Below, in pieces: positions 1 through 64,000 of a stretch of DNA of 64,000 nt (position 1 is its first letter; each line of letters opens with the position of its first letter). The DNA lies in the IMG/VR virus record IMGVR_UViG_3300037455_000245, positions 1 to 64,000 of that record. The stretch is one strand, 5' to 3'. The notes beneath the pieces were generated by a model. The model did not search any database, was not told where the DNA came from, and saw only the letters and a list, made by a program, of their open reading frames with translations. The translations under genes were made by a program, and so were the position numbers. The stretch comes from a virus (Duplodnaviria > Caudoviricetes).

Positions 1-785
1 CCAGTAATGGCTTTCCAGTAGTTTTCATAACCGTTAATCAAATCAAATTCAGGATATATTCTTTCCAAAGGTTTTTCATTCGCCACAGCGGCCGGTACAA
101 ATGACTACAACCATACTGCACGATTAGCCAAATATTCCGGAAAGCTGTTTAAAGTATGACTACCGTATTTAAGATCTACTTTTTTAGGAGTAACATAGAT
201 ATCATTGAATAGCTTTGTATAATCGTCAGTAAATGTACCATCGTCTTTTATTTTTGCATGAGACGGATTTATACCCAATCTATATCCAGGAAGTTTGCCA
301 TTCTTGTGTTTGGGAATATACTTATCATATGCAGCGCCAGGTTTTCTAAGATATTTAGATCTAAATTCTTCACCTTCTTTACTATAATACCAAGCATCTT
401 CGTACATCTTAGTATCATGCCAATTAGGTTTCATTAACTCATATTCACCGGTATCTTTATTAAACGCTGTACTACGAGCATGCCAACTATTATCACCGGT
501 ATTGTACTCGAACATCCCTCTACCTATAGCTTCTGAAAAATTCTTCGGTTTATCGTTTAGCTCCCAATATCTATGAGACCTATATGAGGCTTCAGAAGAC
601 AGTCTTTGATTATCAGGTAAAGAATTAACATACTCATTATACTGAGGATCTGGTGTTATAACCGGCTCTTTAATATATCCACCATCATAAATTTCATCAA
701 TTGGTGTACCGTTTCTATATGCTTCGACACGCTTCCTAAATTCGCTTGGATCTCTGCGTTTAAATTTATTTTGATCTCTACGCAT
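1..785 (-). CDS. hypothetical late protein, 3' partial (TAG=Gln)
   Basis: ORF 105..785 ends in TAG and the frame stays open to the window edge. Confidence 0.75.
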
Positions 786-939
786 AACTCGGATCTATTC
801 TATTACCGATTATGTTAGCAATGATGTTGGTAATGAAATCATTGCCTTCATCATGCTAAACATATCTCAGTATAAGTTTTAACAATTGGTTGTTCTCTCG
901 CGTAAGCTAGAGAAGTTCTTGTTCTTCAGCGTACGTCAT
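766..939 (-). CDS. small hypothetical protein, 57 aa, 3 TAG
   Basis: MTYAEEQELL*LTRENN...; ATG overlaps the portal TGA and the ORF fills the gap. Confidence 0.65.
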
Positions 940-3425
940 TTCTCACCAGATACTTTATTTCGAATAGCAGCTCTAGCTTTTACACGTTCACGTTCCAGAG
1001 CAGCGTCATCTTTCTGCTTCTGTAACTTCATTTCGTGTTGCATACGCTCCTTTTCGAGTTCAATCTTCTTGTCTTCTATCTCTTTCTTCTGACGTGCTTC
1101 ATAACGCTTAGTATACTCATCAGAAGCTATCTTACGTTGTTGTGTAGCATCCTTAGCTATCTCCATAGGATCAGGTATACCATTATTATTAGCATCCTTC
1201 TCTTCTGTACCACGATATGCGCTAATCTCAGCCACAGCAATCTTAGTCTGATTGTCAGCATCAATCTTATAACGCTCAAGCTCCATCTTAGCTTCTTCAA
1301 GCATAAGCTCTTGTTCACGAGCCTCGTTCTGCATCTGCTGCAGTTGTACTGCTTGCTGTTGCTCAGCTTCTTGCTGTTGACGCGTAAGGTCATCCTGACG
1401 TTGCTGCATCTCCAGAAGTTTCTGCTTGATGATGTTGAAGTTGTCGTTTGTAAGAACCTCAGCAGCCTCTAAGAGGCTGGCTCCATTCTGCATAGCCGGC
1501 TGAATAAGCTGCTGCAACTTCTAAATGTTCTCCATATCTTTAGAAGTGTCACTTACAAACACATCCATATCTTCATAGTAGAACTTATCTTGTATGTCTA
1601 TATAAGCTCGTTCACCATTATCGAAGATATAGCTAAGCTTCTTCTTACCTGTTTGTGCCCATACACCTTTAGCTGTATTTAACAGCATATTGAGCACATG
1701 GCGCTTACATTGGTTATGCGCCCAAAACAAAGGCTCTGTGATATGTGAAGATTGTACAACACTACGCTCCACATTACCTACTAGCTCGTTAGAACTAATA
1801 GCGCCTTCGCGCTGTTCTGTAATACCTGAAATAGTTCCAGCTAACTGCTCTATCTTATCCATCAGCTGAATATACTCAGCTATTACGTTCGACATAGTAA
1901 GGTCGAGAGCAGTAATCTAATTAAATGTAGCAGGCTTTCCGCCTTCTCTACCTGGTACGTTCCACCCTTCTTCATATGGGTTTATAAAGTTAACACCTAC
2001 AGAAGACAGATAATGCATCCATCTTTCTGGGGTTATGTTCATGGACTTTGGAATCTGTGTAATATCCATATTGACTACCTTACCCTTATCGCGGGCAATA
2101 GCCAACTCGAGTCTATACCACAGTACAATATACATATACTGCAACGGCTTCAGAATACTGACAAGAGAGCGTGGCCTACTGTTGGTAGCTGAGTAGACAC
2201 ATCCGCAGTATGGAAGCTTCTGAGAATTAGGGTTATCAATTGATACATGCTGGTACTCAAGAGGCTGAATGCCAAAATAAAGATCAGATCCTGCACGGTA
2301 TCCTTCCCAAACCTCTATAATCCAGTCCGGTTCAACGGATATCTCCTGTCCTGTCTTCTTATAAGACTCGTCCATAATTTCTACTTGAGCCTGTCCTGCT
2401 TCATCGAAGTATGTTACATAATATATTTTCTTAAATGACTTCCAGCAGCAGTGCCACACATTGATTGAATTCCTAGACTTTGTATCTAAGAACGGCTCAT
2501 CATATATCTTCATTTGAATGCCGCCGCCAAAGTTATCAATAGGGCTTCTATCACCCATGTCTCTAGTAACTCTGCCGGTAACCATTTCATTGAGTTTATT
2601 AAGATCTTTCTCTGTGAGCTTATCGTAATACCTATCATATACTTCTGCAATAGGCAATTTCATTTTACGACAGCACCACGAAGCGTCCTCTATAAACTCA
2701 AGATCCGGAGATCTATCAAAGTCGAATTCCTCTGGATTTACTCTCTCTACGTAAGGTTCACTGTTCTATATACCAACGTAGTATATCTCAACAGCAGCAA
2801 TAAGAGCATCTTTCCAGCCTTTAATGAACTCGTGATCAATACCTAGCTTCTCGCGCAGGTATGTGAGGGTGTGATATGCTGTGTTTTCTATAACGTCTTT
2901 ATAATCCTTTTGCATATACTTAGCTATAGCCTCAGGTGGCATTATCTCACCTGACTATAACTGTTGCTAGAACTGCTGAGCCTCCTCAGGACCCATCTAT
3001 GAAGTAATAGATGCCATAATATATTGAATAAGCATCTCCTTCTCTTTGTCCATCAATTCTGAAGCGGCTTCTTGCGATGTTCTCACTACCCTGAAGTTCA
3101 TCGGCCTCTTTGTCTCTTCACCTATAAGGAGGTCTACCTTAGGCCTAATTATATTGAAATCTTGAGGTGTAGCGGGAAATCCGTCCTCTACCTTAAACGG
3201 ATTAGTGACACGTTTAAAGTCTTTCTCATCAAAAATAGAATTATAAAGGTTATAGTAGGTTTGTATCTCTCCGTGCCTCGTCTGAGACAAACCGCCAGAC
3301 GAAACATTTCCCTCGCCGATAATATAGTTCACACAATCATGCTGCCATTGTTCATCCTTTTTCTTCAACGGGAGCTTCTGTTGAGGGAAATAACTATTAT
3401 ATAAGTTGTCTTCTACTCTAACCAT
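936..3425 (-). CDS. portal protein, 829 aa (TAG=Gln)
   Basis: Four listed ORF fragments share one frame, joined at TAGs 1521, 1917, 2766, 2955, 2967, 2997; crAss portal-like sequence (FPQQKLP...NIIRPKVDLLIGEE...LVGNVERSV) with coiled-coil C-terminus; next to terminase. Confidence 0.93.
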
Positions 3426-3427
3426 AT

Positions 3428-5491
3428 TTAAAAACTAAATGTCGGTATATCATCTTGTGGCCAACTGTCTTCAGTATCAAACCATTTTTGACTGAATAGA
3501 GGTAGCTCGAAGAGTTCAACCTGTTTGTTTTGTTCTTTTGCAGCGGACACTTTTACCTAGTATAACTCTTCCCTGTATATCATTACCATACACAAGGCTA
3601 TCAGACGGTCTACGTTTTTGATACCGTCATTTTCTATAAGTTCTTCTATTAAGGGTTCGCTGTATACTCTTTCTACATTAGGGTGTCCCGGTTCATACTC
3701 TTCTAATAACCATTCTAGTATCAAACCTTCTCCATATGCCCTAATTTGTTTTGTCATATGACAGCCTTTACGGCGCTGTACTTTACTATCTTTAAAAATC
3801 TCCGTAATTATCTTATCTGGCTGATCAGCAAGTAAGTAGTCGCAATGTTTATTTGTGAAGTAAGGATATATACCCTTACGTTCATTCTCAAACAACAGTC
3901 GGGCATTATAGAACGTAAGAAGTTTTCTCACATTCTCATAATACTCTTCCGCTGTGTCTGGGCGCCCACTATACTCTGCTACAATCACGTCGTTCCAAGC
4001 TTCTCCTGCTCTAACTCTTTTAAAAATAAACGTCGATCCTAGCGAGTTAGTGAACGACTCGTCATGATCATACGGGTCGCAACCGCCAATGTATAATCCG
4101 AAGGGCGGGTCGTTGACGGGGTATTCCCAGACGACTATTGATCCTTCAGGTTTGTCATCTTTCTTCAAATGATAAGTTGTTATATCGCCAGATTTCTTTT
4201 CTGTTGCTTTAACCATACCGTTACCATCCCAAGCTAAATCTACTATATGTTTCATATTCCTTAGTTTAGTATTAGTCCTTATACGGTTAAGCTAATCCAT
4301 TAATAGCTTCCTTGGGAATATGTTTTTACCTAATTCCAAACAAGCTTCTTGCGGTTTTATTGGTCTCTCAGATATAAATCTATCTATAGATTGCTAGCTA
4401 GCACCACCATCCTTTACTTTATTTCTCTATTGTATAGTATCTTCAATGGCTTTGTCTTTATAACTATTGCCATCTTTATCCATAAATCTATATTCACCAC
4501 TCTCATCAAAACCTTCCATGTTTAGATAGAAAGGAGAGAAATAACCACACTTGGTACTCTCTGCTTTGTCATCCCATATATTAGGGAAACTGAGTATATT
4601 AAATGATTCAGGATTGTAAAATAAAGTTTTAAGTCCGTCGAACTAACCACCTTCGGTACCACCAGTACCGAATGCAATCATAAGACCGAATGCTGTACCA
4701 TCGTCGTCTTCCATAGAAGGCTAACCTACACGCCAAGCTGTTTCTAGATTAGGGAACTTACCTCCCTCCTCAAATAGAACTAGCTTACCACGGATACCTC
4801 TTATACGTTCTGGATCATTCTTCAAAGTAATACCAGTAATAGCCGACATGTAACCTTGTTCAGTCTCTTTACCATATTCGTCTTTTACTTTAAATCCTGA
4901 TACACGTTCCATACGTGTTGAAGTAAGTCTTCGTTTGGACCAGTCTGTATTCTTATCTAAGAAGTCCATTATCTACCAAGACTTTGTCAGCAAACCATCG
5001 CCTATTAAGAACTTTTGTTCAGAAGCTATTGCGAAGTTTTTAGACTTCTCTATCAGTTCATAATTGCGTACAAGCATTGATGCACCTTTAAAACTGAAAC
5101 CTTTCTTACGTGCTTTAAGTACAGCTAAATGTTTTCCTTGTTGTTCTGCTTCTTCTACCGCCTAGAAGAAGTAGTAATCACCGTCCCAGAACGAAGGGAA
5201 ATCGAATACACGCTCTCTGCGAATTCTTTTATTGCCAAAGCGGTCAACGTATTCGACATCCTTTCGCGTCATTATGGGACTGTAATTTAAATAGAAATAA
5301 TGGTAGCCTGTAATAGAATCCCCATCATCTGCTACATACCCATTGAGACATCTTTCTGTTTCTCTGTCCCAATACGTATTATAATCGGTTGTACCTCTTG
5401 GGGCAAGAGTGTAGCACCCATTCTTCTAAAAGAATATGGCACTCTATCTAAATTTATCAGTATTAAATATTTTCTTATTAAAGTCTACCAT
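3428..5491 (-). CDS. terL: terminase large subunit, 687 aa (at least 10 TAG)
   Basis: Walker A-like LKARKKGFS, RGIRGKLVLFEEGG, FGTGG, nuclease GCDPYDHD and FENE motifs in one frame. Confidence 0.95.
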
Positions 5492-5503
5492 TATTAATTA
5501 GTT

Positions 5504-6133
5504 TTATAATAAAGCTTCTTCTTCAGCAAGTGCGTAAGAATGCCAATCTGTTATGGTTCCGTTCCATATAGTAGCATGCCAGTTATATGGAGATACATTA
5601 GCACTAGTAATAGACAGTACTGCAATTTTATGAGCATTCGAGCTATCCATTATCTCTACTTTAACTTCAGCATCTGCCATATTTGCAGGAAGATCACTGT
5701 AGTGTACAGTAGACAGATATACTTTACCTTTAACAGCTTCTGCATCATTATCAATAGCTGTAACAAGGTCACTAAACGTTTTGTTGCTAGCTGTAGGCCA
5801 TGATGCAGGGAACGGCTGATTAGAAACGATCGTAATGTTTGTCTCGTTGATCTTTAGCTGTCCGTTTTGATCTTGCTGCACATAACCAGCATCATTGGTA
5901 ATTTGGCTCATTGCGAGAGCGTCAATCTTGTCTTCGATCTCTTTAAGTGTATCAGATGCAGTTGTTGCTCCACCTACTACACTAGCGATCTTAGAGTTGA
6001 TCAATGCTTCTATAGCATTAGCATCAAGCATATCGCCAGATGAATAAGAACCTCCTTCACCAACAATAATGCTAGGTTTAACAGTTATACCTGCGCTATT
6101 CTTTACCGATAGGTTTAATGTAGTCTTATTCAT
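5504..6133 (-). CDS. tail-fibre-associated protein
   Basis: 209-aa ORF; SDTLKEIED segment typical of Bacteroidota phage fibres; context. Confidence 0.6.
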   Translation of the reverse strand: MNKTTLNLSVKNSAGITVKPSIIVGEGGSYSSGDMLDANAIEALINSKIASVVGGATTASDTLKEIEDKIDALAMSQITNDAGYVQQDQNGQLKINETNITIVSNQPFPASWPTASNKTFSDLVTAIDNDAEAVKGKVYLSTVHYSDLPANMADAEVKVEIMDSSNAHKIAVLSITSANVSPYNWHATIWNGTITDWHSYALAEEEALL

Positions 6134-6135
6134 AA

Positions 6136-8364
6136 TTATTCAATTCCAAGTCTAGCTTCGATAGCTGCAAGTCTCTGCTTCAATTCCGCATTCTCCTGCT
6201 TAAGCTTGACGATTTCTCTAGCAGCAGTGACAGCCGAAGCGATAGATGCAGCACTATAATCGAGCGTGAGATATTCACACTGGTCATCATTGTCAAACTG
6301 AGATTTTACGGCATTGGGAATTATATTTTGCCAATCTTGAGCTATAGAGCCAGTGTACAAAATATCATTATCATCCTTATTAAACTTAAAATCTACAATG
6401 CGAGCGTTAGCAATATCCTCTATAGACGGATCTACGTTTCCAACAATCGTTTTAAGACGTTCATCGGACGACTAGTTTACACTAGGAGTGGTTAATGATG
6501 CTGTAGATGTGAAGGTGGTACAGTTGTCAATCGTAACGTTTCCTGATATATGTAACCCTGTACTATTAGATCCAAATCCTGAACCGCTATTATGATCTGC
6601 TCCGTGAGCAATTAAGTGAATTTCATCACCGACTTCTATCTCTGCAGAATGCCAATTATGTACCCAGAATTTACCTTTCCAAGTATAACAATCGTTTGCA
6701 TCGAATCCTGCAGAATTGTTTATTATTTCACACGTACCACCATGAGAATCGTGTCCCTGACGTACAATATTGGGAGTAAGAATAACATCTGCGCTACATT
6801 CTGCGTCTTGTGTATCATATACACTTACTCTAGTTGAGTAGGAAGTCATCTCCCCTTGTTCAATAAACGGTACTGTGTAAACAGATGACATTACGTGTTT
6901 ACTTCCGTCTTCTACTCTAAATCCATGCGGTTCAAACAACGTTCTTGGGGAGAATATACCAGCGTAATGTGATTGTACATACGCAGTGCTACTAGCTACT
7001 TGCGGATCGGTTGAACCTGCTGGAATACTGTCTATATATAATCCAACAATAGGATCTTCTTCGTTGGTCCACCAGTTTTGCACCAAATACGGCATATAAA
7101 TATGTCCACCTATAAACGACGCATGCCCATCGTTATTTATATATGCAACTTCTTTATTATTGTTTATAACGTTAAGGTTATCAGCTGTAATTATTTGGCC
7201 ACTGAGATTAAGTTGATGAGTAGCATCGATATTTATATCGTCACCATTAATTGTTATACTCTATGCAACAGCTGTAATGAACGAACTATCGTTTGAAATC
7301 TGTGTAGTGAGAGCTGCATATAAATCATTACTTGTGGCGTATTGTGTAGCAACAGCTGAACCGAAGTCGCTTACTGCAACAAAACCAGCTGTACTTAACG
7401 CAGTACTTATTTTTCCATCTACAAAGTTGCCGGCATCGGTTTTAGTATTTGATGCCCCAGATCTAGAAAATAACTCTGCCACAGATCTATCAAGGTCGGT
7501 ATTCAATATAAGACCGGCTTGGTTCGTCAAATATGAATCAACGGCGTTAGTTAAATCGTTTCCTAAATATGTACGAATTGTTGAACTCAAACTTGTTGTA
7601 ACAGAATTGCTAAGTGTATCAACTTCTGTTCTAAGAAGTCCAATTAATTGCACAATTGTATTCCCTTCTTGCTACTGTTCTTGTGAGAACGTACCAAGCA
7701 TTGCTACTGCATCATTAATAGAACTCTGTAAGTTTACAAACGCGGTTGTGCCAGTTAGCGTGGTATTAAAATCGTTACTCAGCAAATAATCATTTAAGTC
7801 CGTCTTTAATGCGTATGTACTCAAATCAATATGTGAGATGTCATCCTGGATCCACTCCTATATCATACTTTTTATGAGCGTTCCATTCTTGATTTGATTA
7901 ACATTGCCTGTAATTGAATCAACAGTTTGCACAATTGACGTCCATGCAGAATCTGTATCTTTTAATACACCAACTGTAGTAAGGAATGAGTTTAGCTAAT
8001 CTACAAAACCTTGATATGCAAATACATCGCCGAGATTCTTTTTTAGCCATTGATATTCTGATAATGTGTCATTGATTACACCTGTAATCTCTGTTTGTTT
8101 ATCTGTAACAACATTATCAAGGTCGTGATTAAGATTCTCTATTGCCTGCAATGCGTCTTGTATTGTACTTATAACCGGATTAAGTTTGCCATCTATAACG
8201 CTATTGAGTTCTGAGCTATTGTAACCTCCATAACGGACACCTCCCTTGTATATTGAACGATTGTCGGCAACAAATACAATTGTACGAGAGGCTATTTCTC
8301 CGCTACCGAGTTTTGTCTAATATTCCTCAAGAGTCGGTACAAAATAAAATATTGTATTAATCAT
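6136..8364 (-). CDS. tail fibre with C-terminal intramolecular chaperone (Peptidase_S74-like), 742 aa (TAG=Gln)
   Basis: Fragments are in one frame; SSDERLK...GSIAQDWQ...YLTLDY plus terminal coiled coil. Confidence 0.85.
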
Positions 8365-8375
8365 ATATATATGTT

Positions 8376-8894
8376 TTATCTAGGTATTTCGTAGCGGCCT
8401 ATTATGCCACCACCTTTTACTTTTCCAGTCTCTAACTACTCAGCTTTAGCTTGTTTCATTGCTATATCTAGAGACTTAACAATGTTTCCGACATCCTTAA
8501 GGATGCGTGTAACTTTAATGGCTGTATCTATGTCCATATTGCCCTAAGAGTAGTCGTTTAGAGCAGCTATAAGCCCCTCTGCTGCAGTCTATGATGCGCC
8601 AAGCAATCTAGTACCAGGAGTCTCTTGAAATTCTAGAAATCTCTTTGACAGTTCCTTTACTTCTGCAGTAGGTACATATTTTTCATCACCGAAGACGTCT
8701 TTGGCTACAGTAGAAGCCCTTGTTTCTAAAGGGTATGCTTCATATGGAGTATTCCACTTATGTAACCATATTACATATTCAATCTCCTTCAACGCCAAAG
8801 ACTTATCTATAGCGCTGTTGTAGTGCTCCCTGAACGGGGGTATAGCTAAGTCTTCAGTGTTGAGAGATATTTTACCACCTTTTATGTCAAACAT
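8376..8894 (-). CDS. conserved crAss-type protein, 172 aa (TAG=Gln); possible terminase small subunit
   Basis: Reads through TAG to TAA at 8376; helical; ends GKVKGGGIIGRYEIPR; function is a guess. Confidence 0.6.
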
Positions 8895-8895
8895 A

Positions 8896-9282
8896 CTATT
8901 TTATAATCTTAGAGAACATTTTGTACATTCTCTGCACTAGATACCCAATTAAATAAGCAGCATCTTCACTGTTCTCTGGGATATCGTAGTATGAACATAT
9001 ATGAGACTGAACATGTTTTGCTTCATGTATAGCTGTGTTTACAAATTGACTTACATCGGAAGAAGGTCCTATACAAACTATACTCATCTTATAATCAGAG
9101 TTGCTAAACGTAAATCCTGTATTCTCTTTTGTTAATACTTTAACTGATCTACGTATATCTCTATTTGAGCAACCTAGTTGTTTAAGGGCATCTTGTACTT
9201 CTATGAAGTCCTCTTTGTGTACACCGTAGTATACTAATACATTCCAGCCTCGGTTTCCTAATTGTATATACTGCGCGATCAT
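8896..9282 (-). CDS. HExxH-motif protein (putative Zn metallopeptidase fold)
   Basis: IHEAKH...EDAAYL. Confidence 0.65.
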   Translation of the reverse strand: MIAQYIQLGNRGWNVLVYYGVHKEDFIEVQDALKQLGCSNRDIRRSVKVLTKENTGFTFSNSDYKMSIVCIGPSSDVSQFVNTAIHEAKHVQSHICSYYDIPENSEDAAYLIGYLVQRMYKMFSKIIK

Positions 9283-9776
9283 ACTTGAGTGTTTAGCTTG
9301 TTCTCAAGTCTAGCAAGGATCCCTTCTATACGATCCATGCGTCCAGAGATGTTGTCTATTGCCTCATCCCTTTCTTGCTCTTTGGCGTATATCGGGTTTA
9401 ACTCTTTAAGTATCTTTTCACAAGCTGATATATTTGATTCATGCTACTCAACGTTAGCAAGTATACTTTTACTATTCTCTAACATTGATGTAACCTCCTG
9501 AATCATATTATCTTTAGATTCGCTAAGTACGTAATCTCCATAGGAATGAATAGATGATGTACTAGGTACACCAACAAACTCTTTCCTATCATCTCCTAAC
9601 TTGACAGTTATATCTACTGCTGTCTGAAGGTTTGCTCCAAAGCTCACAGATGGGTTGTAGTTAGGATATAACGGGTGTGGCGCGCTTATGCGCTCTACAT
9701 ATCCCTATAATAATTTAGGTTCTTTGCTCTTATCTAATACATAAAGAGCTGTACCTTGTCTTAATCCTGAAAACAT
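9279..9776 (-). CDS. hypothetical coiled-coil protein, 165 aa (1 TAG)
   Basis: MFSGLRQG... reads through TAG 9444 to TGA. Confidence 0.75.
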
Positions 9777-9830
9777 AATGTTAATAAATTAAGTACAGGT
9801 GGGGACAATAAAGTCCCCACATATACTATA

Positions 9831-10130
9831 TTATACATATCTACCCATCCTGTTTCTACGCATTCCCATCTTACGACGGCGATACATGGTTTTTGTGTCC
9901 ATGTCGTCATCATCAAAGTTGCGCATAGAATAACGATGTGCTTTAAAACCGAGATCTGTACCCTCGTCTGTATCATGCTCCTCTTCATCTTTAGATGTAT
10001 CAAAGCAATCGTACAGAGTATCTTCAAGTTCGCACAGAACCATTTTCTTATGATGTCCAAGTTCGTGAAGCTCGTCTATAAGGTCAAACGCCTTCTCTCT
10101 AGAGGCTTCTCGCATTTCATAAATTACCAT
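9831..10130 (-). CDS. hypothetical protein
   Basis: 99-aa ORF with AT-rich leader. Confidence 0.7.
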   Translation of the reverse strand: MVIYEMREASREKAFDLIDELHELGHHKKMVLCELEDTLYDCFDTSKDEEEHDTDEGTDLGFKAHRYSMRNFDDDDMDTKTMYRRRKMGMRRNRMGRYV

Positions 10131-10155
10131 AATTCAATAAAGTTTAATGTTAATA

Positions 10156-10488
10156 TTATGCACTCATTGCAGATGTCATCTGTAGAATGCTGTTGAATCT
10201 ATCATTAAAGACTGTAATAATACCAGTGCCGGTTATATCAGCAGCTGTTACAGGCGTTCCATTAAAGAAAGTAAGCGGTCTAGAATTACCATTCAGGGTA
10301 ATGTTTACTGGCAATGTACCTGTAGTACCCTCAGGAATAGCATTTTCTATACGAATTGTAAAGTAACCAACCGGTTGTATACGACGGAAACCTAAAGCAA
10401 AGTCTACTGCCGTATCTGTTACGGTTACATTAGTTGTACTTAAATAAGGAACCCCGTTTACATTTGTAGTTACGTTAAAGCGTTCCAT
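10156..10488 (-). CDS. small beta-rich hypothetical protein
   Basis: 110-aa ORF in operon. Confidence 0.75.
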   Translation of the reverse strand: MERFNVTTNVNGVPYLSTTNVTVTDTAVDFALGFRRIQPVGYFTIRIENAIPEGTTGTLPVNITLNGNSRPLTFFNGTPVTAADITGTGIITVFNDRFNSILQMTSAMSA

Positions 10489-10500
10489 AGTTACTTACAA

Positions 10501-11385
10501 TTAGAATGAAATGTTGTTGTTCCAATAACCGCCATAGTAACTACCCATATAAGGAGTAGTATTTACAGCTTGAACGTTAGGCCACTGAACAGGGATTGTA
10601 TTAGGCTGTGAAGCCTTAATAGCTGCGAGCTCAGCGTTAACAGTATTGAATTTCTCGTTTATAAATGCAGTCTGAGCGGCATTGTTAGCATTAGAACGTA
10701 ACAGAGCATTGTCAGCAGTGAGGCTATTGATCTTATCCTGCAGCTCTCTCTTCTCGAGGTCACAGAACTTATCGTTGATCATTACACTCTGATTCTGGAT
10801 AGCATCTACTATGTCGCGAGTATTGCGCTCAGCTTGTGTGCTCAGCGAGTTCGTCTGCTGACATACAGCAAGCTGATCTGCTGCCTGGTTTGCGGCCATT
10901 TGTGACTGCAGTGTGTTCGTCTGGTTAGCAATAGCCAAACGGTTCTCACAGCAGCACTGGCAGATCTGACTTGCGATCGATGCGTTACCACTCTGTATGG
11001 CGTTCTAAATCTGTAAACCACTCATACCCACCTGAGTACCTACGGAAGTGATAGCATTGTTAAGCGTGAATATACCATTCTGTACCGTGTTTACTTCTGT
11101 ATTCAACAGATTAGCCAGGTTCTGAATGGCAGTACCATTACCTTGAATAGCGTTCATAAGCAACTCACGACCGCTATCGTTTGCAATCTGGTTAGAAAGG
11201 AACCCGTTAGAGCCATTGTTGCCCCAAGCGCCATTACCTCCCCATCCCCAAATCAGCCAAAGGAACAGAATCCATATCCAGTTATTGCCACCAAATCCAC
11301 CATTGTTGTTTAAAGCCAAAAGCAGGTTTGGATCAATGTTATTACCTCCCATCTCAGGGAACATCATGATTTTAGAACTTTCCAT
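10501..11385 (-). CDS. Gly/Asn-rich membrane-anchored coiled-coil protein, 294 aa (1 TAG)
   Basis: WIWILFLWLIWGWGG segment; two listed ORFs join across TAG 11005. Confidence 0.8.
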
Positions 11386-11457
11386 AATTTAAAAAATGTT
11401 AATGTTAATAAATAAAGTTAGTTGTTAATAATCCAGTTATACAGTTGGTCTGTTTAG

Positions 11458-11546
11458 CGCGTGGTGAGGGAATCGAACCATCTACTACGGTGCTCTCGAA
11501 ACACTTTATGTGCCTGTCTCCCGCTTTACCATTAAGCTAACCACGC
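11458..11546 (-). tRNA. tRNA-like element with aberrant anticodon arm
   Basis: Acceptor GCGTGGT/ACCACGC, D arm TAGCTTAATGGTAAAGC, T loop GGTTCGATTCC; no canonical 7-nt anticodon loop. Confidence 0.6.
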
Positions 11547-11607
11547 CATCCCTGTGTTATACAGTTAGGGCTCTGTTATTTTATTTAAATTGCGTATGAT
11601 AATCAAA

Positions 11608-12606
11608 TCATGTATTCTACGGTTGCTCTAGCCATTTCTACACTAAATCGTTTCCTGTATATTCAGAAAACCGTTTCAAAAGTACAGTACCGTTTGACAC
11701 TCTTGATGAAATCTACGGGTGGTTTAACCATGTATTATACTAAGAATCCTATACCCATATTGTATATATATTATTCGAAGCTAAACACCATGATGACCAA
11801 CCTGATACTAATGACAAATCTAAATTTGTGCAATACATAAATATATCGCAAGGTGTTGTAGTTTCACCAACTGCCAGACCACCATGTGGAAATCCATAAA
11901 CAGATGGAGCACATACTATTTTTTTTAACTTTGGGCAATTACCTCTTGGTAATGGTGCTTCCGTTCCAGTATAATTATTTGATGTAGATGTATCAACTAT
12001 TTCAAGATTTGGGTACGACCAATCGGAATTTGCTATATCTATACGGGTGGCCAGTTTTGGACAATATATTTCTACTAAATTATTCATTGTTTTAAATATA
12101 GGAATATAAAATCCACCCATCGTGCCATTCATCACATTAAGATCAACAATTTCCGGAAAATGCAATATTTGCTATAATGTTGAATACTATACAGCGTTTG
12201 TTGCATTAGACAAATTCTATCCAAAATAACTTGGATTTCCAAGATACCCGTATATACCAGCACCACTCTACCAATCGTCGATCAACATAGACCACTGTGC
12301 TTCAGTAATACCACTACCGTCTCCTGCTGGGCAGTTTGCAAAAAACCTTGCTGCATTAGGATCTACAAAAGATTTATAATAATTATCTGCAGTTATATAT
12401 AAAGGACCTTTATTGTTTGTACTATTAAACTATTGTTCAAGATAATTTTTATATTCCCTATATGTTCCAGAAACATGCAAATTTCCAATTAGATTACTAT
12501 TCTGATCTAGATTGCCACTGATTGCAAATTCGTACAACTTTGTTATAACGGAATTACTTACATACTAAGTAGAACCGTCGTCTTGTTCTATTCTTAAATG
12601 TGTCAT
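11608..12606 (-). CDS. BspA/LRR-like putative receptor-binding protein, 332 aa (TAG=Gln)
   Basis: MTHLRIEQ...; LRR-like units (NLVEIYCPKL, PNLEIVD, CPKLKKIV); ATG overlaps the upstream TGA. Confidence 0.75.
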
Positions 12607-15600
12607 ATTGATGTTATTATTCTGTCAAATACTGCAAATGATTTATTATTTGGTATATTTATAAGATCTAGTGAATCAAGATTATTATAACTATCGACAC
12701 GCACTCCGCTAGGCTATAATACAGTAGGATTAATCAAATGTATTTCAGTAGGACTACCGACCTCATATTTTGTCAATTTAGCGTTTTGTGGTACAAGTAC
12801 ACTGGTATTAGTACCGCTGGTATCCACTTCTAAAATATCTGAACACATTGTAAGATCTATTGTCCCACTTAAACCTGTACATCCTTGAGCATAAAGCTTC
12901 TTCAACTTAGTCATATTAGAGAAGTTGAATTGATTCTTATCAGTACCAGCAATAGATTCTGCTGTATTTTGCAATGATGTACATCCGTCTAAGATAATAC
13001 CTTCGCAGTTAATAAGATACTTAAACAAATAATCATTATTGTATGTGACAAGGTTTGGTAGCTCTGCACCAGATACACTAAAATCTATCTCATGCGTCAA
13101 TACCATAAGATCTATCTTATACAAACTATTCTTACCAATTGCAGATCCAAATTGAGCAATCCAAGCATTGTTGATTGGATTATACATTGTAGTCTTAGCA
13201 GAAGATACTATAATATCGAAATCTTCTTGTATAACTATTGTATTAGTCACAGTAACTTGATTTCCAGATGTGAATGTTACCGTAGCTTGTAACGTGTACA
13301 ATTTCATAGTACTAGGCATAGCAGCGTCTGCTGTAATCTTTATACCATCTACTGAAGTACTTTTTGCAATACTGATATAAGGATCTGTAAAGTTTTCAAG
13401 AGCTGTTGTACTTCCTCCTGTAGTATAACTTACAGAAACATTATCCTATAGTCGAGTAAGTGTATATTGTACATTTCTAATTACAGCACTGTATTCCTAA
13501 TTAGAATCAACAAAGAAACTAGCAGAAGCTCCACTTTGAGGGAACTCAATGTACCCTGGAACAGTCTTGAGCTAAATATTACTTTCAACCCTATTATTGA
13601 TAAACAAATCGGATGGGTAAGAAGCTGCTATTACATGAATAGTTGTACTATAAGGAACTCCAGATACAGATGTAAATATCTTTGCATCATAATCATGTCC
13701 AACAGAAGATTGTACAGATGTTATATATGCTATACCATCAATACTATCTGAAGCTTGCAATATACTTAATCCATTATATCTACCAGTACCATCGTTACTA
13801 TTAACAGGACCAACAGACCATTGATAATCAGTAGCGTTATCTTCTGCAAGGGAGAATTGGGTAGCGTTAAGAGAAGCAGTATTTCCTTCAACAAGTGTTA
13901 CGTTACCAAATTCATCAACTGTTACATCACCACCAATATTAATCTAGACATAGTTACGTTTGTGGTCAACTACTAGACCGGAAGAATTCTTAGTAAACAC
14001 AGTATCGCCAAACCAACTCTTAATCATATTAAGTTGAGCAGCAGTAAGATCATCGCCGGTATTTTTAAGTACTAAATAACCTTTAAGACTAGTTTGATTA
14101 CCTAATTGAGCGATATAACTAAGTTCCTAATATGTGAGAAGATTATTGTCACCGACTGTAGTATCAGACCAGTTAATCTTATCCATTATTAAGTTATATT
14201 GACTAAGATCAACATTTGCTGTCACAAGAGCGTTCAACCAGTTCTTTACAAATAATATAGACGACAATGTTGAACCTGTAGTACCAAGCAACGACACATT
14301 ATGAACTGTAGTAGGAATGCCGACTACCTCCTTAATCAACGCTGTATTATTTAGCAATTCTGGTTCGTTTTGAGCAATTTCTGCAATAGCATCGTAGTAA
14401 GCATCTGTACCATATACATAACCGCGTTGTTCAAGTATATCTGCAATGTTGTTTGCACTGGCGGTGGTATGATAGAATTTCATATCTTGCCACGTAGAGT
14501 TGTTCATCCAAATAGTATATACTGTATCTGGTAATTCAATGTGTGTAAAATCATTACCTGATTGGGAACTATAGAAATCAATAAGACCAGATCCCATAGC
14601 GTATACTTCATGAAGTTCAGAAATGTCATTATTGTATACAAGACCGTTCAAACTTGTCTGATTAATTTGTCCTCTAATATTCAGAGTTTGTAAATTCTAG
14701 AATACTCTTGGCTATCCTTGAATTTGACAGCCGAGTGAAGCAAGTACAGCAGTATAATCGGCATCTACCTGTTGGTCATTGTTTTCAGTTATTTCTACAC
14801 CAACATTAAGTTTTTTGAGTGGTGATCCAAGAACTTCAGAATATACACCATCAAGTGTTACACCATCCAAACCATGAGCAATTTGACTAAGATCGATCTC
14901 TTCCATAAAGTTAGCTCCATAGAACAATATCGGGTTCTTTGTAGCAGATCCGATCGACATACTAAACTCAAACGGATGAGTCTTATCTACTCTTTCTGTA
15001 GCCTGTAAGATTCCGTCTTTTGTGACAGACATATAAGTACTCTTGTTAGGAGTAATTACAACATCTTGATCTGCCCCAGCAGACACGTTAGCACGAATGT
15101 AAATATAGTGATTCTTATAATCTCCACAGAACCATTTAGCATCATAGTAATCCATAGAGTTACTCAACCACCAGTGACGATGCGTCATACGAGAACCTTG
15201 TAACCAACTAAGCCATGTTGGATCACCTTGACCAGATTCAATATATTTGAAATAGCCACTCTGATTGTACATAAGTTCACACCACTTAGCTGCGTAATTA
15301 TCATCCATCATGGATGTAATATTGTCATATGTAAGACCAGCGTTAAATAATGCATCAGCAACTTCGGGAACAATTACATTCATCCATTCATCCCATGCCT
15401 CAAGAGCATCAAACAACCAGTTTGATGTAACAATAACACCGTTATTATCAGCATTACGTCCAGAAATAGCATAAGTACCTTGTGAACCAGGAAGCTTTGT
15501 ATTACGATCAATTGGAGGATCAAACGCAATACCACCGTCGTTCTTATTACCAAGAGCAATATCCATATCCCACGGTTCGTAGTGCCAATGTACTCCATCA

Positions 15601-18600
15601 TAGGTTTTTAATTGAGCATTACGTTCCAATGAGTCTACAAGACCAAAACGCATTACAAAGATGTAATAAGCAGCCATCTTATACAAATCAAGATGCTATG
15701 CAGCTTCTGCTTCAAACTTAGACTGGTTATGATATGTACTTACTACCCAAGCGTGAAAATCAACAAACGGTTGAATCTTGCGAACATATTTAGAATTAGG
15801 ATTGAATTTATCAATACCACTCTTTGCATCATCTTCCGCAATATCGTCTTCATCAGGATAAATCATTTCAAACACCTGTTCCCAGTTATACATCCTAGTC
15901 ACCTTATGTGTAGCTTGATCTTCAATTGACACAATGTCGGTAAAATTATCATGTGTCATATAGGATGTAAATGGAACATTAGATCCAACAACTTCAACGC
16001 GAAGTACATTTTTATTATCCCAAACAAGATTCGAACTTGTATCATCATCTTTATGGGTGTTTGTAAGACAGAACGGATCTGCTGGAACAGCGTAAATACT
16101 ACGTTCGCCAAAACAGAAGTCAGACTTCTTGTCGTCCATCCAAACATACTGTCCTAAGAACGTACGTGTTTGTGAACCTTGTTCATCATAGTAGAACACT
16201 GCACATGGGAATGAGTCTGGAGAGACACGAATGTCGTATGGGAACTATTGGTTTGTTACATCATTCCACAACATGCTTGTTTTCCCAGCAACATTACTAT
16301 AACCTTCTGTCCAACCATCTTCACCAATGTTTGAATTGTTATGATGCACTACCTGGCTAGTAGAGAATAATTGAGGTTCTGTCCTAAGCTTATATTCTCC
16401 ATTTATTCTGGCGTTAAACCATGTTTGTTGGATAAGTCTTTCAAATCCTCCATTATGTACACCAGAAGAGTCTGCATAATTTGCTTGCAATACAAATTTA
16501 TTAGCTGGTATAGAAGGCTTCCCACTATCTGTAACAGATTTCATCACATATCTGTTCTTATTAAGAAGCATATCCGCCTGCTACGTACTTTCATATACAG
16601 GAATTGTACCACTCTTGGATTTGTTAAGCCAGAACTTCATTGATGTGATAGGATAGTTCAAGGTTGATTGACCGTGCTTCCTAATCTATACATCATTAAT
16701 TTTAAAGTTCTTACTTGAATCAGAAGGACAGAAGCGTTCGATAGTCACATCGGTTGTAGAAGAATCTTTATCAGATTGACCACTAAGTATGTTAGAAAGA
16801 TCACCAGATATAAGAATAGTATCAATCTTATTCTTACAAAGATCAAAACTTATATTACCGCCGCTGTCAAGAATATTATTACGATCTGCTATCTAAGCTT
16901 TATTCTCACTATCATATAGATAGTTATTATATGCTTGAGTATATGTAATAGCGTAATTATATACACGAATATTGTACACTCGTACTCCAGAAGCAGAATT
17001 ACCTATTACTATAGATCCTTGAGTTAAAAACGATTTACCAGACGCCGATGCAGCTCTTTCAAGAATGCCGTTATTTACAATATATGCAAGACCTGATTCA
17101 ACCGTTCTAAGATTTGATTCTTCAGGTACAGCGTTTATTATGAACGCAAGTTTAATCCTTTCATTAGACTTATAGTTAGTATGGACTACTTCATTATTAC
17201 TATTATCATACAGAGTAGCTTTATCCGGTGTAATTTCTACACGGGCCCCATATTGGTTACCTATAGTAATAATTTTATCAGTTGTTTCAGATACCTTTTC
17301 TGATTCAAATTCAATTTCAATAGTCTTACCTGTAGCAAAATCAAAGTTCTAGAATGGATGAGCATTTATTGTTGCACTAGACCCAACTCCAACTGTTCTA
17401 AAACTGTTATTATACCAACCGGAATTTGAGTTCCATTGGATGTTTGTAAATGTAGTAGTTACGTTACCAGATTCATCTACCCACTGATCTTTAGTAGCAC
17501 TATCATTGGTTTTACCATAAGCGGTCATTTTAGTTTCATAGAAACCAGTTTCGTTTACGGTAACTTTAGTATTACGTATTATATATATTGGAAACGAATC
17601 GATTAGAGTATTACCAAAATATGCTCCAATAAATGTTTCGTGGCCTTCTTCTGTATATATAGTAGGTATAAAAGATAACGTAGTTGCCTTTTCCTGACTA
17701 TTAGCTGTAATATTAGCCAGTGTTATTGGATTGTTATCATCCAGTCCGTCTAGCAGTTTCCATGTTACAGGAATAGATGTGTTAGTCTATAAGCTGTCAG
17801 TATAATAGCCCCACTGCAATGCCTACGCTTCGTATTGAGTAGCACCGAGCATAATATTGCTTAGTGGGAAATCACCACTGTCGAAAGAAGTTGCAATATT
17901 TATAAATTTGTTTGTACTACCAACTACACTTGAAGCAATTGTAAATGTATAATACAACAAGTTACTATTAACTGTTGTATTACCATCATTATATTTAGCT
18001 TCAGCCCAAATCTACAAGGTATGTGTACCTTCAGACAACTGAGCTTGAGCCATTTGTATTTCGTTTATTCTAGTAGGACCATCTTGAACTACATCTCTGG
18101 TATATTCTTTACCAGTACCACCGTTATCTATTCTGAAGTGAATCTTAGCTGTTCCTGATGTATTGTTACGTTCGAATATGTATGGTATTTGAATAGGTGT
18201 AGATGAGAATTGCTTCTCATAAAATTTGAATGTACTGGTAAGATTAATCTAAAGTAATACGATAGTAAACGTTTTAGTGTTACGAGCACCGGTTGTAATA
18301 CCTTTACATTCAATAGTTACAACGTTTTCTCCAGGTTTTAAGTAATCGTATATACTAAAATCGGGGTTAGCGTCAGATTTATTATACCATCTTGTAAATG
18401 TAGTAGATGAACCGGTGGATGTATTAGATATAGTATATGTAGCAGATAAGCTATCCGAAGAATCTCCTTCGTCATTATATATATTCCAAGAGAACGCAAT
18501 TCTGCTCCCAGTACTAGTCGAATCTCCGTATCTAATAAATTTATTATTAAAGCCATCGCTATTGATAGCCGTTAATTCTAATTTATAGTCGCTGGGACGT

Positions 18601-18863
18601 ACAAAATTAAACAACTCAAGATCTTGATTATCTGAAGGATTCTCTTTCCATATAGCATACGCATCTTCACTAGAGAACATCCTATATCTATTGTTCGCCG
18701 TATCTTCGAACATATAAAATGGATCTTTTAGTTTACGTTGTAAAAGATCCCTAATGGACCCTCCAGATACCTAAAGACCACCAGTTACTGCAGCACCAGT
18801 TAATGTATTTTTTCCTGATACCCAGTCTACAAATTCGTTAATTTTACCATTATATAAATCCAT
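12603..18863 (-). CDS. giant virion/tail protein, 2086 aa, CotH-kinase-like domain and C-terminal LRRs (TAG=Gln)
   Basis: Seven listed fragments share one frame; LVDSLERN...WDMDIALG; LRRs (FSNMTKLKKLYAQGCTGL). Confidence 0.85.
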
Positions 18864-18874
18864 ATGTTATCTGT

Positions 18875-19054
18875 TTAATCGGTCCAACATTGTTCGTCCA
18901 CCCAAGGATATTCATCTATCCAATATCCGTTAGAATAGCAAGAAATTATCTATCTTATCTTAGTCCAAACTAATCTATGTCCATTATATATTGCAGCAAT
19001 TGCTCTTGATCCTCTATAAACATCCGATATACTCCTATTGTTTATATATATCAT
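18875..19054 (-). CDS. small tail-associated protein, 59 aa (1 TAG)
   Basis: MIYINNRSISDVYRGSRAIAAIYNGHRLVW...WIDEYPW. Confidence 0.7.
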
Positions 19055-19074
19055 AAGTTATTGCGTTTATAATT

Positions 19075-20472
19075 TTAAGAATTAGAACTATAAGTTATAC
19101 TAGTTATATATTCAGTAGCATCACTTAAATTATTACTAGGAAGACCGTCAACTATTCCGCGTGTAATCATTCTATCCATCCAAATTGCTCCGTCTGGTCT
19201 AAACTATACGGCAATAGCCTTTTGAACACCGTGATCGTTATCTTGTAAATTACTATTACTTTGGAAATGGAGGTTATAATAATAAATACCGTTATCTTGT
19301 CCAGAAGCTCCTGCGCCAACTAATGTATTTGGATATAGTGTAATTTCAGTAGGATCTATGGTTGGGTCTTCTGATACATACATTATTTTTATACTAGTGA
19401 TACTTTCTAATAAACCCTATGGGTCATTAGGAGCATATGAAGAATCAAATACAATATATCTACGCTTATCGTCAATTTGATCATTTAATAAGTAACTAAT
19501 ATCAAACGGTCCTTCGTGATTAGTTTTAGCCCATGCTACATATGAAATGATATCTTTCCATGTGCATGTGGGATCATTAGAATCTATAAAATCATAAAAG
19601 TCATCACTTTGATTCTTCTCGTATTTGTAACGGGTAGTTGAATCTGACCCATCATATTTATCAGATGCTATCTTATTACGAGTAGAAAGCTTTATTGACC
19701 CCATCTTTTTAAACCTGTATTCTCCAGTGTAAAGGGATGTTTTTTCTGAATTAAACGTGCCAAATTCAAGACCGTCTCCGCCACCATGTTCAAACTTGAT
19801 TTTGTTTTCATGGTTATCAGAATCTTTACCTTTTGGTTGAAGAGCTATGCCGCCATGATCCTCACAACGAAGATCGATTGCCTGTGCACGAACTTTAAGA
19901 TAACCTCTTGTATTTGCAGCCTTGTTTACTGTAATGTTCATTACATCAGAGTCTTCTTGCTTATCTTTTGATGTAAGAACAATATCTCCAGCATTCAATT
20001 GAAGTTTTGCAGCGACCTCGTCTGTCTTTGTAGGATCAGAAGCCTTTGGAACTTCTGTCATAATTTTTACAGATACTTCATCGTTCTTGCTGGTTCCACG
20101 TTTATGCCCCCAGAATTCAATATCGTCTCCTGGTTTAAGTGCTATATTACCACCTTTTCTATTTGCAAGCCCTGGTGTATTTTTACCTTCTCCAGTACCT
20201 GCAGCAGGACGCGGTTCAATGTTGATATTATTATCTCCAGAAATACCTACATTCGTTCCTTTATCACCCTTAGACGTGAGTTCGCCGACCAATACATTTC
20301 CAACTTTAACAAAAGTCTTATTTGAATCTAACTGGTCTACTTCTGTAGAGACAACGCCTCCGCTTCCAGCACCACCAGAACCGAGCTCGTTTACATCAGC
20401 GGCGAGGGAGTTCCATTCTTCTGCGCTAAGTGCGCTACCTGTTTGTTTATTTGTTGCGTGATTTAAATTCAT
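19075..20472 (-). CDS. putative tail/spike protein, 465 aa (TAG=Gln)
   Basis: 351-aa ORF extends through TAG 19417 to TAA 19075. Confidence 0.75.
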
Positions 20473-20474
20473 AA

Positions 20475-22403
20475 TTATGATAATATTACAGGGAATTCAT
20501 CTCCGAATGCCCAAGTTTCACTTTGTTCTGATTCTTCATATATAAAATAAATAGTATTGGCGCTGTACGACGACAAGTTGTCATACTATTCTTGTTCTAA
20601 GAATAGGTGTATATAACCACCATTTCCGCTATTATTTCCGCTTCCGCCACCGTTTCCACCGGATGGTTGTGTATCATCTGGTATATCTATTGGAGGCAGT
20701 TCTGCAGATTCCCAATCAGCTTCATTTGTAGGTTCGTATACGTCTGTTTTTAGTACACATTTATTTTTTATAAGTTTTTTAAGATTACTTACTGTTGTTT
20801 GCAATTGTGTATATGTAACAAACGTATCGTCAGTAGGTAACATTTGATAAGTTTGTTCTACAATCTGTTTATATAAATCAAACTCATCTGATGTTACATA
20901 CGATCCCTTCGGTTGATATGTTTTTGCAGCAGTTGTCTTTTTTAAATACGGCTACAAATTTACTTCCGGAGCTGTATCTCCTATTAATATCCATTCAGAG
21001 CCGTTCCAACGATGCTGTGTATAAGTATAACTATTGTCCTGATTTTGTGTTTGCAGAATGTATAATTTATTCTAACTAGGATTGACAGGAAGTTGGTCTA
21101 CTATTACAAAGACGTTTGTATCTATTGTAGAAGATATAACATTATCAGTTATAGATATTCCATCACCGGCAGTAAGTACATCTTGCTTTAATGACAATGC
21201 TGCATCAAATGTATCGTTTACCACATACGATTCCAAATGCAAGTTATTTACCTTACTTGTTACATATGTTTTAGTTGCATATGAACTCAAAGTTGTATTG
21301 TCTACTTTATCATTTAAAGCTGATGTTATTACTTTATTCTATACAGGATTCTCTGATGCTGTACTTAGCACACGGTCCACTATAATATTTGTATAGCCTG
21401 TACCAGAATCTATCGGAGTCGTTTCACCTTCTACGTCGGATTCAACGTTTCCATTCTTTGGTGTATATACAGATGTTTTCTTTACATATCTACTATCACA
21501 CCAACTCTTTGTAACAAATTCGTCATTTTCAGGTTTTAGTTGTAGATATTCATCTATCCACTATTTCGTATAATAGTTGTTGAACGTTGGTACAATATAT
21601 GTATCGCAATAGTCCTTAACGTCTCCTATTTTTATATAAGAACCCTTTGGTTGGTAATAATCATCGGCATCATCCTTTGTAAGATAACCGGTTATCGTTA
21701 CTTCTGGTATAATCTAATCTGTAGAATTCCACTGTCCGTTCTTATATACGTATTGTATATATCTGTATGTACCATCACCATTACTTACCTATACAAGATA
21801 TATTTTGTTTTCGCTAGGATTTTCTGGAGGAAATTCGTCTTGTGTTAATATAACATATACTTCGGTATCCAAAGTAGAACTGATAGTATTGTTCCTTATT
21901 TCAATACCTCTTCCAGCTTTTAATTTATCCTGTTTACCTACTATATCCTCAGGACGCAATACTTCATTTTTATCAGCCTTATATCCAAGAGCAGTATATA
22001 TAGCTTTATTCTCAACTGGATTTGTAGACGTAGAATCCAGTTGATCATCCATGTCTAAAGTCCAGTTGATAGTATTGTTGTTAATAGAAATATATTTACC
22101 TCGTTTTACAGGAGGTTGTATATTTACAGAGTAACTATTACCATCAGAATCGGTAAGTGTTATAGAATTATTACTAAGTTCGATAGTAAATACATTGGAT
22201 CCATATCCATCCCCAAACACCAGCGTGCCTTCTTCCAGATTAGACTTGCTTACATTGCATAAGTACTCTTTATCGTGAGTCCATATGCAGGTATGTGATT
22301 CATCTTGAATAAATACAATTGCGTCTTTTGAAATCTAATTATCGTTCAAATCTCTAATGAACGAGTTGTAGTGTTTGTAATTTAAAAATCTACTGTTAAT
22401 CAT
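20475..22403 (-). CDS. tail fibre-like protein with repeated KQDxLxAGxGI units, 642 aa (TAG=Gln)
   Basis: Fragments share one frame; repeats LDSTSTNPVENK / VLSTASENPV*NK and KQDKLKAGRGI / KQDVLTAGDGI. Confidence 0.8.
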
Positions 22404-22440
22404 TTAGAGCACAATTTTTGATGTTTATATAATACGGCTT

Positions 22441-22464
22441 AAGGGGATCCTTTTGGACCCCCTT
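22441..22464. terminator. GC-rich hairpin (terminator or processing site)
   Basis: AAGGGGATCC-TTTT-GGACCCCCTT between dUTPase-like gene and recoded block. Confidence 0.45.
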
Positions 22465-22525
22465 CCCGTTTGTAACCATTGCCATCTCATGCACGCCGGC
22501 TACTCAGGCTTTTTAAAGCTTATTA

Positions 22526-23035
22526 TTATGCCTGCTCAGGGATGTTTTCTTCCCCGCCGCTAGCCTCATTGACGTCCTCAGGGTTTGTAGGCTCGCCTTC
22601 TGTTTCCGGAAGACCCTGTTCGTCTGTAGCCGCGCTCTCTGTCGTTGTATCAATAAACTCTACAAACTCTACGTCTTCGATCTTATTGATAACAAGCTGT
22701 GCAATCTGTTCGCCTTCTTTATATACAGCAGGAACTACGTCAGTAGTAACAACGAAGCGAACAACAATCTCGTCTTCGATACTTCCGCTAATGACGCAGG
22801 GGGCATCGCACATGCGCATAGTCTTTGCACTTAAACCATTTGCAGGACGAATAACTCCCTCATAACCCTCCGGCATCTCTACAGCCAGACCCGTATGATA
22901 GACAATTATGATCTGCCCACGCTCGTTCACTTCTGTCTGTATTGAGGCAGCAGTGAGATTGTATCCTGCACCACTGTTTGTGGCACGTACAGGCTGAATA
23001 GCCTTATCTGAAAGTTTCTTAAATTTAATAGTCAT
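22526..23035 (-). CDS. dut: dUTPase-like protein with degenerate catalytic motifs
   Basis: AGYNL, HTGLAVEMPEGYEGVIRP, GEQIAQLVI; lacks RSG, IDxDY and C-terminal GFGSTG. Confidence 0.8.
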   Translation of the reverse strand: MTIKFKKLSDKAIQPVRATNSGAGYNLTAASIQTEVNERGQIIIVYHTGLAVEMPEGYEGVIRPANGLSAKTMRMCDAPCVISGSIEDEIVVRFVVTTDVVPAVYKEGEQIAQLVINKIEDVEFVEFIDTTTESAATDEQGLPETEGEPTNPEDVNEASGGEENIPEQA

Positions 23036-23059
23036 CTGCTTATATATTTATAATAGTAT

Positions 23060-23134
23060 TGGTGGCCCCAGCCGGTTCACTCCAGCTTCTCGAGGGTTAG
23101 AGCCTCGTGTGTTAGCGTCATACACTATGGAGCA
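23060..23134 (-). tRNA. amber suppressor tRNA, anticodon CTA (probably Gln)
   Basis: TGCTCCA...CGAGG-CTCTAAC-CCTCG...GCTGG-AGTGAA-CCGGC-TGGGGCC-ACCA; encoded CCA; unpaired 1:72. Confidence 0.9.
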
Positions 23135-23135
23135 G

Positions 23136-23213
23136 TGGTTGGCAGGGGAATCGAACCCCTCAGCATCGGGCAAAACCGTGGCGCACTGCGCGCTTCAGCT
23201 GTTCCAAAACCAC
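23136..23213 (-). tRNA. pseudo-tRNA / tRNA-like element
   Basis: Perfect T arm AGGGG-TTCGATT-CCCCT and 3' ACCA; poor acceptor, D and anticodon arms. Confidence 0.4.
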
Positions 23214-23258
23214 CAAGATCAATTTACACTGTCTTAAACTATTCGAAATTATGAAGAG

Positions 23259-23308
23259 CTCTCTACCTCGGGAACGATCCGAGCGTTTGATGGTGCCAAC
23301 AGTAGAGA
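23259..23308 (-). ncRNA. tRNA minihelix (acceptor stem plus T arm only)
   Basis: TCTCTAC-18 nt-CTCGG-ATCGTTC-CCGAG-GTAGAGA. Confidence 0.5.
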
Positions 23309-23394
23309 TCCAATTAACATTTTAACTTTTATTATATGGAACACGTGGGTTCAGGTGGCCACCTGAATCTCAGCCTCCCACGTATAGGCTGTTA

Positions 23395-23736
23395 TCACTT
23401 ATTCTTGCGGAAAGTAATCCAACGCCAGAAGCGCTTGTACCAAGGCAACTTCTTGTTCTGGTGCTTCTTGATCAGCTTGATCATGTCCTCTGCAAGCTTG
23501 TCATCCTCGATGAATGTAGTATGCTTCTCAGCATCTGCAATACATGCGTCAACAACATTGGCAGCAGTCATAAAGCCAGTCTTCTCAATAGTGTCAGCCT
23601 CATTTTGTGTAATAGGCTTACCAGCACGAACTTTAGCCTCAGCAAACTCATATGCTACATCCAGAGGAGTCTCTGCAGTAGTCATATCTACAATGAACTC
23701 GGGCTTAGTCACTTTCTTATTCTTATTTGTCTTCAT
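23395..23736 (-). CDS. hypothetical protein
   Basis: 113 aa, basic amphipathic C-terminus. Confidence 0.75.
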   Translation of the reverse strand: MKTNKNKKVTKPEFIVDMTTAETPLDVAYEFAEAKVRAGKPITQNEADTIEKTGFMTAANVVDACIADAEKHTTFIEDDKLAEDMIKLIKKHQNKKLPWYKRFWRWITFRKNK

Positions 23737-23738
23737 GA

Positions 23739-24224
23739 TTATCCTTTCTTTGTTACCTTCTTCAACACTTTCTTAATCTTCTTAGCGACGCTCTCCTTCT
23801 TAGGAGCCTCAGCTATAGGAGCTTCATTTGCAGGCCTAAGATCTGCACATCCACAATCACCACAATCACACTGCTTGCAACACTTCTCACAATCGCATTC
23901 AGCTTTCTTTGCTGCCCACTCTTCCTTCTCCTTCTGACGCATAGCATGCTCGTTCTTAATATTAGCTGCCCACTGCTTAGTACGGATAGTATCGATAGTA
24001 TACTTGTTATACGCGTTACTATAGAATACCAAAACGATGTCGCCCTTGCGAGCATCTAGCTCTTCTCTCACCTCTCCGCAATTGTATACGATATGCATGG
24101 GCTCTTCCATGTAGTATACCGAACGGATAGAATATCGATCCTCGCCTTCGAGCTTACCAACAAAGTCGTTTTCAGGATCAACAACAATGTTCTCAGAACT
24201 TTGTGTTAAATATAAAGTCTTCAT
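23739..24224 (-). CDS. hypothetical protein with Cys cluster
   Basis: 161 aa, CDCEKCCKQCDCGDCGC. Confidence 0.75.
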   Translation of the reverse strand: MKTLYLTQSSENIVVDPENDFVGKLEGEDRYSIRSVYYMEEPMHIVYNCGEVREELDARKGDIVLVFYSNAYNKYTIDTIRTKQWAANIKNEHAMRQKEKEEWAAKKAECDCEKCCKQCDCGDCGCADLRPANEAPIAEAPKKESVAKKIKKVLKKVTKKG

Positions 24225-24436
24225 TTAGAACTGTATTTATATGTTTTATTTTCTTTGTATCTGCGCTTTAACTTAAACTTGAACAACTGATTAAATAATA
24301 TATCTCTATAATCATCGTCAGACTTCATAACTTCTACAGTTTGTTGAAATACATGTTTGCATACAACACTGGCGAGCTCTCTGTCTATGTTTAAGTTCTT
24401 AGCTACTTGTTTAATTACTTGGTCTAGGTCTATCAT
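24221..24436 (-). CDS. HU/IHF-like DNA-binding protein
   Basis: VIKQVAKNLNI...ILFNQLFKFKLKRR resembles HU fold. Confidence 0.6.
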   Translation of the reverse strand: MIDLDQVIKQVAKNLNIDRELASVVCKHVFQQTVEVMKSDDDYRDILFNQLFKFKLKRRYKENKTYKYSSK

Positions 24437-24849
24437 CGCTCGACGCCGAGTATATCGAACATACGGAGCAATCGACTATCCTTGAGTAAATCAAAGCGGA
24501 GGCCTGCTGTTTCTCTAAAGATAACAACATTTCCAACGTTGATTTCTGACGGTGTACCAAGCATCTTATTATCTTCAGCAAGATAGTACAAAGGACGCTT
24601 CAATACAATTCCTCTACGATAATCAGAATCCACTTCTCTAACCTCGGTCATAACTTCCTTAAAGTCTTGTGCCTCAATTCCGTTCTCATCCTTTCGGATT
24701 GTTGTATCGACCGGTGTACTAAATTCTTTCTTTACCTTGACCGGATCCAGCGGCTTTACCAGGAAGAAGTCTAAGAACTCATATTTGATGTTCTCAGCTA
24801 CACTCTCAGCAAGCGGCGACTGGTCAATAATTTCTTCTTTTTCTCCCAT
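24433..24849 (-). CDS. GroES-like protein
   Basis: FLVKPL...RGIVL...INVGNVVIF...FDILGV pattern. Confidence 0.5.
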   Translation of the reverse strand: MGEKEEIIDQSPLAESVAENIKYEFLDFFLVKPLDPVKVKKEFSTPVDTTIRKDENGIEAQDFKEVMTEVREVDSDYRRGIVLKRPLYYLAEDNKMLGTPSEINVGNVVIFRETAGLRFDLLKDSRLLRMFDILGVER

Positions 24850-25259
24850 TATTTTCTAAGAGTTTTAAGATGATTCAAAACAGCAACGATGTTCGTAAGA
24901 ACTGTGGTCTTCTCTACCTTCACACATTGCGGCTCGCCTGCCATATTAGCATCAATGTTATCAAGATCTTTCTGATATCTGTTTATAAGATTATCGATCT
25001 CATCAAACACATTAACGAAACCAGCTTTTGTAGTGGGCTCAACTTCCTCAAGATATCCCTCTTCGATCAGATCTTTTGCATAATCTACAGAGATATTGAA
25101 GGTTGAACTAAACGTAGAGTTAAGCTCATTCTTTTCGCCAGCCTTATGGAACTCTTCATTGCGTTCTGCAACATAAAATTTACCATCTTCGGAGAGGGTG
25201 AACGTATCGCCAACCTCCATCACAAAGAATGAATTGATTACTCGTAACGTTTTACTCAT
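24849..25259 (-). CDS. hypothetical protein
   Basis: 136 aa, first gene of the leftward late operon. Confidence 0.8.
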   Translation of the reverse strand: MSKTLRVINSFFVMEVGDTFTLSEDGKFYVAERNEEFHKAGEKNELNSTFSSTFNISVDYAKDLIEEGYLEEVEPTTKAGFVNVFDEIDNLINRYQKDLDNIDANMAGEPQCVKVEKTTVLTNIVAVLNHLKTLRK

Positions 25260-25286
25260 GTTAAAAATTTATTAAAAACACTGGTG

Positions 25287-25314
25287 TAACGCAAATTGAT
25301 GATATTTTGGTTGC
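25287..25314 (-). promoter_or_regulatory. ECF-type late promoter GCAAC-N18-CGTTA
   Basis: Matches ECF -35 AAC / -10 CGT consensus; upstream of leftward operon. Confidence 0.6.
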
Positions 25315-25321
25315 AAATATT

Positions 25322-25348
25322 GCAACTTTTTTTAAATTTTCTACGTTA
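25322..25348 (+). promoter_or_regulatory. ECF-type late promoter GCAAC-N17-CGTTA
   Basis: Divergent twin of the minus-strand site. Confidence 0.6.
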
Positions 25349-25483
25349 TATGGGTGTTCCCTGGGGGAAGAAGGGGGATTTAGGGGGTTAATAGGGGCTC
25401 TATTAAACTAAAATATATATACTGGCCCTTTCTTTTCTTTGCTACTTTCTTTTCTTTCCCCAGTAAAACTAAACTAAATCGTA

Positions 25484-25915
25484 ATGAAAAAGAAGAAGAA
25501 ACCTGTAATTGATAAGTATACACAGCCAATATTTCCTCCGTTTGACTTGTATGTATGTAAGAACTTCACAGAAGAAGATCTTAAAAATACCTTCGTGTGG
25601 AGTGATGGTCAAGAGATAACAGAAGAGGAACTTAAATGTTGTAAAGGCGAAACGTTGTCTGTATTGTATAAAAAAGACGATCCTGAAAAGAATCTATGTA
25701 TAATAATTCTCTTGTATGTTGAAGAGTTTGAAAAAGGTACAGACTATGCGTGCGTATGTGCTCATGAAGCTTCACATGCTACATTCCGTATACTGGAATA
25801 CTGTGGAATAAAGCTTACTGATGATACTACAGAAGTATTCGCTTTTATGGAAGGCTGGATAACAGAGTGTTGTGTTAAAACGTATAAAAAGAAGGATGAC
25901 ACAGATAGAGCTTAA
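25484..25915 (+). CDS. HExxH-motif protein
   Basis: CAHEASH...EVFAFM; similar motif layout to 8896..9282. Confidence 0.7.
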   Translation: MKKKKKPVIDKYTQPIFPPFDLYVCKNFTEEDLKNTFVWSDGQEITEEELKCCKGETLSVLYKKDDPEKNLCIIILLYVEEFEKGTDYACVCAHEASHATFRILEYCGIKLTDDTTEVFAFMEGWITECCVKTYKKKDDTDRA

Positions 25916-26423
25916 TTATATACTATACTACGCTGATTTTCTAAGTTTAAAGCATACCAATCACCCGGTAACTGACAATTGTAAGTACTTTTTCATTCAC
26001 GAACACCCGATAAATAGCGCTTACATCTTAGACTTAGAGCCAGAGTATGATCCTGATAATTAGTATATTGCATGGGCAGCAGCAGAATATCAGACAATAT
26101 AGGATAAGTTTGACGGATCTGCAGCAATGAGTTTTATAGACGATATATGCAGTATACGAGCATGCGGTAGTGTTGATGCAGAATAGATGTTGAAGTGCAT
26201 TCATCGGTATAGTACAAAATATGAACGTAAATAGGCGTTTAATGCCTACTATAACTGGAAAAAACAACAATTATATTCTCACATAACACTCAATGAAAAT
26301 GGAGACCCCCAAGAAACACCCTGTACGCGGTATGTCAAGCACTTTGAAACAAGCCTTAAGCGACGAAAATTACTTGAAAGCCTTAGCTCTGTTCGAGAAA
26401 GCACAGAGGAATAGGCTTATTAA
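25896..26423 (+). CDS. hypothetical protein, 175 aa (5 TAG)
   Basis: MTQIELNY... reads through TAGs to TAA 26423. Confidence 0.75.
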
Positions 26424-26507
26424 TAAACTTTACCCTGAAGATTATGAGTAAATACGACATCGATCCTTGCGATTGGGACGATATTAACATTTCTGACGAT
26501 AATAACA

Positions 26508-26978
26508 ATGAAAGGCAGTAATATTTATGATATAGATGGCGAATTAATTCGTCGCGGGGACCAAGGAGCATTTACCCTTGAGGAAACCGAAGAATTAGTA
26601 GACAAGTTGGCTAAAAAAGTCGAAGAAAACCCCGATAATGAGGTATATAAGGTCTACTTAAATAATGCACAAAAGTGGCTTTTTAAGCTATACAACGAAA
26701 TGAAGCCAGAAGATGTGATGAAACGCATGTCTTTCCTCAAAGATAGTATAAATGAGGCTAAAAATGCCGCAAATGAAGCTGAACAAGCCAAGTTAGAAGA
26801 GATAAATAAAGCTATAGAAGAGCTTAAAAATGAGTATGATAACCTCCCCGAAGTGCCCGAAATGGCAGCCCCCGAAGGAACCGGAGACGAACAGCTGGAT
26901 AGACCGGTGGAATTAGCTATGGACGAGTATGTGGAACAAGTAGAAGAAGTAAAAGATGAACAAGATATTCAGAAATAA
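26508..26978 (+). CDS. acidic hypothetical protein
   Basis: 156-aa ORF. Confidence 0.8.
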   Translation: MKGSNIYDIDGELIRRGDQGAFTLEETEELVDKLAKKVEENPDNEVYKVYLNNAQKWLFKLYNEMKPEDVMKRMSFLKDSINEAKNAANEAEQAKLEEINKAIEELKNEYDNLPEVPEMAAPEGTGDEQLDRPVELAMDEYVEQVEEVKDEQDIQK

Positions 26979-27258
26979 GAAAAACAAGAGGATTGTATAC
27001 TTTAAAGAACTTTGTACGATAGAAGGATATGTGGAAGAAACTAAAAATGACAGTATTTTTACTATCGATATTTGTTCTGACGACGAGGATGCAATACTCT
27101 ACGAAGACAGAGATACGCACAAGACGTTTACAATGCCTCTTTTAGCTTTCTTAAACACATACGAAGTCTATGATCCTGCAGACGACCTATTGTCTGTAGC
27201 AAAGAAATATACAGAAAACGCAACAGAAGACTATGGAACAGTACCAGGAACAGAATAA
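26956..27258 (+). CDS. hypothetical protein (DUF1653-like layout)
   Basis: 100 aa; ILYEDRDTHKTFTMPLLAFL. Confidence 0.6.
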   Translation: MNKIFRNKKNKRIVYFKELCTIEGYVEETKNDSIFTIDICSDDEDAILYEDRDTHKTFTMPLLAFLNTYEVYDPADDLLSVAKKYTENATEDYGTVPGTE

Positions 27259-27457
27259 TATAAGAGCATTGATCTACGGTACCCTAATATCGGCTGATAA
27301 TGATGAGTATACTGAAGAACAGAAGCAAGAGAGTATGCGTAGATATGGTCTAGCAACAGCTGGAGAGAAAGACTGGGATAACCTAGACTGGGATTACATA
27401 CTAGAGCCCTTCGAAAGCCCAAACAGCAAGAATAAACTAGCAGATTTATTCAAATGA
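27233..27457 (+). CDS. hypothetical protein
   Basis: 74 aa, overlaps neighbours. Confidence 0.65.
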   Translation: MEQYQEQNNIRALIYGTLISADNDEYTEEQKQESMRRYGLATAGEKDWDNLDWDYILEPFESPNSKNKLADLFK

Positions 27458-27984
27458 GAGATATAAAACGAATATTTATACATTGTACAGCAGGAAGCTA
27501 GAAACAAACAAAAGATGACTTACTCAGAGAGTTCAAAGCTAAAGGATGGAGTAGTCCAGGCTACCATTATGCGGTGTTCCCGGATGGCAGAGTGGTTTCA
27601 TTCCTTGCCGAAGAGAAGGTCTCTAACGGAGTCCAAGGGTATAATTCCACAGCTATCAACGTGGCCTACGTCGGAGGAATTGACGGTAAAGGTAAAGCTG
27701 TCGACAACCGTACAGAAGCCCAAAAAGAGTCCTTGTTAGACCTCTTAAAACGTCTAAAATGTAAATATCCTAATGCTCATATAATGGGCCATAGGGATAT
27801 ATGGGGTAAGAACCCTAGTAATTGGAAGAAACAATGCCCATGTTTTGATGCTGAAAAAGAGTATGCATCTATAACAGCAGAACCTGTACAATATAAAGAT
27901 AATTGTGTAACAGATTACACTACTAAATATATAGATTCAATATTAGAATTACGCCCGTGGGCAGAGAAAAAGAGGGAAGTCTGA
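27454..27984 (+). CDS. N-acetylmuramoyl-L-alanine amidase (endolysin), 176 aa, TAG at codon 16
   Basis: IFIHCTAG, GYHY, INVAYVGG, RTEAQK, GHRD, KQCPCFD (T7 lysozyme/Amidase_2 motifs). Confidence 0.92.
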
Positions 27985-28189
27985 ATAAGGCTTCCCTTTA
28001 TTTTTACAGTCACCTTGTGACCTAAACATTGCTACGCAACGGGGACTGGAAAAATTTTAAAAAATTTTTTATTTTACGCATACGGAAATGCGAAGGAGCA
28101 ATAAATCACACCCCTATATACGCGTTCGGCAGAGATACCCCCTGTGGGCTCTGCGTTCGTTTCGTTTAACTTTTAAAGATTTTCGAATT

Positions 28190-28651
28190 ATGGTACAACT
28201 CAATTCATTAGCGGCAACGCGAGCAAGCAAAACCTTTGGTACAACTATCAATGGTGAAGTTAATCGTATTGTGCGTGCGGTGTGGCGTAACATGTTAGAC
28301 AGCGAGGACGACTTAGTGTTAGTTGGTGAAAGAACCAATTACATGGGCAACTTTTTCCTTCCGTCGAAATATCCTTGCAACGAAGCTGGTATAAATGACT
28401 ATGCTAACGTGATTAGGGCTAAATTGGCGGATGGTACGCTGAAAATGGTGGGGTACACCTTCACAGTGGCCGCGCTTACAAATAACACGCACAAAGGCTT
28501 CAAAAACCTTGCCACACAGCGCATTAGTCGTAACATTGACAGGGCGTTTAAAGAAGGCACATCCGAGTCCGCAGCGTTTCAGGCGGTGAAAGCAGACCTT
28601 GAACGGGCAGCCAACAAGGAGGCAAAGACGATTGAGTGGGTGGACGAGTAG
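28190..28651 (+). CDS. hypothetical early protein (TAG stop)
   Basis: ATG 28190; TAG followed by terminator. Confidence 0.75.
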   Translation: MVQLNSLAATRASKTFGTTINGEVNRIVRAVWRNMLDSEDDLVLVGERTNYMGNFFLPSKYPCNEAGINDYANVIRAKLADGTLKMVGYTFTVAALTNNTHKGFKNLATQRISRNIDRAFKEGTSESAAFQAVKADLERAANKEAKTIEWVDE

Positions 28652-28668
28652 TCCACTCACCCTTTTTT
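28633..28668 (+). terminator. intrinsic terminator
   Basis: GTGGGTGGAC-GAGTA-GTCCACTCAC followed by T tract. Confidence 0.7.
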
Positions 28669-28809
28669 GAGTTAAACTATATTTCCTAAACGAATAGAAC
28701 GCTTAATATATAGCATTTCACTAATCAATAGATATATGAAGATTTCTAAAAGTCATGGTACAGGTGTTGTAAGTTACGACATTATGTGAAATCAATCACA
28801 ACGCGATAT

Positions 28810-28974
28810 ATGAGTACACTTGATGAACTCAATGCACTCTTGGACGAGATATTGCCCGAGTTTGCAGGTACAGAGGCAGACCAAATTGCCTTAGTGAGCA
28901 AAATTGCCAATGATGAAGAGCGCAAGCAACGAATCAATGGCTACGATCCAATCTCTCAAATTGCTGTAGCATGA
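28810..28974 (+). CDS. small hypothetical protein
   Basis: ATG after AAATCAATC leader. Confidence 0.6.
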   Translation: MSTLDELNALLDEILPEFAGTEADQIALVSKIANDEERKQRINGYDPISQIAVA

Positions 28975-29195
28975 TGCATGTATTTATTATAACAGCACCA
29001 TATGCTATGAAATATATTGCAGAGATTCTCAAACCTTTTAATAATACAAAAAGAAAAGGTATTGAGGTGCTTCACGATGATGTTTCTATCACAATCAAAA
29101 TGAATTTACATTATGGTTGTGTACGAAATGTTATCAATAACTACAAACAATTCGTTAGAGCCAACCAGCGTGACTGGAAATGGCTCAACGAATGA
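28971..29195 (+). CDS. hypothetical protein
   Basis: ATGA overlap. Confidence 0.6.
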   Translation: MMHVFIITAPYAMKYIAEILKPFNNTKRKGIEVLHDDVSITIKMNLHYGCVRNVINNYKQFVRANQRDWKWLNE

Positions 29196-29242
29196 GTTCT
29201 TTAAACCTATTTAAAATCAATTCAATAAACAATAAATAAGTT

Positions 29243-29431
29243 ATGAAAGCATACGTTTATTCAAGAGATGTATCCACTCCTGATTATAAGTACAAAGAAG
29301 AAAGTATATATTCTCTTGTAGAACTAATTAAATTTCTTCCAGACAGTGATGTGATTGCATTCAGTGTTCAAGATTTAAAAAATCTTATTGGAATAAAACC
29401 TGAATCATCAAGAGATTTCTCATTGAAATGA
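29243..29431 (+). CDS. hypothetical protein
   Basis: AAATCAATTC leader. Confidence 0.6.
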   Translation: MKAYVYSRDVSTPDYKYKEESIYSLVELIKFLPDSDVIAFSVQDLKNLIGIKPESSRDFSLK

Positions 29432-30675
29432 TAGCAAATGTCCACCGCTATTTAAAAAGTGTGGACAGCCCTTTAAACCTACACCCGACATGTCCAAAGT
29501 AGTCGGCACACATCAGAGATAAAGACGATATTCGTTTACATTTTTATGTATTACGGAGGTAGTTGCAGTGTGTGAATGGTGATGGAAGGCAGGCTTCTTG
29601 TCTTTAAGAATAAAGCAGCGATGCTATAAAGTGCACTCCTTTAGAAAGAGTGTGCGCAGGGTAAAACCTGTTCATAAGAAAGCTATATTACACAAGTGTA
29701 TCTTGGGATAGTCGGGCAGACTTGAAGAGATATACGACGGGCCTTGCTAGCCTGTCTTGGGTGGTAACACTGACAATGTGTGGTATAAATCATCTCCCAA
29801 GGATTGCCAGTCCAAGAGAGTTGATAATCTATCAGTAATATCCTATTCGCTAACCAATGGTGAGGTCCAGCTGGTTACTTGACCCAGAAATGGTAGGATA
29901 AATAAAACTGTTAGAAGTGATTAGTCTTGGCAGACGAAAACAGGAAGGTGTTGCACCTGCAGTTGGCCAAAAGCCAGTATGGTGACAAGCATGACCACAT
30001 CTTCCAGGCAGGCTCTAGTTATCTATTTTTCTACTGGGAGAATTTCCAGATCTAACTGTAAAGTATTTAACAAAAAGCAAAAGTGTTATGCACTCTCGTA
30101 TGAAAATACGGTTGTTCTGCTGTAATACGCAGACTGTGTTAGTACCGCAAGGAAAGCATAGAGGTGAAATCAAACTTGTCTGGTGTCAGGATGGGATCCT
30201 GTTAAGCTACCAAAGCGCCACGAGTAAGAAATTAATCTACATAGTATGAGAGTAGTCTTTGCACGTTTCTAAGTGAAAATGTGTCCGTATGCTATCTACC
30301 TGTTAATAGCAGGTGTGTGATATTCTCAAAAGAGATTCAAAAGATAGTACAAAAGGTCAACACTCAGCCTTTTATTTAAAGAAATCAATTCGCTCAACAT
30401 ATGACACAACAGATGAAAAGATTCAATCTAAATCCCAACTACTCAGTCTTAATGGCCATATTGACTGGGATAACAGCAGTTTGGGTTGTCACGTTATTCT
30501 TATAGCATGACATACGACAAAAGAACAGTTCGTGTAGCCAACACGGATTATGTGCGTGAAGTGACTAGATGGCCAGGTCATACACATGTGAATAATATTT
30601 CAGTGGAATATCAATAGAATACTATCAGCTATAAAATAAAGAGATAGTCCCCCTTTGAAATCAATTCAACAACAT

Positions 30676-31065
30676 ATGTGTTTACTTACAAGACAGCTGC
30701 TCCCAAGAAGAGCAAAAAAACCAATTACTGTATATAAAGTAGTGTATAAAGTACACAATCACTATTTTACACCATTTAAACATGTTCAAATAAAACTAAA
30801 AGATCGCATAATAGCGGATGGACCCTTAAAAGGATGTCCAAGGCTTAATGCAAATAGTGAGTATAGTATAAATACAGTAGGTGAAGGATATATACATGCG
30901 TATAAAGACTTTAAAGATGCAAAAGAGTGGTGTAGATTCGTGAATCTATCCAAGACATACAAATTTAAAGTAATAGTATGTATCATAGAACCAGGCACAT
31001 TATATTATGCAAACGATTCAGAAATATGTGCTAGATCTCTTACAACAAAAGGTGTTGCATATTAA
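30676..31065 (+). CDS. hypothetical protein
   Basis: KKPITVYKVV...GYIHAY...CIIEPGT; ATG after TGAAATCAATTC leader. Confidence 0.75.
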   Translation: MCLLTRQLLPRRAKKPITVYKVVYKVHNHYFTPFKHVQIKLKDRIIADGPLKGCPRLNANSEYSINTVGEGYIHAYKDFKDAKEWCRFVNLSKTYKFKVIVCIIEPGTLYYANDSEICARSLTTKGVAY

Positions 31066-31100
31066 CACCTTAGATTGAAATCAATTCAAACAATAAACAT

Positions 31101-31325
31101 ATGGCAACAATTAAAGTAACTGGAAAATTGGCATTTGTCAAGGGTATCAAAGAGACTACACATATTAGTCTTAAAGAAGCCAAAGACATTTGCGATGAGA
31201 TCGTTAAAGATGACGTCGCAGAATTTGATCCGAAGAAATTCGGGTGGAACGAACAAACTCTCAAGGACATTGCAAGTATAGCAAACATGCATGGTAATAA
31301 TGTAATAATATTTTCGTATGAGTAA
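31101..31325 (+). CDS. ribosomal protein bL12 (L7/L12) C-terminal-domain-like protein
   Basis: KLAFVKGIKETTHISLKEAKDICD resembles the bL12 motif KIxVIKxVRExTGLGLKEAKDLVE. Confidence 0.7.
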   Translation: MATIKVTGKLAFVKGIKETTHISLKEAKDICDEIVKDDVAEFDPKKFGWNEQTLKDIASIANMHGNNVIIFSYE

Positions 31326-31515
31326 ACTTATAGAGTACGCAGGTGCTGATGGACTAGATGTAGGAGAGTCTGTCAGAGTAATAAACGTTAAACTTCTTGG
31401 AGAAATATATATAGTGGAAATGCTACAAGGAGAGACAGAGGACGATGCTTTTTATAGATTTATGAATTCTTTAAGTATATTAGCATGCGTAGACGATTCA
31501 ACCCACGAGCAATAG
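31318..31515 (+). CDS. hypothetical protein (TAG stop)
   Basis: 65 aa. Confidence 0.55.
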   Translation: MSKLIEYAGADGLDVGESVRVINVKLLGEIYIVEMLQGETEDDAFYRFMNSLSILACVDDSTHEQ

Positions 31516-31679
31516 CTTCCTCAGACGGTAGCCACATCATGATTAGTCATGACCGTCAACCAGGAACGACTGGTAGAAGAACAAAGACTGTATTTGCTAA
31601 ATGCGGTACAATTAAGTTTGCAGTAACACCAATGCAAGCAGCAATGCTGGCACCATATCAAAGAATAAAAAGGTTATAA
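31485..31679 (+). CDS. small basic protein
   Basis: 64 aa. Confidence 0.55.
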   Translation: MRRRFNPRAIASSDGSHIMISHDRQPGTTGRRTKTVFAKCGTIKFAVTPMQAAMLAPYQRIKRL

Positions 31680-31696
31680 TCAAATTTTATCAAAAA

Positions 31697-31993
31697 ATGA
31701 AAACATTATTGCTTATTGTCTCCAAAATCCAAAAAGGAGACAGCTATGTAAGGCTTACAAGTCTTAAGAAAGAGATTATCAAGTATGTGGGAACACGTAT
31801 GCTTGATGATGATATGGATGGAGAGGATGCACCAGCTATTCTTCTCAATTACACGCTAAACAAAGAAGAAAAAGAGCATATTGCAAAACTGTGTACATCC
31901 GATGATCATATAGTATTTATTGAAGGAACAGAAGATTCTTTCAAGGAAGCGTGTGATCAGTACATAGACTGTATGCTGATGCTAAATGAGTAA
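31697..31993 (+). CDS. hypothetical protein
   Basis: TATCAAAAAATG start context. Confidence 0.7.
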   Translation: MKTLLLIVSKIQKGDSYVRLTSLKKEIIKYVGTRMLDDDMDGEDAPAILLNYTLNKEEKEHIAKLCTSDDHIVFIEGTEDSFKEACDQYIDCMLMLNE

Positions 31994-32058
31994 TTGTTCC
32001 ATCAAAAAATGCTTAATTATTCTGTAACTATGTGGTTCGTGAGAATAGCATAGTTAAA
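31994..32058 (+). ncRNA. candidate sRNA 1 (anti-start-codon segment plus GTGA hairpin)
   Basis: TTGTTCCAT...TAACTATG-TG-GTTC-GTGA-GAAT-AG-CATAGTTA. Confidence 0.45.
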
Positions 32059-32700
32059 AACTTTTAGACATTTAATGCAGCTTTGCCGTACATCGCGATG
32101 CGGGAGATCGGTGACAAGCCCGAATAATGCAGAGTCAAATGTCTTTTGATACATAATTCCAATGAAAAGGGTATGATCCTGAAAAGAGTATGATCCTCGA
32201 ACTGAATTAAATCGTACACACTATTCTCTGAACAGGTAGGAGCGGTAACGGTGTATTGAGCCTTTGGAGGAATTGTGATCACTAAGTTGTGCGTAAGATA
32301 AACTAAAACGCTCAAGACGTTCTGAGAGTAACCGGTAATAGACTCTACAAAGCACATTGGTCGAAAGACGCTAGGCAATAGGTGTACAGTGAGGTGACTA
32401 CCGTTCCAAGTCCTCACACAAACCCGGTGGGGGACAAACCCGATGAGGGACAAGCCACACAAAGCGTGCATGGAAAGAGACGTACAGCAGGGTGACCTCC
32501 TCCAAGTCCCTGCACAAAAAGCAACCAAAAATGACCGTAATCAGTCGGAAGAGAGAATGCGTAAAGCCTGTTATTACCAACATAATGGGTGTGATCACTG
32601 AGTTACAAAAGTTGGTTAAGTTACTCAGTAAAATCATACATTAGTCATTCTAGATGGTTAAGTATGTGTTCACGGGGGTAGAGCCGCAGTCTACTCCCCC

Positions 32701-32799
32701 TTCTTTGAAACCACACAATTCATATATCATATTGGTTTTATTTATTTATACATTCGCTTTTTATCTTCTCCTCACGTCTGTGAAGATATGAGGAGTTTT
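32701..32799 (+). ncRNA. candidate sRNA 2
   Basis: ...TCATATATCATATTGGTTTT...CTCCTCACGTCT-GTGA-AGATATGAGGAG-TTTT. Confidence 0.45.
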
Positions 32800-32824
32800 A
32801 CATGACATTTCAAATCCATAATAT

Positions 32825-33106
32825 ATGTTAATTGTAATGTTATGCTTAGCTCAACCGATGGATTATTGTGCAGAGGCCCAAGATGTTTGTCTTTCTCTAG
32901 AAGAGATTAGACGAGCCATAATGGATAACGCAAAATATGCATATATATCCGAAAATAGTGTCACAGATCTTTGTCTCTGCTGCGAACTACAACTGAGCTT
33001 GAAAAAGCATGCACCAGCAGTAAATAACGTCAGGAGTGGTGCACCTGACACAAAATGCAAAATGGACTCTAAATCCGTGGAGCAAAGAGACAAAACTCCG
33101 TTTTAA
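32825..33106 (+). CDS. hypothetical protein
   Basis: 93 aa. Confidence 0.5.
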   Translation: MLIVMLCLAQPMDYCAEAQDVCLSLEEIRRAIMDNAKYAYISENSVTDLCLCCELQLSLKKHAPAVNNVRSGAPDTKCKMDSKSVEQRDKTPF

Positions 33107-33157
33107 TATCAAATCAGGGGGAGGGACATTAGTTGCGTCGGCCCTCCCCCAATAGGA

Positions 33158-33210
33158 GATCCCCTGATGAGTCTCGGAAGATTGAGACGAAACATGTAAA
33201 TGTCGGGATT
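33158..33210 (+). ncRNA. type I hammerhead ribozyme
   Basis: GATCCC-CTGATGA-GTCTC(GGAAGATT)GAGAC-GAA-ACAT(GTAA)ATGT-C^GGGATT; complete core, cleavage after C33204. Confidence 0.9.
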
Positions 33211-33435
33211 AGAAGTACAATATTCCCCTGTGATAAAAATAGCAAGTCAAAACTATGGTTAGAGAGCTAGATACAAGGGGCGACAACCCTTCTGGTATGG
33301 ATTGACAACTGCTATGCGTGTACAGCGGCAGGAATCGACTTCGAAAACCTCACAGCAGTATGGCACGTTCCCTCGGACGTGCCTTTTGTTTGAAAATCAA
33401 TTTTATAACATATTTAATGATCAAAACATTTAAAA

Positions 33436-33804
33436 ATGGCGAAAAAAATTCAGTTAATCACAGACGACTATACCAAAGCTCAGGAAGCTTTGCGTAATGG
33501 CAAAATCGAGCATGTGTATGTAGAGTACAAAGAAAAGAACAATTTTACCAAAAAGTTCATTGTTGTGCTTAACAAACATCGTGCTAATGCTGTAGCTCTT
33601 ATTAAAGCAGCTAACATTGACATTAAGCGAGTATCTAACTATCGTCATTACGAAATGCTCGCTCTCTCTCACAAGCACTATCTTCCTACATTTGAATGTA
33701 CGTGTCGTGGATGTGGAAAATCATTCAAACACGCAGATGCGAATGCTAAATGGTGCAATAAAGAATGTAAACAATCATGGCGTAAAGCAAAGAAAATGCT
33801 ATAA
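33436..33804 (+). CDS. Zn-finger-containing protein
   Basis: CRGCGKSF...WCNKEC. Confidence 0.75.
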   Translation: MAKKIQLITDDYTKAQEALRNGKIEHVYVEYKEKNNFTKKFIVVLNKHRANAVALIKAANIDIKRVSNYRHYEMLALSHKHYLPTFECTCRGCGKSFKHADANAKWCNKECKQSWRKAKKML

Positions 33805-34026
33805 TGACAACAAGAGAACGTGATAATATCAGGTTACTAATCCTAATATTCATACTATCGGCTATACTGTCGTTAGTCATAAACCATTTCTTTATATTAT
33901 GGCCGGAGCATTTGTAACATTTATCCTCATAGTGGTTATGTATATATTCTTCTATGAGGCATTCAGAAAAAAGCCAAGCAACGGTGGCAAGTCCGTTGCA
34001 AGTAAATAATTCAAAATCTATCAAAG

Positions 34027-34533
34027 ATGATCAACAAATGGATCGCAAAAACAAAAGACGGTGTTCTTGAATTCAACAGCGTCAAAGTGTGCACAGAGAG
34101 TGAGTTTAACAAACTTACAGCAGGTGTCAATAGACAAAAACTCATATCCTGGTGTGATGACAATCACATATCATTTGAGGCTCAACGTGGTGAACAGTAT
34201 ATGTCAATCATTCGTGAAGTGGTTCAAGAGATCAATGAATCAGAGGCACGTAATATAGATATACTGCACGACAAGTTCCTTGCATTCGTTGATACTCTTC
34301 CAGAAGTAGACATTCCGAACAAGAACGACAATCCTGAGAATATGGATACTGTGGAGAAATGTCTACACTTTGCGAAAGAAGCTATTGCTGGAATCGATAA
34401 AGGTGACATCGACGGTGCAGTATTCATCTCGTCAATCGGCCCAATTGGACTTCCATGTGGACATATCTCGGCATCGATATTGAGAGAGTTGTTAACACTT
34501 TATATTGACAAGTATGAGCACAAAGAAAATTAA
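34027..34533 (+). CDS. hypothetical protein
   Basis: 168 aa. Confidence 0.75.
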   Translation: MINKWIAKTKDGVLEFNSVKVCTESEFNKLTAGVNRQKLISWCDDNHISFEAQRGEQYMSIIREVVQEINESEARNIDILHDKFLAFVDTLPEVDIPNKNDNPENMDTVEKCLHFAKEAIAGIDKGDIDGAVFISSIGPIGLPCGHISASILRELLTLYIDKYEHKEN

Positions 34534-34750
34534 CCAACTGCATCCACCACTTCCTAAAAAGAAGTGTGTGGATGACAAAGGTAACAAAAAGTGTACCGTA
34601 TACGTTAAGGTAAAGAACGGCAAATCTACTGCTACAGTATCTCTTGCAGAATTTAACGCCACAAATGGAGGTATAGCTCTTACAGATGCTATTGGCAGAG
34701 TTGTTGACAATTTAGGCGGAAAGATATTGTGTGATTTCTTAGTTCGTTAG
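34514..34750 (+). CDS. hypothetical protein (TAG stop)
   Basis: 78 aa from ATG. Confidence 0.6.
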   Translation: MSTKKINQLHPPLPKKKCVDDKGNKKCTVYVKVKNGKSTATVSLAEFNATNGGIALTDAIGRVVDNLGGKILCDFLVR

Positions 34751-34988
34751 TAGTATGACTATAATATATTGTATAATCACAGGAATCTGCTGCTATGTCT
34801 TTGGAATATTGACAGCAGCACTTGTATTCAATGACAACGGATACGATAAGGGATTTAGAGACGGTTATAATTTGGCTAAATATGACACTTTCATCTTCTA
34901 ACAATGACTTACAACCAGGATTTTGGATTGGTTTGGTAATACTAATCATTATCCTGGTTGTTAGATGGTATATTAAAACACAATAATT

Positions 34989-35204
34989 ATGTGGAAACCA
35001 GGTCAATTAAAATGGTTTGGTGGTAGAAGATATAGAATAAAAAAGATAAAATATAGCAAACTGAATAGATCACAAATATGTTCAGAATGCTGTTGTTGTT
35101 CGTATCCAATTTCTCCACCATGTACTTGGTGTGACATTTGCAAAATACCAGCAAATTGTTATCCAAAGTTAGACCCAAGAACTCCAAAACTCAAGCGTAA
35201 TTAG
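34989..35204 (+). CDS. small Cys-rich KPGQL-family protein
   Basis: KPGQL...RYR...CYPKLD. Confidence 0.7.
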   Translation: MWKPGQLKWFGGRRYRIKKIKYSKLNRSQICSECCCCSYPISPPCTWCDICKIPANCYPKLDPRTPKLKRN

Positions 35205-35206
35205 TT

Positions 35207-35398
35207 ATGTTAAAACCAGGACAACTAATATGGTACGATAAAAAGAGATATCGAGTAACTAGAGCAGGTAAATACAAGCTGTGTTGTATGTTGTATTCAC
35301 ATATAAACAAAGGCGCTAAACCTTGTGGTAAACTATGTAACAGAATGCCGCTTCATTGCTACCCAAAACTCGATATGCCAAAACTCAAGCGCAGGTGA
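35207..35398 (+). CDS. small Cys-rich KPGQL-family protein
   Basis: Paralog of the preceding gene. Confidence 0.7.
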   Translation: MLKPGQLIWYDKKRYRVTRAGKYKLCCMLYSHINKGAKPCGKLCNRMPLHCYPKLDMPKLKRR

Positions 35399-35440
35399 GT
35401 TATGTCCTCGCAAGTTTAAAACGTTTTAAATCAATTAAAA

Positions 35441-35890
35441 ATGCCACAAAAAGTAAAACAAGGCGATTTCATCAGAAGGAAGTATGGGATATACGTATCT
35501 CAACAAATACTTCAAGTAGACGATGTAGCAGAAAACGGTGTCTGGGCTCATAGAGTCAAAGTAGACGCTGTAGGATCTCAATGGATTCCTATGCCACAAG
35601 TAATTGTGAGCAACGAAAGAGTCCTCAAACTCTCAATCTCTGCAGAAGATGCAGATTACTTAGCTAAATCACACAATAATAGGCTCGACCACACTGCCAC
35701 AAAACAGTGGTTAGAAGCCGCAAATGGCAAGCTGTATGATGTTGTGTTATTGAGAAATGTAGCAAAACAGAAAGAAATTTTTGTGAGTAATGCCACATTT
35801 ATCAAAACTTCAACATTTGCCGGCAAACCGCCGAAGAAAACGATTGGTGTGAGAATTGTCTTTGAAACATATCTTCGTATGCGAGTATGA
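35441..35890 (+). CDS. hypothetical protein
   Basis: 149 aa. Confidence 0.75.
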   Translation: MPQKVKQGDFIRRKYGIYVSQQILQVDDVAENGVWAHRVKVDAVGSQWIPMPQVIVSNERVLKLSISAEDADYLAKSHNNRLDHTATKQWLEAANGKLYDVVLLRNVAKQKEIFVSNATFIKTSTFAGKPPKKTIGVRIVFETYLRMRV

Positions 35891-36084
35891 AACAGTTAAA
35901 ACCAGGGCAGTTATGTATAATAAACGGTACGTTGTATCGTGCAAAGAAACGTACTGACGGATGTTCTGGTTGTTCGTTAGACAATTTCTTTGTATGCCCA
36001 TCAATTAAGTTAAAAAACAAATCGGGATTACTCGATTGCTACAGCATGGGAATTATACTCGTGAGAGTACTACCAAAGCGTTAG
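35887..36084 (+). CDS. small Cys-rich KPGQL-family protein
   Basis: LKPGQL...YRA...CSGC. Confidence 0.7.
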   Translation: MKQLKPGQLCIINGTLYRAKKRTDGCSGCSLDNFFVCPSIKLKNKSGLLDCYSMGIILVRVLPKR

Positions 36085-36184
36085 CGAACGCAGTGTTTGT
36101 TTGTTCATAAAACGAATGATTTTAGTTAGAAAGAATCTTTTTGAAAGCTCGAGTACGTCTGTTGTGAAACACACGTGCTCATTT
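36085..36184 (+). ncRNA. candidate sRNA 3
   Basis: ...TTTGTTCATAAAACGAATGATTTTAGTTAG...GAGTACGTCTGTT-GTGA-AACACACGTGCTC. Confidence 0.5.
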
Positions 36185-36669
36185 AAATTATTGCATAGAA
36201 ATCAGCTAAAGCGGAAACCTCAAGCCCGCAAGTTGTTGTAGTACCAAGAACGACCGTAAAGTCGGCAGAGAGAAATTAATTGTGTACACAACTATGACAG
36301 CGAATGATGAGAGGGTGCAATTGCATTTAGTGCTCAACTCGCAGAGTTAGGACGATAAACCAGTGGCGTACCAGAGATATTCGTCAGGTACTGACCTTCT
36401 CGCCAGGAAGGAGTAGCACAAACAAACGTGAACATATGTATACCTGTTCAATTAAGCAGAAACTTAGCACAAAAGTGCGAATCTGAAACGAAGCTTAAGC
36501 TCAGTGGGTCAAACTGAGCATTTGCCTGAAAGAATGGCTAGTTGCCATAGGAACTGGGAAGCCTATGTGCGAGAGCAAAAGAGAACCCAACCCCACAGTC
36601 ACAAATTCTGGATTAGCCATAGGCATGCCGCAATTAGGTGTAGACTCGAAGTCACTGTGGGGAACAACG

Positions 36670-36792
36670 CTGTGAAGCGTACGTTTGTCATTTAATAAAA
36701 TTAATAATGTAGTAAATTTCTTTTAATTTTCTCATTTAGTTTTGTTATTTTAAACGTTTGTGCGCTCTGTCGTGAGACAGGGTGCACTTTTC
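36670..36792 (+). ncRNA. candidate sRNA 4
   Basis: ...TTTCTCATTTAGTTTTGTTATTTTAAACGTTT-GTGCGCTCTGTC-GTGA-GACAGGGTGCAC-TTTT. Confidence 0.5.
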
Positions 36793-36810
36793 ACAGCAAA
36801 TAAATATTTG

Positions 36811-37146
36811 ATGATGATAACATTAAATAATTTCTACCCGTTATCTAAACGGCGAAGTAAAAGGTTAAAACGTCTCTCTAAAAAGAAGAAATCAAAACTG
36901 AAAGAGAGAACATGGACTGCTGGGAGACTCATAACATTTGTATCGATTGATATTTTTGGAAAAGAACATAGGTTCTTAGTACAAATGAAAAAATGTTACG
37001 AGAATCTTAGAGAACATCGATGTGCACAATGTAGAATAATAAACCATTATAGATTGTGCATGGACATTCGTGGAGAAATGCGTAAAAAATGTATGAGAAA
37101 ATCAGACTTATCGTGCTATCCACAAAAACTCAGAATATTGAAATAA
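36811..37146 (+). CDS. basic Cys-rich protein, divergent KPGQL-family member
   Basis: WTAGRL...CAQC...CYPQKL. Confidence 0.6.
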   Translation: MMITLNNFYPLSKRRSKRLKRLSKKKKSKLKERTWTAGRLITFVSIDIFGKEHRFLVQMKKCYENLREHRCAQCRIINHYRLCMDIRGEMRKKCMRKSDLSCYPQKLRILK

Positions 37147-37470
37147 TTTCAGAGTTCACTAAAGAAATACGTCCGAGGAGGTTTGGAGGTTGCGTCGTAA
37201 GGAGCTTGTATACGACCCAATGTAGGACGTTTTTAAAATTGGCTTAGGGCTGTGCCGGAAGATTGCGGTGTTTATAACAACAATAAATGCGTATTGCCAG
37301 AAGTTGTTGGAAATCGTAACCAAAACTCACCGCATGAAAACAGCCCACCCCATTGGGTGATTACAATCGCTATAGAGATAGCGTAGGGAGGTTATACCTT
37401 ACTTCAAAGAACGCAAAATTTCGGAATCGACAATGATCCAGTTTATCAGTCCCCGTATAATCACCCACTT

Positions 37471-37540
37471 GATCTCTTCGTCTATCGGTCAGGATGCAGC
37501 CAATTTGTCTGAGGGAGCAGTTCAACTCTGCTAGAGATCT
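37471..37540 (+). tRNA. tRNA-like element (Glu/Asp-type D arm, shortened anticodon arm)
   Basis: GATCTCT/AGAGATC acceptor, TCGTCTATCGGTCAGGAT, AGCAG-TTCAACT-CTGCT; 15-nt anticodon arm. Confidence 0.65.
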
Positions 37541-37626
37541 CAAATCGAATGTGATTCAGGTTTTTTCCAAGTTCCTATTTAAAAACTGGAGCAAAACTTA
37601 AGTTTTATTTAAATCATTTATCAAAA

Positions 37627-38163
37627 ATGAAGAAATTTATTCTGTTCTTTTGCGCCATGCTTATGCTAGCGCTAGGCTTTTCCAGTTGTAATGACGCCGG
37701 AAAGGTTATTTGGTCAGAGTCGGAAATTGAAGAAGTTTGTAAACAAACTGCCACTTCCGTATACTTTGATCTGGTTAATCCGACGTATAGCAACGTCGAT
37801 GAGGTCGTAGACGACCTTGATGCGTATCAAGACCACATGTCAATTGACAGTGTGTTCTACTCTCTACCAATTAGTACCATCAAACGTGTAGCGGATGTGT
37901 GTATAAACAAATCAGGGCAAACTGATAAGAAACAGATAGTGCGAGAATACCTAAAAAATATATCAGTATATTCAAACATGTCTGAAAATCTACCGCCCAG
38001 TAAGAACGACAAGGCCACTGCAACCGGAGATGGAGGATCCGGCGTTACCAAGGATGATAGCACATCGGTGTTTGAAACAAGCTACAATTACTATACTGAC
38101 ACTGTGGGTGGGAAACCCATTAAGGTTCAGGTAAAGACAATCAAGAGCTATGTCAAACCCTAA
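37627..38163 (+). CDS. putative lipoprotein
   Basis: MKKFILFFCAMLMLALGFSSC lipobox. Confidence 0.8.
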   Translation: MKKFILFFCAMLMLALGFSSCNDAGKVIWSESEIEEVCKQTATSVYFDLVNPTYSNVDEVVDDLDAYQDHMSIDSVFYSLPISTIKRVADVCINKSGQTDKKQIVREYLKNISVYSNMSENLPPSKNDKATATGDGGSGVTKDDSTSVFETSYNYYTDTVGGKPIKVQVKTIKSYVKP

Positions 38164-38665
38164 CGCAATAGAGTCTCGTGCGCTGATAATTCAGTGGCAG
38201 GGCAAAGCATTCGGCTTGGAAAACCAGAAGCGGCTCATTGCTGCAATGGTAGATGCCAATGTAATCTCCGTGAACAATCCTACAATAGTAGAGCTCAGTG
38301 GAGAGGATTTAGCAAAAGCTGCTTATCTCAAAGCTGTAATGGGTAACGATGTCGAAGTAAAACTTCCAGAAGACATCGATCCTATATTACACAGCATTGA
38401 GATTGTAGGAACTCGGTATAACGGTCTTAACAGTAACCAGTTTACAGTTAAGATATTTGGTGACATAATTGCAGAAGTGCACAAGCGATCTGTTGGGTTA
38501 TCCCACGATCTTGAACTCATCACTGCAATGGATATTCTCGCTAATCACACTATTACACAGAAGTACTCAAATGTATTGAAGAAGTATGGTGTGACTAAGA
38601 CAATGCTTGAGACTATTCGTAACGCATACAATGCATATCATGTCAACCAAGCGGAGTTCATCTAA
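38150..38665 (+). CDS. hypothetical protein
   Basis: 171 aa. Confidence 0.75.
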   Translation: MSNPNAIESRALIIQWQGKAFGLENQKRLIAAMVDANVISVNNPTIVELSGEDLAKAAYLKAVMGNDVEVKLPEDIDPILHSIEIVGTRYNGLNSNQFTVKIFGDIIAEVHKRSVGLSHDLELITAMDILANHTITQKYSNVLKKYGVTKTMLETIRNAYNAYHVNQAEFI

Positions 38666-38797
38666 GGTTAAAGTCCCACAGGGATATAAACCTAAGCATG
38701 TAAATGCTATTCCATACAAAAGAGAGAAATATACTGTAAACGATTACCGTCGTGAGCAGTAATAACTTAAGTTATCAACAATTTAAATTTATCAAAA

Positions 38798-39295
38798 ATG
38801 GCAAAAGAAACAAAAGAAGGCAAGAAGACCCTCGGTCTCTTGGATGTGAATGAAGACAATTTCGAGCAGAGTCTGGACAATGCTGGAAAATTCGGTCAGG
38901 ACGTGATCGATCTGGCAACAGAGAAGGCAGAGAAAGAAGAGAAGGAGCGCAAGGCCCGGGAGTTTAACTCCATTAAGGACAAGGCTGCATACCAGAAACT
39001 TCGTCTCGTAGCTGACTGCCAGTATTCCAAGAAATCAATGGAGATCCAGAAGGAGGCCATGAAGGCTGTAGACGCTCTGTTCGAGCGCGTAGCGAAGGGC
39101 GAAATGGACGCCGTAGACTTCGACGAGGCAAGAGAGAAGGCTATCGACGAGTCCATCAAGAAGGTCAACGATCTTGGAAAGAAGCGTCGTACCAATCTTG
39201 AGAAGCTCCGCAACGCTTATCCCGGCCACTGGTGTTTTGCCTGGGATAACCCGTTCCAGCGCTTGAATCGCGCAATCGAGGACAACAAACGTTAA
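38798..39295 (+). CDS. coiled-coil hypothetical protein
   Basis: 165 aa, TATCAAAAATG context. Confidence 0.8.
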   Translation: MAKETKEGKKTLGLLDVNEDNFEQSLDNAGKFGQDVIDLATEKAEKEEKERKAREFNSIKDKAAYQKLRLVADCQYSKKSMEIQKEAMKAVDALFERVAKGEMDAVDFDEAREKAIDESIKKVNDLGKKRRTNLEKLRNAYPGHWCFAWDNPFQRLNRAIEDNKR

Positions 39296-39311
39296 ATCCT
39301 GCAACAGGCGA

Positions 39312-39718
39312 GTGCCTTGTGCCAGTACCTGATAGACTCAAGATCTGTATAATAAACTTAGTGCGTATAGTTTCTATAAGGTGAGAGTTGTACTGGCCTG
39401 AATTGACAGGTCCGACGAGTGCCGGAGTATGGAGAGAGAAACTGTTAGCGGAAGTGTTAAAATAGCAATATGATGATCATATGGCACAGCTATTGTGATT
39501 TTTAACTATATGGAAACTAATAAGCCTCTCTCAGTTACGAGTGCCAGTTCGGCAGGTAAGCAGCGAACCAACGCTGTTAAAATATATTGGTCCATTGATC
39601 AAATCACTATCTTGTATGTGCCTTGTGCCGGGGAATTTCTTTGAGTCAAGAGACAAAAAGACCCTGCAAGATATATCAAAAATGTGAACTATATACTATG
39701 TGTGTGCCTTGTGCCGGA
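39312..39718 (+). repeat. array of GTGCC(TTGTGCC) motifs
   Basis: Units at about 39312, 39419, 39541, 39618, 39704. Confidence 0.7.
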
Positions 39719-39849
39719 GCATGGTCAATGTAGGATAATTTAAGGACGAAAATAAGGCAAACTAAGATGTTTGAATCTTTGAATGGACCAGCTATCCACA
39801 AGAAGCCTAAAAATAGCTCAGGGAGCCTGAAAATAGCCTTAAATCGAAT

Positions 39850-40177
39850 GTTTTAGCTGATCCCTAAAGCGTTCAACATAGAAATCTTAGCGGTCTGAGG
39901 TATTCTGTTCGGACACGGGTTCGAATCCCGTCGGGTCCACTACAGGAGGTGTCTGGATTTTACGTTTCGACAAGTTAGTCAGACTCAATTCAGGAAACTG
40001 CCGGCATTATCTGAGCCTCCTTTTCTTATATGGGCTCGATAGGCTTTAGACGGGCAGATGAAGTAAAGGCATTAACGCTTCGATATAAATTTAAACGACA
40101 ATATAAACATTGTCGACTATACGGGCCTCAAGGAGGCAGCGTAAAGTCCGTGTACAGGCTACGACAGTGCCTGTGGA
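39850..40177 (+). ncRNA. ssrA: circularly permuted two-piece tmRNA (5' boundary approximate)
   Basis: Acceptor piece GGAC-ACGGG-TTCGAAT-CCCGT-CGGGTCC-A (39911-39939) precedes coding piece GGGCTCGATAGGCTTTAGACGGG (40032); G3:U70; tag DNINIVDYTGLKEAA* at 40097-40144. Confidence 0.88.
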
Positions 40178-40248
40178 TGGATCATGGTGTAATGGTAACA
40201 CTACAGACTTTGGTTCTGTCATTTTGGGTTCGAATCCCGATGATCCAA
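40178..40248 (+). tRNA. tRNA-Gln(TTG)
   Basis: Canonical cloverleaf, ACAGA-CTTTGGT-TCTGT. Confidence 0.93.
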
Positions 40249-40269
40249 CTACAACTAAAATTAATTGAC

Positions 40270-41160
40270 ATGTCAAAAAAATACGATTTTAATAACAATT
40301 AGGAGGAAATAGCTGAGCCTAGTATTGTTAGAATAAACAAAGACTAGGTATCTATTATTCACGCATCTAGTACAGACGTCACAGAAATACCAGATGATGA
40401 AGAGTTGATTATATAGATAGGAAATATAGAATCCTACAATCCATCAACTCTTAGTCCTGAACCAGAACCAGAGAACATTCCGAATAATAATGGAGGCAAT
40501 AATAGTTCACAGGGAAATGGGTCAGAAAACGGAGGAGGATCTGAAAGTGGATCCAGTACAGTTCCAATTATAAATGGAGATACTGTAACCATTGGAAATA
40601 AAACATACGGAACTGTACATGTAAATATCCAGAACGACACAGGAAGTGAAATACGATTGTACGGAGAAATGTTAATATGTGCATCTAGAACCCCATCAAA
40701 TTGGAATAACGCCATTCAAATTAGCGCTGACTTTATTAGACCACACAACCCAGACTGGTACAGTTATCCAAATACAGTTAGTATAGGAATAGGTTAGTCT
40801 TGTTCAATAAATTGTTTAGTAGAAACTAAATATCTTGACGGTACATATTATTTAATGGAAGGACAAAGTGCCAGTGACTACGTAACACCTGTGTGGTTAT
40901 ATAGTGTATACTATAATACACGAGACAATACAGTAAACTGGGGACAAGCGTTGTATCATATAGAAAAGAATGAGATTCGCTAGTAGTTATCTAATGGAGC
41001 AACAATATACGTTACAGCAGATAGATTAAAATTAAGCGATGAAAGTCCAAGAGTAACTGATACAACGGTTGCTATAAGTGGCACAACTACAGAAGTTAAC
41101 AATTTACCTAATACCATACATTACGTTGTATTACCTATTGGAGAAAAAACATTATTATGA
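40270..41160 (+). CDS. hypothetical beta-rich protein, 296 aa, 6 TAG
   Basis: Open from ATG 40270 to TGA 41160 only if TAG is sense; absent from the ORF track. Confidence 0.8.
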
Positions 41161-41804
41161 AGATACAAGACAACATGATCATTCTTAGTGCTGGAGAATA
41201 GCTCATAATTAAAACAGAAGCAGCACAAGAAACGCAACCTGTGACTAAACCAGTATAGGCAGTTGAACCAGTACCTGCAAACGAAATTAAATTCAACTTG
41301 ATAAATAAAACCAACGAAACCGTATATTTCTCAGGTAAGTTGAAACTCTACATTAAACAGAGTAATACTGATATATGGGATAATGATGGGTTTGAGATTA
41401 ACTTATGTGGTCCAGATGATATTTCAGATGGTTGGCCACACTGGCGTAAGAATAATATAAGTCTTGCTCCTGGTAAATCAAAAGAACTCACAGTAACTGA
41501 AATTAAGAAATATGTTGGTACAGGTGTTGCAAACAAAGTTAATACTGTAACAGAACCACTAAGTAAATATATTGGATGGAAGTTTGTATCTGCAGATAAA
41601 GGAAACCCATTTCCTAATTTATCTATTCCAGCTGTTAAACTTGGCGTAGCAGTAATAAGCAATGGAAGTATATCTAATAGTGCATTTATATTACATATAA
41701 CACCGATTAACAGTACAATACAATTAGGTAAGACATATAATCTTATTATAGACACCATTAAACCTAATTATAAACCAAACGCTGATAAATTATACAGCAA
41801 ATAA
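41157..41804 (+). CDS. hypothetical beta-rich protein, 215 aa, 2 TAG
   Basis: ATGA overlap; extends listed ORF 41298..41804. Confidence 0.8.
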
Positions 41805-41806
41805 CG

Positions 41807-41832
41807 AAAAGCTCCTCAAAAGGGAGCTTTTT
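41807..41832 (+). terminator. intrinsic terminator
   Basis: AAAAGCTCC-TCAAAAG-GGAGCTTTTT. Confidence 0.75.
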
Positions 41833-41874
41833 GCGTATATGGTATTTTGTGAGGTCCGATTCCTCACTACGCAC
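41832..41874 (+). ncRNA. tRNA minihelix
   Basis: TGCGTA-11 nt-GTGAGG-TCCGATT-CCTCAC-TACGCA. Confidence 0.5.
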
Positions 41875-41927
41875 AATGTGGACAGCAGGGGCAGCGTGAC
41901 ACCACTATAAAAACAAACGCCCCACAC

Positions 41928-42001
41928 GGACTTTTAGCTCAGTTGGTTAGAGCAACAGACTCATAATCTGGAGGTCGCAGGTTCAAGCCCTGCATGGTCC
42001 A
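41928..42001 (+). tRNA. tRNA with CAT anticodon (Ile2-like or Met)
   Basis: Canonical cloverleaf, CAGA-CTCATAA-TCTG. Confidence 0.9.
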
Positions 42002-42020
42002 CAAACAAATCATAATCAAT

Positions 42021-42500
42021 ATGAACACAGGTTACAAGGAAATGCTGAGGGACAGATGTCCTAAAGTAGTTAGCTTAGCATTAAAGTATTGTAAAGCTAA
42101 AGAAACATGGTTAAACCATGTGTACAAGAATTGGATTTGGATATACAAGAGCAAAAAGGAGCGTCTCGATGCTACTAAAAGATTGCTCGGCAGTAAATCT
42201 AAGCCATTCTGTTTTGCAGATACTATCGATTGGGAGAATCTCAACAAAGAAGAGAAATCTTATTGGGAAACTATTCAAACTTGGGTATCTTGGTTCCAGA
42301 ATAAGTATGCATATATGCAAAACGCTTATTCTATCTCTAAGAGTAAAGGATATAAAGTAGAAGACATTAAATATGAGCTCATGCTTAATTTTATGTTGGA
42401 ACTATGCCCAAGCTCACAGGATGATACAAAGACAAAGAAAATGAAGAACAAAAAAGTTAACGAACTCGCAGATTTTCTTATCGAATCGTTTGAACAATGA
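42021..42500 (+). CDS. hypothetical protein
   Basis: MNTGYKEMLRDR... Confidence 0.75.
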   Translation: MNTGYKEMLRDRCPKVVSLALKYCKAKETWLNHVYKNWIWIYKSKKERLDATKRLLGSKSKPFCFADTIDWENLNKEEKSYWETIQTWVSWFQNKYAYMQNAYSISKSKGYKVEDIKYELMLNFMLELCPSSQDDTKTKKMKNKKVNELADFLIESFEQ

Positions 42501-42949
42501 ATATGTCTGTATTTTCCAAATATCTCGAGCCTCTACGTGAGGCAAATTTGATCTGTTTAACGGACGATCCAAAGCCAAGTGAGATCTACGCAGCGCTGCG
42601 TATCGCATACAATCAAGGCTCAGTGGGTGTAGAATACACTACGCAAATGATCAGTCCAATTGCAAATGACGGAGATGATTATGACGAATGCTATGACATC
42701 TGGGAATGTGCACAATCCGAATCACTAAAAGAGTGGATTGGATGGGTTAATCGAAAGATAACTCTGCAAATTGGCTTACAGAACTACCAAACAATTGGTG
42801 TTAGAGTACGTATAGCCACCAGCATGTTAAATATGTTGGTTCAATTAGGAAAAGTACCAGACAAAGTAGCTCAAAAGATTCATTATTATCTTTGTAACAA
42901 CGTAAGGAACGAAATTACACTCATCGTAAACGAAGAGTTACCGTTCTAG
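42497..42949 (+). CDS. hypothetical protein ending EELPF (TAG stop)
   Basis: 150 aa, SSB-like acidic LPF tail. Confidence 0.75.
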   Translation: MNMSVFSKYLEPLREANLICLTDDPKPSEIYAALRIAYNQGSVGVEYTTQMISPIANDGDDYDECYDIWECAQSESLKEWIGWVNRKITLQIGLQNYQTIGVRVRIATSMLNMLVQLGKVPDKVAQKIHYYLCNNVRNEITLIVNEELPF

Positions 42950-43144
42950 GGCAGTCCCACCCATCCCAGGTATTTATACGCTGCATATGGGTTCTAAAAG
43001 AGGTATGGTTTGATCCAAACTGCCCGCAACACAGCGGATGTCTGTTATAGGAGTGACACCTTAATAACCATCGTCTTGGTAAAATTCCGTCCAAGCACTA
43101 ACGGTATGTCCCTCCCAGGAACTATCTACTCAATTTTGTTTGAT

Positions 43145-43705
43145 ATGGCTAAGAATCCGAAGATTACAGAAGAAGAAATAGCCCTTATCAAAAGCGCTCA
43201 AGCAGGAGAAATCTCTGCTTATAATAAACTTTATGAGAAGTACAAAAACTTCACCACAAACCTTTTGTTTAGATACATTAAGGATTTTGATGAATCCAAA
43301 GAGATTAATAATATCGTTTGGCTTAAAGTTTATAAGAAACTCTCGAAATTCAAAGACTATACTTCATTTGGAGGATGGTTGAGAATACTTACAAATCGAA
43401 CTGCAATAGATTATCTACGCAAGTTAAATGATTTGAACTATGTCTCTGACACTAATGCTCGCTTTGTATCCGAGGATGACAGAGAAGATGTTTATAATGA
43501 TAGCATCTCTGATGATATTACTTACAAACAGTTAGTTGAAACATTTAAGCAATTCCCAGAAGACGCTCGTAAAGTCTTTGAATTGTATTACGGAGAAGGT
43601 CTTACTGTCAGTGAGATTCATAAGGTTACGAACATTCCGGAAGGTACGATTAAATCGCATCTCTCACGAAAACGTAACTTGTTAAAAAACAAATTCAAAC
43701 TGTAA
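43145..43705 (+). CDS. ECF-type RNA polymerase sigma factor
   Basis: AYNKLYEKY, FGGWLRILTNRTAIDYLR, region-4 HTH IPEGTIKSHLSR. Confidence 0.92.
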   Translation: MAKNPKITEEEIALIKSAQAGEISAYNKLYEKYKNFTTNLLFRYIKDFDESKEINNIVWLKVYKKLSKFKDYTSFGGWLRILTNRTAIDYLRKLNDLNYVSDTNARFVSEDDREDVYNDSISDDITYKQLVETFKQFPEDARKVFELYYGEGLTVSEIHKVTNIPEGTIKSHLSRKRNLLKNKFKL

Positions 43706-43709
43706 AATT

Positions 43710-44120
43710 ATGATGACTTTAATCGCTTTCTTGGCTATTACAGCAGTAATCACAGCTATAGCTCGCTATAACGAAAGTGATTCTCTGTTCTGGAAGCTCT
43801 TTATCTCCCTTGTTGGAGCTTATGGAGCAGCCACTATCGTCACCCACGTGATTGATAGTAAAGAGAAGGATAAAGTCGTGATGATTGATGACAATCCCAC
43901 ACAGGTGCACAAGAGCGTAAGCTACGCTCCGTTTGTGATGCGTAGCACGTCTCTTAGTGCTACCCGTCGGGTGAAAACCCAAAAGCCTGTGAGTAAGGAT
44001 ACTGTCATTAAGAATAGCGATTCTATCCTGAGTAAGGTCTTCGTGTCTGCACGAGGCCAACCACAGATAAGCTCTGTACGACATATACTACATGAGCTTG
44101 TATACTTCGACACGTCATGA
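43710..44120 (+). CDS. membrane protein
   Basis: Two N-terminal hydrophobic segments. Confidence 0.7.
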   Translation: MMTLIAFLAITAVITAIARYNESDSLFWKLFISLVGAYGAATIVTHVIDSKEKDKVVMIDDNPTQVHKSVSYAPFVMRSTSLSATRRVKTQKPVSKDTVIKNSDSILSKVFVSARGQPQISSVRHILHELVYFDTS

Positions 44121-44195
44121 CTGACATATTTCACTAAGAAATCACATTCGAAGTACATTTAACTAGAGTATTAACAAAAAATTTTCATTATCAAA

Positions 44196-45590
44196 ATGGG
44201 AAAGAATAATAACAAGAAAACTCCTGCTGTTGAGGCTCCTGTAGTGGAGGCCAAGCAGGTAGAAGAAGTGGGTGGAAAGTCCGCTACCGCCACCATCGTC
44301 GATATGGCCGCAGGTAAGGGCTTAACCCAAAGCGAGAAGCTGCAGTTTGCCACAGAGCTGCGCCATCGCGTGTCCGAGTTAAGAGAAGAGGACAATCCTC
44401 CTCTCGAGATGATTAAGGGCTACAACATGATCCGCGATATCACATTCATTGACCTGGCAGCAGGTGAGATTGCATGTGGTACCAGCGCGACTGGTTTCAT
44501 ATTCTCCGGAAACGAAGTTGCATACAAGGCTCTTTGTGGTCTTGCGTTGACAATGGGCGTTAAGATGCCGGACTTCAAGACTCTGCCAGCTCCTACAAAG
44601 GAACAGCTGCACAACGCTGGTCTGGAGGGTATCGGTGAGACAAAATATGTCGCCATCGAGAGCAAGGACGTGTCTAAGGAGACCAAAGAGAGAAAGAAGA
44701 AGGAGCGTAAGCTCAACGACGAAGCAGAGAAGGCTGACAAAGCCTATCTGACCGACCATACCAAGATTGAGACTCCTGAACAGCTCGGTGAGGCGCTTGG
44801 GTTTCAGTTGGTTAACCTTAAGGTTGCTAGTCCAGTTGAGCGTCTTATCACAGCAGCTCAGTTCTACCGTTCCTATCTTGAGGCTCGCGCCGAAAAGTCG
44901 GACAATCCGGAAGCTGAACTTGCTAAGATCCACGAGAATTCTCTCGCTGATCTGCTTCAGGACATTAGCACTATGGTGCCCCCCACCTTCGCCATTGAAG
45001 GCTTCGGCAAGCACTTATGCAAGCTTGCGGAATCTAACGGAAGTATTATTCCTGCGTTCAACCTGTTCCGCAAGGCTTCCATCAATAAGACGACGGGAAA
45101 GTGCAAGTTCTCTGATGAGGAATGTGCAGTCCTGGTTCGCGTCATTATTGTATGGAATGCAAGCGCTCAGATCGCAAGTATCAGTAAGGATATCAAGCTT
45201 CTGAACAAGGACGCTAAGGCTAACGCCAAGGCTATTGAGCAGTGTACTGCTAAGATTCAGCATCAGCAGGACATCATCTCTCTCGCATCAGAGCCCGATT
45301 TCGATATCGCTGACAACTTCATTGCTGCATACAAGGACAACGAACATGCTAAGCACAATCTCGCTGTAGCACTGTATAACAGCATCATATCTACGTACTA
45401 TCCTGACGCTGATATCCCTGAGTTGGAAGTCGATACTGCATTGTTGAACGTTCAGCAGCGCATCGGCATCATCATAAACCTGTTCAACTCTGAGCTTGGT
45501 AAACGTGATGATTATTCTGAAGAAAACCTGATTGCATTCTCCACCGAGGACGAAAAGCCCAAAGAAGGTGAAGGATCAAAAAACTCATAG
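44196..45590 (+). CDS. hypothetical protein, 464 aa (TAG stop)
   Basis: Long ORF, biased codon usage. Confidence 0.85.
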   Translation: MGKNNNKKTPAVEAPVVEAKQVEEVGGKSATATIVDMAAGKGLTQSEKLQFATELRHRVSELREEDNPPLEMIKGYNMIRDITFIDLAAGEIACGTSATGFIFSGNEVAYKALCGLALTMGVKMPDFKTLPAPTKEQLHNAGLEGIGETKYVAIESKDVSKETKERKKKERKLNDEAEKADKAYLTDHTKIETPEQLGEALGFQLVNLKVASPVERLITAAQFYRSYLEARAEKSDNPEAELAKIHENSLADLLQDISTMVPPTFAIEGFGKHLCKLAESNGSIIPAFNLFRKASINKTTGKCKFSDEECAVLVRVIIVWNASAQIASISKDIKLLNKDAKANAKAIEQCTAKIQHQQDIISLASEPDFDIADNFIAAYKDNEHAKHNLAVALYNSIISTYYPDADIPELEVDTALLNVQQRIGIIINLFNSELGKRDDYSEENLIAFSTEDEKPKEGEGSKNS

Positions 45591-45662
45591 TGGTCATTAA
45601 GGGAAAGGGCAAAGCCTTGATGACCAAAGTGAAGAATTACATTTTTGCTTAAACTGTGAGCT

Positions 45663-46154
45663 ATGAAACGGTTAACTACAGTAATATGTTGTATCTGTCT
45701 TATGGTAGCGGGAATCGGTCTTGCTATATATGACTCAGATACGCATCTCAATGAGCTATATGCTGGCGAACCGGCTCCATTAGTATGGAATATCCCCAAT
45801 GGGGGTGTGATACCACTCGATCTCCGATTGGATTCGGAAAAGAGACAACCTGATATCCAGATGCGAGACTCTATCAACATCATCGATTCTATTCGATGGG
45901 TTGATAAGTATCGTTATCGTATAAAGTATAAAACTGTGTCTGATCGCACAACAGCACGGGAAGCAGGTGAGCATCCGGACGGTGTCAATCCAGACACCTT
46001 AGCTGGACGTACTGCAACAATTTGTGCGCTGGAACGTGAGGAGCAACCCAGCGATACTGTTGGCACTCCTAAAGTGCCATCTATACAGCTTTCTGTCGGC
46101 GGAAAAGTTGTATATTCGAATGACGATAATCACTCCACGGGGGAGAGTCAGTGA
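45663..46154 (+). CDS. membrane-anchored hypothetical protein
   Basis: N-terminal hydrophobic helix. Confidence 0.7.
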   Translation: MKRLTTVICCICLMVAGIGLAIYDSDTHLNELYAGEPAPLVWNIPNGGVIPLDLRLDSEKRQPDIQMRDSINIIDSIRWVDKYRYRIKYKTVSDRTTAREAGEHPDGVNPDTLAGRTATICALEREEQPSDTVGTPKVPSIQLSVGGKVVYSNDDNHSTGESQ

Positions 46155-48270
46155 GGATTCACTGGCTCTCCGGCCATTGGGCATCCCGCTTAGTCCACGT
46201 CAACGGTCTCATTAGCCGGGACGAAAGAGTACAACTTGATCCGAGAATATGTCGAGCCCCAAAGGCAAACTCAAAAGGTAGGATGAAATGCTGTATAGTC
46301 ATACGTACTCTATGACAGAAAAGTATACAGTAAGAGGTGTGAGAGGTGTATCAACACCTTGCTGCCTCCCGAGAACCGATTGGTGGGGAGGATTGCCAGC
46401 TAAACTCTCGTAAGTCGCAAGAAGCGCAAAATGAACCGTATCGACAGATCTACTATAATGATACATAGTAGTAGAATAACGTTACACGAGTTGAACATAC
46501 AGTAAAGATGCCAAACCCTGTATGATGTATCAATTCACTATTGCTGTAGTCCAGTGTTCCACGCAATCCAGGGCGTGTATGAAGGGATGAAGAATTATCT
46601 GAGTATATGAACCTAGCGGAAGGTTTGACTGTCCGCGCCGTACCGTAACTACGGTCCTTGAAGAAATCCTTCCTGTGTCGAGACAGGATGACCACCTTTG
46701 AGGCCAAGGTCCCAATGGGTCACCGGGGATGGGGTGCTGAGGAAAATATGATGAAGATGACCGCCAGGCTTTGGTCGTTCAAGCGGTATAAGACACGTGG
46801 AATTGATTCGTGCTAAAAGTAAATGACCACCAGTTCGATGCAGGAACTGATTGATTAGTAGCGCCTAGAGGCGTGATTGCTGCCCGAGTGAAGGCCGGGA
46901 TGAAAGCCTATTCAAACGGCACATAGTTCTAGTAAGCAAGAACTCACTGTGTAGATGGGAGATGTACCAGAGGAAATGCTGGAGTCGAAGGATGACAACC
47001 TGACAGTCAAAACCAAGTTTTTTACAATATCGGTCGATTCGAGGTCTATACATACCAGTGTAGAAGGAGATCGCCAACGTCTGTATAGGATAATATAGTA
47101 GAACACTGATATACTATATCAGCGAGAGTAGTAAACTCGTGTGCGGTATATCTTTAGTTACAAGCAAAACTATATGAAAGTAGCCAGATGAAGTTAACAT
47201 GTTGAACAAAATTAAGTGTCCCTCTATGAAATCTATTACGTTATGTATAATCGGGATAGAGTCCGCTACCTCCTGTTGTATGGGAGAACATAGCCATTTT
47301 AGACGTATGATAGAGAAGCTTGAGTGCCAACCGTTTCTGAGAAGCAAGTAGCAGGATAGATAATAGTTTGGGGTTAGACTGCAAATCTAACTAATCGGCT
47401 TAGTCTATGAAGCAATATACGCAAACGATGCAAGGCAGCCTATCGCAAAATGAAATCACCTCACTGTCTATGAGGGGTAAAGGAAATGAGTAATTAGTCC
47501 GTCGAAAGATGGTTCGCTGATGAAAAGGACTCGATGAAGTGGCGCATTAGGTGGGTGATAAATCTTATAGCGTATGAGGTGGAATTCCTCCAGTATTCGC
47601 GCACTATAAACAGAAGCCAGCAGCAAAGCTGAATGTACAGTAAAAAGCCGTAGGTCCATCATGGGTTCTGGAGCCCTAGGCCATGTCCGATAAAGAAACA
47701 CGTTCCTCTTGACGTGAGATGCCACATGCTGATAAACAACGAAGCCAGATCCAACTGGAAAGCAAATGGACGAGAACGTTAATGTTGCTGTTAGTCTCGT
47801 AAAATATTCAGAAGCATAGCAGACAATCTTCGACACTTATTTGGAACGTACAGCGAGAAGATACACTGCACCTTATTGGTTTACGTTATTTGCATCTATG
47901 AGCACTAGGCCGTGACCATCGTAAGATGTAGCTACTCTGCCAACGAGCGCAAATAATATTTTACAAAAACTAAATATTGTGTTTTATATTTGGTGCTTGA
48001 TTGCACAACTGGCAATTAGCGCTTTTGATCCTTATATAGAGATGGGCTTGTATATCCTACCGTTGGATTCCCGTCGTACGAGTTGAGCTTCACTTTGAGG
48101 AATATAGAAGTATGACAACTATGTAAGTAAACGCGCTTCCCATGAGCATAGCACAACCAGAATAAGAAACAAATTAGAAACACAACATACTTTTTATAGG
48201 CAACGTCCCGCCTTAGAAGTGGACAAGTTCATTACCTGATATCGTTGGTTAATCAATAACGATGTCAAAA
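46155..48270 (+). ncRNA. candidate large structured ncRNA region
   Basis: 2.1 kb with no credible sense ORF and many hairpins. Confidence 0.4.
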
Positions 48271-48282
48271 AGGATATAAGGT

Positions 48283-48900
48283 ATGGCATATAACGAAATG
48301 GATATTGCCCTGGAGTCAGTACGACCCCAGGTTATCAACATTAGCCGCACGCTCCCAACTGGAGCAAAGTTTTACAAAGTAGAAGCAACTGACATTGATC
48401 AGGGCTTCGAAGAGCGCAAGAATCAGCTGATGGCTGATCCTAACACTCCTGAGTTTATTTTCAATCGTTCACCGCGCGTCATCGTGTTGAAGGACTTCAG
48501 CGTGAAGAGCCAGGACTTTGAGGTCGACATTGACGGCAACAAAGTGGTGGTCTTCAATAAGGGTACGAATGAGCAAGCCCAAGCAACGATCGTTGCTGGT
48601 GGTGTGAACTTTGGTCAGACCACCGATGAGGCCATGAAGGATGCACTTCGTGGGCAAGATCGTATCTTTGCCGACGGCATTAAGACCGCCACAAAGGTGA
48701 ACGCTCTGAACGCAGCTGAGCTCTCCCGTGTGGAGGCCATGATCAAGTACTGGACTGGAAAGGCTGATGCCATCCGTTCAGCAATTGCTTCCAACAGCAA
48801 GAAGGTCAAGGACTACCAGGACGTTCTCGCTAAGTTCCGCAAGGATATCGATTTGTCTGCCGGAGACGGCGACGGCTTCGCAGTACAGGTTGAAGGATAA
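48283..48900 (+). CDS. hypothetical protein
   Basis: 205 aa. Confidence 0.8.
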   Translation: MAYNEMDIALESVRPQVINISRTLPTGAKFYKVEATDIDQGFEERKNQLMADPNTPEFIFNRSPRVIVLKDFSVKSQDFEVDIDGNKVVVFNKGTNEQAQATIVAGGVNFGQTTDEAMKDALRGQDRIFADGIKTATKVNALNAAELSRVEAMIKYWTGKADAIRSAIASNSKKVKDYQDVLAKFRKDIDLSAGDGDGFAVQVEG

Positions 48901-48902
48901 GT

Positions 48903-49505
48903 ATGGCGAACTCGGTTGATGATGCAAAGCTGCAGGCTCCCGAGTTAATATCGCTCTTACTGAAGGAACCAAAAATCCTTCAGAAGATTGTATTGGCTAT
49001 GAAGCCTAAAGCGCGGGGTTACACCAAATGGAAGGTTGTACCTGAAGAAGAACGAATTTATCTGGGAAAATATTCCTGGCATGGATTTGGAGAATTCTGG
49101 AACAATCTTATCAAATGCTGTGATCACATCTCTTTCGACGATTTCTACATTAAAGTGTGGGATGCGTTGGTTGAGATGACTGCTGGTACTGAAGCACACG
49201 AAGCCGTGCTTGAAGGACTTTCTCGTGAAGTTCTCATGCAAGGCATCCACGCAAAGGACCAGAATATACTTCATCGATTCTTCGATGTATGTCGACATTT
49301 AACATCCGATGGATATTGGAGGGACAAGGGACTGAAGCGGGATAATCCGCCTCACCACCATTTTAAAGGCTGTCCGTATTCTGGTGATGTAGAAATAGAG
49401 GTAGAACCTCATGGCCGACCGCGACCTGGAGTATTTCGGGTGGTAGACTCGGTTGGAGATGCATTTGAGATTATTAATGTGAAATGGTTAGGTGGACGTC
49501 ATTAA
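48903..49505 (+). CDS. hypothetical protein
   Basis: 200 aa. Confidence 0.75.
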   Translation: MANSVDDAKLQAPELISLLLKEPKILQKIVLAMKPKARGYTKWKVVPEEERIYLGKYSWHGFGEFWNNLIKCCDHISFDDFYIKVWDALVEMTAGTEAHEAVLEGLSREVLMQGIHAKDQNILHRFFDVCRHLTSDGYWRDKGLKRDNPPHHHFKGCPYSGDVEIEVEPHGRPRPGVFRVVDSVGDAFEIINVKWLGGRH

Positions 49506-49788
49506 ACGGGTACGTCGGGCCTCTGCGGGGGTCTGTAGTTATTGGTCTGAGGGCTGGTGCTACAATTGGTATCTGTGTTAATGATAACACTTAAACAAGT
49601 CGCACAAACGTTTTAAGTGCGCTCAAAATAGACACAACAGCTATACTTTGATTAGGAACTCTGCGGGGGGCCATATAGTCAAAGTATAGCTGTCAGGTTT
49701 CTAATGAAGTGATTTATTAGAAACTGCAAGGTAAATGATGCTCGAATTCAATTTTAATTAACATGTCTAACTAAATCAAGAATTGCTT

Positions 49789-50334
49789 ATGACGAAATCA
49801 ATTAAATTGAATGCATCGAATATTCTTAACATTAAGAAGAAGATTGATAACGATATTACAAAGTATAGCCACATTATCCGTGAGGAGAATTTGATATCTA
49901 AGAAGGCTATTGAGGCTGGTAAGGGTTCAGGCTTTGATCTTAAAGCTCTGTATAATACTATCCAGCAGCTTCGTACTAAGCGTATTATGCTTAAGGGTAT
50001 GATTCAGTATCTTAATATGGGTACTACTACGTTTAATTACGAGGATTTTAAGAAGACAAACTATTATGCTATTTTCTCTGCTTGTGAGGCTAAGGAGGAT
50101 ATCACTTTGTTAAAGATGATTAAGACTCTGGACCCCAAGACTAAGGCTCAGAAGGGTAAGAAGACTCTTGCTATGAAGGAGACTTTCTCTAAAGAGAAGA
50201 TTGCACAGCTGATACACGATCAGCAGCTTGAGGCCAACAAGTTTGACGCTATTCTGGCTAAGTTCAATACTGATACTAGCATCGAGATTGATGAGAGCAA
50301 CAGTGATGACTTTAAGGAGTATATTACAGCGTAA
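49789..50334 (+). CDS. hypothetical helical protein
   Basis: 181 aa. Confidence 0.8.
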   Translation: MTKSIKLNASNILNIKKKIDNDITKYSHIIREENLISKKAIEAGKGSGFDLKALYNTIQQLRTKRIMLKGMIQYLNMGTTTFNYEDFKKTNYYAIFSACEAKEDITLLKMIKTLDPKTKAQKGKKTLAMKETFSKEKIAQLIHDQQLEANKFDAILAKFNTDTSIEIDESNSDDFKEYITA

Positions 50335-50449
50335 TAAAAATTGGCAGGTTATAACAAAATAAGGGCGTCTAGACAGTTCGATGCTGTCAATAACCACAAA
50401 TGGTGAGTTCCACACCTATAACATGTAAAACAATTAAATCATTATCAAA

Positions 50450-51370
50450 ATGTCACGAAAGAATTTTAAGGTAGACACTGCCGCAAACGGTCAGACTGCC
50501 AAACAAGATACAAAACACGCATTCAGCGAAATAAAGCGCGAACTTGGCGTAGTTGAGAAGACTAACGTTCCTACTGGAAAAGTCAAGAATACGGAAGATC
50601 GCCGTAAGGCACGTGAAGAATCATACAAACAGTTCCGCGTGAACGCTCTCAAACGACGAGCGCAACGCATGGGCTTAACGGAAGAGCAGACGAAAGTAAA
50701 AATAGATCAGCTGCTCAAACAGATGGATGAGCCCGCTACGTATAATATGATCGTAACGTATCATGTCAGCGACAAGGATATGCTTATCCAAGCTCTAAAG
50801 AAGGAGGATATAGTATGGAAGATTATGGTAAATCCTACTCGACGCTGTCAGGATGCATATTGCATCATAGAGGCAGACAAGGATGTACTCGATTATCTCC
50901 GTGGATTGAATATCCCGACGCTGAAGATCTATCCGTATGTCAAGAAGAAGCCAGCTATAATAGAGGCTCTGTCAAGGAAGAAGAGTGATTACGTTGCTAA
51001 GAACAATGATAAGTCTAAGACTCCGAAGGGTATCCGCAATGCACGAAAGGCTATGATAGTAGCCGCTATGATCGAGCATCTTAAGGAACTCAAAGCTAAT
51101 GGCGTCATCAAGCAGACAACCGCAAACATGCTCAAGCGCACTTATGTAGCAATGCATAATGACCACAAACTTGCTGCCAAGTTGCAGAAAGAGGTGCGTA
51201 CAAAGCATGAGCGTAAGTTGAAAAAGCAGGAAATGCTGCTCAAGAAGAAGCTCGAGAAACGCCGTCAGGAGGCCAAGAAGCGTAAGGCCGGTACAATTGT
51301 ACCTATGAATGCTAAAAAGGCCTCAGAGAGCCCCAAAACAGCCTCTAAGACGCTCAAACAGGCCGCATAA
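50450..51370 (+). CDS. basic hypothetical protein ending LKQAA
   Basis: 306 aa. Confidence 0.8.
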   Translation: MSRKNFKVDTAANGQTAKQDTKHAFSEIKRELGVVEKTNVPTGKVKNTEDRRKAREESYKQFRVNALKRRAQRMGLTEEQTKVKIDQLLKQMDEPATYNMIVTYHVSDKDMLIQALKKEDIVWKIMVNPTRRCQDAYCIIEADKDVLDYLRGLNIPTLKIYPYVKKKPAIIEALSRKKSDYVAKNNDKSKTPKGIRNARKAMIVAAMIEHLKELKANGVIKQTTANMLKRTYVAMHNDHKLAAKLQKEVRTKHERKLKKQEMLLKKKLEKRRQEAKKRKAGTIVPMNAKKASESPKTASKTLKQAA

Positions 51371-51399
51371 CCTATGTTCAAATTAATATACAAATTGAT

Positions 51400-52188
51400 A
51401 TGGGACATAGCAGCATTCGTCCTAAGGTGCGTCGAAGAAAAGTAGCTGCCCTTGCAGCCTATAGCCGTAAGTTTACCGTTAGGAATAATACAATACACAA
51501 GCTAGGATTGAACTCTAAGAATGTTGTAGTAATGTTCAAGGAGATACCGACTGCTAGGTTTGATACTCCTATATTCGGTAAGATGTTTGAGATAGATAAA
51601 GACGGTCATTATCATCTGATTGAGCGTGAGTTTGATCCGACACCGATGCTGTTGAATCATAAGCAGCCGAAGCGACTTATGAAGTATAACAGAATTGATA
51701 AAGACGGTAATCAACGTAATGACTTTGTCAAGTTCTTCCCCAATTATCCATACAATCTTCCTAAGATGAACAAACAGGAGTATATGGAGAAGCTTGTACA
51801 GCATAAGTTGGCCAAGTGGGAGAAGAAAAATCCTAAGCCACAACAGGATCTGTTTGACAAAGTAGAAGACTGGGAACAGCGACGATTCCTAGCAGAACAA
51901 CGATTCAGAGACTTCGTCGTCTCTGTCTACGACCCTCTGACCCTCATAGGACGATTCGTCCTAGGCGCGGGTAACTCAGCTACCTATCAGGAAAAGAAGA
52001 TAGCTGAGATAAAAGATATCAACGGAGAAGGACACATGGTCAACCATTTGTCAAAAAATTCAAAGTTGATGAAAAAGGCTCAGAAGATTACAAATCACAC
52101 AAAGAATAAATATCCAAGTTTGGTAGCATGTAATCTGAAAGACCACAAGAAGCAGCATGGCAGGATAATCTTGCCACAGGCTGCGTAA
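51400..52188 (+). CDS. basic hypothetical protein ending LPQAA
   Basis: 262 aa. Confidence 0.8.
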   Translation: MGHSSIRPKVRRRKVAALAAYSRKFTVRNNTIHKLGLNSKNVVVMFKEIPTARFDTPIFGKMFEIDKDGHYHLIEREFDPTPMLLNHKQPKRLMKYNRIDKDGNQRNDFVKFFPNYPYNLPKMNKQEYMEKLVQHKLAKWEKKNPKPQQDLFDKVEDWEQRRFLAEQRFRDFVVSVYDPLTLIGRFVLGAGNSATYQEKKIAEIKDINGEGHMVNHLSKNSKLMKKAQKITNHTKNKYPSLVACNLKDHKKQHGRIILPQAA

Positions 52189-52281
52189 CCTATATGGGAC
52201 CCCCACTACAGAGAATGTACTTCGTCAGCGAAACGGAGTGTACAGCGATTGCACGGTGGGGAACAATTAGACATGTGAAGT

Positions 52282-54156
52282 ATGATTATTAAGAACAAAC
52301 TAGTCGTTGTTTACGACATAGAAGTATTTAGTAACTGCTTCCATTGCTGCTGTAAAGATACAGAAAGCGGAGACATCATAAAGTTTGAAATAAGTGAAAG
52401 AATCAATCAGCTCGAAGAGCTGGTTGATTTCTTTTACTATAATTCGCAGGACAGAATGTTCTGTGGGTATAATAACAAACATTATGATGATGTTATCATA
52501 AATTATATGATAGACTATCATTACAAAATGGCGCAACTGCCAGTTAGTAAGGTATGTCGTTCGCTATTCAATTTATCGCAGCTAATCGTCGATGATGAAA
52601 TCGACGGAGTATCAACATTCAAACGATGGAAGTACGCTAATTACTTCTATTCAATGGATTTATTGACTATGATGTTTAGTCAGAAGTTACGTGTCGGCTT
52701 AAAAACGATGCAGGTAACGATGCACTATAAAAATGTGCGGGAGTATGACGGCGACTTCAACAAACCAATAGCCGTCGAAGATATTGACGATATGATATCG
52801 TATAATATCAATGATGTAGAGTCTACTACTCAGTTGTTAAACCAGCTGAAAGGGCAAATAGACTTACGTCTCTTCATAGAAGAGGAACACGGAATTGATT
52901 GCTTGTCAATGGATTCTGTTAAGATGGCAGAGACCTTCCTGTTGGAGAAATACTCCGAGAGGTCAGGTATTCCCAAAAATGTAATAAAGGAAATGAGATC
53001 TCCCATGGATTATATTCCGTTAAGAGATGTTATTCTGCCATTTATATCCTACAAAAACCCAAAGTTACAGAGTCTCTTAGAAGAAATGAAGGAACAGGTA
53101 GTTTATTCTAAGGAACGAAAAGGCTACGAGAAGGAGTTCGTCCTCTCGAACGTGGTGTATTCTGTGGGAGTGGGAGGTATACATACCAAACACGACCCAA
53201 AGATATTCCTCCCAGCCGATGACGAGTTTATAGGGCACGCAGATGTGGCGTCGATGTACCCGTCTTTATTGATAGAATATCAGTTTGGACCTCGTCACTT
53301 GGGGAAACTATTTTGCGAGTTATTTGCCCAACTGAAAGCCGAAAGGCTAGAAGCAAAACATACAGGTCAGAAGATTAAGAACTTGTTCCTAAAGATTGTG
53401 CTAAACTCTCCTACTGGTAAAATGCAGCAGGAGGTATCGTGGATGTACGATCCGTTTAACGTTTTTAAGATAAGAATAAATGGTCAGTTAATCCTTCTTT
53501 TGCTCGTAGACAGGCTTTTAGAGCTTGGCTGTGAAATTATACAGTGCAACACCGACGGTGTCGTCTACAGGGCTAAAAAAGGCCTTAAATCGGCTATTTC
53601 AGATGCTATTACCGAAGTTGAAAAACTTACGCGTCTAGAATTCGAATCTGATGAGTATGAAGCCTTCTATCAGTACGCTATCAATGACTACTTTGGTGTC
53701 TTGAAAGGCGGTGAGATAGAAGAAAAAGGTATGTTTATTACGAAGCGAGATGACAGGAGACTGGGCAAAGGTCTCGCACCTGTGGTTATACCAAAGGCAG
53801 TAATTGCATATTTCACAGAAGGAATTCCTATTGAACAATATATAAAATCTGATGGAGACATCAGAGACTTCTTAATGTCCCAACAAGTCGATAAGAAGTT
53901 TACTGTGCTGCACGGGGAAAATCGAGTACAGCGCATTAATAGGTTTTACGCAAGTACAAATGGTGAATATCTGTTTAAACAAAAAGATGGAGAAAACCCA
54001 GAGAACATGTTAACAAAGTCAGGAGTAACAATCTTGAACGAGTTATATGATACGACTGTAGAAGGTCGAAAGATCAACTATAGGTACTATATCAGCGAAG
54101 CCAAGAAGATTGTTTCTGACTTCACTGAACAACAATTAGAACTATTCAATCTATGA
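52282..54156 (+). CDS. polB: DNA polymerase family B
   Basis: Exo YDIE and GYNNKHYDD; pol DVASMYPS, KIVLNS, NTDG. Confidence 0.95.
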   Translation: MIIKNKLVVVYDIEVFSNCFHCCCKDTESGDIIKFEISERINQLEELVDFFYYNSQDRMFCGYNNKHYDDVIINYMIDYHYKMAQLPVSKVCRSLFNLSQLIVDDEIDGVSTFKRWKYANYFYSMDLLTMMFSQKLRVGLKTMQVTMHYKNVREYDGDFNKPIAVEDIDDMISYNINDVESTTQLLNQLKGQIDLRLFIEEEHGIDCLSMDSVKMAETFLLEKYSERSGIPKNVIKEMRSPMDYIPLRDVILPFISYKNPKLQSLLEEMKEQVVYSKERKGYEKEFVLSNVVYSVGVGGIHTKHDPKIFLPADDEFIGHADVASMYPSLLIEYQFGPRHLGKLFCELFAQLKAERLEAKHTGQKIKNLFLKIVLNSPTGKMQQEVSWMYDPFNVFKIRINGQLILLLLVDRLLELGCEIIQCNTDGVVYRAKKGLKSAISDAITEVEKLTRLEFESDEYEAFYQYAINDYFGVLKGGEIEEKGMFITKRDDRRLGKGLAPVVIPKAVIAYFTEGIPIEQYIKSDGDIRDFLMSQQVDKKFTVLHGENRVQRINRFYASTNGEYLFKQKDGENPENMLTKSGVTILNELYDTTVEGRKINYRYYISEAKKIVSDFTEQQLELFNL

Positions 54157-54716
54157 TAATTGAATTAGACACAAAACTTCTGGATGAATTTCCAGATCTA
54201 ACTATGAATCAGTATGTATTCCTAAGTATGGTATTGGGTAAGAATCAACCAAAATATCAAGACGTCCGCAAAGTTGTCAGCCTTATAAGCGACGAAGAGA
54301 TATCATACTTAGTTTCTCATGAACTAGTAACCGCGATCGAGAGCGGTGAGTCAATTACATATCAACCGACAGATAAGCTAATATCCTCGGTAAAGAAAGA
54401 GAAAGATTATTTCGATCTCTTTTACGATATGTACCCAGTGTATGTAATGAGATCAGATGGGAGTAAATCTTATCTGAGAGCCAATGTAAACAAGTGCCGT
54501 CATTTCTTTAACGCCAGGTGTGGGGGAAGTTCTGCAATGGCGGAGCACCTTATCAAATGCCTTGATTATGAAATATCTAAGCGCATGCGAGAAGGTAGTC
54601 TCAGTTATATGATGACTATGTGGAATTGGTTAACTCGTTCACAGTGGGAAGCGATTGAGGAAGAGATGCAGGATACAGATAAAAATGTAGCTTCTTATGG
54701 AACAGAACTTATCTAA
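54153..54716 (+). CDS. putative replication initiator / helicase loader
   Basis: FDLFYDMYP motif; lies between polB and dnaB. Confidence 0.6.
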   Translation: MIIELDTKLLDEFPDLTMNQYVFLSMVLGKNQPKYQDVRKVVSLISDEEISYLVSHELVTAIESGESITYQPTDKLISSVKKEKDYFDLFYDMYPVYVMRSDGSKSYLRANVNKCRHFFNARCGGSSAMAEHLIKCLDYEISKRMREGSLSYMMTMWNWLTRSQWEAIEEEMQDTDKNVASYGTELI

Positions 54717-55623
54717 CGTTGTACGTCCGATGAGTGTTGTGGCCCAAGAGACCATCAACTACATCAAAGGCAGAAGAGAGCATAAAATTGTTTCTCTTAG
54801 CACGAGATGGAAGAAGTTCAATAAGCAGTGTATGGGAGGTATTGAACCCAATACTGTATACACCATACCTGGCATCTCGGGTTCCGGTAAGTCTAGTTTT
54901 GCTAACTTACTATCTACTGATATCATAGATCTTAATCCCTCAGAGGATATAATTGTGCTTAGCTTCTCGTTAGAGATGGTTGCATTTAGGCAAGTTGGAA
55001 GGACGCTTTCTAATAAGCTCAGGAAAACGACTTCGACTCTGTATAGCTCGGAAACGAGCCTTGATGACCAAACGTTTGGTAGAGTCATTGGAGTATGCAA
55101 TCAGCTAAAGGAGTATCCTATCTATTTTGTAGATAGTCCTACTACTCCCATGCAAGTTCAAGAGATTATATCTACATTCTATAACACGTATGTAAAAGGT
55201 ACTGGTAAACACTTCGTGATATTCTATGATCACGCATTGTTAACTAAACCCATCGGTTCTGTCTTGGAAACCATTGCCGAATTACAACGTGTCTTCATTC
55301 AGGTCAAGAAATTGCCCATGACGTCTGTCATACAGATAGCTCAAATGAATCGAAATATAGAGGCGCCTGAGAGGATTAATAACCCACTATCGCATTATCC
55401 TATGCGTAGTGATATTTCATCGTCCGATGCGATTTTCCAGGCGTCCGATTACGTCCTGGTCATTCACAGACCTGAGATGTTGGGCATACAAGAATACGGT
55501 CCAAATCATTTACCTACACAAAACAAGGTGTATATTCACGTTCTTAAGAATAGGGATGCTGGTAAGCCTTGTATCCTTGAATTCGAGAATGACCTTATGT
55601 ACAACAATCTCCTTGAATGTTAA
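54697..55623 (+). CDS. dnaB: DnaB-like replicative helicase
   Basis: GISGSGKS, FSLEM, AQMNR, IFQASD, KNRD. Confidence 0.92.
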   Translation: MEQNLSNVVRPMSVVAQETINYIKGRREHKIVSLSTRWKKFNKQCMGGIEPNTVYTIPGISGSGKSSFANLLSTDIIDLNPSEDIIVLSFSLEMVAFRQVGRTLSNKLRKTTSTLYSSETSLDDQTFGRVIGVCNQLKEYPIYFVDSPTTPMQVQEIISTFYNTYVKGTGKHFVIFYDHALLTKPIGSVLETIAELQRVFIQVKKLPMTSVIQIAQMNRNIEAPERINNPLSHYPMRSDISSSDAIFQASDYVLVIHRPEMLGIQEYGPNHLPTQNKVYIHVLKNRDAGKPCILEFENDLMYNNLLEC

Positions 55624-55665
55624 TCTGTCGGACAAGTATTAACATTTTAAAAGAAAGGCTGAATT

Positions 55666-56190
55666 ATGACAAAGTATACTTTTTCTATCAACAATAGTAA
55701 TATTAATAAGACTAATACCGGTTGTCCTTTTTGCAACAAGTGCAATACCTCTGCATATTATTCTGAGATGCTTACTGATCTCATTAATGCTGATATAGAG
55801 GAGAAGAATCCTTGGCTGTTTGGTTATAAGAACAACACTACCAATAAGCCCGGTACTATCGATATTAAGCTTACATCTCCCGGCACTACGTCGTTTGACG
55901 AGCTTGAGAATGCGTTCATTTATGGTGGTACGAAGTACTACTATAACAATGCTTATAACTTCCTGAAGGGTCTCGGTACTTGTATCAATTGCCCGTTCAA
56001 GAAGAATATTAAGTACAAGCTGAACGATGGTACCTACTTTAAGATTACTGATGATTACATTCACATCAACGATGAGATGTACTTCTTTAATCTGATGGAT
56101 GATGCTTTCTTCTATAATCTCAGCTGTCCGTTGAAGAAGACGATCGCTACGATTTATATCGCTGGTCTGAAGATTACTATTAAGAAATAA
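55666..56190 (+). CDS. hypothetical protein
   Basis: 174 aa. Confidence 0.75.
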   Translation: MTKYTFSINNSNINKTNTGCPFCNKCNTSAYYSEMLTDLINADIEEKNPWLFGYKNNTTNKPGTIDIKLTSPGTTSFDELENAFIYGGTKYYYNNAYNFLKGLGTCINCPFKKNIKYKLNDGTYFKITDDYIHINDEMYFFNLMDDAFFYNLSCPLKKTIATIYIAGLKITIKK

Positions 56191-56202
56191 TTTAGTATAA
56201 AT

Positions 56203-56949
56203 ATGAGCTTAGTACTACCTACACAACCGGTTCCTGCTACCTCGGTAAACCCACAGTACTTGATATTGTACGGTTTGCCTAAATCAGGCAAAACCTCATG
56301 TGTAGCTCAGATACCTAACAACCTTATAATAGATCTTGAAGGTGGTTCCACCTTTATTGATGCGATGGCTGTACAAGCGCGCACAATAGAAGATCTAGGA
56401 AAGATTGCTCAGGCAATTCGAGCAAAGAATGAGGAAGTTGGACACAACTTTTATAAACATATAACAATAGATAATGCAACACGTCTTGAAGATATTTGTA
56501 TGTCTTATGCTTGCACTCTTTATCGACAAACGGAACTTGGAAAGAACTGGAAAGGTACCGATATCACCACTCTGGCAAAAGGTGCGGGTTATGGATACTT
56601 GCGCACCGCTGTAAAGAAGGTAATAGATATGTTCAAGGAATTGTGTGATGAATTCATACTTATAGGACATGTCAAAGATAGTATCACCAATAAGGATGGG
56701 CAAGAGGTTAATGCAAAAGAAATCGACCTCGTCGGAAAGCTTGGGAAGATCGTTTGCGGAATGGCTGACGCAGTCGGATACGTATACCGAAAGGACAATG
56801 AAACACATATTAGTTTCAAGTCTGGAGGAGACGGGACTATTATGGAGGCTCGTGCCAGACACATCGCAGGTAAAGATATTGTCATCGCTACTGGGAATGA
56901 AGACGGAAGTATAACAACATATTGGGATAAAGTTTATAAACTTGAATAA
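56203..56949 (+). CDS. AAA_24 / Sak4-like ATPase
   Basis: LYGLPKSGKT, IIDLEGG, ITIDN, ILIGH. Confidence 0.88.
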   Translation: MSLVLPTQPVPATSVNPQYLILYGLPKSGKTSCVAQIPNNLIIDLEGGSTFIDAMAVQARTIEDLGKIAQAIRAKNEEVGHNFYKHITIDNATRLEDICMSYACTLYRQTELGKNWKGTDITTLAKGAGYGYLRTAVKKVIDMFKELCDEFILIGHVKDSITNKDGQEVNAKEIDLVGKLGKIVCGMADAVGYVYRKDNETHISFKSGGDGTIMEARARHIAGKDIVIATGNEDGSITTYWDKVYKLE

Positions 56950-56951
56950 TC

Positions 56952-57137
56952 ATGAAGTATCGTGGTTCAATGATACATCTAAAAATAAACGGTGAGTATA
57001 AAAGTGCAAACCTTTATTTAGGTATAAACTCTGTAAAAAGAGTAGGAAACGCGTTACGAGAGCTGAATAAACAATGCGATCCATCTGAATTTGTAGGATG
57101 GATAACATTGGGATTTAGTGATGATAATAAAATCTAA
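56952..57137 (+). CDS. small hypothetical protein
   Basis: 61 aa, fills the gap. Confidence 0.55.
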   Translation: MKYRGSMIHLKINGEYKSANLYLGINSVKRVGNALRELNKQCDPSEFVGWITLGFSDDNKI

Positions 57138-57143
57138 GGAACT

Positions 57144-57737
57144 ATGTATAGTACAAAAACAGCAACAACAAGCAATACGGAGTTTACAAGCTCCTATATG
57201 CCAGTAGGCATCAATGAAAACATCACTCTGAAAGAAGTAAACGTCAACAAATCGCCTCAAGGTCTTGACTTTCTGGAGATAATTTTCCAGAACAGTGAGG
57301 GTCAAACAGCAACTATGACTGAATGGAAGAACGAGAAGAATATGTGGATTAAGACCGATGAAGATTTACAGCGTCGAGATAATCAGCAGTTCGGACGTAT
57401 TCTGCAGGTTATAGATGCAATTAAAGGTGGTCATAATGATTTCGAAGGTAATTCGTTTATCGAGATGATTACTTGGGCTAAGACGTGTCTTAATGACGGT
57501 GATAACGATCCTGTGCGTCTTAAAGTAATTTATGACAAAAAGGGTTATACTACCGTATCTAAGAATGGTGTATTTATCGAGTCTATGGGTGTTGCAGAGT
57601 CGCAGATTAAGCTTTGGAAGAACGATCTTCTGGAGCGTCCCGTACAGGCTGACGTTGAGAAGCCTATCGACCCGCTCGCTGGTAACAGTGCTCCGGTGAC
57701 TGCAGACTCTACAGGTGCTGACGACCTACCTTTCTAA
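57144..57737 (+). CDS. ssb: single-stranded DNA-binding protein
   Basis: C-terminal ADDLPF; follows the Sak4-like gene. Confidence 0.75.
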   Translation: MYSTKTATTSNTEFTSSYMPVGINENITLKEVNVNKSPQGLDFLEIIFQNSEGQTATMTEWKNEKNMWIKTDEDLQRRDNQQFGRILQVIDAIKGGHNDFEGNSFIEMITWAKTCLNDGDNDPVRLKVIYDKKGYTTVSKNGVFIESMGVAESQIKLWKNDLLERPVQADVEKPIDPLAGNSAPVTADSTGADDLPF

Positions 57738-58142
57738 TAATATAAACGATAGTTAGAAAGAGTTTAACTATTTAGACGCCATAACTATAGTGTCTTTATA
57801 GAAATAGTCAGTGGTGCTGACAACCAATAAGAAGTATTCCAGAGGTATGACGGAAAAAGACGTGGCTCGCAGAGCTGAGAAACGAAACGTAATGGCACTC
57901 GTGTTGGGTGAAATTCCCATCTATCTCGTATAAAGAATCTAGTATGAGAAGCTAGCTTATAAAAGATCAGTGGTGGAGGACTGGAGGTCTAATAGTGCGA
58001 CGTGAGTATCGGCAGATAGAAATATCGGGGACGCAACACACTATGGCAGCCAGCCCCTAACAATTAAACAATTTGAGGGTGGGAGGAGGAGCCTGGTCAG
58101 TGGAATGCTTTTAAAAGAGCCAGGGAGTAGAATTGTTTAAAC

Positions 58143-58323
58143 GGGTTTTTGGTGTAATGGTTGCATAGGCGGCTGATCTTAATTAGATAATCGTTCCACG
58201 TAAGTCTAATAAACTGTGGGTACATGGAAACTGTACAAATGAACTAGGTTTAGCCTAGAGAGGGTAACGTGAAAGCTAATAAGATGTAAATGCAGTCGGA
58301 CAGGTTCGAATCCTGAAAACCCA
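58143..58323 (+). ncRNA. tRNA-like RNA with about 120-nt insert replacing the anticodon loop
   Basis: GGGTTTT/AAAACCC acceptor, GGTGTAATGGTTGCAT D arm, CGGCTG/CAGTCG stem, CAGG-TTCGAAT-CCTG. Confidence 0.6.
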
Positions 58324-58339
58324 CACAAAGCTTAAGCTT

Positions 58340-59314
58340 ATGTATAGTACGAAAACAGCTATCACAATGAGTCTTAGAGACTTATTGGAGAAAGTGAGCG
58401 ACTATGACATTTATAGCTATTATCTAGGCTCATTTAAGCCTGGAAAACTAATGAACAGTCCCTTGCGCCCAGACGATAAGATCCCCAGCTTTGCTATATT
58501 TCCTAGCAAGACTGGAGATCTACTGTTTAAGGATCATGGGACAGGAGCATCTGGTAATGCTCTAAAGTTCATAAAACTATACAGACGCATTGATACACGT
58601 GAAGAACTTGAGCGTGAGCTCTTGAAAATCGTCAGGTGTATAAATCCTACACAGACAGCACAAAAGCCCGTTAGAAGGGCTGAAAATGCGTCTGAGACGC
58701 GTATTGGGATAGTGAGGCAACCATTTACTGAAATAGATAAGCAGTATTGGAAGCAATTTCATATATCTATTGACACATTGCGTCGATTTAATGTATTTAG
58801 TATAAAATACTTTTTGTGCAACAATATTGTTAGAGGAGTGTATAAGGAAGATAATCCAATGTATGCTTATAAGGTGTTTGATAAATTTAAAATATATCGA
58901 CCACTAGCAAGTAAGTATACAAAATGGAGAACTAACTTAACAGTACAACACGTACAAGGTCTGGAACAACTAAATCCAGATGGTGGAAATCTCCTCATTA
59001 TTACTAAATCTTTAAAAGACGTAATGTGTTTATATGAAATGGGTTTTAATGCAATATCGTCGAGTAGCGAAACTACTTTCATACCCGATGATACGCTTCA
59101 ATCTCTAAGGAAGAAGTGGAAGCACATCATTATTCTATATGATAGGGATACTGCAGGAATGCAGAATGCTCGTCAGTATAGTAAGCAATATAGCTTAGAT
59201 GCTATATTTGTTCATAAGAAGTTTAAGGCAAAGGACGTATCCGATGCTGTTAAAGGTAACGGATTCGTTGTTGTCAAAGAATGGTTAACTAAAACAGTAG
59301 AAAGATATGTGTGA
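58340..59314 (+). CDS. DNA primase (DnaG-like, crAss type)
   Basis: SPLRPDDKIPSF, FKDHG, TOPRIM LIITKSLKDVM and YDRDTAG, KDVSD. Confidence 0.88.
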   Translation: MYSTKTAITMSLRDLLEKVSDYDIYSYYLGSFKPGKLMNSPLRPDDKIPSFAIFPSKTGDLLFKDHGTGASGNALKFIKLYRRIDTREELERELLKIVRCINPTQTAQKPVRRAENASETRIGIVRQPFTEIDKQYWKQFHISIDTLRRFNVFSIKYFLCNNIVRGVYKEDNPMYAYKVFDKFKIYRPLASKYTKWRTNLTVQHVQGLEQLNPDGGNLLIITKSLKDVMCLYEMGFNAISSSSETTFIPDDTLQSLRKKWKHIIILYDRDTAGMQNARQYSKQYSLDAIFVHKKFKAKDVSDAVKGNGFVVVKEWLTKTVERYV

Positions 59315-59451
59315 AGTTATAAGTTGTGTGCTCTCTTTTACACTCGGCATAATCGCTGGGGGTGTTGGTCTTTATTATAAGTTGTTAATGGATATTAAAG
59401 CCTTTGAAAGGGAGTATGAGCCCCTTCTGCTCTTGCTAAAGGAGAAGCAGA

Positions 59452-59826
59452 ATGAAATCTAAAGGAAGGGTTAAGAATGCGACAGCCGTCGATGCGTATG
59501 GACTACACTTTCGTAGCAAACTCGAACTCTATACGTATGAAGCTTTTATGAAAGCAGGAATACCTGTTAAGTATGAGCCAAAGCATTTTACTCTTCTACC
59601 AAAGTTCGAATTTTTAGGCGAAAAAATAAGACCTATTACATACTTACCAGACTTCGTTGGACGAGGTTTTATAGTAGAATGTAAAGGTCTTATGGGGGAT
59701 TCGTTCCCCATTCGCTGGAAACTCTTTAAGTATTATTTACACAAACATCACGCCAAAACCAAATTATATTTAGTGAGAAATCACAAGCAGGTTGACGAGA
59801 TGGTTGAAGAACTTAAGAAAAAATGA
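59452..59826 (+). CDS. DUF1064 / endonuclease-I-like nuclease
   Basis: FRSKLE, YLPDF, VECKG. Confidence 0.8.
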   Translation: MKSKGRVKNATAVDAYGLHFRSKLELYTYEAFMKAGIPVKYEPKHFTLLPKFEFLGEKIRPITYLPDFVGRGFIVECKGLMGDSFPIRWKLFKYYLHKHHAKTKLYLVRNHKQVDEMVEELKKK

Positions 59827-60071
59827 GTTTAGAAGAAGCAAATTACATGATGAATATCGGTATATTCTATACTGCAAATGGTTGGGAATGGTATATAGAT
59901 ACATGTCAGCCTTTTGGAGATATTATAGGATATAAAAAATACGATACTCCAAATGAGGCTTTAGTAGAATTGAAGGAATTTTTGAGATATTTTACAAAGA
60001 ATGTTCTCAAAAACGGAGATACTATTAGGGCATATGTTGAGAAACATAAACCAAAGAATGAGAAATCTTGA
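59823..60071 (+). CDS. hypothetical protein
   Basis: 82 aa. Confidence 0.6.
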   Translation: MSLEEANYMMNIGIFYTANGWEWYIDTCQPFGDIIGYKKYDTPNEALVELKEFLRYFTKNVLKNGDTIRAYVEKHKPKNEKS

Positions 60072-60212
60072 TTTTAGAAGATATAAAGGTGATCATTATA
60101 CAGATTTTGTAATAACAATATTCGATTTGTGTATAGGCGTTGGTTTTCGAAAAGAAAAATTAGAATACCGGACATCTCTTTTGTTTAACTTCTATTTTAA
60201 GAGAAAAGAATA

Positions 60213-61196
60213 ATGGACATTTCTATACCATATTACGAGGACCGAACTCGTATCTCGAACAGTAACATAGGCTGGTTTCTACAGAAGGGACCAGCCTATT
60301 TACATAAGATGTTAACTGATCCTCCTCCAGAGGAGAAGAACTACGTCTTAGAGCGTGGAACAATGATCCACATGTACCTACTCCAGCCCGAAGAGTTCCA
60401 AAAGACATACGTAGTCTGGGACAAAAGTAGACCTTCTTCAGCACAGCAGGAGAAGTTCTGTCAGGAGCTGGCCAATACACTCGAAATAGAGCCAAATAGA
60501 GCCATTCTAAGCGCATATCAGGCTGCCTATAGTACAAAAGGTAAGTCTGAGGAAACAATGCTCTCAGAAGGCCTTAAAATAGCCTCTACGCTTAAGGATT
60601 ATGTAGACTTCCTAAAGTTACATGATGGGAGAACTATGATTAGTCCTTACGATGCACAAATGCTTGAGAAAATCAAAAAGAATGTGCAAAACCACAAGTT
60701 GGCTTGGGATCTTATATGGTCAAAAGAATTATCATCGTGGCATGAATTTCACATCAATTGGACATACTATGTCAAGATGGCTGCTGGAGTTGAGTGTAAA
60801 TCATTATTAGATGGTCTTACACTTGATTTCAGAAACAAGAAGGCTATCATATATGACTTGAAGACCACACAAAAGTTGTGGCACTTTGAGGATAGTATAG
60901 ACCAGTATGACTATTGTAGGCAATTATGCTATTACTATCAGGCTGTTGTATGGTATCTAAAGTATGAACTCAAAGAAGATACTAATAGTTGGACTTTTGA
61001 TTTCTATATTATAGGTATCGATACTACTGGTAGTTATGAGATTCGTGTGTTCAAAGTTGATTACTACATGATTGACTCTCGTAAAGCGGTTATAATGAAT
61101 GCTATGAAGGAGATTATGTGGCATCAAGAGCATAACAAGTGGGAACATAGTAGAGCCTATTATGAAGGTGATGGCTCAGAAACTTTAAATTTATAA
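60213..61196 (+). CDS. PD-(D/E)XK exonuclease (RecE/DUF3799-like)
   Basis: ISNS, GTMIH, KSLLD, YDLKTT, YCRQLCYY. Confidence 0.88.
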   Translation: MDISIPYYEDRTRISNSNIGWFLQKGPAYLHKMLTDPPPEEKNYVLERGTMIHMYLLQPEEFQKTYVVWDKSRPSSAQQEKFCQELANTLEIEPNRAILSAYQAAYSTKGKSEETMLSEGLKIASTLKDYVDFLKLHDGRTMISPYDAQMLEKIKKNVQNHKLAWDLIWSKELSSWHEFHINWTYYVKMAAGVECKSLLDGLTLDFRNKKAIIYDLKTTQKLWHFEDSIDQYDYCRQLCYYYQAVVWYLKYELKEDTNSWTFDFYIIGIDTTGSYEIRVFKVDYYMIDSRKAVIMNAMKEIMWHQEHNKWEHSRAYYEGDGSETLNL

Positions 61197-61201
61197 ACAT
61201 T

Positions 61202-61417
61202 ATGAAAAATATTAGTAATTTAGCAGAAACGTATTTAAAAAGTTTAAATAACATTCCTGAAAATATGGTAGAAATAGTAAAAAATGCATATATAGCTGGA
61301 TATAATCAGCAGGAAATAGAGGATTCGTTTGACAATGATATACAAGATGACGAAGAAGACGTTTTTGCTGACTGTATTGACGATATCACTCCTATAGATT
61401 TAACTGATGGAGAGTAA
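61202..61417 (+). CDS. acidic hypothetical protein
   Basis: 71 aa. Confidence 0.6.
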   Translation: MKNISNLAETYLKSLNNIPENMVEIVKNAYIAGYNQQEIEDSFDNDIQDDEEDVFADCIDDITPIDLTDGE

Positions 61418-61763
61418 TATTTATTCTATTGTTTATTATATAGATAATTCATACAAAATAAAGAATTATATAAGGTCGTTAGATATATTGAGATTTGGAA
61501 ATAATTATGAGTCTAAAATATATTTAACAAAAATAGATTATAGAATAAAGAACCTTTTGTTGTCCGAACCAAATTTTATAAGGTTGGGTTTGGATGATAA
61601 AGGTATTTATGCTATATTTATGATTCCAAAAAAGTATGAATATCTTGTAGTAATAGTAGATAAAGTTGGATACAGAGGGATGACAAAAGAGATGTTGTCC
61701 CTTTACAACAAAAAGACCTTAGGTAAAAAAATATTACCTAAGGTCTTTTTTTATTCCAAATAA
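61407..61763 (+). CDS. hypothetical protein
   Basis: 118 aa, runs into the terminator. Confidence 0.5.
   Translation: MESNIYSIVYYIDNSYKIKNYIRSLDILRFGNNYESKIYLTKIDYRIKNLLLSEPNFIRLGLDDKGIYAIFMIPKKYEYLVVIVDKVGYRGMTKEMLSLYNKKTLGKKILPKVFFYSK
61710..61752. terminator. bidirectional intrinsic terminator
   Basis: AAAAAGACCTTAGGTAA...TTACCTAAGGTCTTTTTTT between convergent blocks. Confidence 0.85.
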
Positions 61764-61784
61764 TAAGAAGTATACTCATAGGGT

Positions 61785-64000
61785 TTAATCTTCGTTTTCT
61801 TGATCATACCCCCATATTAAATCGTACAATAGACTATATCTTTCGAACTTATCCAACTTCATCACCTGCGTTTCATTATATCTACGCTTTGCTGCAGGAT
61901 CAATAAACTATTCGAAGATATTGTGGAAAGGTATTGTTTTCATGAAATTTCTAAAACCTTCCGTATATCCTTGATATGTACCGTTTTGTATAATTCCATC
62001 GTCTTCTTCAAATTCTGACTCTTCGTCACTAAAAAAGTTTAAAGCCAGTCTATAAATACCGGAAACTATAGATTGGGAGGCATAGTTTCTTCCATATCCC
62101 AACGTTGACATAAATAAACTAGTACCCATTCCAGATGTAAATGTTAATAATGCGTCACTCACGGACGTGGCAGCTGTTGCTGATTTTACGTTGTTTAATA
62201 TATCTATGAGATTATATTTACTATTTGTTTCAAATTGGACAGCTCTAGCCCAATATGCAAGTGTTTGAAGCAATAGCCATTTAAGTCTATCGTCGTCTTT
62301 ATCTGTACTGTCTGCACATGCCACAAGAAGGTTTGCTATAGGAGCAATTGCGAAGTTTATTAGCATGACCTCATAAAAAGTTTGTCTTATCTAATACGCG
62401 TTTGCTATCTAGTTATCATGTTCTTCCTAAGACTGACCTTCTTTTAAAGAGGCAAATTTAACTCCAAGTGGATTTAATACATCCCCTAAACCTGTACCAA
62501 AGAATTCGTTGTTTACGTTCTTTAACGATTTACGATCTTTTCTATGTTTGATATTATAAACCAAACTTGTAGCTAAAGAAATTGTACCACATCCGGCTAA
62601 AAATACAGGAGAAAATCCGCCAAACGCAAGTCCAACAAACGCTCCTGCGCCAGCTGCAGCTAATGCGTTTGAAGCCCAAAGATTTCTACAATAGTTAAAC
62701 AACGTTCTAAATTGACCTCCTTTATATTCTTCTGCATCAAAATCATATACACGTTTACCCCACGTCTGTTGTAGCATTAATGGTATATATTGTCTGTGAA
62801 TAAGCACAAATGCTCCTAAAAAATTTCGTGTCATCAACGCCTTTTGCAATCTTGTTGCCATACCGTCGGCTTGTTCTGCATTTTTCATGGCTTTGTTTGA
62901 CGCTGTATTTTTTATCTTTTCCCACGCCGCTTGATATTCTGGTTTTACGATAAGTTTTGTGTCGTTCGAGTTAACTTTAAAATTCCACGCTTCGGAATCT
63001 CCTTCAAATATATTATATGCGTTGACTTTTGAATTTTTAAACTCTTTCATCAACTCTTTATATTTTTCCTCGCCAAGTATAAGACGTTGTTCTTCTATCA
63101 TATGTTTTGTCATAAACTAACCGTTTACATATCTATACGATAGAAGCGTAGCAACCATGATTGTAGCTTTGGAATAAATGTCTGCTGCGGACATTATACC
63201 GAAAGTGCTGTTTTTGTATATTGCCTGTAATATTCTATTTCTGTTTGAATGCTCAGATTTTTTTCCAGATTGGTCTGATAAATCCATAAGCTCCATCAAC
63301 AGTATTAATTTGTTTTTAGTAAGTCTATCTCCTATAAACCTAGCTCCTGCAAAGTTTGACCCAAATTCATTTAAAGTTATTAGGCCAGCATTAAACATGT
63401 CACTTTTGCTATATTTATATCCAACTATACCATTTATAACATGTGTAAACATTGTAGTAAAGAATCCAACCATTGCTACTTTCGGGTTCATTCCTAAGTT
63501 TCTTGCTGTGGTCATTCTTTTTAACAGCGATAAGATTTTTGTGAGATCTATTCCAAACAATCCAAAAGAGTCTCTTTGCATGTCATAGAGATCACGCTCT
63601 ATTAATTTCCTTGCATAATTGAACGTGTTTGACTATTGATTGTTTCCTCCAGTAAGCTTTATTTTATCAGTAACTTTTCTAAATTTACCAAATCTATCGG
63701 AATTTTTAAACTTCTAATCCCGTATCAAATCGAGTATTAATTCACAATCGTCACGTATAATAGACCGTTCTTTATATTGACAAGACATCATGTAATAATC
63801 TCTAGTTATTCCAACTATATCTTTTGATATTAATTCCGGATGCTCTAGCGGTTTTGTAAACGGTGTTGGTATTACATGAAATTCTCTTCCGTCTGGGTAT
63901 ACTCCAGATATAGACTGCGTTCTACCGACAGATGATTCCTAATATGCAGTATTAATATCTGTATCATTGGGATCCTCGGAAAGACCTATTATTCTACCAA
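61785..64000 (-). CDS. C-terminal part of giant virion (ejected/RNAP-cluster) protein (TAG=Gln)
   Basis: Fragments 61908, 62427 and 63117 share one frame with TAA at 61785; position convergent to replication genes as in crAss-like phages. Confidence 0.75.

What the first reader, a model, noticed from the sequence alone, without database searches (positions are those of the whole stretch)
39850..40177. Phage-encoded, circularly permuted two-piece tmRNA
Seen: the tmRNA 3' module (P2 strand TCTGTTCG, GGAC, T arm, CGGGTCC-A at 39904-39939) lies upstream of the 5' module (GGGCTCG at 40032, CGGGCAGA). The two pair with the G3:U70 alanine determinant. The roughly 90-nt intervening segment is closed by GGAGG/CCTCC. 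A resume context TAAAC-GAC opens tag DNINIVDYTGLKEAA*, and the coding piece abuts tRNA-Gln. Known: permuted tmRNAs occur in alpha- and some beta-proteobacteria, some cyanobacteria and some mitochondria; Bacteroidota tmRNA is normally one-piece. Inference: an independent permutation in a phage that rescues ribosomes stalled during amber recoding, with RNase P cutting at tRNA-Gln defining the coding-piece end. No SmpB is visible in this window.
Basis: partly seen in the sequence, partly recalled or inferred. Interest (0 to 1): 0.92.

Follow-up and report, generated by a model that had tools for sequence, protein, structure and literature searches.

The report
Two-piece mini tmRNA of crAss-like phage
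This amber-recoded gut or rumen crAss-like phage carries a genuine, back-to-front and very small gene for tmRNA, the RNA that frees stalled ribosomes; public records already label the gene family, but I found no paper describing its stripped-down build, its likely origin from Bacteroidota hosts, or the tRNA-like element that ends it.

Summary
ARAGORN calls a permuted tmRNA at 39850-40235 with the tag DNINIVDYTGLKEAA. Across 20 distinct homologues, 97.6% of cells in 29 proposed pairs are base-paired, 19 pairs show compensatory changes, and G3:U70 is invariant.

Two more helices hold by covariation: P2c, and a hairpin inside the tag. The tag frame is under peptide-level selection. There is no room for pseudoknot 1.

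Every homologue has a tRNA or a reduced tRNA-like element 0-12 nt after the coding piece. Here it is tRNA-Gln(UUG). This supports RNase P setting the 3' end.

The TLD loop, the Gly GGC resume codon and the unencoded CCA match Bacteroidales one-piece tmRNAs. They do not match the alpha or beta two-piece forms sampled (no cyanobacterial two-piece gene fell in my sample). A separate permutation event is therefore likely, about 0.65.

The phage is TAG->Gln recoded in late genes and encodes no SmpB. The proposed link to recoding is untested: tmRNA was not detected in 3-4 of 19 near-complete recoded relatives.

The family is already annotated as tmRNA in RefSeq crAss-like genomes. A 2022 supplementary table lists it as 'Permuted'. 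This scan has also met it repeatedly on other genomes. The Rfam score (49.4 bits, cut-off 47) is not decisive on its own.

The parts
39846..39874 (+). Upstream hairpin (GAATGTTTTAG / CTAAAGCGTTC) with loop CTGATCC. It may be the 5' portion of the precursor or of the acceptor piece; its role is unknown.
   Evidence: Predicted fold. The stem varies but the loop CTGATC is kept in a subset of homologues (alignment). It is absent from others. Covariation was not counted.
39889..39939 (+). Acceptor module: P2c 5' strand AGCG 39889-39892; P2b 5' strand GTCT 39893-39896; loop GAGGTAT; P2a 5' strand 39904-39911; GAC; T arm 39915-39931 (loop TTCGAAT); acceptor 3' strand 39932-39938; discriminator A 39939. 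CCA is not encoded (CTA follows).
   Evidence: ARAGORN, Rfam, covariation. The trailer is C followed by non-CA in 20/20 homologues.
39940..40031 (+). Intervening segment of 92 nt, predicted to be removed. It forms its own hairpin closed by GGAGG/CCTCC.
   Evidence: Fold at -19.3 kcal/mol. It is the least conserved part of the gene in both length and sequence among homologues.
40032..40177 (+). Coding module: acceptor 5' strand GGGCTCG 40032-40038; D-loop analogue ATAGGCTTTAGA 40039-40050; P2a 3' strand 40051-40058; loop TGAAGTAA; P2b 3' strand AGGC 40067-40070; loop ATTAA; P2c 3' strand CGCT 40076-40079; A/U-rich leader 40080-40096; tag ORF; helix around the stop codon 40121-40151 (predicted only); terminal hairpin 40154-40174 with conserved loop.
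   Evidence: Covariation. Alignment A2. Cofold for the helix around the stop codon.
40097..40144 (+). Tag reading frame: resume codon GAC, peptide DNINIVDYTGLKEAA, stop TAA. A 5-bp hairpin (40098-40102 with 40109-40113) lies inside codons 1-6.
   Evidence: ARAGORN. Minimum changes at codon positions 1/2/3 are 4/3/15, with D-Y-T invariant. The hairpin is 98% paired, against 21-60% when slid. Stops are TAA or TGA, never TAG, in 20 homologues.
40178..40249 (+). tRNA-Gln (anticodon UUG), 3 nt after the terminal hairpin. Its RNase P site would create the 3' end of the coding piece.
   Evidence: ARAGORN. Rfam tRNA at 61.8 bits. A tRNA or tRNA-like element occupies this position in every homologue.

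Best explanation
This is a functional, circularly permuted tmRNA gene of an Oafivirinae-type crAss-like phage (the closest named relatives are Suoliviridae).

Proposed pathway, all steps inferred except the sequence features. One precursor is transcribed rightward through the acceptor module, a disposable 92-nt spacer, the coding module and tRNA-Gln. The acceptor stem forms between 39932-39938 and 40032-40038. Host RNase P cuts 5' of G40032 and 5' of tRNA-Gln at 40178, which makes both ends of a coding piece of about 146 nt. Host tRNA 3'-end enzymes trim after A39939 and add CCA, which is not encoded.

The two pieces are held together by P1, P2a, P2b and P2c. The molecule totals about 200 nt and has no recognisable pseudoknots.

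Host AlaRS would charge it through G3:U70 and A73, and host SmpB would deliver it to ribosomes with an empty A site. Translation would resume at GAC 40097, add (A)DNINIVDYTGLKEAA, and stop at TAA.

The gene most likely arose by permutation and shrinkage of a Bacteroidota-type one-piece tmRNA, separately from the alpha, beta and cyanobacterial two-piece lineages.

Why the phage keeps it is not shown. The most likely reason is extra or retargeted ribosome rescue during infection.
For: Detection: ARAGORN permuted call and Rfam RF04321.

Structure: P1, T arm, P2a, P2b and the terminal hairpin are 97.6% paired, with 19 of 29 pairs covarying and G3:U70 in 20/20. P2c is 96.7% paired with all five pairs covarying.

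Tag: selection acts on the peptide (4/3/15 changes by codon position), and conserved tag families were found in about 30 phage genomes.

Spacer: it is unconserved.

3' element: a tRNA or tRNA-like element with an acceptor stem and T arm follows in all homologues.

SmpB: none in the complete genome.

Host-like characters: GGC resume in 30/30 Bacteroidales against 17/20 phage genes. A UUUGAC-type loop in 28/30 Bacteroidales, with no UUCGAC in 20/20 phage genes. CCA is unencoded in 28/30 Bacteroidales and 20/20 phage genes. The tag class ...DYTKLAA resembles the host ...NYALAA.

Other lineages: the alpha and beta two-piece and cyanobacterial forms differ in these characters. True alpha and beta two-piece genes score 118-163 bits on RF04321, against 35-58 bits for most phage genes (two ARAGORN- or pattern-supported relatives score only 15-22).
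Against: There is no expression, processing, charging or tagging data. The phage is uncultured.

The Rfam score is barely above the cut-off, and the same model gives 30-48 bits on ordinary one-piece tmRNAs.

PK1, which matters in E. coli tmRNA, is missing.

The 4:69 pair is C:G in all phage genes but G:C in every bacterial tmRNA sampled, so recognition by host SmpB or AlaRS is assumed, not shown.

Tags ending EAA or VA may not be degradation signals.

The origin argument rests on a few characters in short sequences. No formal phylogeny was made, and no cyanobacterial two-piece gene fell in my sample.
Confidence: 0.8

Rival explanations
1. The gene is genuine, but it was acquired by horizontal transfer from one of the three known two-piece lineages and then diverged. 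On this view it was not permuted independently from a Bacteroidota-type tmRNA.
For: Phage two-piece tmRNAs acquired from alphaproteobacterial or cyanobacterial hosts are documented (PMC9004378). For cr273_1 the best clan match was a partial beta_tmRNA hit at 37.2 bits. The P2a-loop-P2b layout and a GAAG-AAAG motif resemble a beta two-piece gene (L160).
Against: Resume codon, D-loop analogue and unencoded CCA all match Bacteroidales. They differ from the alpha and beta two-piece genes and the cyanobacterial one-piece tmRNAs sampled. In the window the best clan hit is the standard model RF00023, not alpha, beta or cyano. RF04321 scores are about 100 bits below true members.
Confidence: 0.2
2. 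The RNA works mainly as a decoy that soaks up host SmpB and blocks host trans-translation, like the TLD-only molecule of mycobacteriophage DS6A. On this view it is not a working rescuer.
For: A TLD-only phage tmRNA that inhibits E. coli tmRNA is on record (PMC4131195 and PMC11915505). The phage RNA lacks pseudoknots, and its tag ends are non-canonical in two of the three classes.
Against: The tag frame is conserved at peptide level with synonymous changes, and the stop codon, resume context and surrounding helices are kept. A pure decoy would not need these.
Confidence: 0.07
3. The call is an artefact: neighbouring tRNA-like relics, or a tmRNA 3' fragment serving as an attachment site, misread by ARAGORN and Rfam as a permuted tmRNA.
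For: RF04321 gives near-threshold hits on non-permuted genes. tmRNA genes are common integration sites, and phages often carry fragments of them (PMC9004378).
Against: There is inter-module covariation in four helices, G3:U70 is invariant, and the tag ORF is conserved across diverged genomes. The 3' end differs from host tmRNA (GTCC against CTCC), so it could not rebuild a host gene. The crAss-type pattern was found in 0 of 401 Bacteroidota genomes.
Confidence: 0.02

Closest known systems
tmRNA genes annotated in RefSeq crAss-like phages of Suoliviridae/Oafivirinae: cr273_1 NC_055904, cr272_1 NC_055903, cr131_1 NC_055902, cr7_1 NC_055895, cr124_1 NC_055899
   Same: Same gene family. The module order is the same and the same helices covary with the window's copy. 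They share the ..VDYT.. tag core and the same neighbourhood (small ORFs, tRNA-Met, a sigma-factor-like gene). ARAGORN calls all of them permuted.
   Different: DNA identity is about 72-74% over parts only. The tags differ (GNINVVDYTGLQEAA, GNYNVVDYTHVA, [DG]NVNNIVDYTNVA). The downstream element is a reduced tRNA-like structure or another tRNA instead of tRNA-Gln. The records label the gene only as tmRNA and do not state the permuted form.
Two-piece (circularly permuted) tmRNAs of Alphaproteobacteria, a betaproteobacterial lineage and some cyanobacteria (Rfam RF01849, RF01850, RF01851; merged model RF04321), and their phage-borne copies such as Methylophilales phage Melnitz
   Same: The gene order is permuted: acceptor 3' module, spacer, then 5' module and tag. 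The tRNA-like domain is assembled from two strands. G3:U70 and a tag ORF are present, and the RNA depends on host SmpB.
   Different: The phage form scores only 35-58 bits (two relatives 15-22) against 118-163 bits for true members. It has a Gly/Asp resume codon instead of Ala, no UUCGAC, unencoded CCA and a C4:G69 pair. It lacks the alpha-type T loop and has no PK1. It ends at a tRNA or tRNA-like element.
One-piece tmRNA (RF00023) of Bacteroidales and other Bacteroidota, 370-414 nt, tags GENNYALAA, GNDYNYALAA and variants
   Same: GGC resume codon. A TAAAC|GGC or TAACT|GGC leader. A GG[UA]UUUGAC loop. A73 followed by C with CCA unencoded. Tag motifs G-N/D-x-N and ..Y-x-(K)-L-A-A.
   Different: The host gene is collinear and about twice as long, consistent with the usual pseudoknot region (its structure was not examined here). 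It has a G4:C69 pair. 40 of 41 Bacteroidales genomes carry it, and none of 401 Bacteroidota genomes carries the phage arrangement.

Membership tests
tmRNA (ssrA) | tRNA-like domain: a 7-bp acceptor stem formed by the 5' and 3' strands, a T arm with a GGUUCGAAU-type loop, and no anticodon arm | tested here: met
   P1 is 99.3% paired and the T stem 100% paired over 20 sequences, both with compensatory changes. The T loop is TTCGAAT.
tmRNA (ssrA) | Alanine identity: G3:U70 wobble and discriminator A73 | tested here: met
   The U:G pair at columns 66/183 is present in 20/20. The discriminator is A in 20/20. Charging itself was not tested.
tmRNA (ssrA) | Long helix P2 joining the TLD to the mRNA-like part | tested here: met
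   P2a (8 bp, all pairs covarying) and P2b (4 bp). P2c (4-5 bp, all pairs covarying).
tmRNA (ssrA) | Short tag ORF with a resume codon after an A/U-rich leader and an in-frame stop, conserved as a peptide | tested here: met
   ARAGORN tags in all relatives. Changes by codon position are 4/3/15. The resume codon is GGC or GAC, and the stop is TAA or TGA.
tmRNA (ssrA) | Pseudoknots PK1-PK4 (typical of the family, but not universal) | tested here: not met
   Only 26 nt lie between P2b and the resume codon, and they are taken up by the ATTAA loop, the P2c strand and a single-stranded leader. Only hairpins follow the tag. One candidate loop-leader pairing was checked by eye and is not conserved.
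tmRNA (ssrA) | Partner protein SmpB, alanylation, and trans-translation activity | not testable with these tools
   No SmpB gene in the phage. Use of host SmpB is inferred.
Permuted / two-piece tmRNA gene form | The acceptor 3' module lies upstream of the 5' module and tag, separated by an intervening segment | tested here: met
   Read directly from the sequence. ARAGORN tmRNA*. RF04321 aligns end to end.
Permuted / two-piece tmRNA gene form | The mature RNA consists of two base-paired pieces after the spacer is excised | not testable with these tools
   Only indirect support: the spacer is unconserved, and tRNA-type processing sites flank both modules.
Alpha, beta or cyanobacterial two-piece lineages (RF01849, RF01850, RF01851) | Lineage-specific sequence and structure: Ala resume with an ANDN-type tag (ANNIV in the cyanobacterial one-piece genes sampled; no cyanobacterial two-piece gene was sampled), a UUCGAC or GGAUCGAC loop, encoded CCA, the alpha T loop, and a high model score | tested here: not met
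   None of these states is present in the phage genes. No cyanobacterial two-piece gene was in my sample.

The most novel reading that the evidence does not exclude
The crAss-like phage tmRNA is a fourth, independent invention of the two-piece form. On this reading it was made from a Bacteroidota one-piece tmRNA and reduced to a pseudoknot-free core, with its 3' end set by a tRNA-like RNase P signal. It would be kept because TAG->Gln recoding late in infection drives ribosomes through TAG stops to mRNA ends, which raises the need for rescue. Its phage-specific tags (never ending in a TAG stop) would give the rescued products a fate different from host-tagged ones.
Probability: 0.2. Interest if true: 0.8.

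Novelty: new variant of a known kind. Interest (0 to 1): 0.5.

Why it matters
Two-piece tmRNA has been treated as a feature of three bacterial lineages and some organelles. A phage-borne lineage that appears to derive from Bacteroidota would be a further independent permutation event.

At about 200 nt with no pseudoknots, it is also a natural minimal tmRNA that retains a tag frame conserved at peptide level. That bears on which parts of tmRNA are needed for trans-translation.

The recurrent tRNA or tRNA-like element at the 3' end suggests a simple way of defining the end of a non-tRNA transcript with RNase P.

The gene sits in phages that reassign TAG to Gln and carry no canonical suppressor tRNA. 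It therefore offers a handle on how translation is managed during recoded infection.

Tried and rejected
1. Pseudoknot-like pairing between the leader (GCGCTTTG) and the terminal hairpin loop (CAAAGTG). It fits some sequences, but by eye on A2 it fails in cr273_1 and cr131_1, so I dropped it.

2. Pairing of the conserved GAGGTA loop with the hairpin loop TACCT. There is no covariation, so I dropped it.

3. The upstream repeat GTGCCTTGTGCC (three copies at 39312, 39618 and 39704) as a conserved promoter or operator. It is absent from all 216 loci held at that point, the relatives' tmRNA loci among them, so it is local to this genome.

4. The sigma-70 promoter scan gave nothing convincing on the + strand upstream. 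Bacteroidota and phage promoters are not covered by that tool.

5. My first IMG/VR pattern had a miscounted spacer and found nothing. The corrected pattern found 20 loci.

6. ORF coverage of the 10-14-kb flanks of relatives was uninformative about recoding, because the tmRNA neighbourhood is unrecoded. I replaced it with counts of in-frame stops in the terminase gene.

7. The MFE cofold of the two pieces did not recover the tRNA-like fold. This is expected for tRNA-like domains, so I relied on covariation instead.

8. The odd tRNA-like gene at 11458-11546 as the missing amber suppressor. It contains no CTA.

9. The Sharkady and Williams 2004 paper (PMC516066) is not held. The supplements of the 2025 tmRNA database paper that are held do not list phage entries. 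I therefore could not confirm whether these genes are in that database.

Full report
**What is there.** The window is the first 64 kb of a complete 105,228-bp IMG/VR virus record. ARAGORN calls a permuted tmRNA at 39850-40235 with tag DNINIVDYTGLKEAA*. It also calls tRNA-Gln(UUG) at 40178-40249 and tRNA-Met at 41928-42002. Rfam's merged permuted-tmRNA model RF04321 aligns end to end at 39880-40144 with 49.4 bits against a cut-off of 47. The start at 39850 is only ARAGORN's fixed offset from the T arm.

**How much the detectors prove.** RF04321 alone is weak evidence. In Burkholderiales and Cyanobacteriota it gives 30-48-bit full-length matches that lie on ordinary one-piece tmRNAs. Genuine alpha and beta two-piece genes score 118-163 bits. 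The case therefore rests on comparative structure.

**Relatives.** BLAST against GenBank phages found partial matches under features annotated 'transfer-messenger RNA, SsrA' in cr273_1, cr272_1 and cr131_1 (Suoliviridae, Oafivirinae). cr7_1 and cr124_1 carry the same feature. ARAGORN calls all of them permuted. A pattern scan of IMG/VR gave 20 loci, 17 of them with ARAGORN permuted calls. Later sampling added more.

The tags fall into three classes sharing a ..[VAN]DYT.. core:
- ...DYTGL[QK]EAA
- ...DYT[HNC]VA
- ...DYTKLAA

**Structure.** I worked on an alignment of 21 sequences, 20 of them distinct (A2).
- The proposed P2b, P2a, T stem, acceptor stem P1 and terminal hairpin are 97.6% paired, against 33-52% when partners are slid. 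19 of 29 pairs have changes on both sides. G3:U70 is present in all 20.
- A further inter-piece helix, P2c (39889-39892 with 40076-40079), is 96.7% paired with all five pairs covarying.
- A 5-bp hairpin inside tag codons 1-6 (40098-40102 with 40109-40113) is 98% paired, with two covarying pairs.
- The 26 nt between P2b and the resume codon are taken up by an ATTAA loop, the P2c strand and an A/U-rich leader, so a PK1 cannot form there. Only hairpins follow the tag.
- The mature RNA would be about 54 nt plus about 146 nt, roughly half the 370-414 nt of Bacteroidales tmRNAs.
- The 92-nt spacer forms its own hairpin and is the least conserved segment.

**Tag.** Over eight codons common to all homologues, the minimum number of changes by codon position is 4, 3 and 15. 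D, Y and T are invariant but use synonymous codons. Resume codons are GGC (17) or GAC (3). Stops are TAA (16) or TGA (4), never TAG.

**3' end.** In every homologue a tRNA or a reduced tRNA-like element starts 0-12 nt after the terminal hairpin. The full tRNAs are Gln-UUG here and Met-CAU in three others. The reduced elements are 43-66 nt and keep a 5-7-bp acceptor stem and a T arm. Their acceptor and T stems differ between genomes while staying paired.

Maturation of a real tRNA requires RNase P cleavage at its 5' end, and that cleavage necessarily makes the 3' end of the upstream RNA. An acceptor/T-arm minihelix is the known minimal substrate of bacterial RNase P (established knowledge). It remains an inference.

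**Origin.**
- An unbiased sample of 30 Bacteroidales one-piece tmRNAs has a GGC resume codon in 30/30, a GG[TA]TTTGAC-type loop in 28/30, and A73 followed by C with CCA encoded in only 2/30.
- The phage genes share all three states.
- Beta two-piece and one-piece genes, cyanobacterial one-piece genes and alpha two-piece genes have Ala resume codons and UUCGAC or GGAUCGAC loops. Beta and alpha genes encode CCA, and alpha genes have a special T loop.
- The ...DYTKLAA tag class resembles the host ...NYALAA.
- The phage-specific state is C4:G69, in 20/20.
- None of 401 sampled Bacteroidota genomes has the phage arrangement.

I read this as favouring a separate permutation from a Bacteroidota-type ancestor (about 0.65). 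The limits are that the sequences are short, no tree was made, and no cyanobacterial two-piece gene was in my sample. One beta one-piece sequence in the tally (L162, from G071) comes from a genome flagged unpublished. Nothing depends on it.

**Recoding.**
- Reading TAG as sense raises coverage by ORFs of at least 150 codons from 0.55 to 0.84. It reaches about 1.0 at 65-95 kb.
- Portal has 6 in-frame TAG and large terminase has 10. DNA polymerase has none.
- In a terminase alignment, TAG columns face Gln in 35 of 71 aligned residues.
- The tmRNA lies in the unrecoded block. A TAG-containing ORF starts at 40270, just after tRNA-Gln.
- Only three tRNA-like genes exist in the genome, and none has a CUA anticodon.
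- All 10 tmRNA-bearing relatives tested, and all 19 near-complete clade members, have TAG-only in-frame stops in the terminase gene.
- tmRNA was found in 15-16 of those 19. It was not detected in G672, G684 and G688, and is doubtful in G686.

The co-occurrence is thus a clade trait, and the gene is dispensable. The proposed role in recoding is neither supported nor excluded.

**What is known.**
- Phage-borne two-piece tmRNAs are documented, mainly in marine phages (PMC9004378).
- Table S1 of that paper lists 13 crAss-like genomes as 'Permuted' without comment.
- The 2025 tmRNA database paper counts 79 phage sequences, and built RF04321 from alpha, beta and cyanobacterial seeds only (PMC11915505).
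- Full-text searches for tmRNA with crAss-like or Crassvirales found no paper that describes these genes.
- Earlier notes of this scan report the same family on many other genomes, with similar readings. I treated them as leads and tested the origin, the missing PK1 and the tRNA-like end piece myself.

**Verdict.** This is a real, selected, two-piece mini-tmRNA gene. Its existence is already catalogued. Its architecture and probable separate origin are not described in the literature I could search.

Noticed in passing
whole genome G000; window 936-3425 (-), 3428-5491 (-), 12603-18863 (-), 52282-54156 (+): Late genes are TAG->Gln recoded: portal has 6 TAG, large terminase 10, and a 2086-aa ORF 19. 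DNA polymerase has none. Yet the complete genome has no tRNA with a CUA anticodon. The only tRNA genes are Met-CAU and Gln-UUG, plus one odd tRNA-like gene. How TAG is decoded is therefore open.
   Followed up: partly
window 11458-11546 (-): An 89-nt tRNA-like gene (Rfam tRNA, 37.8 bits) with good acceptor, D and T arms but 35 nt where the 17-nt anticodon arm should be. ARAGORN does not call it. It contains no CTA.
   Followed up: partly
window 40270-41160 (+): An ORF of 296 codons with six in-frame TAG starts 21 nt after tRNA-Gln, so the tmRNA-tRNA unit borders recoded genes. It has no PHROG match.
   Followed up: partly
window 39312-39323, 39618-39629, 39704-39715: Three exact copies of GTGCCTTGTGCC lie in the 550-nt gap upstream of the tmRNA, two of them within 24-nt repeats. 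The motif is absent from every relative's locus.
   Followed up: yes
W02 (cr131_1) 17336-20672; W03 (cr7_1) 99353-102714; G668 14703-18041: In these relatives the large terminase gene matches in two parts about 1.3 kb apart. This suggests an insertion in the gene (intron, intein or homing-endonuclease gene).
   Followed up: no
window 43010-43705 (+): A sigma-factor-like protein (phrog_1740, E 6.6e-22) lies downstream of the tmRNA. Its counterpart is annotated 'RNA polymerase sigma-W factor' in the same position in RefSeq relatives.
   Followed up: partly
L160-L183 (bacterial loci): Rfam RF04321 (tmRNA_permuted) gives full-length matches of 30-48 bits, three of them just over its cut-off of 47, on ordinary one-piece tmRNAs of Burkholderiales and Cyanobacteriota. 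Near-threshold hits of this model do not show permutation.
   Followed up: yes
L306, L308, L310 (IMG/VR relatives): A third tag class ends in ...DYTKLAA, close to the canonical host ...YALAA ending. The other two classes end in EAA or VA. The tags may therefore differ in whether they are degradation signals.
   Followed up: no

Follow-up and report, generated by a model that had tools for sequence, protein, structure and literature searches.

A probable multi-domain structured RNA locus of about 2.1 to 2.25 kb in crAss-like phages of the family Suoliviridae

The window analysed here, a 64-kb stretch of DNA, comes from a complete 105-kb genome of a crAss-like phage of the Suoliviridae (Oafivirinae-like) from the bovine (ruminant) gut. 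The genes at the locus are, in order, a sigma-like factor, a small gene, a gene for a protein of ~460 aa, a gene for a small membrane protein, the RNA locus described below, a gene for a protein of ~205 aa, and replication genes. The RNA locus accounts for ~2% of the genome and is inherited as a single collinear unit that holds a fixed spot in the early/middle gene block. The upstream gene (45663..46154, plus strand, as are all features below unless stated) encodes a small protein (163 aa), either membrane-located or secreted, with a hydrophobic N terminus and protein motifs conserved across 19 lineages; a period-3 signal is present in the 5′ part of its coding sequence (CDS), and no Pfam or PHROG family matched the protein. 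The downstream gene (48283..48900), an ORF call with a strong period-3 signal, encodes a 205-aa protein whose AF2 model has a pLDDT of 84 and matched no fold in the PDB above background. The neighboring proteins of 464 aa and 205 aa likewise matched no Pfam or PHROG family, and their confident AF2 models gave only generic helical-hairpin or coiled-coil matches (Foldseek, VIA), which is not proof of new folds. Both flanking ORFs are complete genes with their own start and stop codons in all lineages checked (15 to 19). A permuted tmRNA and two tRNAs are situated 4 to 6 kb upstream of the RNA locus, and replication genes lie a few kb downstream (DnaB, AAA_24, and primase in the window; DNA polymerase in relatives). 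For Suoliviridae, a MAG bin points to Prevotella or Segatella as hosts, and the same genera have been suggested elsewhere (PMC12697116).

The initial annotation had described the space between the two flanking genes as free of ORFs, and with translation table 11 there is indeed no plus-strand ORF of at least 60 aa between 46155 and 48282. Code 15, which it had proposed as a check, and other stop recodings opened no long frame either: reading TAG as Q leaves, as the sole plus-strand entry in the stretch, a 61-aa frame needing 4 recoded stops, table 4 gives an 89-aa plus-strand frame that needs 4 TGA codons, and reading TAA as Q gives 83-aa plus-strand frames that need 2 to 3 TAA codons. ORFs on the minus strand reach a maximum of 122 aa. 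Across relatives, substitutions have a period-3 power of 0.0 to 2.2 within 46110-48270, compared to 4 to 17 in both flanking CDSs, a test that makes the noncoding call independent of any genetic code. The stretch 46028-48282 is not protein-coding, and several GenBank records annotate ORFs there that are probably spurious. The lower AT content pointed out in the initial annotation is true (GC of 0.478 over 46001-47000 and 0.407 over 47001-48000 versus ~0.33 to 0.42 over most of the window) but is not specific to the gap, since the two upstream genes also have a GC content of 0.45 to 0.48.

Column identity is 0.55 to 0.89 in the gap versus 0.2 to 0.5 in the flanks, with entropies of 0.6 to 1.0 and 1.15 to 1.4, respectively, and the adjacent 464-aa protein keeps merely 24 to 29% identity among relatives. 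A profile of the gap aligned end to end, in a syntenic gap, in six Oafivirinae lineages and dozens of metagenome contigs (E values from 1e-137 to 0). End-to-end nhmmer alignments were obtained for Cacepaovirus, Chuhaivirus, Bohxovirus, and Burzaovirus (E values from 1e-154 to 1e-212), and in Dulem virus 42 the profile aligned as two collinear pieces (E values of 1e-53 and 1e-46) with the core missing. By nhmmer, 56 further metagenome or MAG loci match the profile; a degenerate core pattern searched on the genome and metagenome collections was too loose, returning 240 loci of which 56 were real by nhmmer. Each of the five Suoliviridae subfamilies carries this syntenic gap. In Boorivirinae and Loutivirinae, a covariance model of the 5′ domain matches where the gap begins (E values from 5e-10 to 6e-6), the gaps of Uncouvirinae and Bearivirinae gave marginal matches only (E values of 0.004 and 0.09), and a search of Bearivirinae cr6_1 and Uncouvirinae cr125_1 that allowed up to 3 mismatches did not find the blocks invariant in Oafivirinae. 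Homology of the gap is firm in three subfamilies and marginal in two. Relatives bearing the element were recovered from the guts of humans, macaques, lemurs, pigs, and ruminants and, in a human sample, from the airway, and the RNA locus is specific to the crAss-like family Suoliviridae.

Covariation, another check that had been proposed, is abundant and far above controls. Over the whole element, in an alignment of 47 nonredundant sequences, the 260 predicted pairs are 90.3% standard compared to 35 to 43% for slid controls, and 149 pairs are compensatory compared to 59 to 77 for the controls. In the 5′ region, pairing reaches 92% versus 35 to 46% in controls, 37 of 45 pairs are compensatory, and none of 500 shuffles was as good. 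Of the 50 column pairs ranked highest by a structure-blind, APC-corrected G-test, 62% reach at least 85% standard pairing, against a background of 5%, and the top covarying pairs are located in helices of the middle region. With 27 to 36 well-supported helices in the element, the alignments show that several dozen helices are maintained by compensatory mutation and that base pairing is under selection. The RNA is assigned to the plus strand because of conserved G·U pairs, which would be A·C mismatches on the other strand: two pairs in a 63-sequence alignment have a conserved wobble (U·G in 50 of 59 sequences and G·U in 44 of 62), and G·T outnumbers A·C by 103 to 67 in strand-neutrally chosen pairs (p=0.007). 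The consensus fold energy is −263.5 kcal/mol on the plus strand versus −235.5 kcal/mol on the minus strand, and the folding energy of the single sequence barely beats shuffles (z of −1.67 and −1.21, respectively). Supported helices are almost all local, spanning <70 nt, with a few of 135 to 160 nt; the sole clearly supported pair spanning >200 nt is 47339-47591 (~250 nt), in a nucleotide-only alignment that has little power for long-range pairs. Two long-range helices proposed by RNAalifold (46246-46254/47195-47203 and 46135-46136/48199-48200) are without compensatory support.

The initial annotation had placed the element at 46155-48270, bounds that stand only in part, as covarying structure starts earlier, in the 3′ end of the upstream CDS, and reaches the downstream ATG at 48283. 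The last ~125 nt of the 163-aa CDS already carry covarying RNA hairpins, three of which are short (46028-46032/46048-46052, 46062-46066/46074-46078, and 46090-46095/46100-46105), are found in the close clade only, and have pairs changed on both sides in 4 of 4, 5 of 5, and 3 of 4 cases, respectively. A 13-bp hairpin follows at 46142..46171, with 12 of 12 pairs compensatory and 92% of cells paired, and in most lineages the upstream gene has its stop codon within the hairpin loop. The conserved 5′ domain (46188..46345), modeled by covariance-model alignment as R1, comprises helix 46204-46207/46215-46218, helix 46236-46242/46281-46287 enclosing a hairpin at 46256-46258/46264-46266, and helix 46289-46296/46325-46332 enclosing 46298-46303/46311-46316. 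Alignment of 63 distinct sequences to the covariance model showed pairing in 96% of the cells of this domain, compared to 33 to 50% in slid controls; 26 of 28 pairs are compensatory, and 0 of 500 shuffles were as good. The three stems that the initial annotation had read from the single sequence proved real and covary: CTGTATA/TATACAG (46289-46296/46325-46332) has 8 of 8 pairs compensatory in the 63 sequences, and the inner stem GTCATA/TATGAC has 5 of 5. For the stems GGTGT/ACACC and CTCCC/GGGAG, just 3′ of 46332, covariation is visible by eye, and helix 46343-46347/46405-46409 is supported.

That helix opens the middle region (46343..47138), a chain of local helices in the 47 sequences that continues with 46449-46455/46469-46475, 46549-46552/46585-46588 (inner helix 46557-46564/46573-46583), 46616-46622/46630-46636, 46637-46642/46650-46655, 46772-46784/46818-46829, 46993-46996/47006-47009, 47046-47051/47058-47063, and 47124-47126/47136-47138, each with 86 to 99% standard pairs and 2 to 7 compensatory pairs. 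The core domain (47316..47612) contains the longest invariant blocks, 47322-47351 and 47572-47612, along with hairpin 47372-47378/47386-47392 and helix 47417-47441/47549-47575, which encloses a variable, mosaic module (~47442-47548) whose alternative versions are swapped between lineages. The core may be closed by helix 47323-47339/47591-47605; a rival pairing of GTGGGTGA with TTCGNGCAC is indistinguishable because both partners are invariant. A palindrome, GGAATTCC, in an invariant hairpin loop is not conserved, being GAAATTCC or GGAATCCC in relatives, and thus gives no support for homo-oligomeric assembly; TTAATCAATAACGA, with 1 copy, is not a repeated genomic signal. In the 3′ region (47618..48152), local helices are supported by covariation in the alignment at 47618-47621/47628-47631, 47649-47657/47679-47689, 47902-47904/47938-47940, 47956-47960/47973-47977, 47993-47996/48003-48006, 48055-48057/48065-48067, 48073-48079/48110-48116, and 48135-48137/48150-48152. 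The element ends with a terminal helix (48236-48246/48270-48280, element 48236..48280) containing an inner hairpin (48246-48254/48261-48267). Its 10 pairs are 93% standard, 6 are compensatory, with changes readable directly in the alignment, and the purine-rich AAAAAGGA tract that immediately precedes the downstream ATG is paired within this helix. Burzaovirus cr7_1 and cr124_1 share a 39-nt piece of this terminal region at 95% identity. The architecture so far appears to be a string of compact local domains and not one globally closed fold.

Scans for sigma-70-type promoters and intrinsic terminators returned matches at or below shuffle expectation, with terminator-like hits all on the minus strand, and no position in the 47 sequences has a conserved Bacteroidota −7 motif (TAnnTTTG). 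Contigs of two bovine metatranscriptome runs (X9 and X19), chosen for holding the stretch, lie on 46448-48153 and are deepest over 46953-48153, the best-conserved segment, with scant cover or none immediately upstream. In runs selected in this way, contig depth is no basis for ranking expression, and gaps in cover carry no weight as evidence. At 100% identity, the cover by runs X1 and X3 extends over all 18 kb (evenly for X1), and both thus probably carry phage DNA.

The initial inference of one or more large structured RNAs is supported by the lack of long ORFs, the abundant covariation, and the null result with Rfam, and we consider it very probable that 46028-48282 on the plus strand is a conserved, noncoding, multi-domain structured RNA locus of ~2.1 to 2.25 kb specific to Suoliviridae. 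It is hardly credible that the gap holds decayed or unusually encoded protein-coding sequence, i.e., pseudogenes, an unrecognized code, frameshifting, or an intron-split gene. Stop-codon reassignment and introns are known in Suoliviridae (PMC7886860), and small ORFs are annotated within the gap in some GenBank records, but a long ORF appears under no single stop recoding, the period-3 signal is absent throughout, the gap is more conserved than the real genes, the flanking genes are each complete in all lineages, and neither an intron family match nor a homing endonuclease was found. The hallmarks of group I and group II introns are an interrupted gene with exons joining in frame, an Rfam-recognizable catalytic core, and often a homing endonuclease or maturase ORF. 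Such a self-splicing intron was rejected here, given separate complete flanking ORFs (15 to 19 lineages), no intron model match, and no plus-strand ORF of at least 60 aa. An element acting at the DNA level (a replication origin, packaging, or recombination site), with hairpins mattering only as DNA, is very improbable even with replication genes a few kb downstream, considering the several dozen compensatory helices, the conserved G·U pairs, and a GC content equal to or above that of the genome. Replication origins are characterized by iterons or direct repeats and an AT-rich unwinding element, with no strand-specific pairing constraint; a repeat search in the stretch found one 18-nt direct repeat pair and two trivial tandem repeats, with no iterons or arrays, and there is no AT-rich unwinding block. 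A phage replication origin was rejected on these grounds together with the strand-specific G·U pairs.

Two other readings keep the RNA and differ in what it does. The locus could be a purely cis-acting intercistronic leader, a giant structured spacer controlling stability, processing, antitermination, or translation of the flanking operon genes, as suggested by the overlap of the structure with the 3′ end of the upstream CDS, the covarying end helix pairing the AAAAAGGA tract beside the downstream ATG, and the lack of conserved internal transcription signals. We consider this improbable, since 2 kb with several dozen conserved helices and invariant unpaired blocks of 30 to 41 nt far exceeds any known leader, and the supposed targets, the flanking genes, evolve much faster than the element. 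It is quite possible, if still doubtful, that the locus is a cluster of several independent smaller noncoding RNAs (ncRNAs) of ~100 to 400 nt each, processed apart from one precursor: nearly all supported helices are local (<70 nt, few of 135 to 160 nt), only one longer pair (~250 nt) is supported, the 47442-47548 module is swapped between lineages, and the profile alignment to Dulem virus 42 is split in two and lacks the core. However, the whole 2.1 kb is collinear in all full-length relatives and no partial module sets turned up, no conserved internal promoter (TAnnTTTG) or terminator was found, and a nucleotide-only alignment has little power to find long-range pairs.

For the structured RNA locus that we favor, the lack of a conserved internal promoter or terminator and the continuity of structure with the upstream CDS end and the downstream start codon suggest that it is transcribed together with the flanking genes. 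The locus would act as a large RNA, whole or cut into a few pieces. Its invariant unpaired blocks may bind something that itself evolves slowly, the best candidates being the translation or transcription machinery of the host or tertiary/quaternary contacts of the RNA itself; fast-evolving phage-protein neighbors would be less plausible partners. The terminal helix might additionally gate translation of the downstream gene. Suoliviridae switch to TAG-recoded late genes, and a recognizable suppressor tRNA is often absent. We tentatively propose, as a speculative extension, that the whole ~2.1 to 2.25 kb is one RNA folding, alone, as a multimer, or as an RNP, into a defined particle that, during infection, interacts with the translation apparatus of Prevotella/Bacteroidota through its invariant unpaired blocks, e.g., supporting this switch. 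If true, it would surpass in size every other structured non-ribosomal RNA known in phages. Phages are under strong pressure for compact coding, yet this noncoding element is kept, and spending ~2% of a compact genome on an element that outdoes neighboring genes in conservation implies an important RNA-based function. Such a function is uncatalogued in Rfam, and we found no paper describing the element, which is unmentioned in the searchable crAss literature. The locus offers a new target for RNA structural biology, 2 to 3 times the size of GOLLD, and a concrete phage locus for deletion or probing once a Suoliviridae-host pair is cultured.

Comparison with known RNAs agrees with the initial annotation, which had not recognized the element as GOLLD or ROOL: Rfam 15, which includes both, gives nothing over the stretch at E values up to 10 beyond three chance-level matches in a cmscan of 45400-49000, i.e., CRISPR-DR41 (22 bits, threshold 36), mir-7360, and isrF. 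At gathering thresholds, the whole window contains only three tRNA-model matches and the permuted tmRNA, all outside the stretch, and the locus is a member of none of GOLLD (RF01998), ROOL (RF03087), OLE, HEARO, raiA, or any other Rfam 15 family. It fits the large “ornate” phage ncRNAs, a concept and not a homology family, in being noncoding, at least several hundred nt long, and rich in helices that covary across diverse phage sequences, and to our knowledge it is far larger than the known ones. In length class, in its many covarying helices between invariant unpaired blocks, and in its variable “expansion” modules between conserved cores, the locus resembles 16S/23S rRNA and self-splicing introns; unlike these, it matches no rRNA, group I or II intron, RNase P, or tmRNA model, its domain-closing long-range helices are without support, and no gene is interrupted. 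ROOL is a large ornate phage or prophage RNA first seen in rumen metagenomes, and the locus is several times larger. The two share a large ornate phage RNA and a rumen link, the source window being from bovine gut, but the locus has no Rfam match, is limited to one crAss-like family, and lies between protein genes and not in a tRNA island. GOLLD forms a multimeric nanocage, and homo-oligomeric RNA-only assemblies have been solved for GOLLD, ROOL, and OLE. GOLLD has “many members exceeding 800 nucleotides” and is often found near tRNA or tmRNA genes in phages and prophages (PMC12286853). The locus differs from GOLLD in having no sequence or structure match to it, in its size of ~2.1 kb, and in being carried by phages of Bacteroidota, but like GOLLD it is a very large, elaborately base-paired, phage-encoded ncRNA, has tmRNA and tRNA genes nearby, and combines a conserved part with a more variable one.

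The complete virus record comprises 105,228 bp, the window being its first 64 kb, and its nearest GenBank relatives are Buhlduvirus cr272_1 and cr273_1 (pig feces), crAss-like phages of the Suoliviridae, Oafivirinae; near-identical DNA is carried by bovine and sheep gut runs. The ORF-free gap at 46155-48282 lies in a plus-strand early/middle block. Upstream of it, a circularly permuted phage tmRNA (39850-40235, or up to 40249 at its widest; Rfam RF04321, 49.4 bits, and ARAGORN), with the ARAGORN tag peptide DNINIVDYTGLKEAA, is followed by tRNA-Gln and tRNA-Met. The ARAGORN span overlaps the start of the tRNA-Gln(UUG) gene, and cr273_1, cr131_1, cr130_1, cr125_1, and cr10_1 have an annotated tmRNA in the equivalent position. 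An ECF-type sigma-like factor (43010-43705; Sigma70_r2 and r4 domains), which retains 25-52% identity across all five Suoliviridae subfamilies and always lies four genes upstream of the RNA locus, precedes a 136-aa ORF, a 464-aa protein syntenic with the RNA (44196-45590), and, directly upstream of the gap, a 163-aa protein whose N-terminus is hydrophobic (45663-46154). A 205-aa protein (48283-48900) stands directly downstream, followed by a 200-aa protein and, farther on, DnaB, AAA_24, and a Toprim primase. AF2 models of the 464-aa protein (pLDDT 80) and of the 205-aa protein, likewise syntenic with the RNA (pLDDT 84), are confident: the former is all-alpha, the latter alpha+beta plus one long helix. 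Neither protein returned an informative match in Pfam, PHROG, Foldseek, or VIA, and their predicted folds offer no clue to function.

The initial annotation had described this gap as ORF-free. Indeed, no plus-strand ORF of at least 60 aa was found within 46155-48282 under table 11, and reading TAG, TGA, or TAA as sense still gave no long frame. In a 19-lineage alignment, period-3 substitution entropy, a test independent of the genetic code, was strong in both flanking CDSs (power ratio 4-17), and no such component was detected across 46110-48270 (power ratio 0.0-2.2). Mean entropy was also lower in the gap than in the flanking genes (0.6-1.0 versus 1.15-1.4 bit). The gap is less AT-rich, as had been remarked (GC 0.48 and 0.41), but this does not set it apart, GC being raised in two upstream genes as well.

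Comparison by blastn with cr272_1 and cr273_1 revealed collinear conserved blocks over the whole gap and no DNA-level alignment of the flanking protein genes. Two exact-motif scans of IMG/VR yielded 34 loci. All 15 loci with enough flank (13 from these scans and 2 from GenBank, with three pairs being the same contig fetched twice) contain a 2.08-2.33-kb stretch, devoid of any ORF of at least 80 aa, between ORFs of 150-169 aa and 202-245 aa. The collection comprises 19 non-redundant lineages with pairwise identities of 50-84%. A profile HMM aligned over its full length to the syntenic gap in Cacepaovirus cr131_1, in Chuhaivirus cr130_1, in Bohxovirus from a human airway sample, and in Burzaovirus cr7_1 from human feces, with E values of 1e-154 to 1e-212, and in two pieces to that of Dulem virus 42 (lemur). 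It further matched 56 of the 240 loci that a loose core pattern yielded from metagenome and genome collections, including a 101.6-kb contig assigned to the bin of a Segatella copri MAG, which fits the reported Prevotella host of Bohxovirus (PMC12697116). Whole crAss-like phage contigs of ~100 kb carrying the element (L043 [JAJWOH010000001.1], L111, and L103) sit in bacterial MAGs labeled Segatella copri, "Lachnospiraceae," and "bacterium"; the non-Segatella bins look like mis-binning. Since the 464-aa neighbor matches just 8 phage records (24-29% identity), the RNA locus is the best-conserved feature of the neighborhood.

To examine base pairing without reference to any predicted structure, every column pair of a 47-sequence profile alignment was scored for covariation by an APC-corrected G-test. 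Of the 50 best-scoring pairs, 62% had Watson-Crick or G.U combinations in at least 85% of cells, a level reached by 5% of variable column pairs drawn at random, and 27 of the 100 top pairs in a 24-sequence scan stacked antiparallel on another top pair. RNAalifold predicted 260 pairs from the 47 sequences, with 90.3% standard cells compared to 35-43% when the 3′ partners were slid by 1-3 columns, and 149 compensatory pairs (changed on both sides, each type present in at least 2 sequences) compared to 59-77 in the slid controls. A stricter filter retained 27 helices distributed over the entire 46193-48280, or 36 helices from 46029 onward in the 24-sequence version; the stems named in the initial annotation are present and covary. 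Over 46025-46345, a MAFFT alignment of 19 sequences was 92.0% paired (34.5-46.4% when slid), with 37 of 45 pairs compensatory and a covariation score of 0.511 versus 0.09-0.12, as high in 0 of 500 shuffles. For 63 distinct sequences drawn from three subfamilies and aligned with the covariance model, the corresponding values were 96.0% paired (33-50% when slid) and compensatory changes at 26 of 28 pairs (0 of 500 shuffles), one pair occurring in all four Watson-Crick types (AU 21, CG 17, GC 11, UA 9); this alignment is fitted to the model and hence favors structure, a bias from which the MAFFT-based test is free. Single-sequence folding (z of -1.67; 0 of 20 shuffles as stable) weakly supports structure.

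Two conserved wobbles (U.G in 50 of 59 sequences and G.U in 44 of 62) point to the plus sense, because the opposite strand would have C.A mismatches. For pairs picked strand-neutrally, G.T cells outnumbered A.C cells 103 to 67 (p=0.007), and 79 to 48 in a second strand-neutral count. The consensus fold is more stable on the plus strand (-263.5 versus -235.5 kcal/mol), which is also the sense strand of all neighboring genes. The gap is a non-coding, plus-strand element made up of several base-paired domains, on which purifying and compensatory selection act strongly, and its position is fixed throughout the phage family.

The initial observation is confirmed except for where the structured region starts: structure begins upstream of 46155, inside the last ~125 nt of the preceding CDS. 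This CDS, which displays conserved protein motifs and synonymous third-position changes, is by its sequence a real gene with embedded structure, and the stems around its conserved "REE" and "SK" codons covary (helices 1-3). In most lineages, the loop of a 13-bp hairpin (46142-46171) contains the upstream stop codon. This hairpin is followed on the same plus strand by the 5′ domain (46188-46345), the most widely conserved part, then by a hairpin chain forming the middle region, and by the core (47316-47612), where invariant runs are longest (30 and 41 nt). The core helix pairing 47417-47441 with 47549-47575 encloses a variable module (47442-47548) found in at least three unrelated sequence versions, whose distribution among lineages departs from overall similarity and suggests swapping by recombination within the RNA locus. 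Covariation supports only pair 47339-47591 as a long-range contact, and the invariant GCACT block has two alternative, indistinguishable partners. GATGAA is over-represented in 46155-48282 (7 copies versus 1.3 expected, z 5.1), with only partial positional conservation, and may be a recurring tertiary motif; it mostly occupies the 3′ side of helices, e.g., GGAUGAA with UUGAUCC around a G-G mismatch. At the 3′ end, a covarying 10-bp terminal helix (48236-48246 with 48270-48280, plus strand) pairs the AAAAAGGA tract immediately 5′ of the 205-aa gene's ATG.

With the sigma-like factor as synteny anchor, the same gene order and a gap of 1.85-2.5 kb, unannotated or only spuriously annotated, were found in four further subfamilies, i.e., Loutivirinae (cr4_1, cr53_1, and cr56_1), Boorivirinae (cr55_1 and cr10_1), Uncouvirinae (cr125_1), and Bearivirinae (cr6_1). 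The longest plus-strand ORFs were 45-88 aa in the five gaps measured (all but cr6_1 and cr56_1). In Loutivirinae and Boorivirinae, nhmmer recovered the 5′ domain (E 1e-7 to 1e-26) and weaker, collinear matches to the core and 3′ end. R1, the covariance model of the 5′ domain, run with filters off, gave full-length plus-strand matches at the gap start in Boorivirinae (E 5.5e-10 and 4.8e-6) and Loutivirinae (E 2.3e-7, 3.3e-7, and 5.8e-6). Its best matches in Uncouvirinae (E 0.004) and Bearivirinae (E 0.089) were marginal, yet exactly at the expected place, and the Oafivirinae-invariant blocks are absent from these gaps. Therefore, positional equivalence is family-wide, while sequence and structure homology extends to three subfamilies and is only suggested for Uncouvirinae and Bearivirinae. 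Some GenBank records carry ORF annotations within the homologous gap. Bohxovirus and cr7_1 each have a single minus-strand "hypothetical protein" there, Dulem virus 42 has roughly a dozen tiny ORFs, and cr125_1 and cr10_1 have small plus-strand ORFs (in retrieved loci, L038 2943-3449, L040 3250-3732, L041 6457-8465, L286 9883-10044, and L287 10110-10295). These overlap covarying RNA structure or covariance-model matches and are probably spurious.

Parts of the stretch occur in 24 sequencing runs, 6 of which are RNA libraries. Runs X1 and X3 contain 100% identical contigs over all of 38000-56000, and thus this library, labeled metatranscriptomic RNA-Seq and with fairly even contig depth over the whole 18 kb, probably contains encapsidated phage DNA; it may be the sample behind the genome assembly. 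Contigs 90-98% alike over 46448-48153 in X9 and X19 (two samples of one bovine metatranscriptome study), runs selected for containing parts of the stretch, are no more than compatible with transcription.

Rfam searches at E up to 10 returned no family, including GOLLD, ROOL, OLE, HEARO, introns, RNase P, and rRNA, in keeping with the initial statement that the element was not recognizable as GOLLD or ROOL. Being non-coding, covarying, and unmatched in Rfam, the gap bears out the structured-RNA reading. An intron is ruled out since the flanking genes are complete and separate, as are an origin-like repeat region (by repeat scans) and a CRISPR or tRNA array. Full-text literature searches turned up no account of the element; the publications checked included the crAss genomics paper (PMC7886860), a review of the Crassvirales (PMC10136315), a crAss preprint of 2026 on Segatella copri, and the GOLLD/ROOL cryo-EM paper (PMC12286853). 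The gap is very probably a functional structured RNA locus, and the element constitutes a new family among the very large non-coding RNAs of phages. Within the functional-RNA reading, one large RNA is a possible, still tentative form; a processed cluster of RNAs appears rather unlikely, and a purely cis-acting leader improbable.

Scans of the element for conserved internal promoter or terminator motifs were negative, which fits, without proving, co-transcription with the flanking genes. The functional RNA would be made within an early/middle polycistronic transcript and would act as a large RNA, entire or processed. Its long invariant unpaired blocks may reflect a partner that evolves slowly, be it host machinery or higher-order contacts of the RNA itself; the phage proteins encoded next to it diverge rapidly and are less likely candidates. 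The terminal helix probably ties the element to translation of the downstream 205-aa gene. The variable core module can be likened to the expansion segments of large RNAs. As a whole, the element resembles GOLLD and ROOL in concept, has no relation to either in sequence or structure, and is 2-3 times larger.
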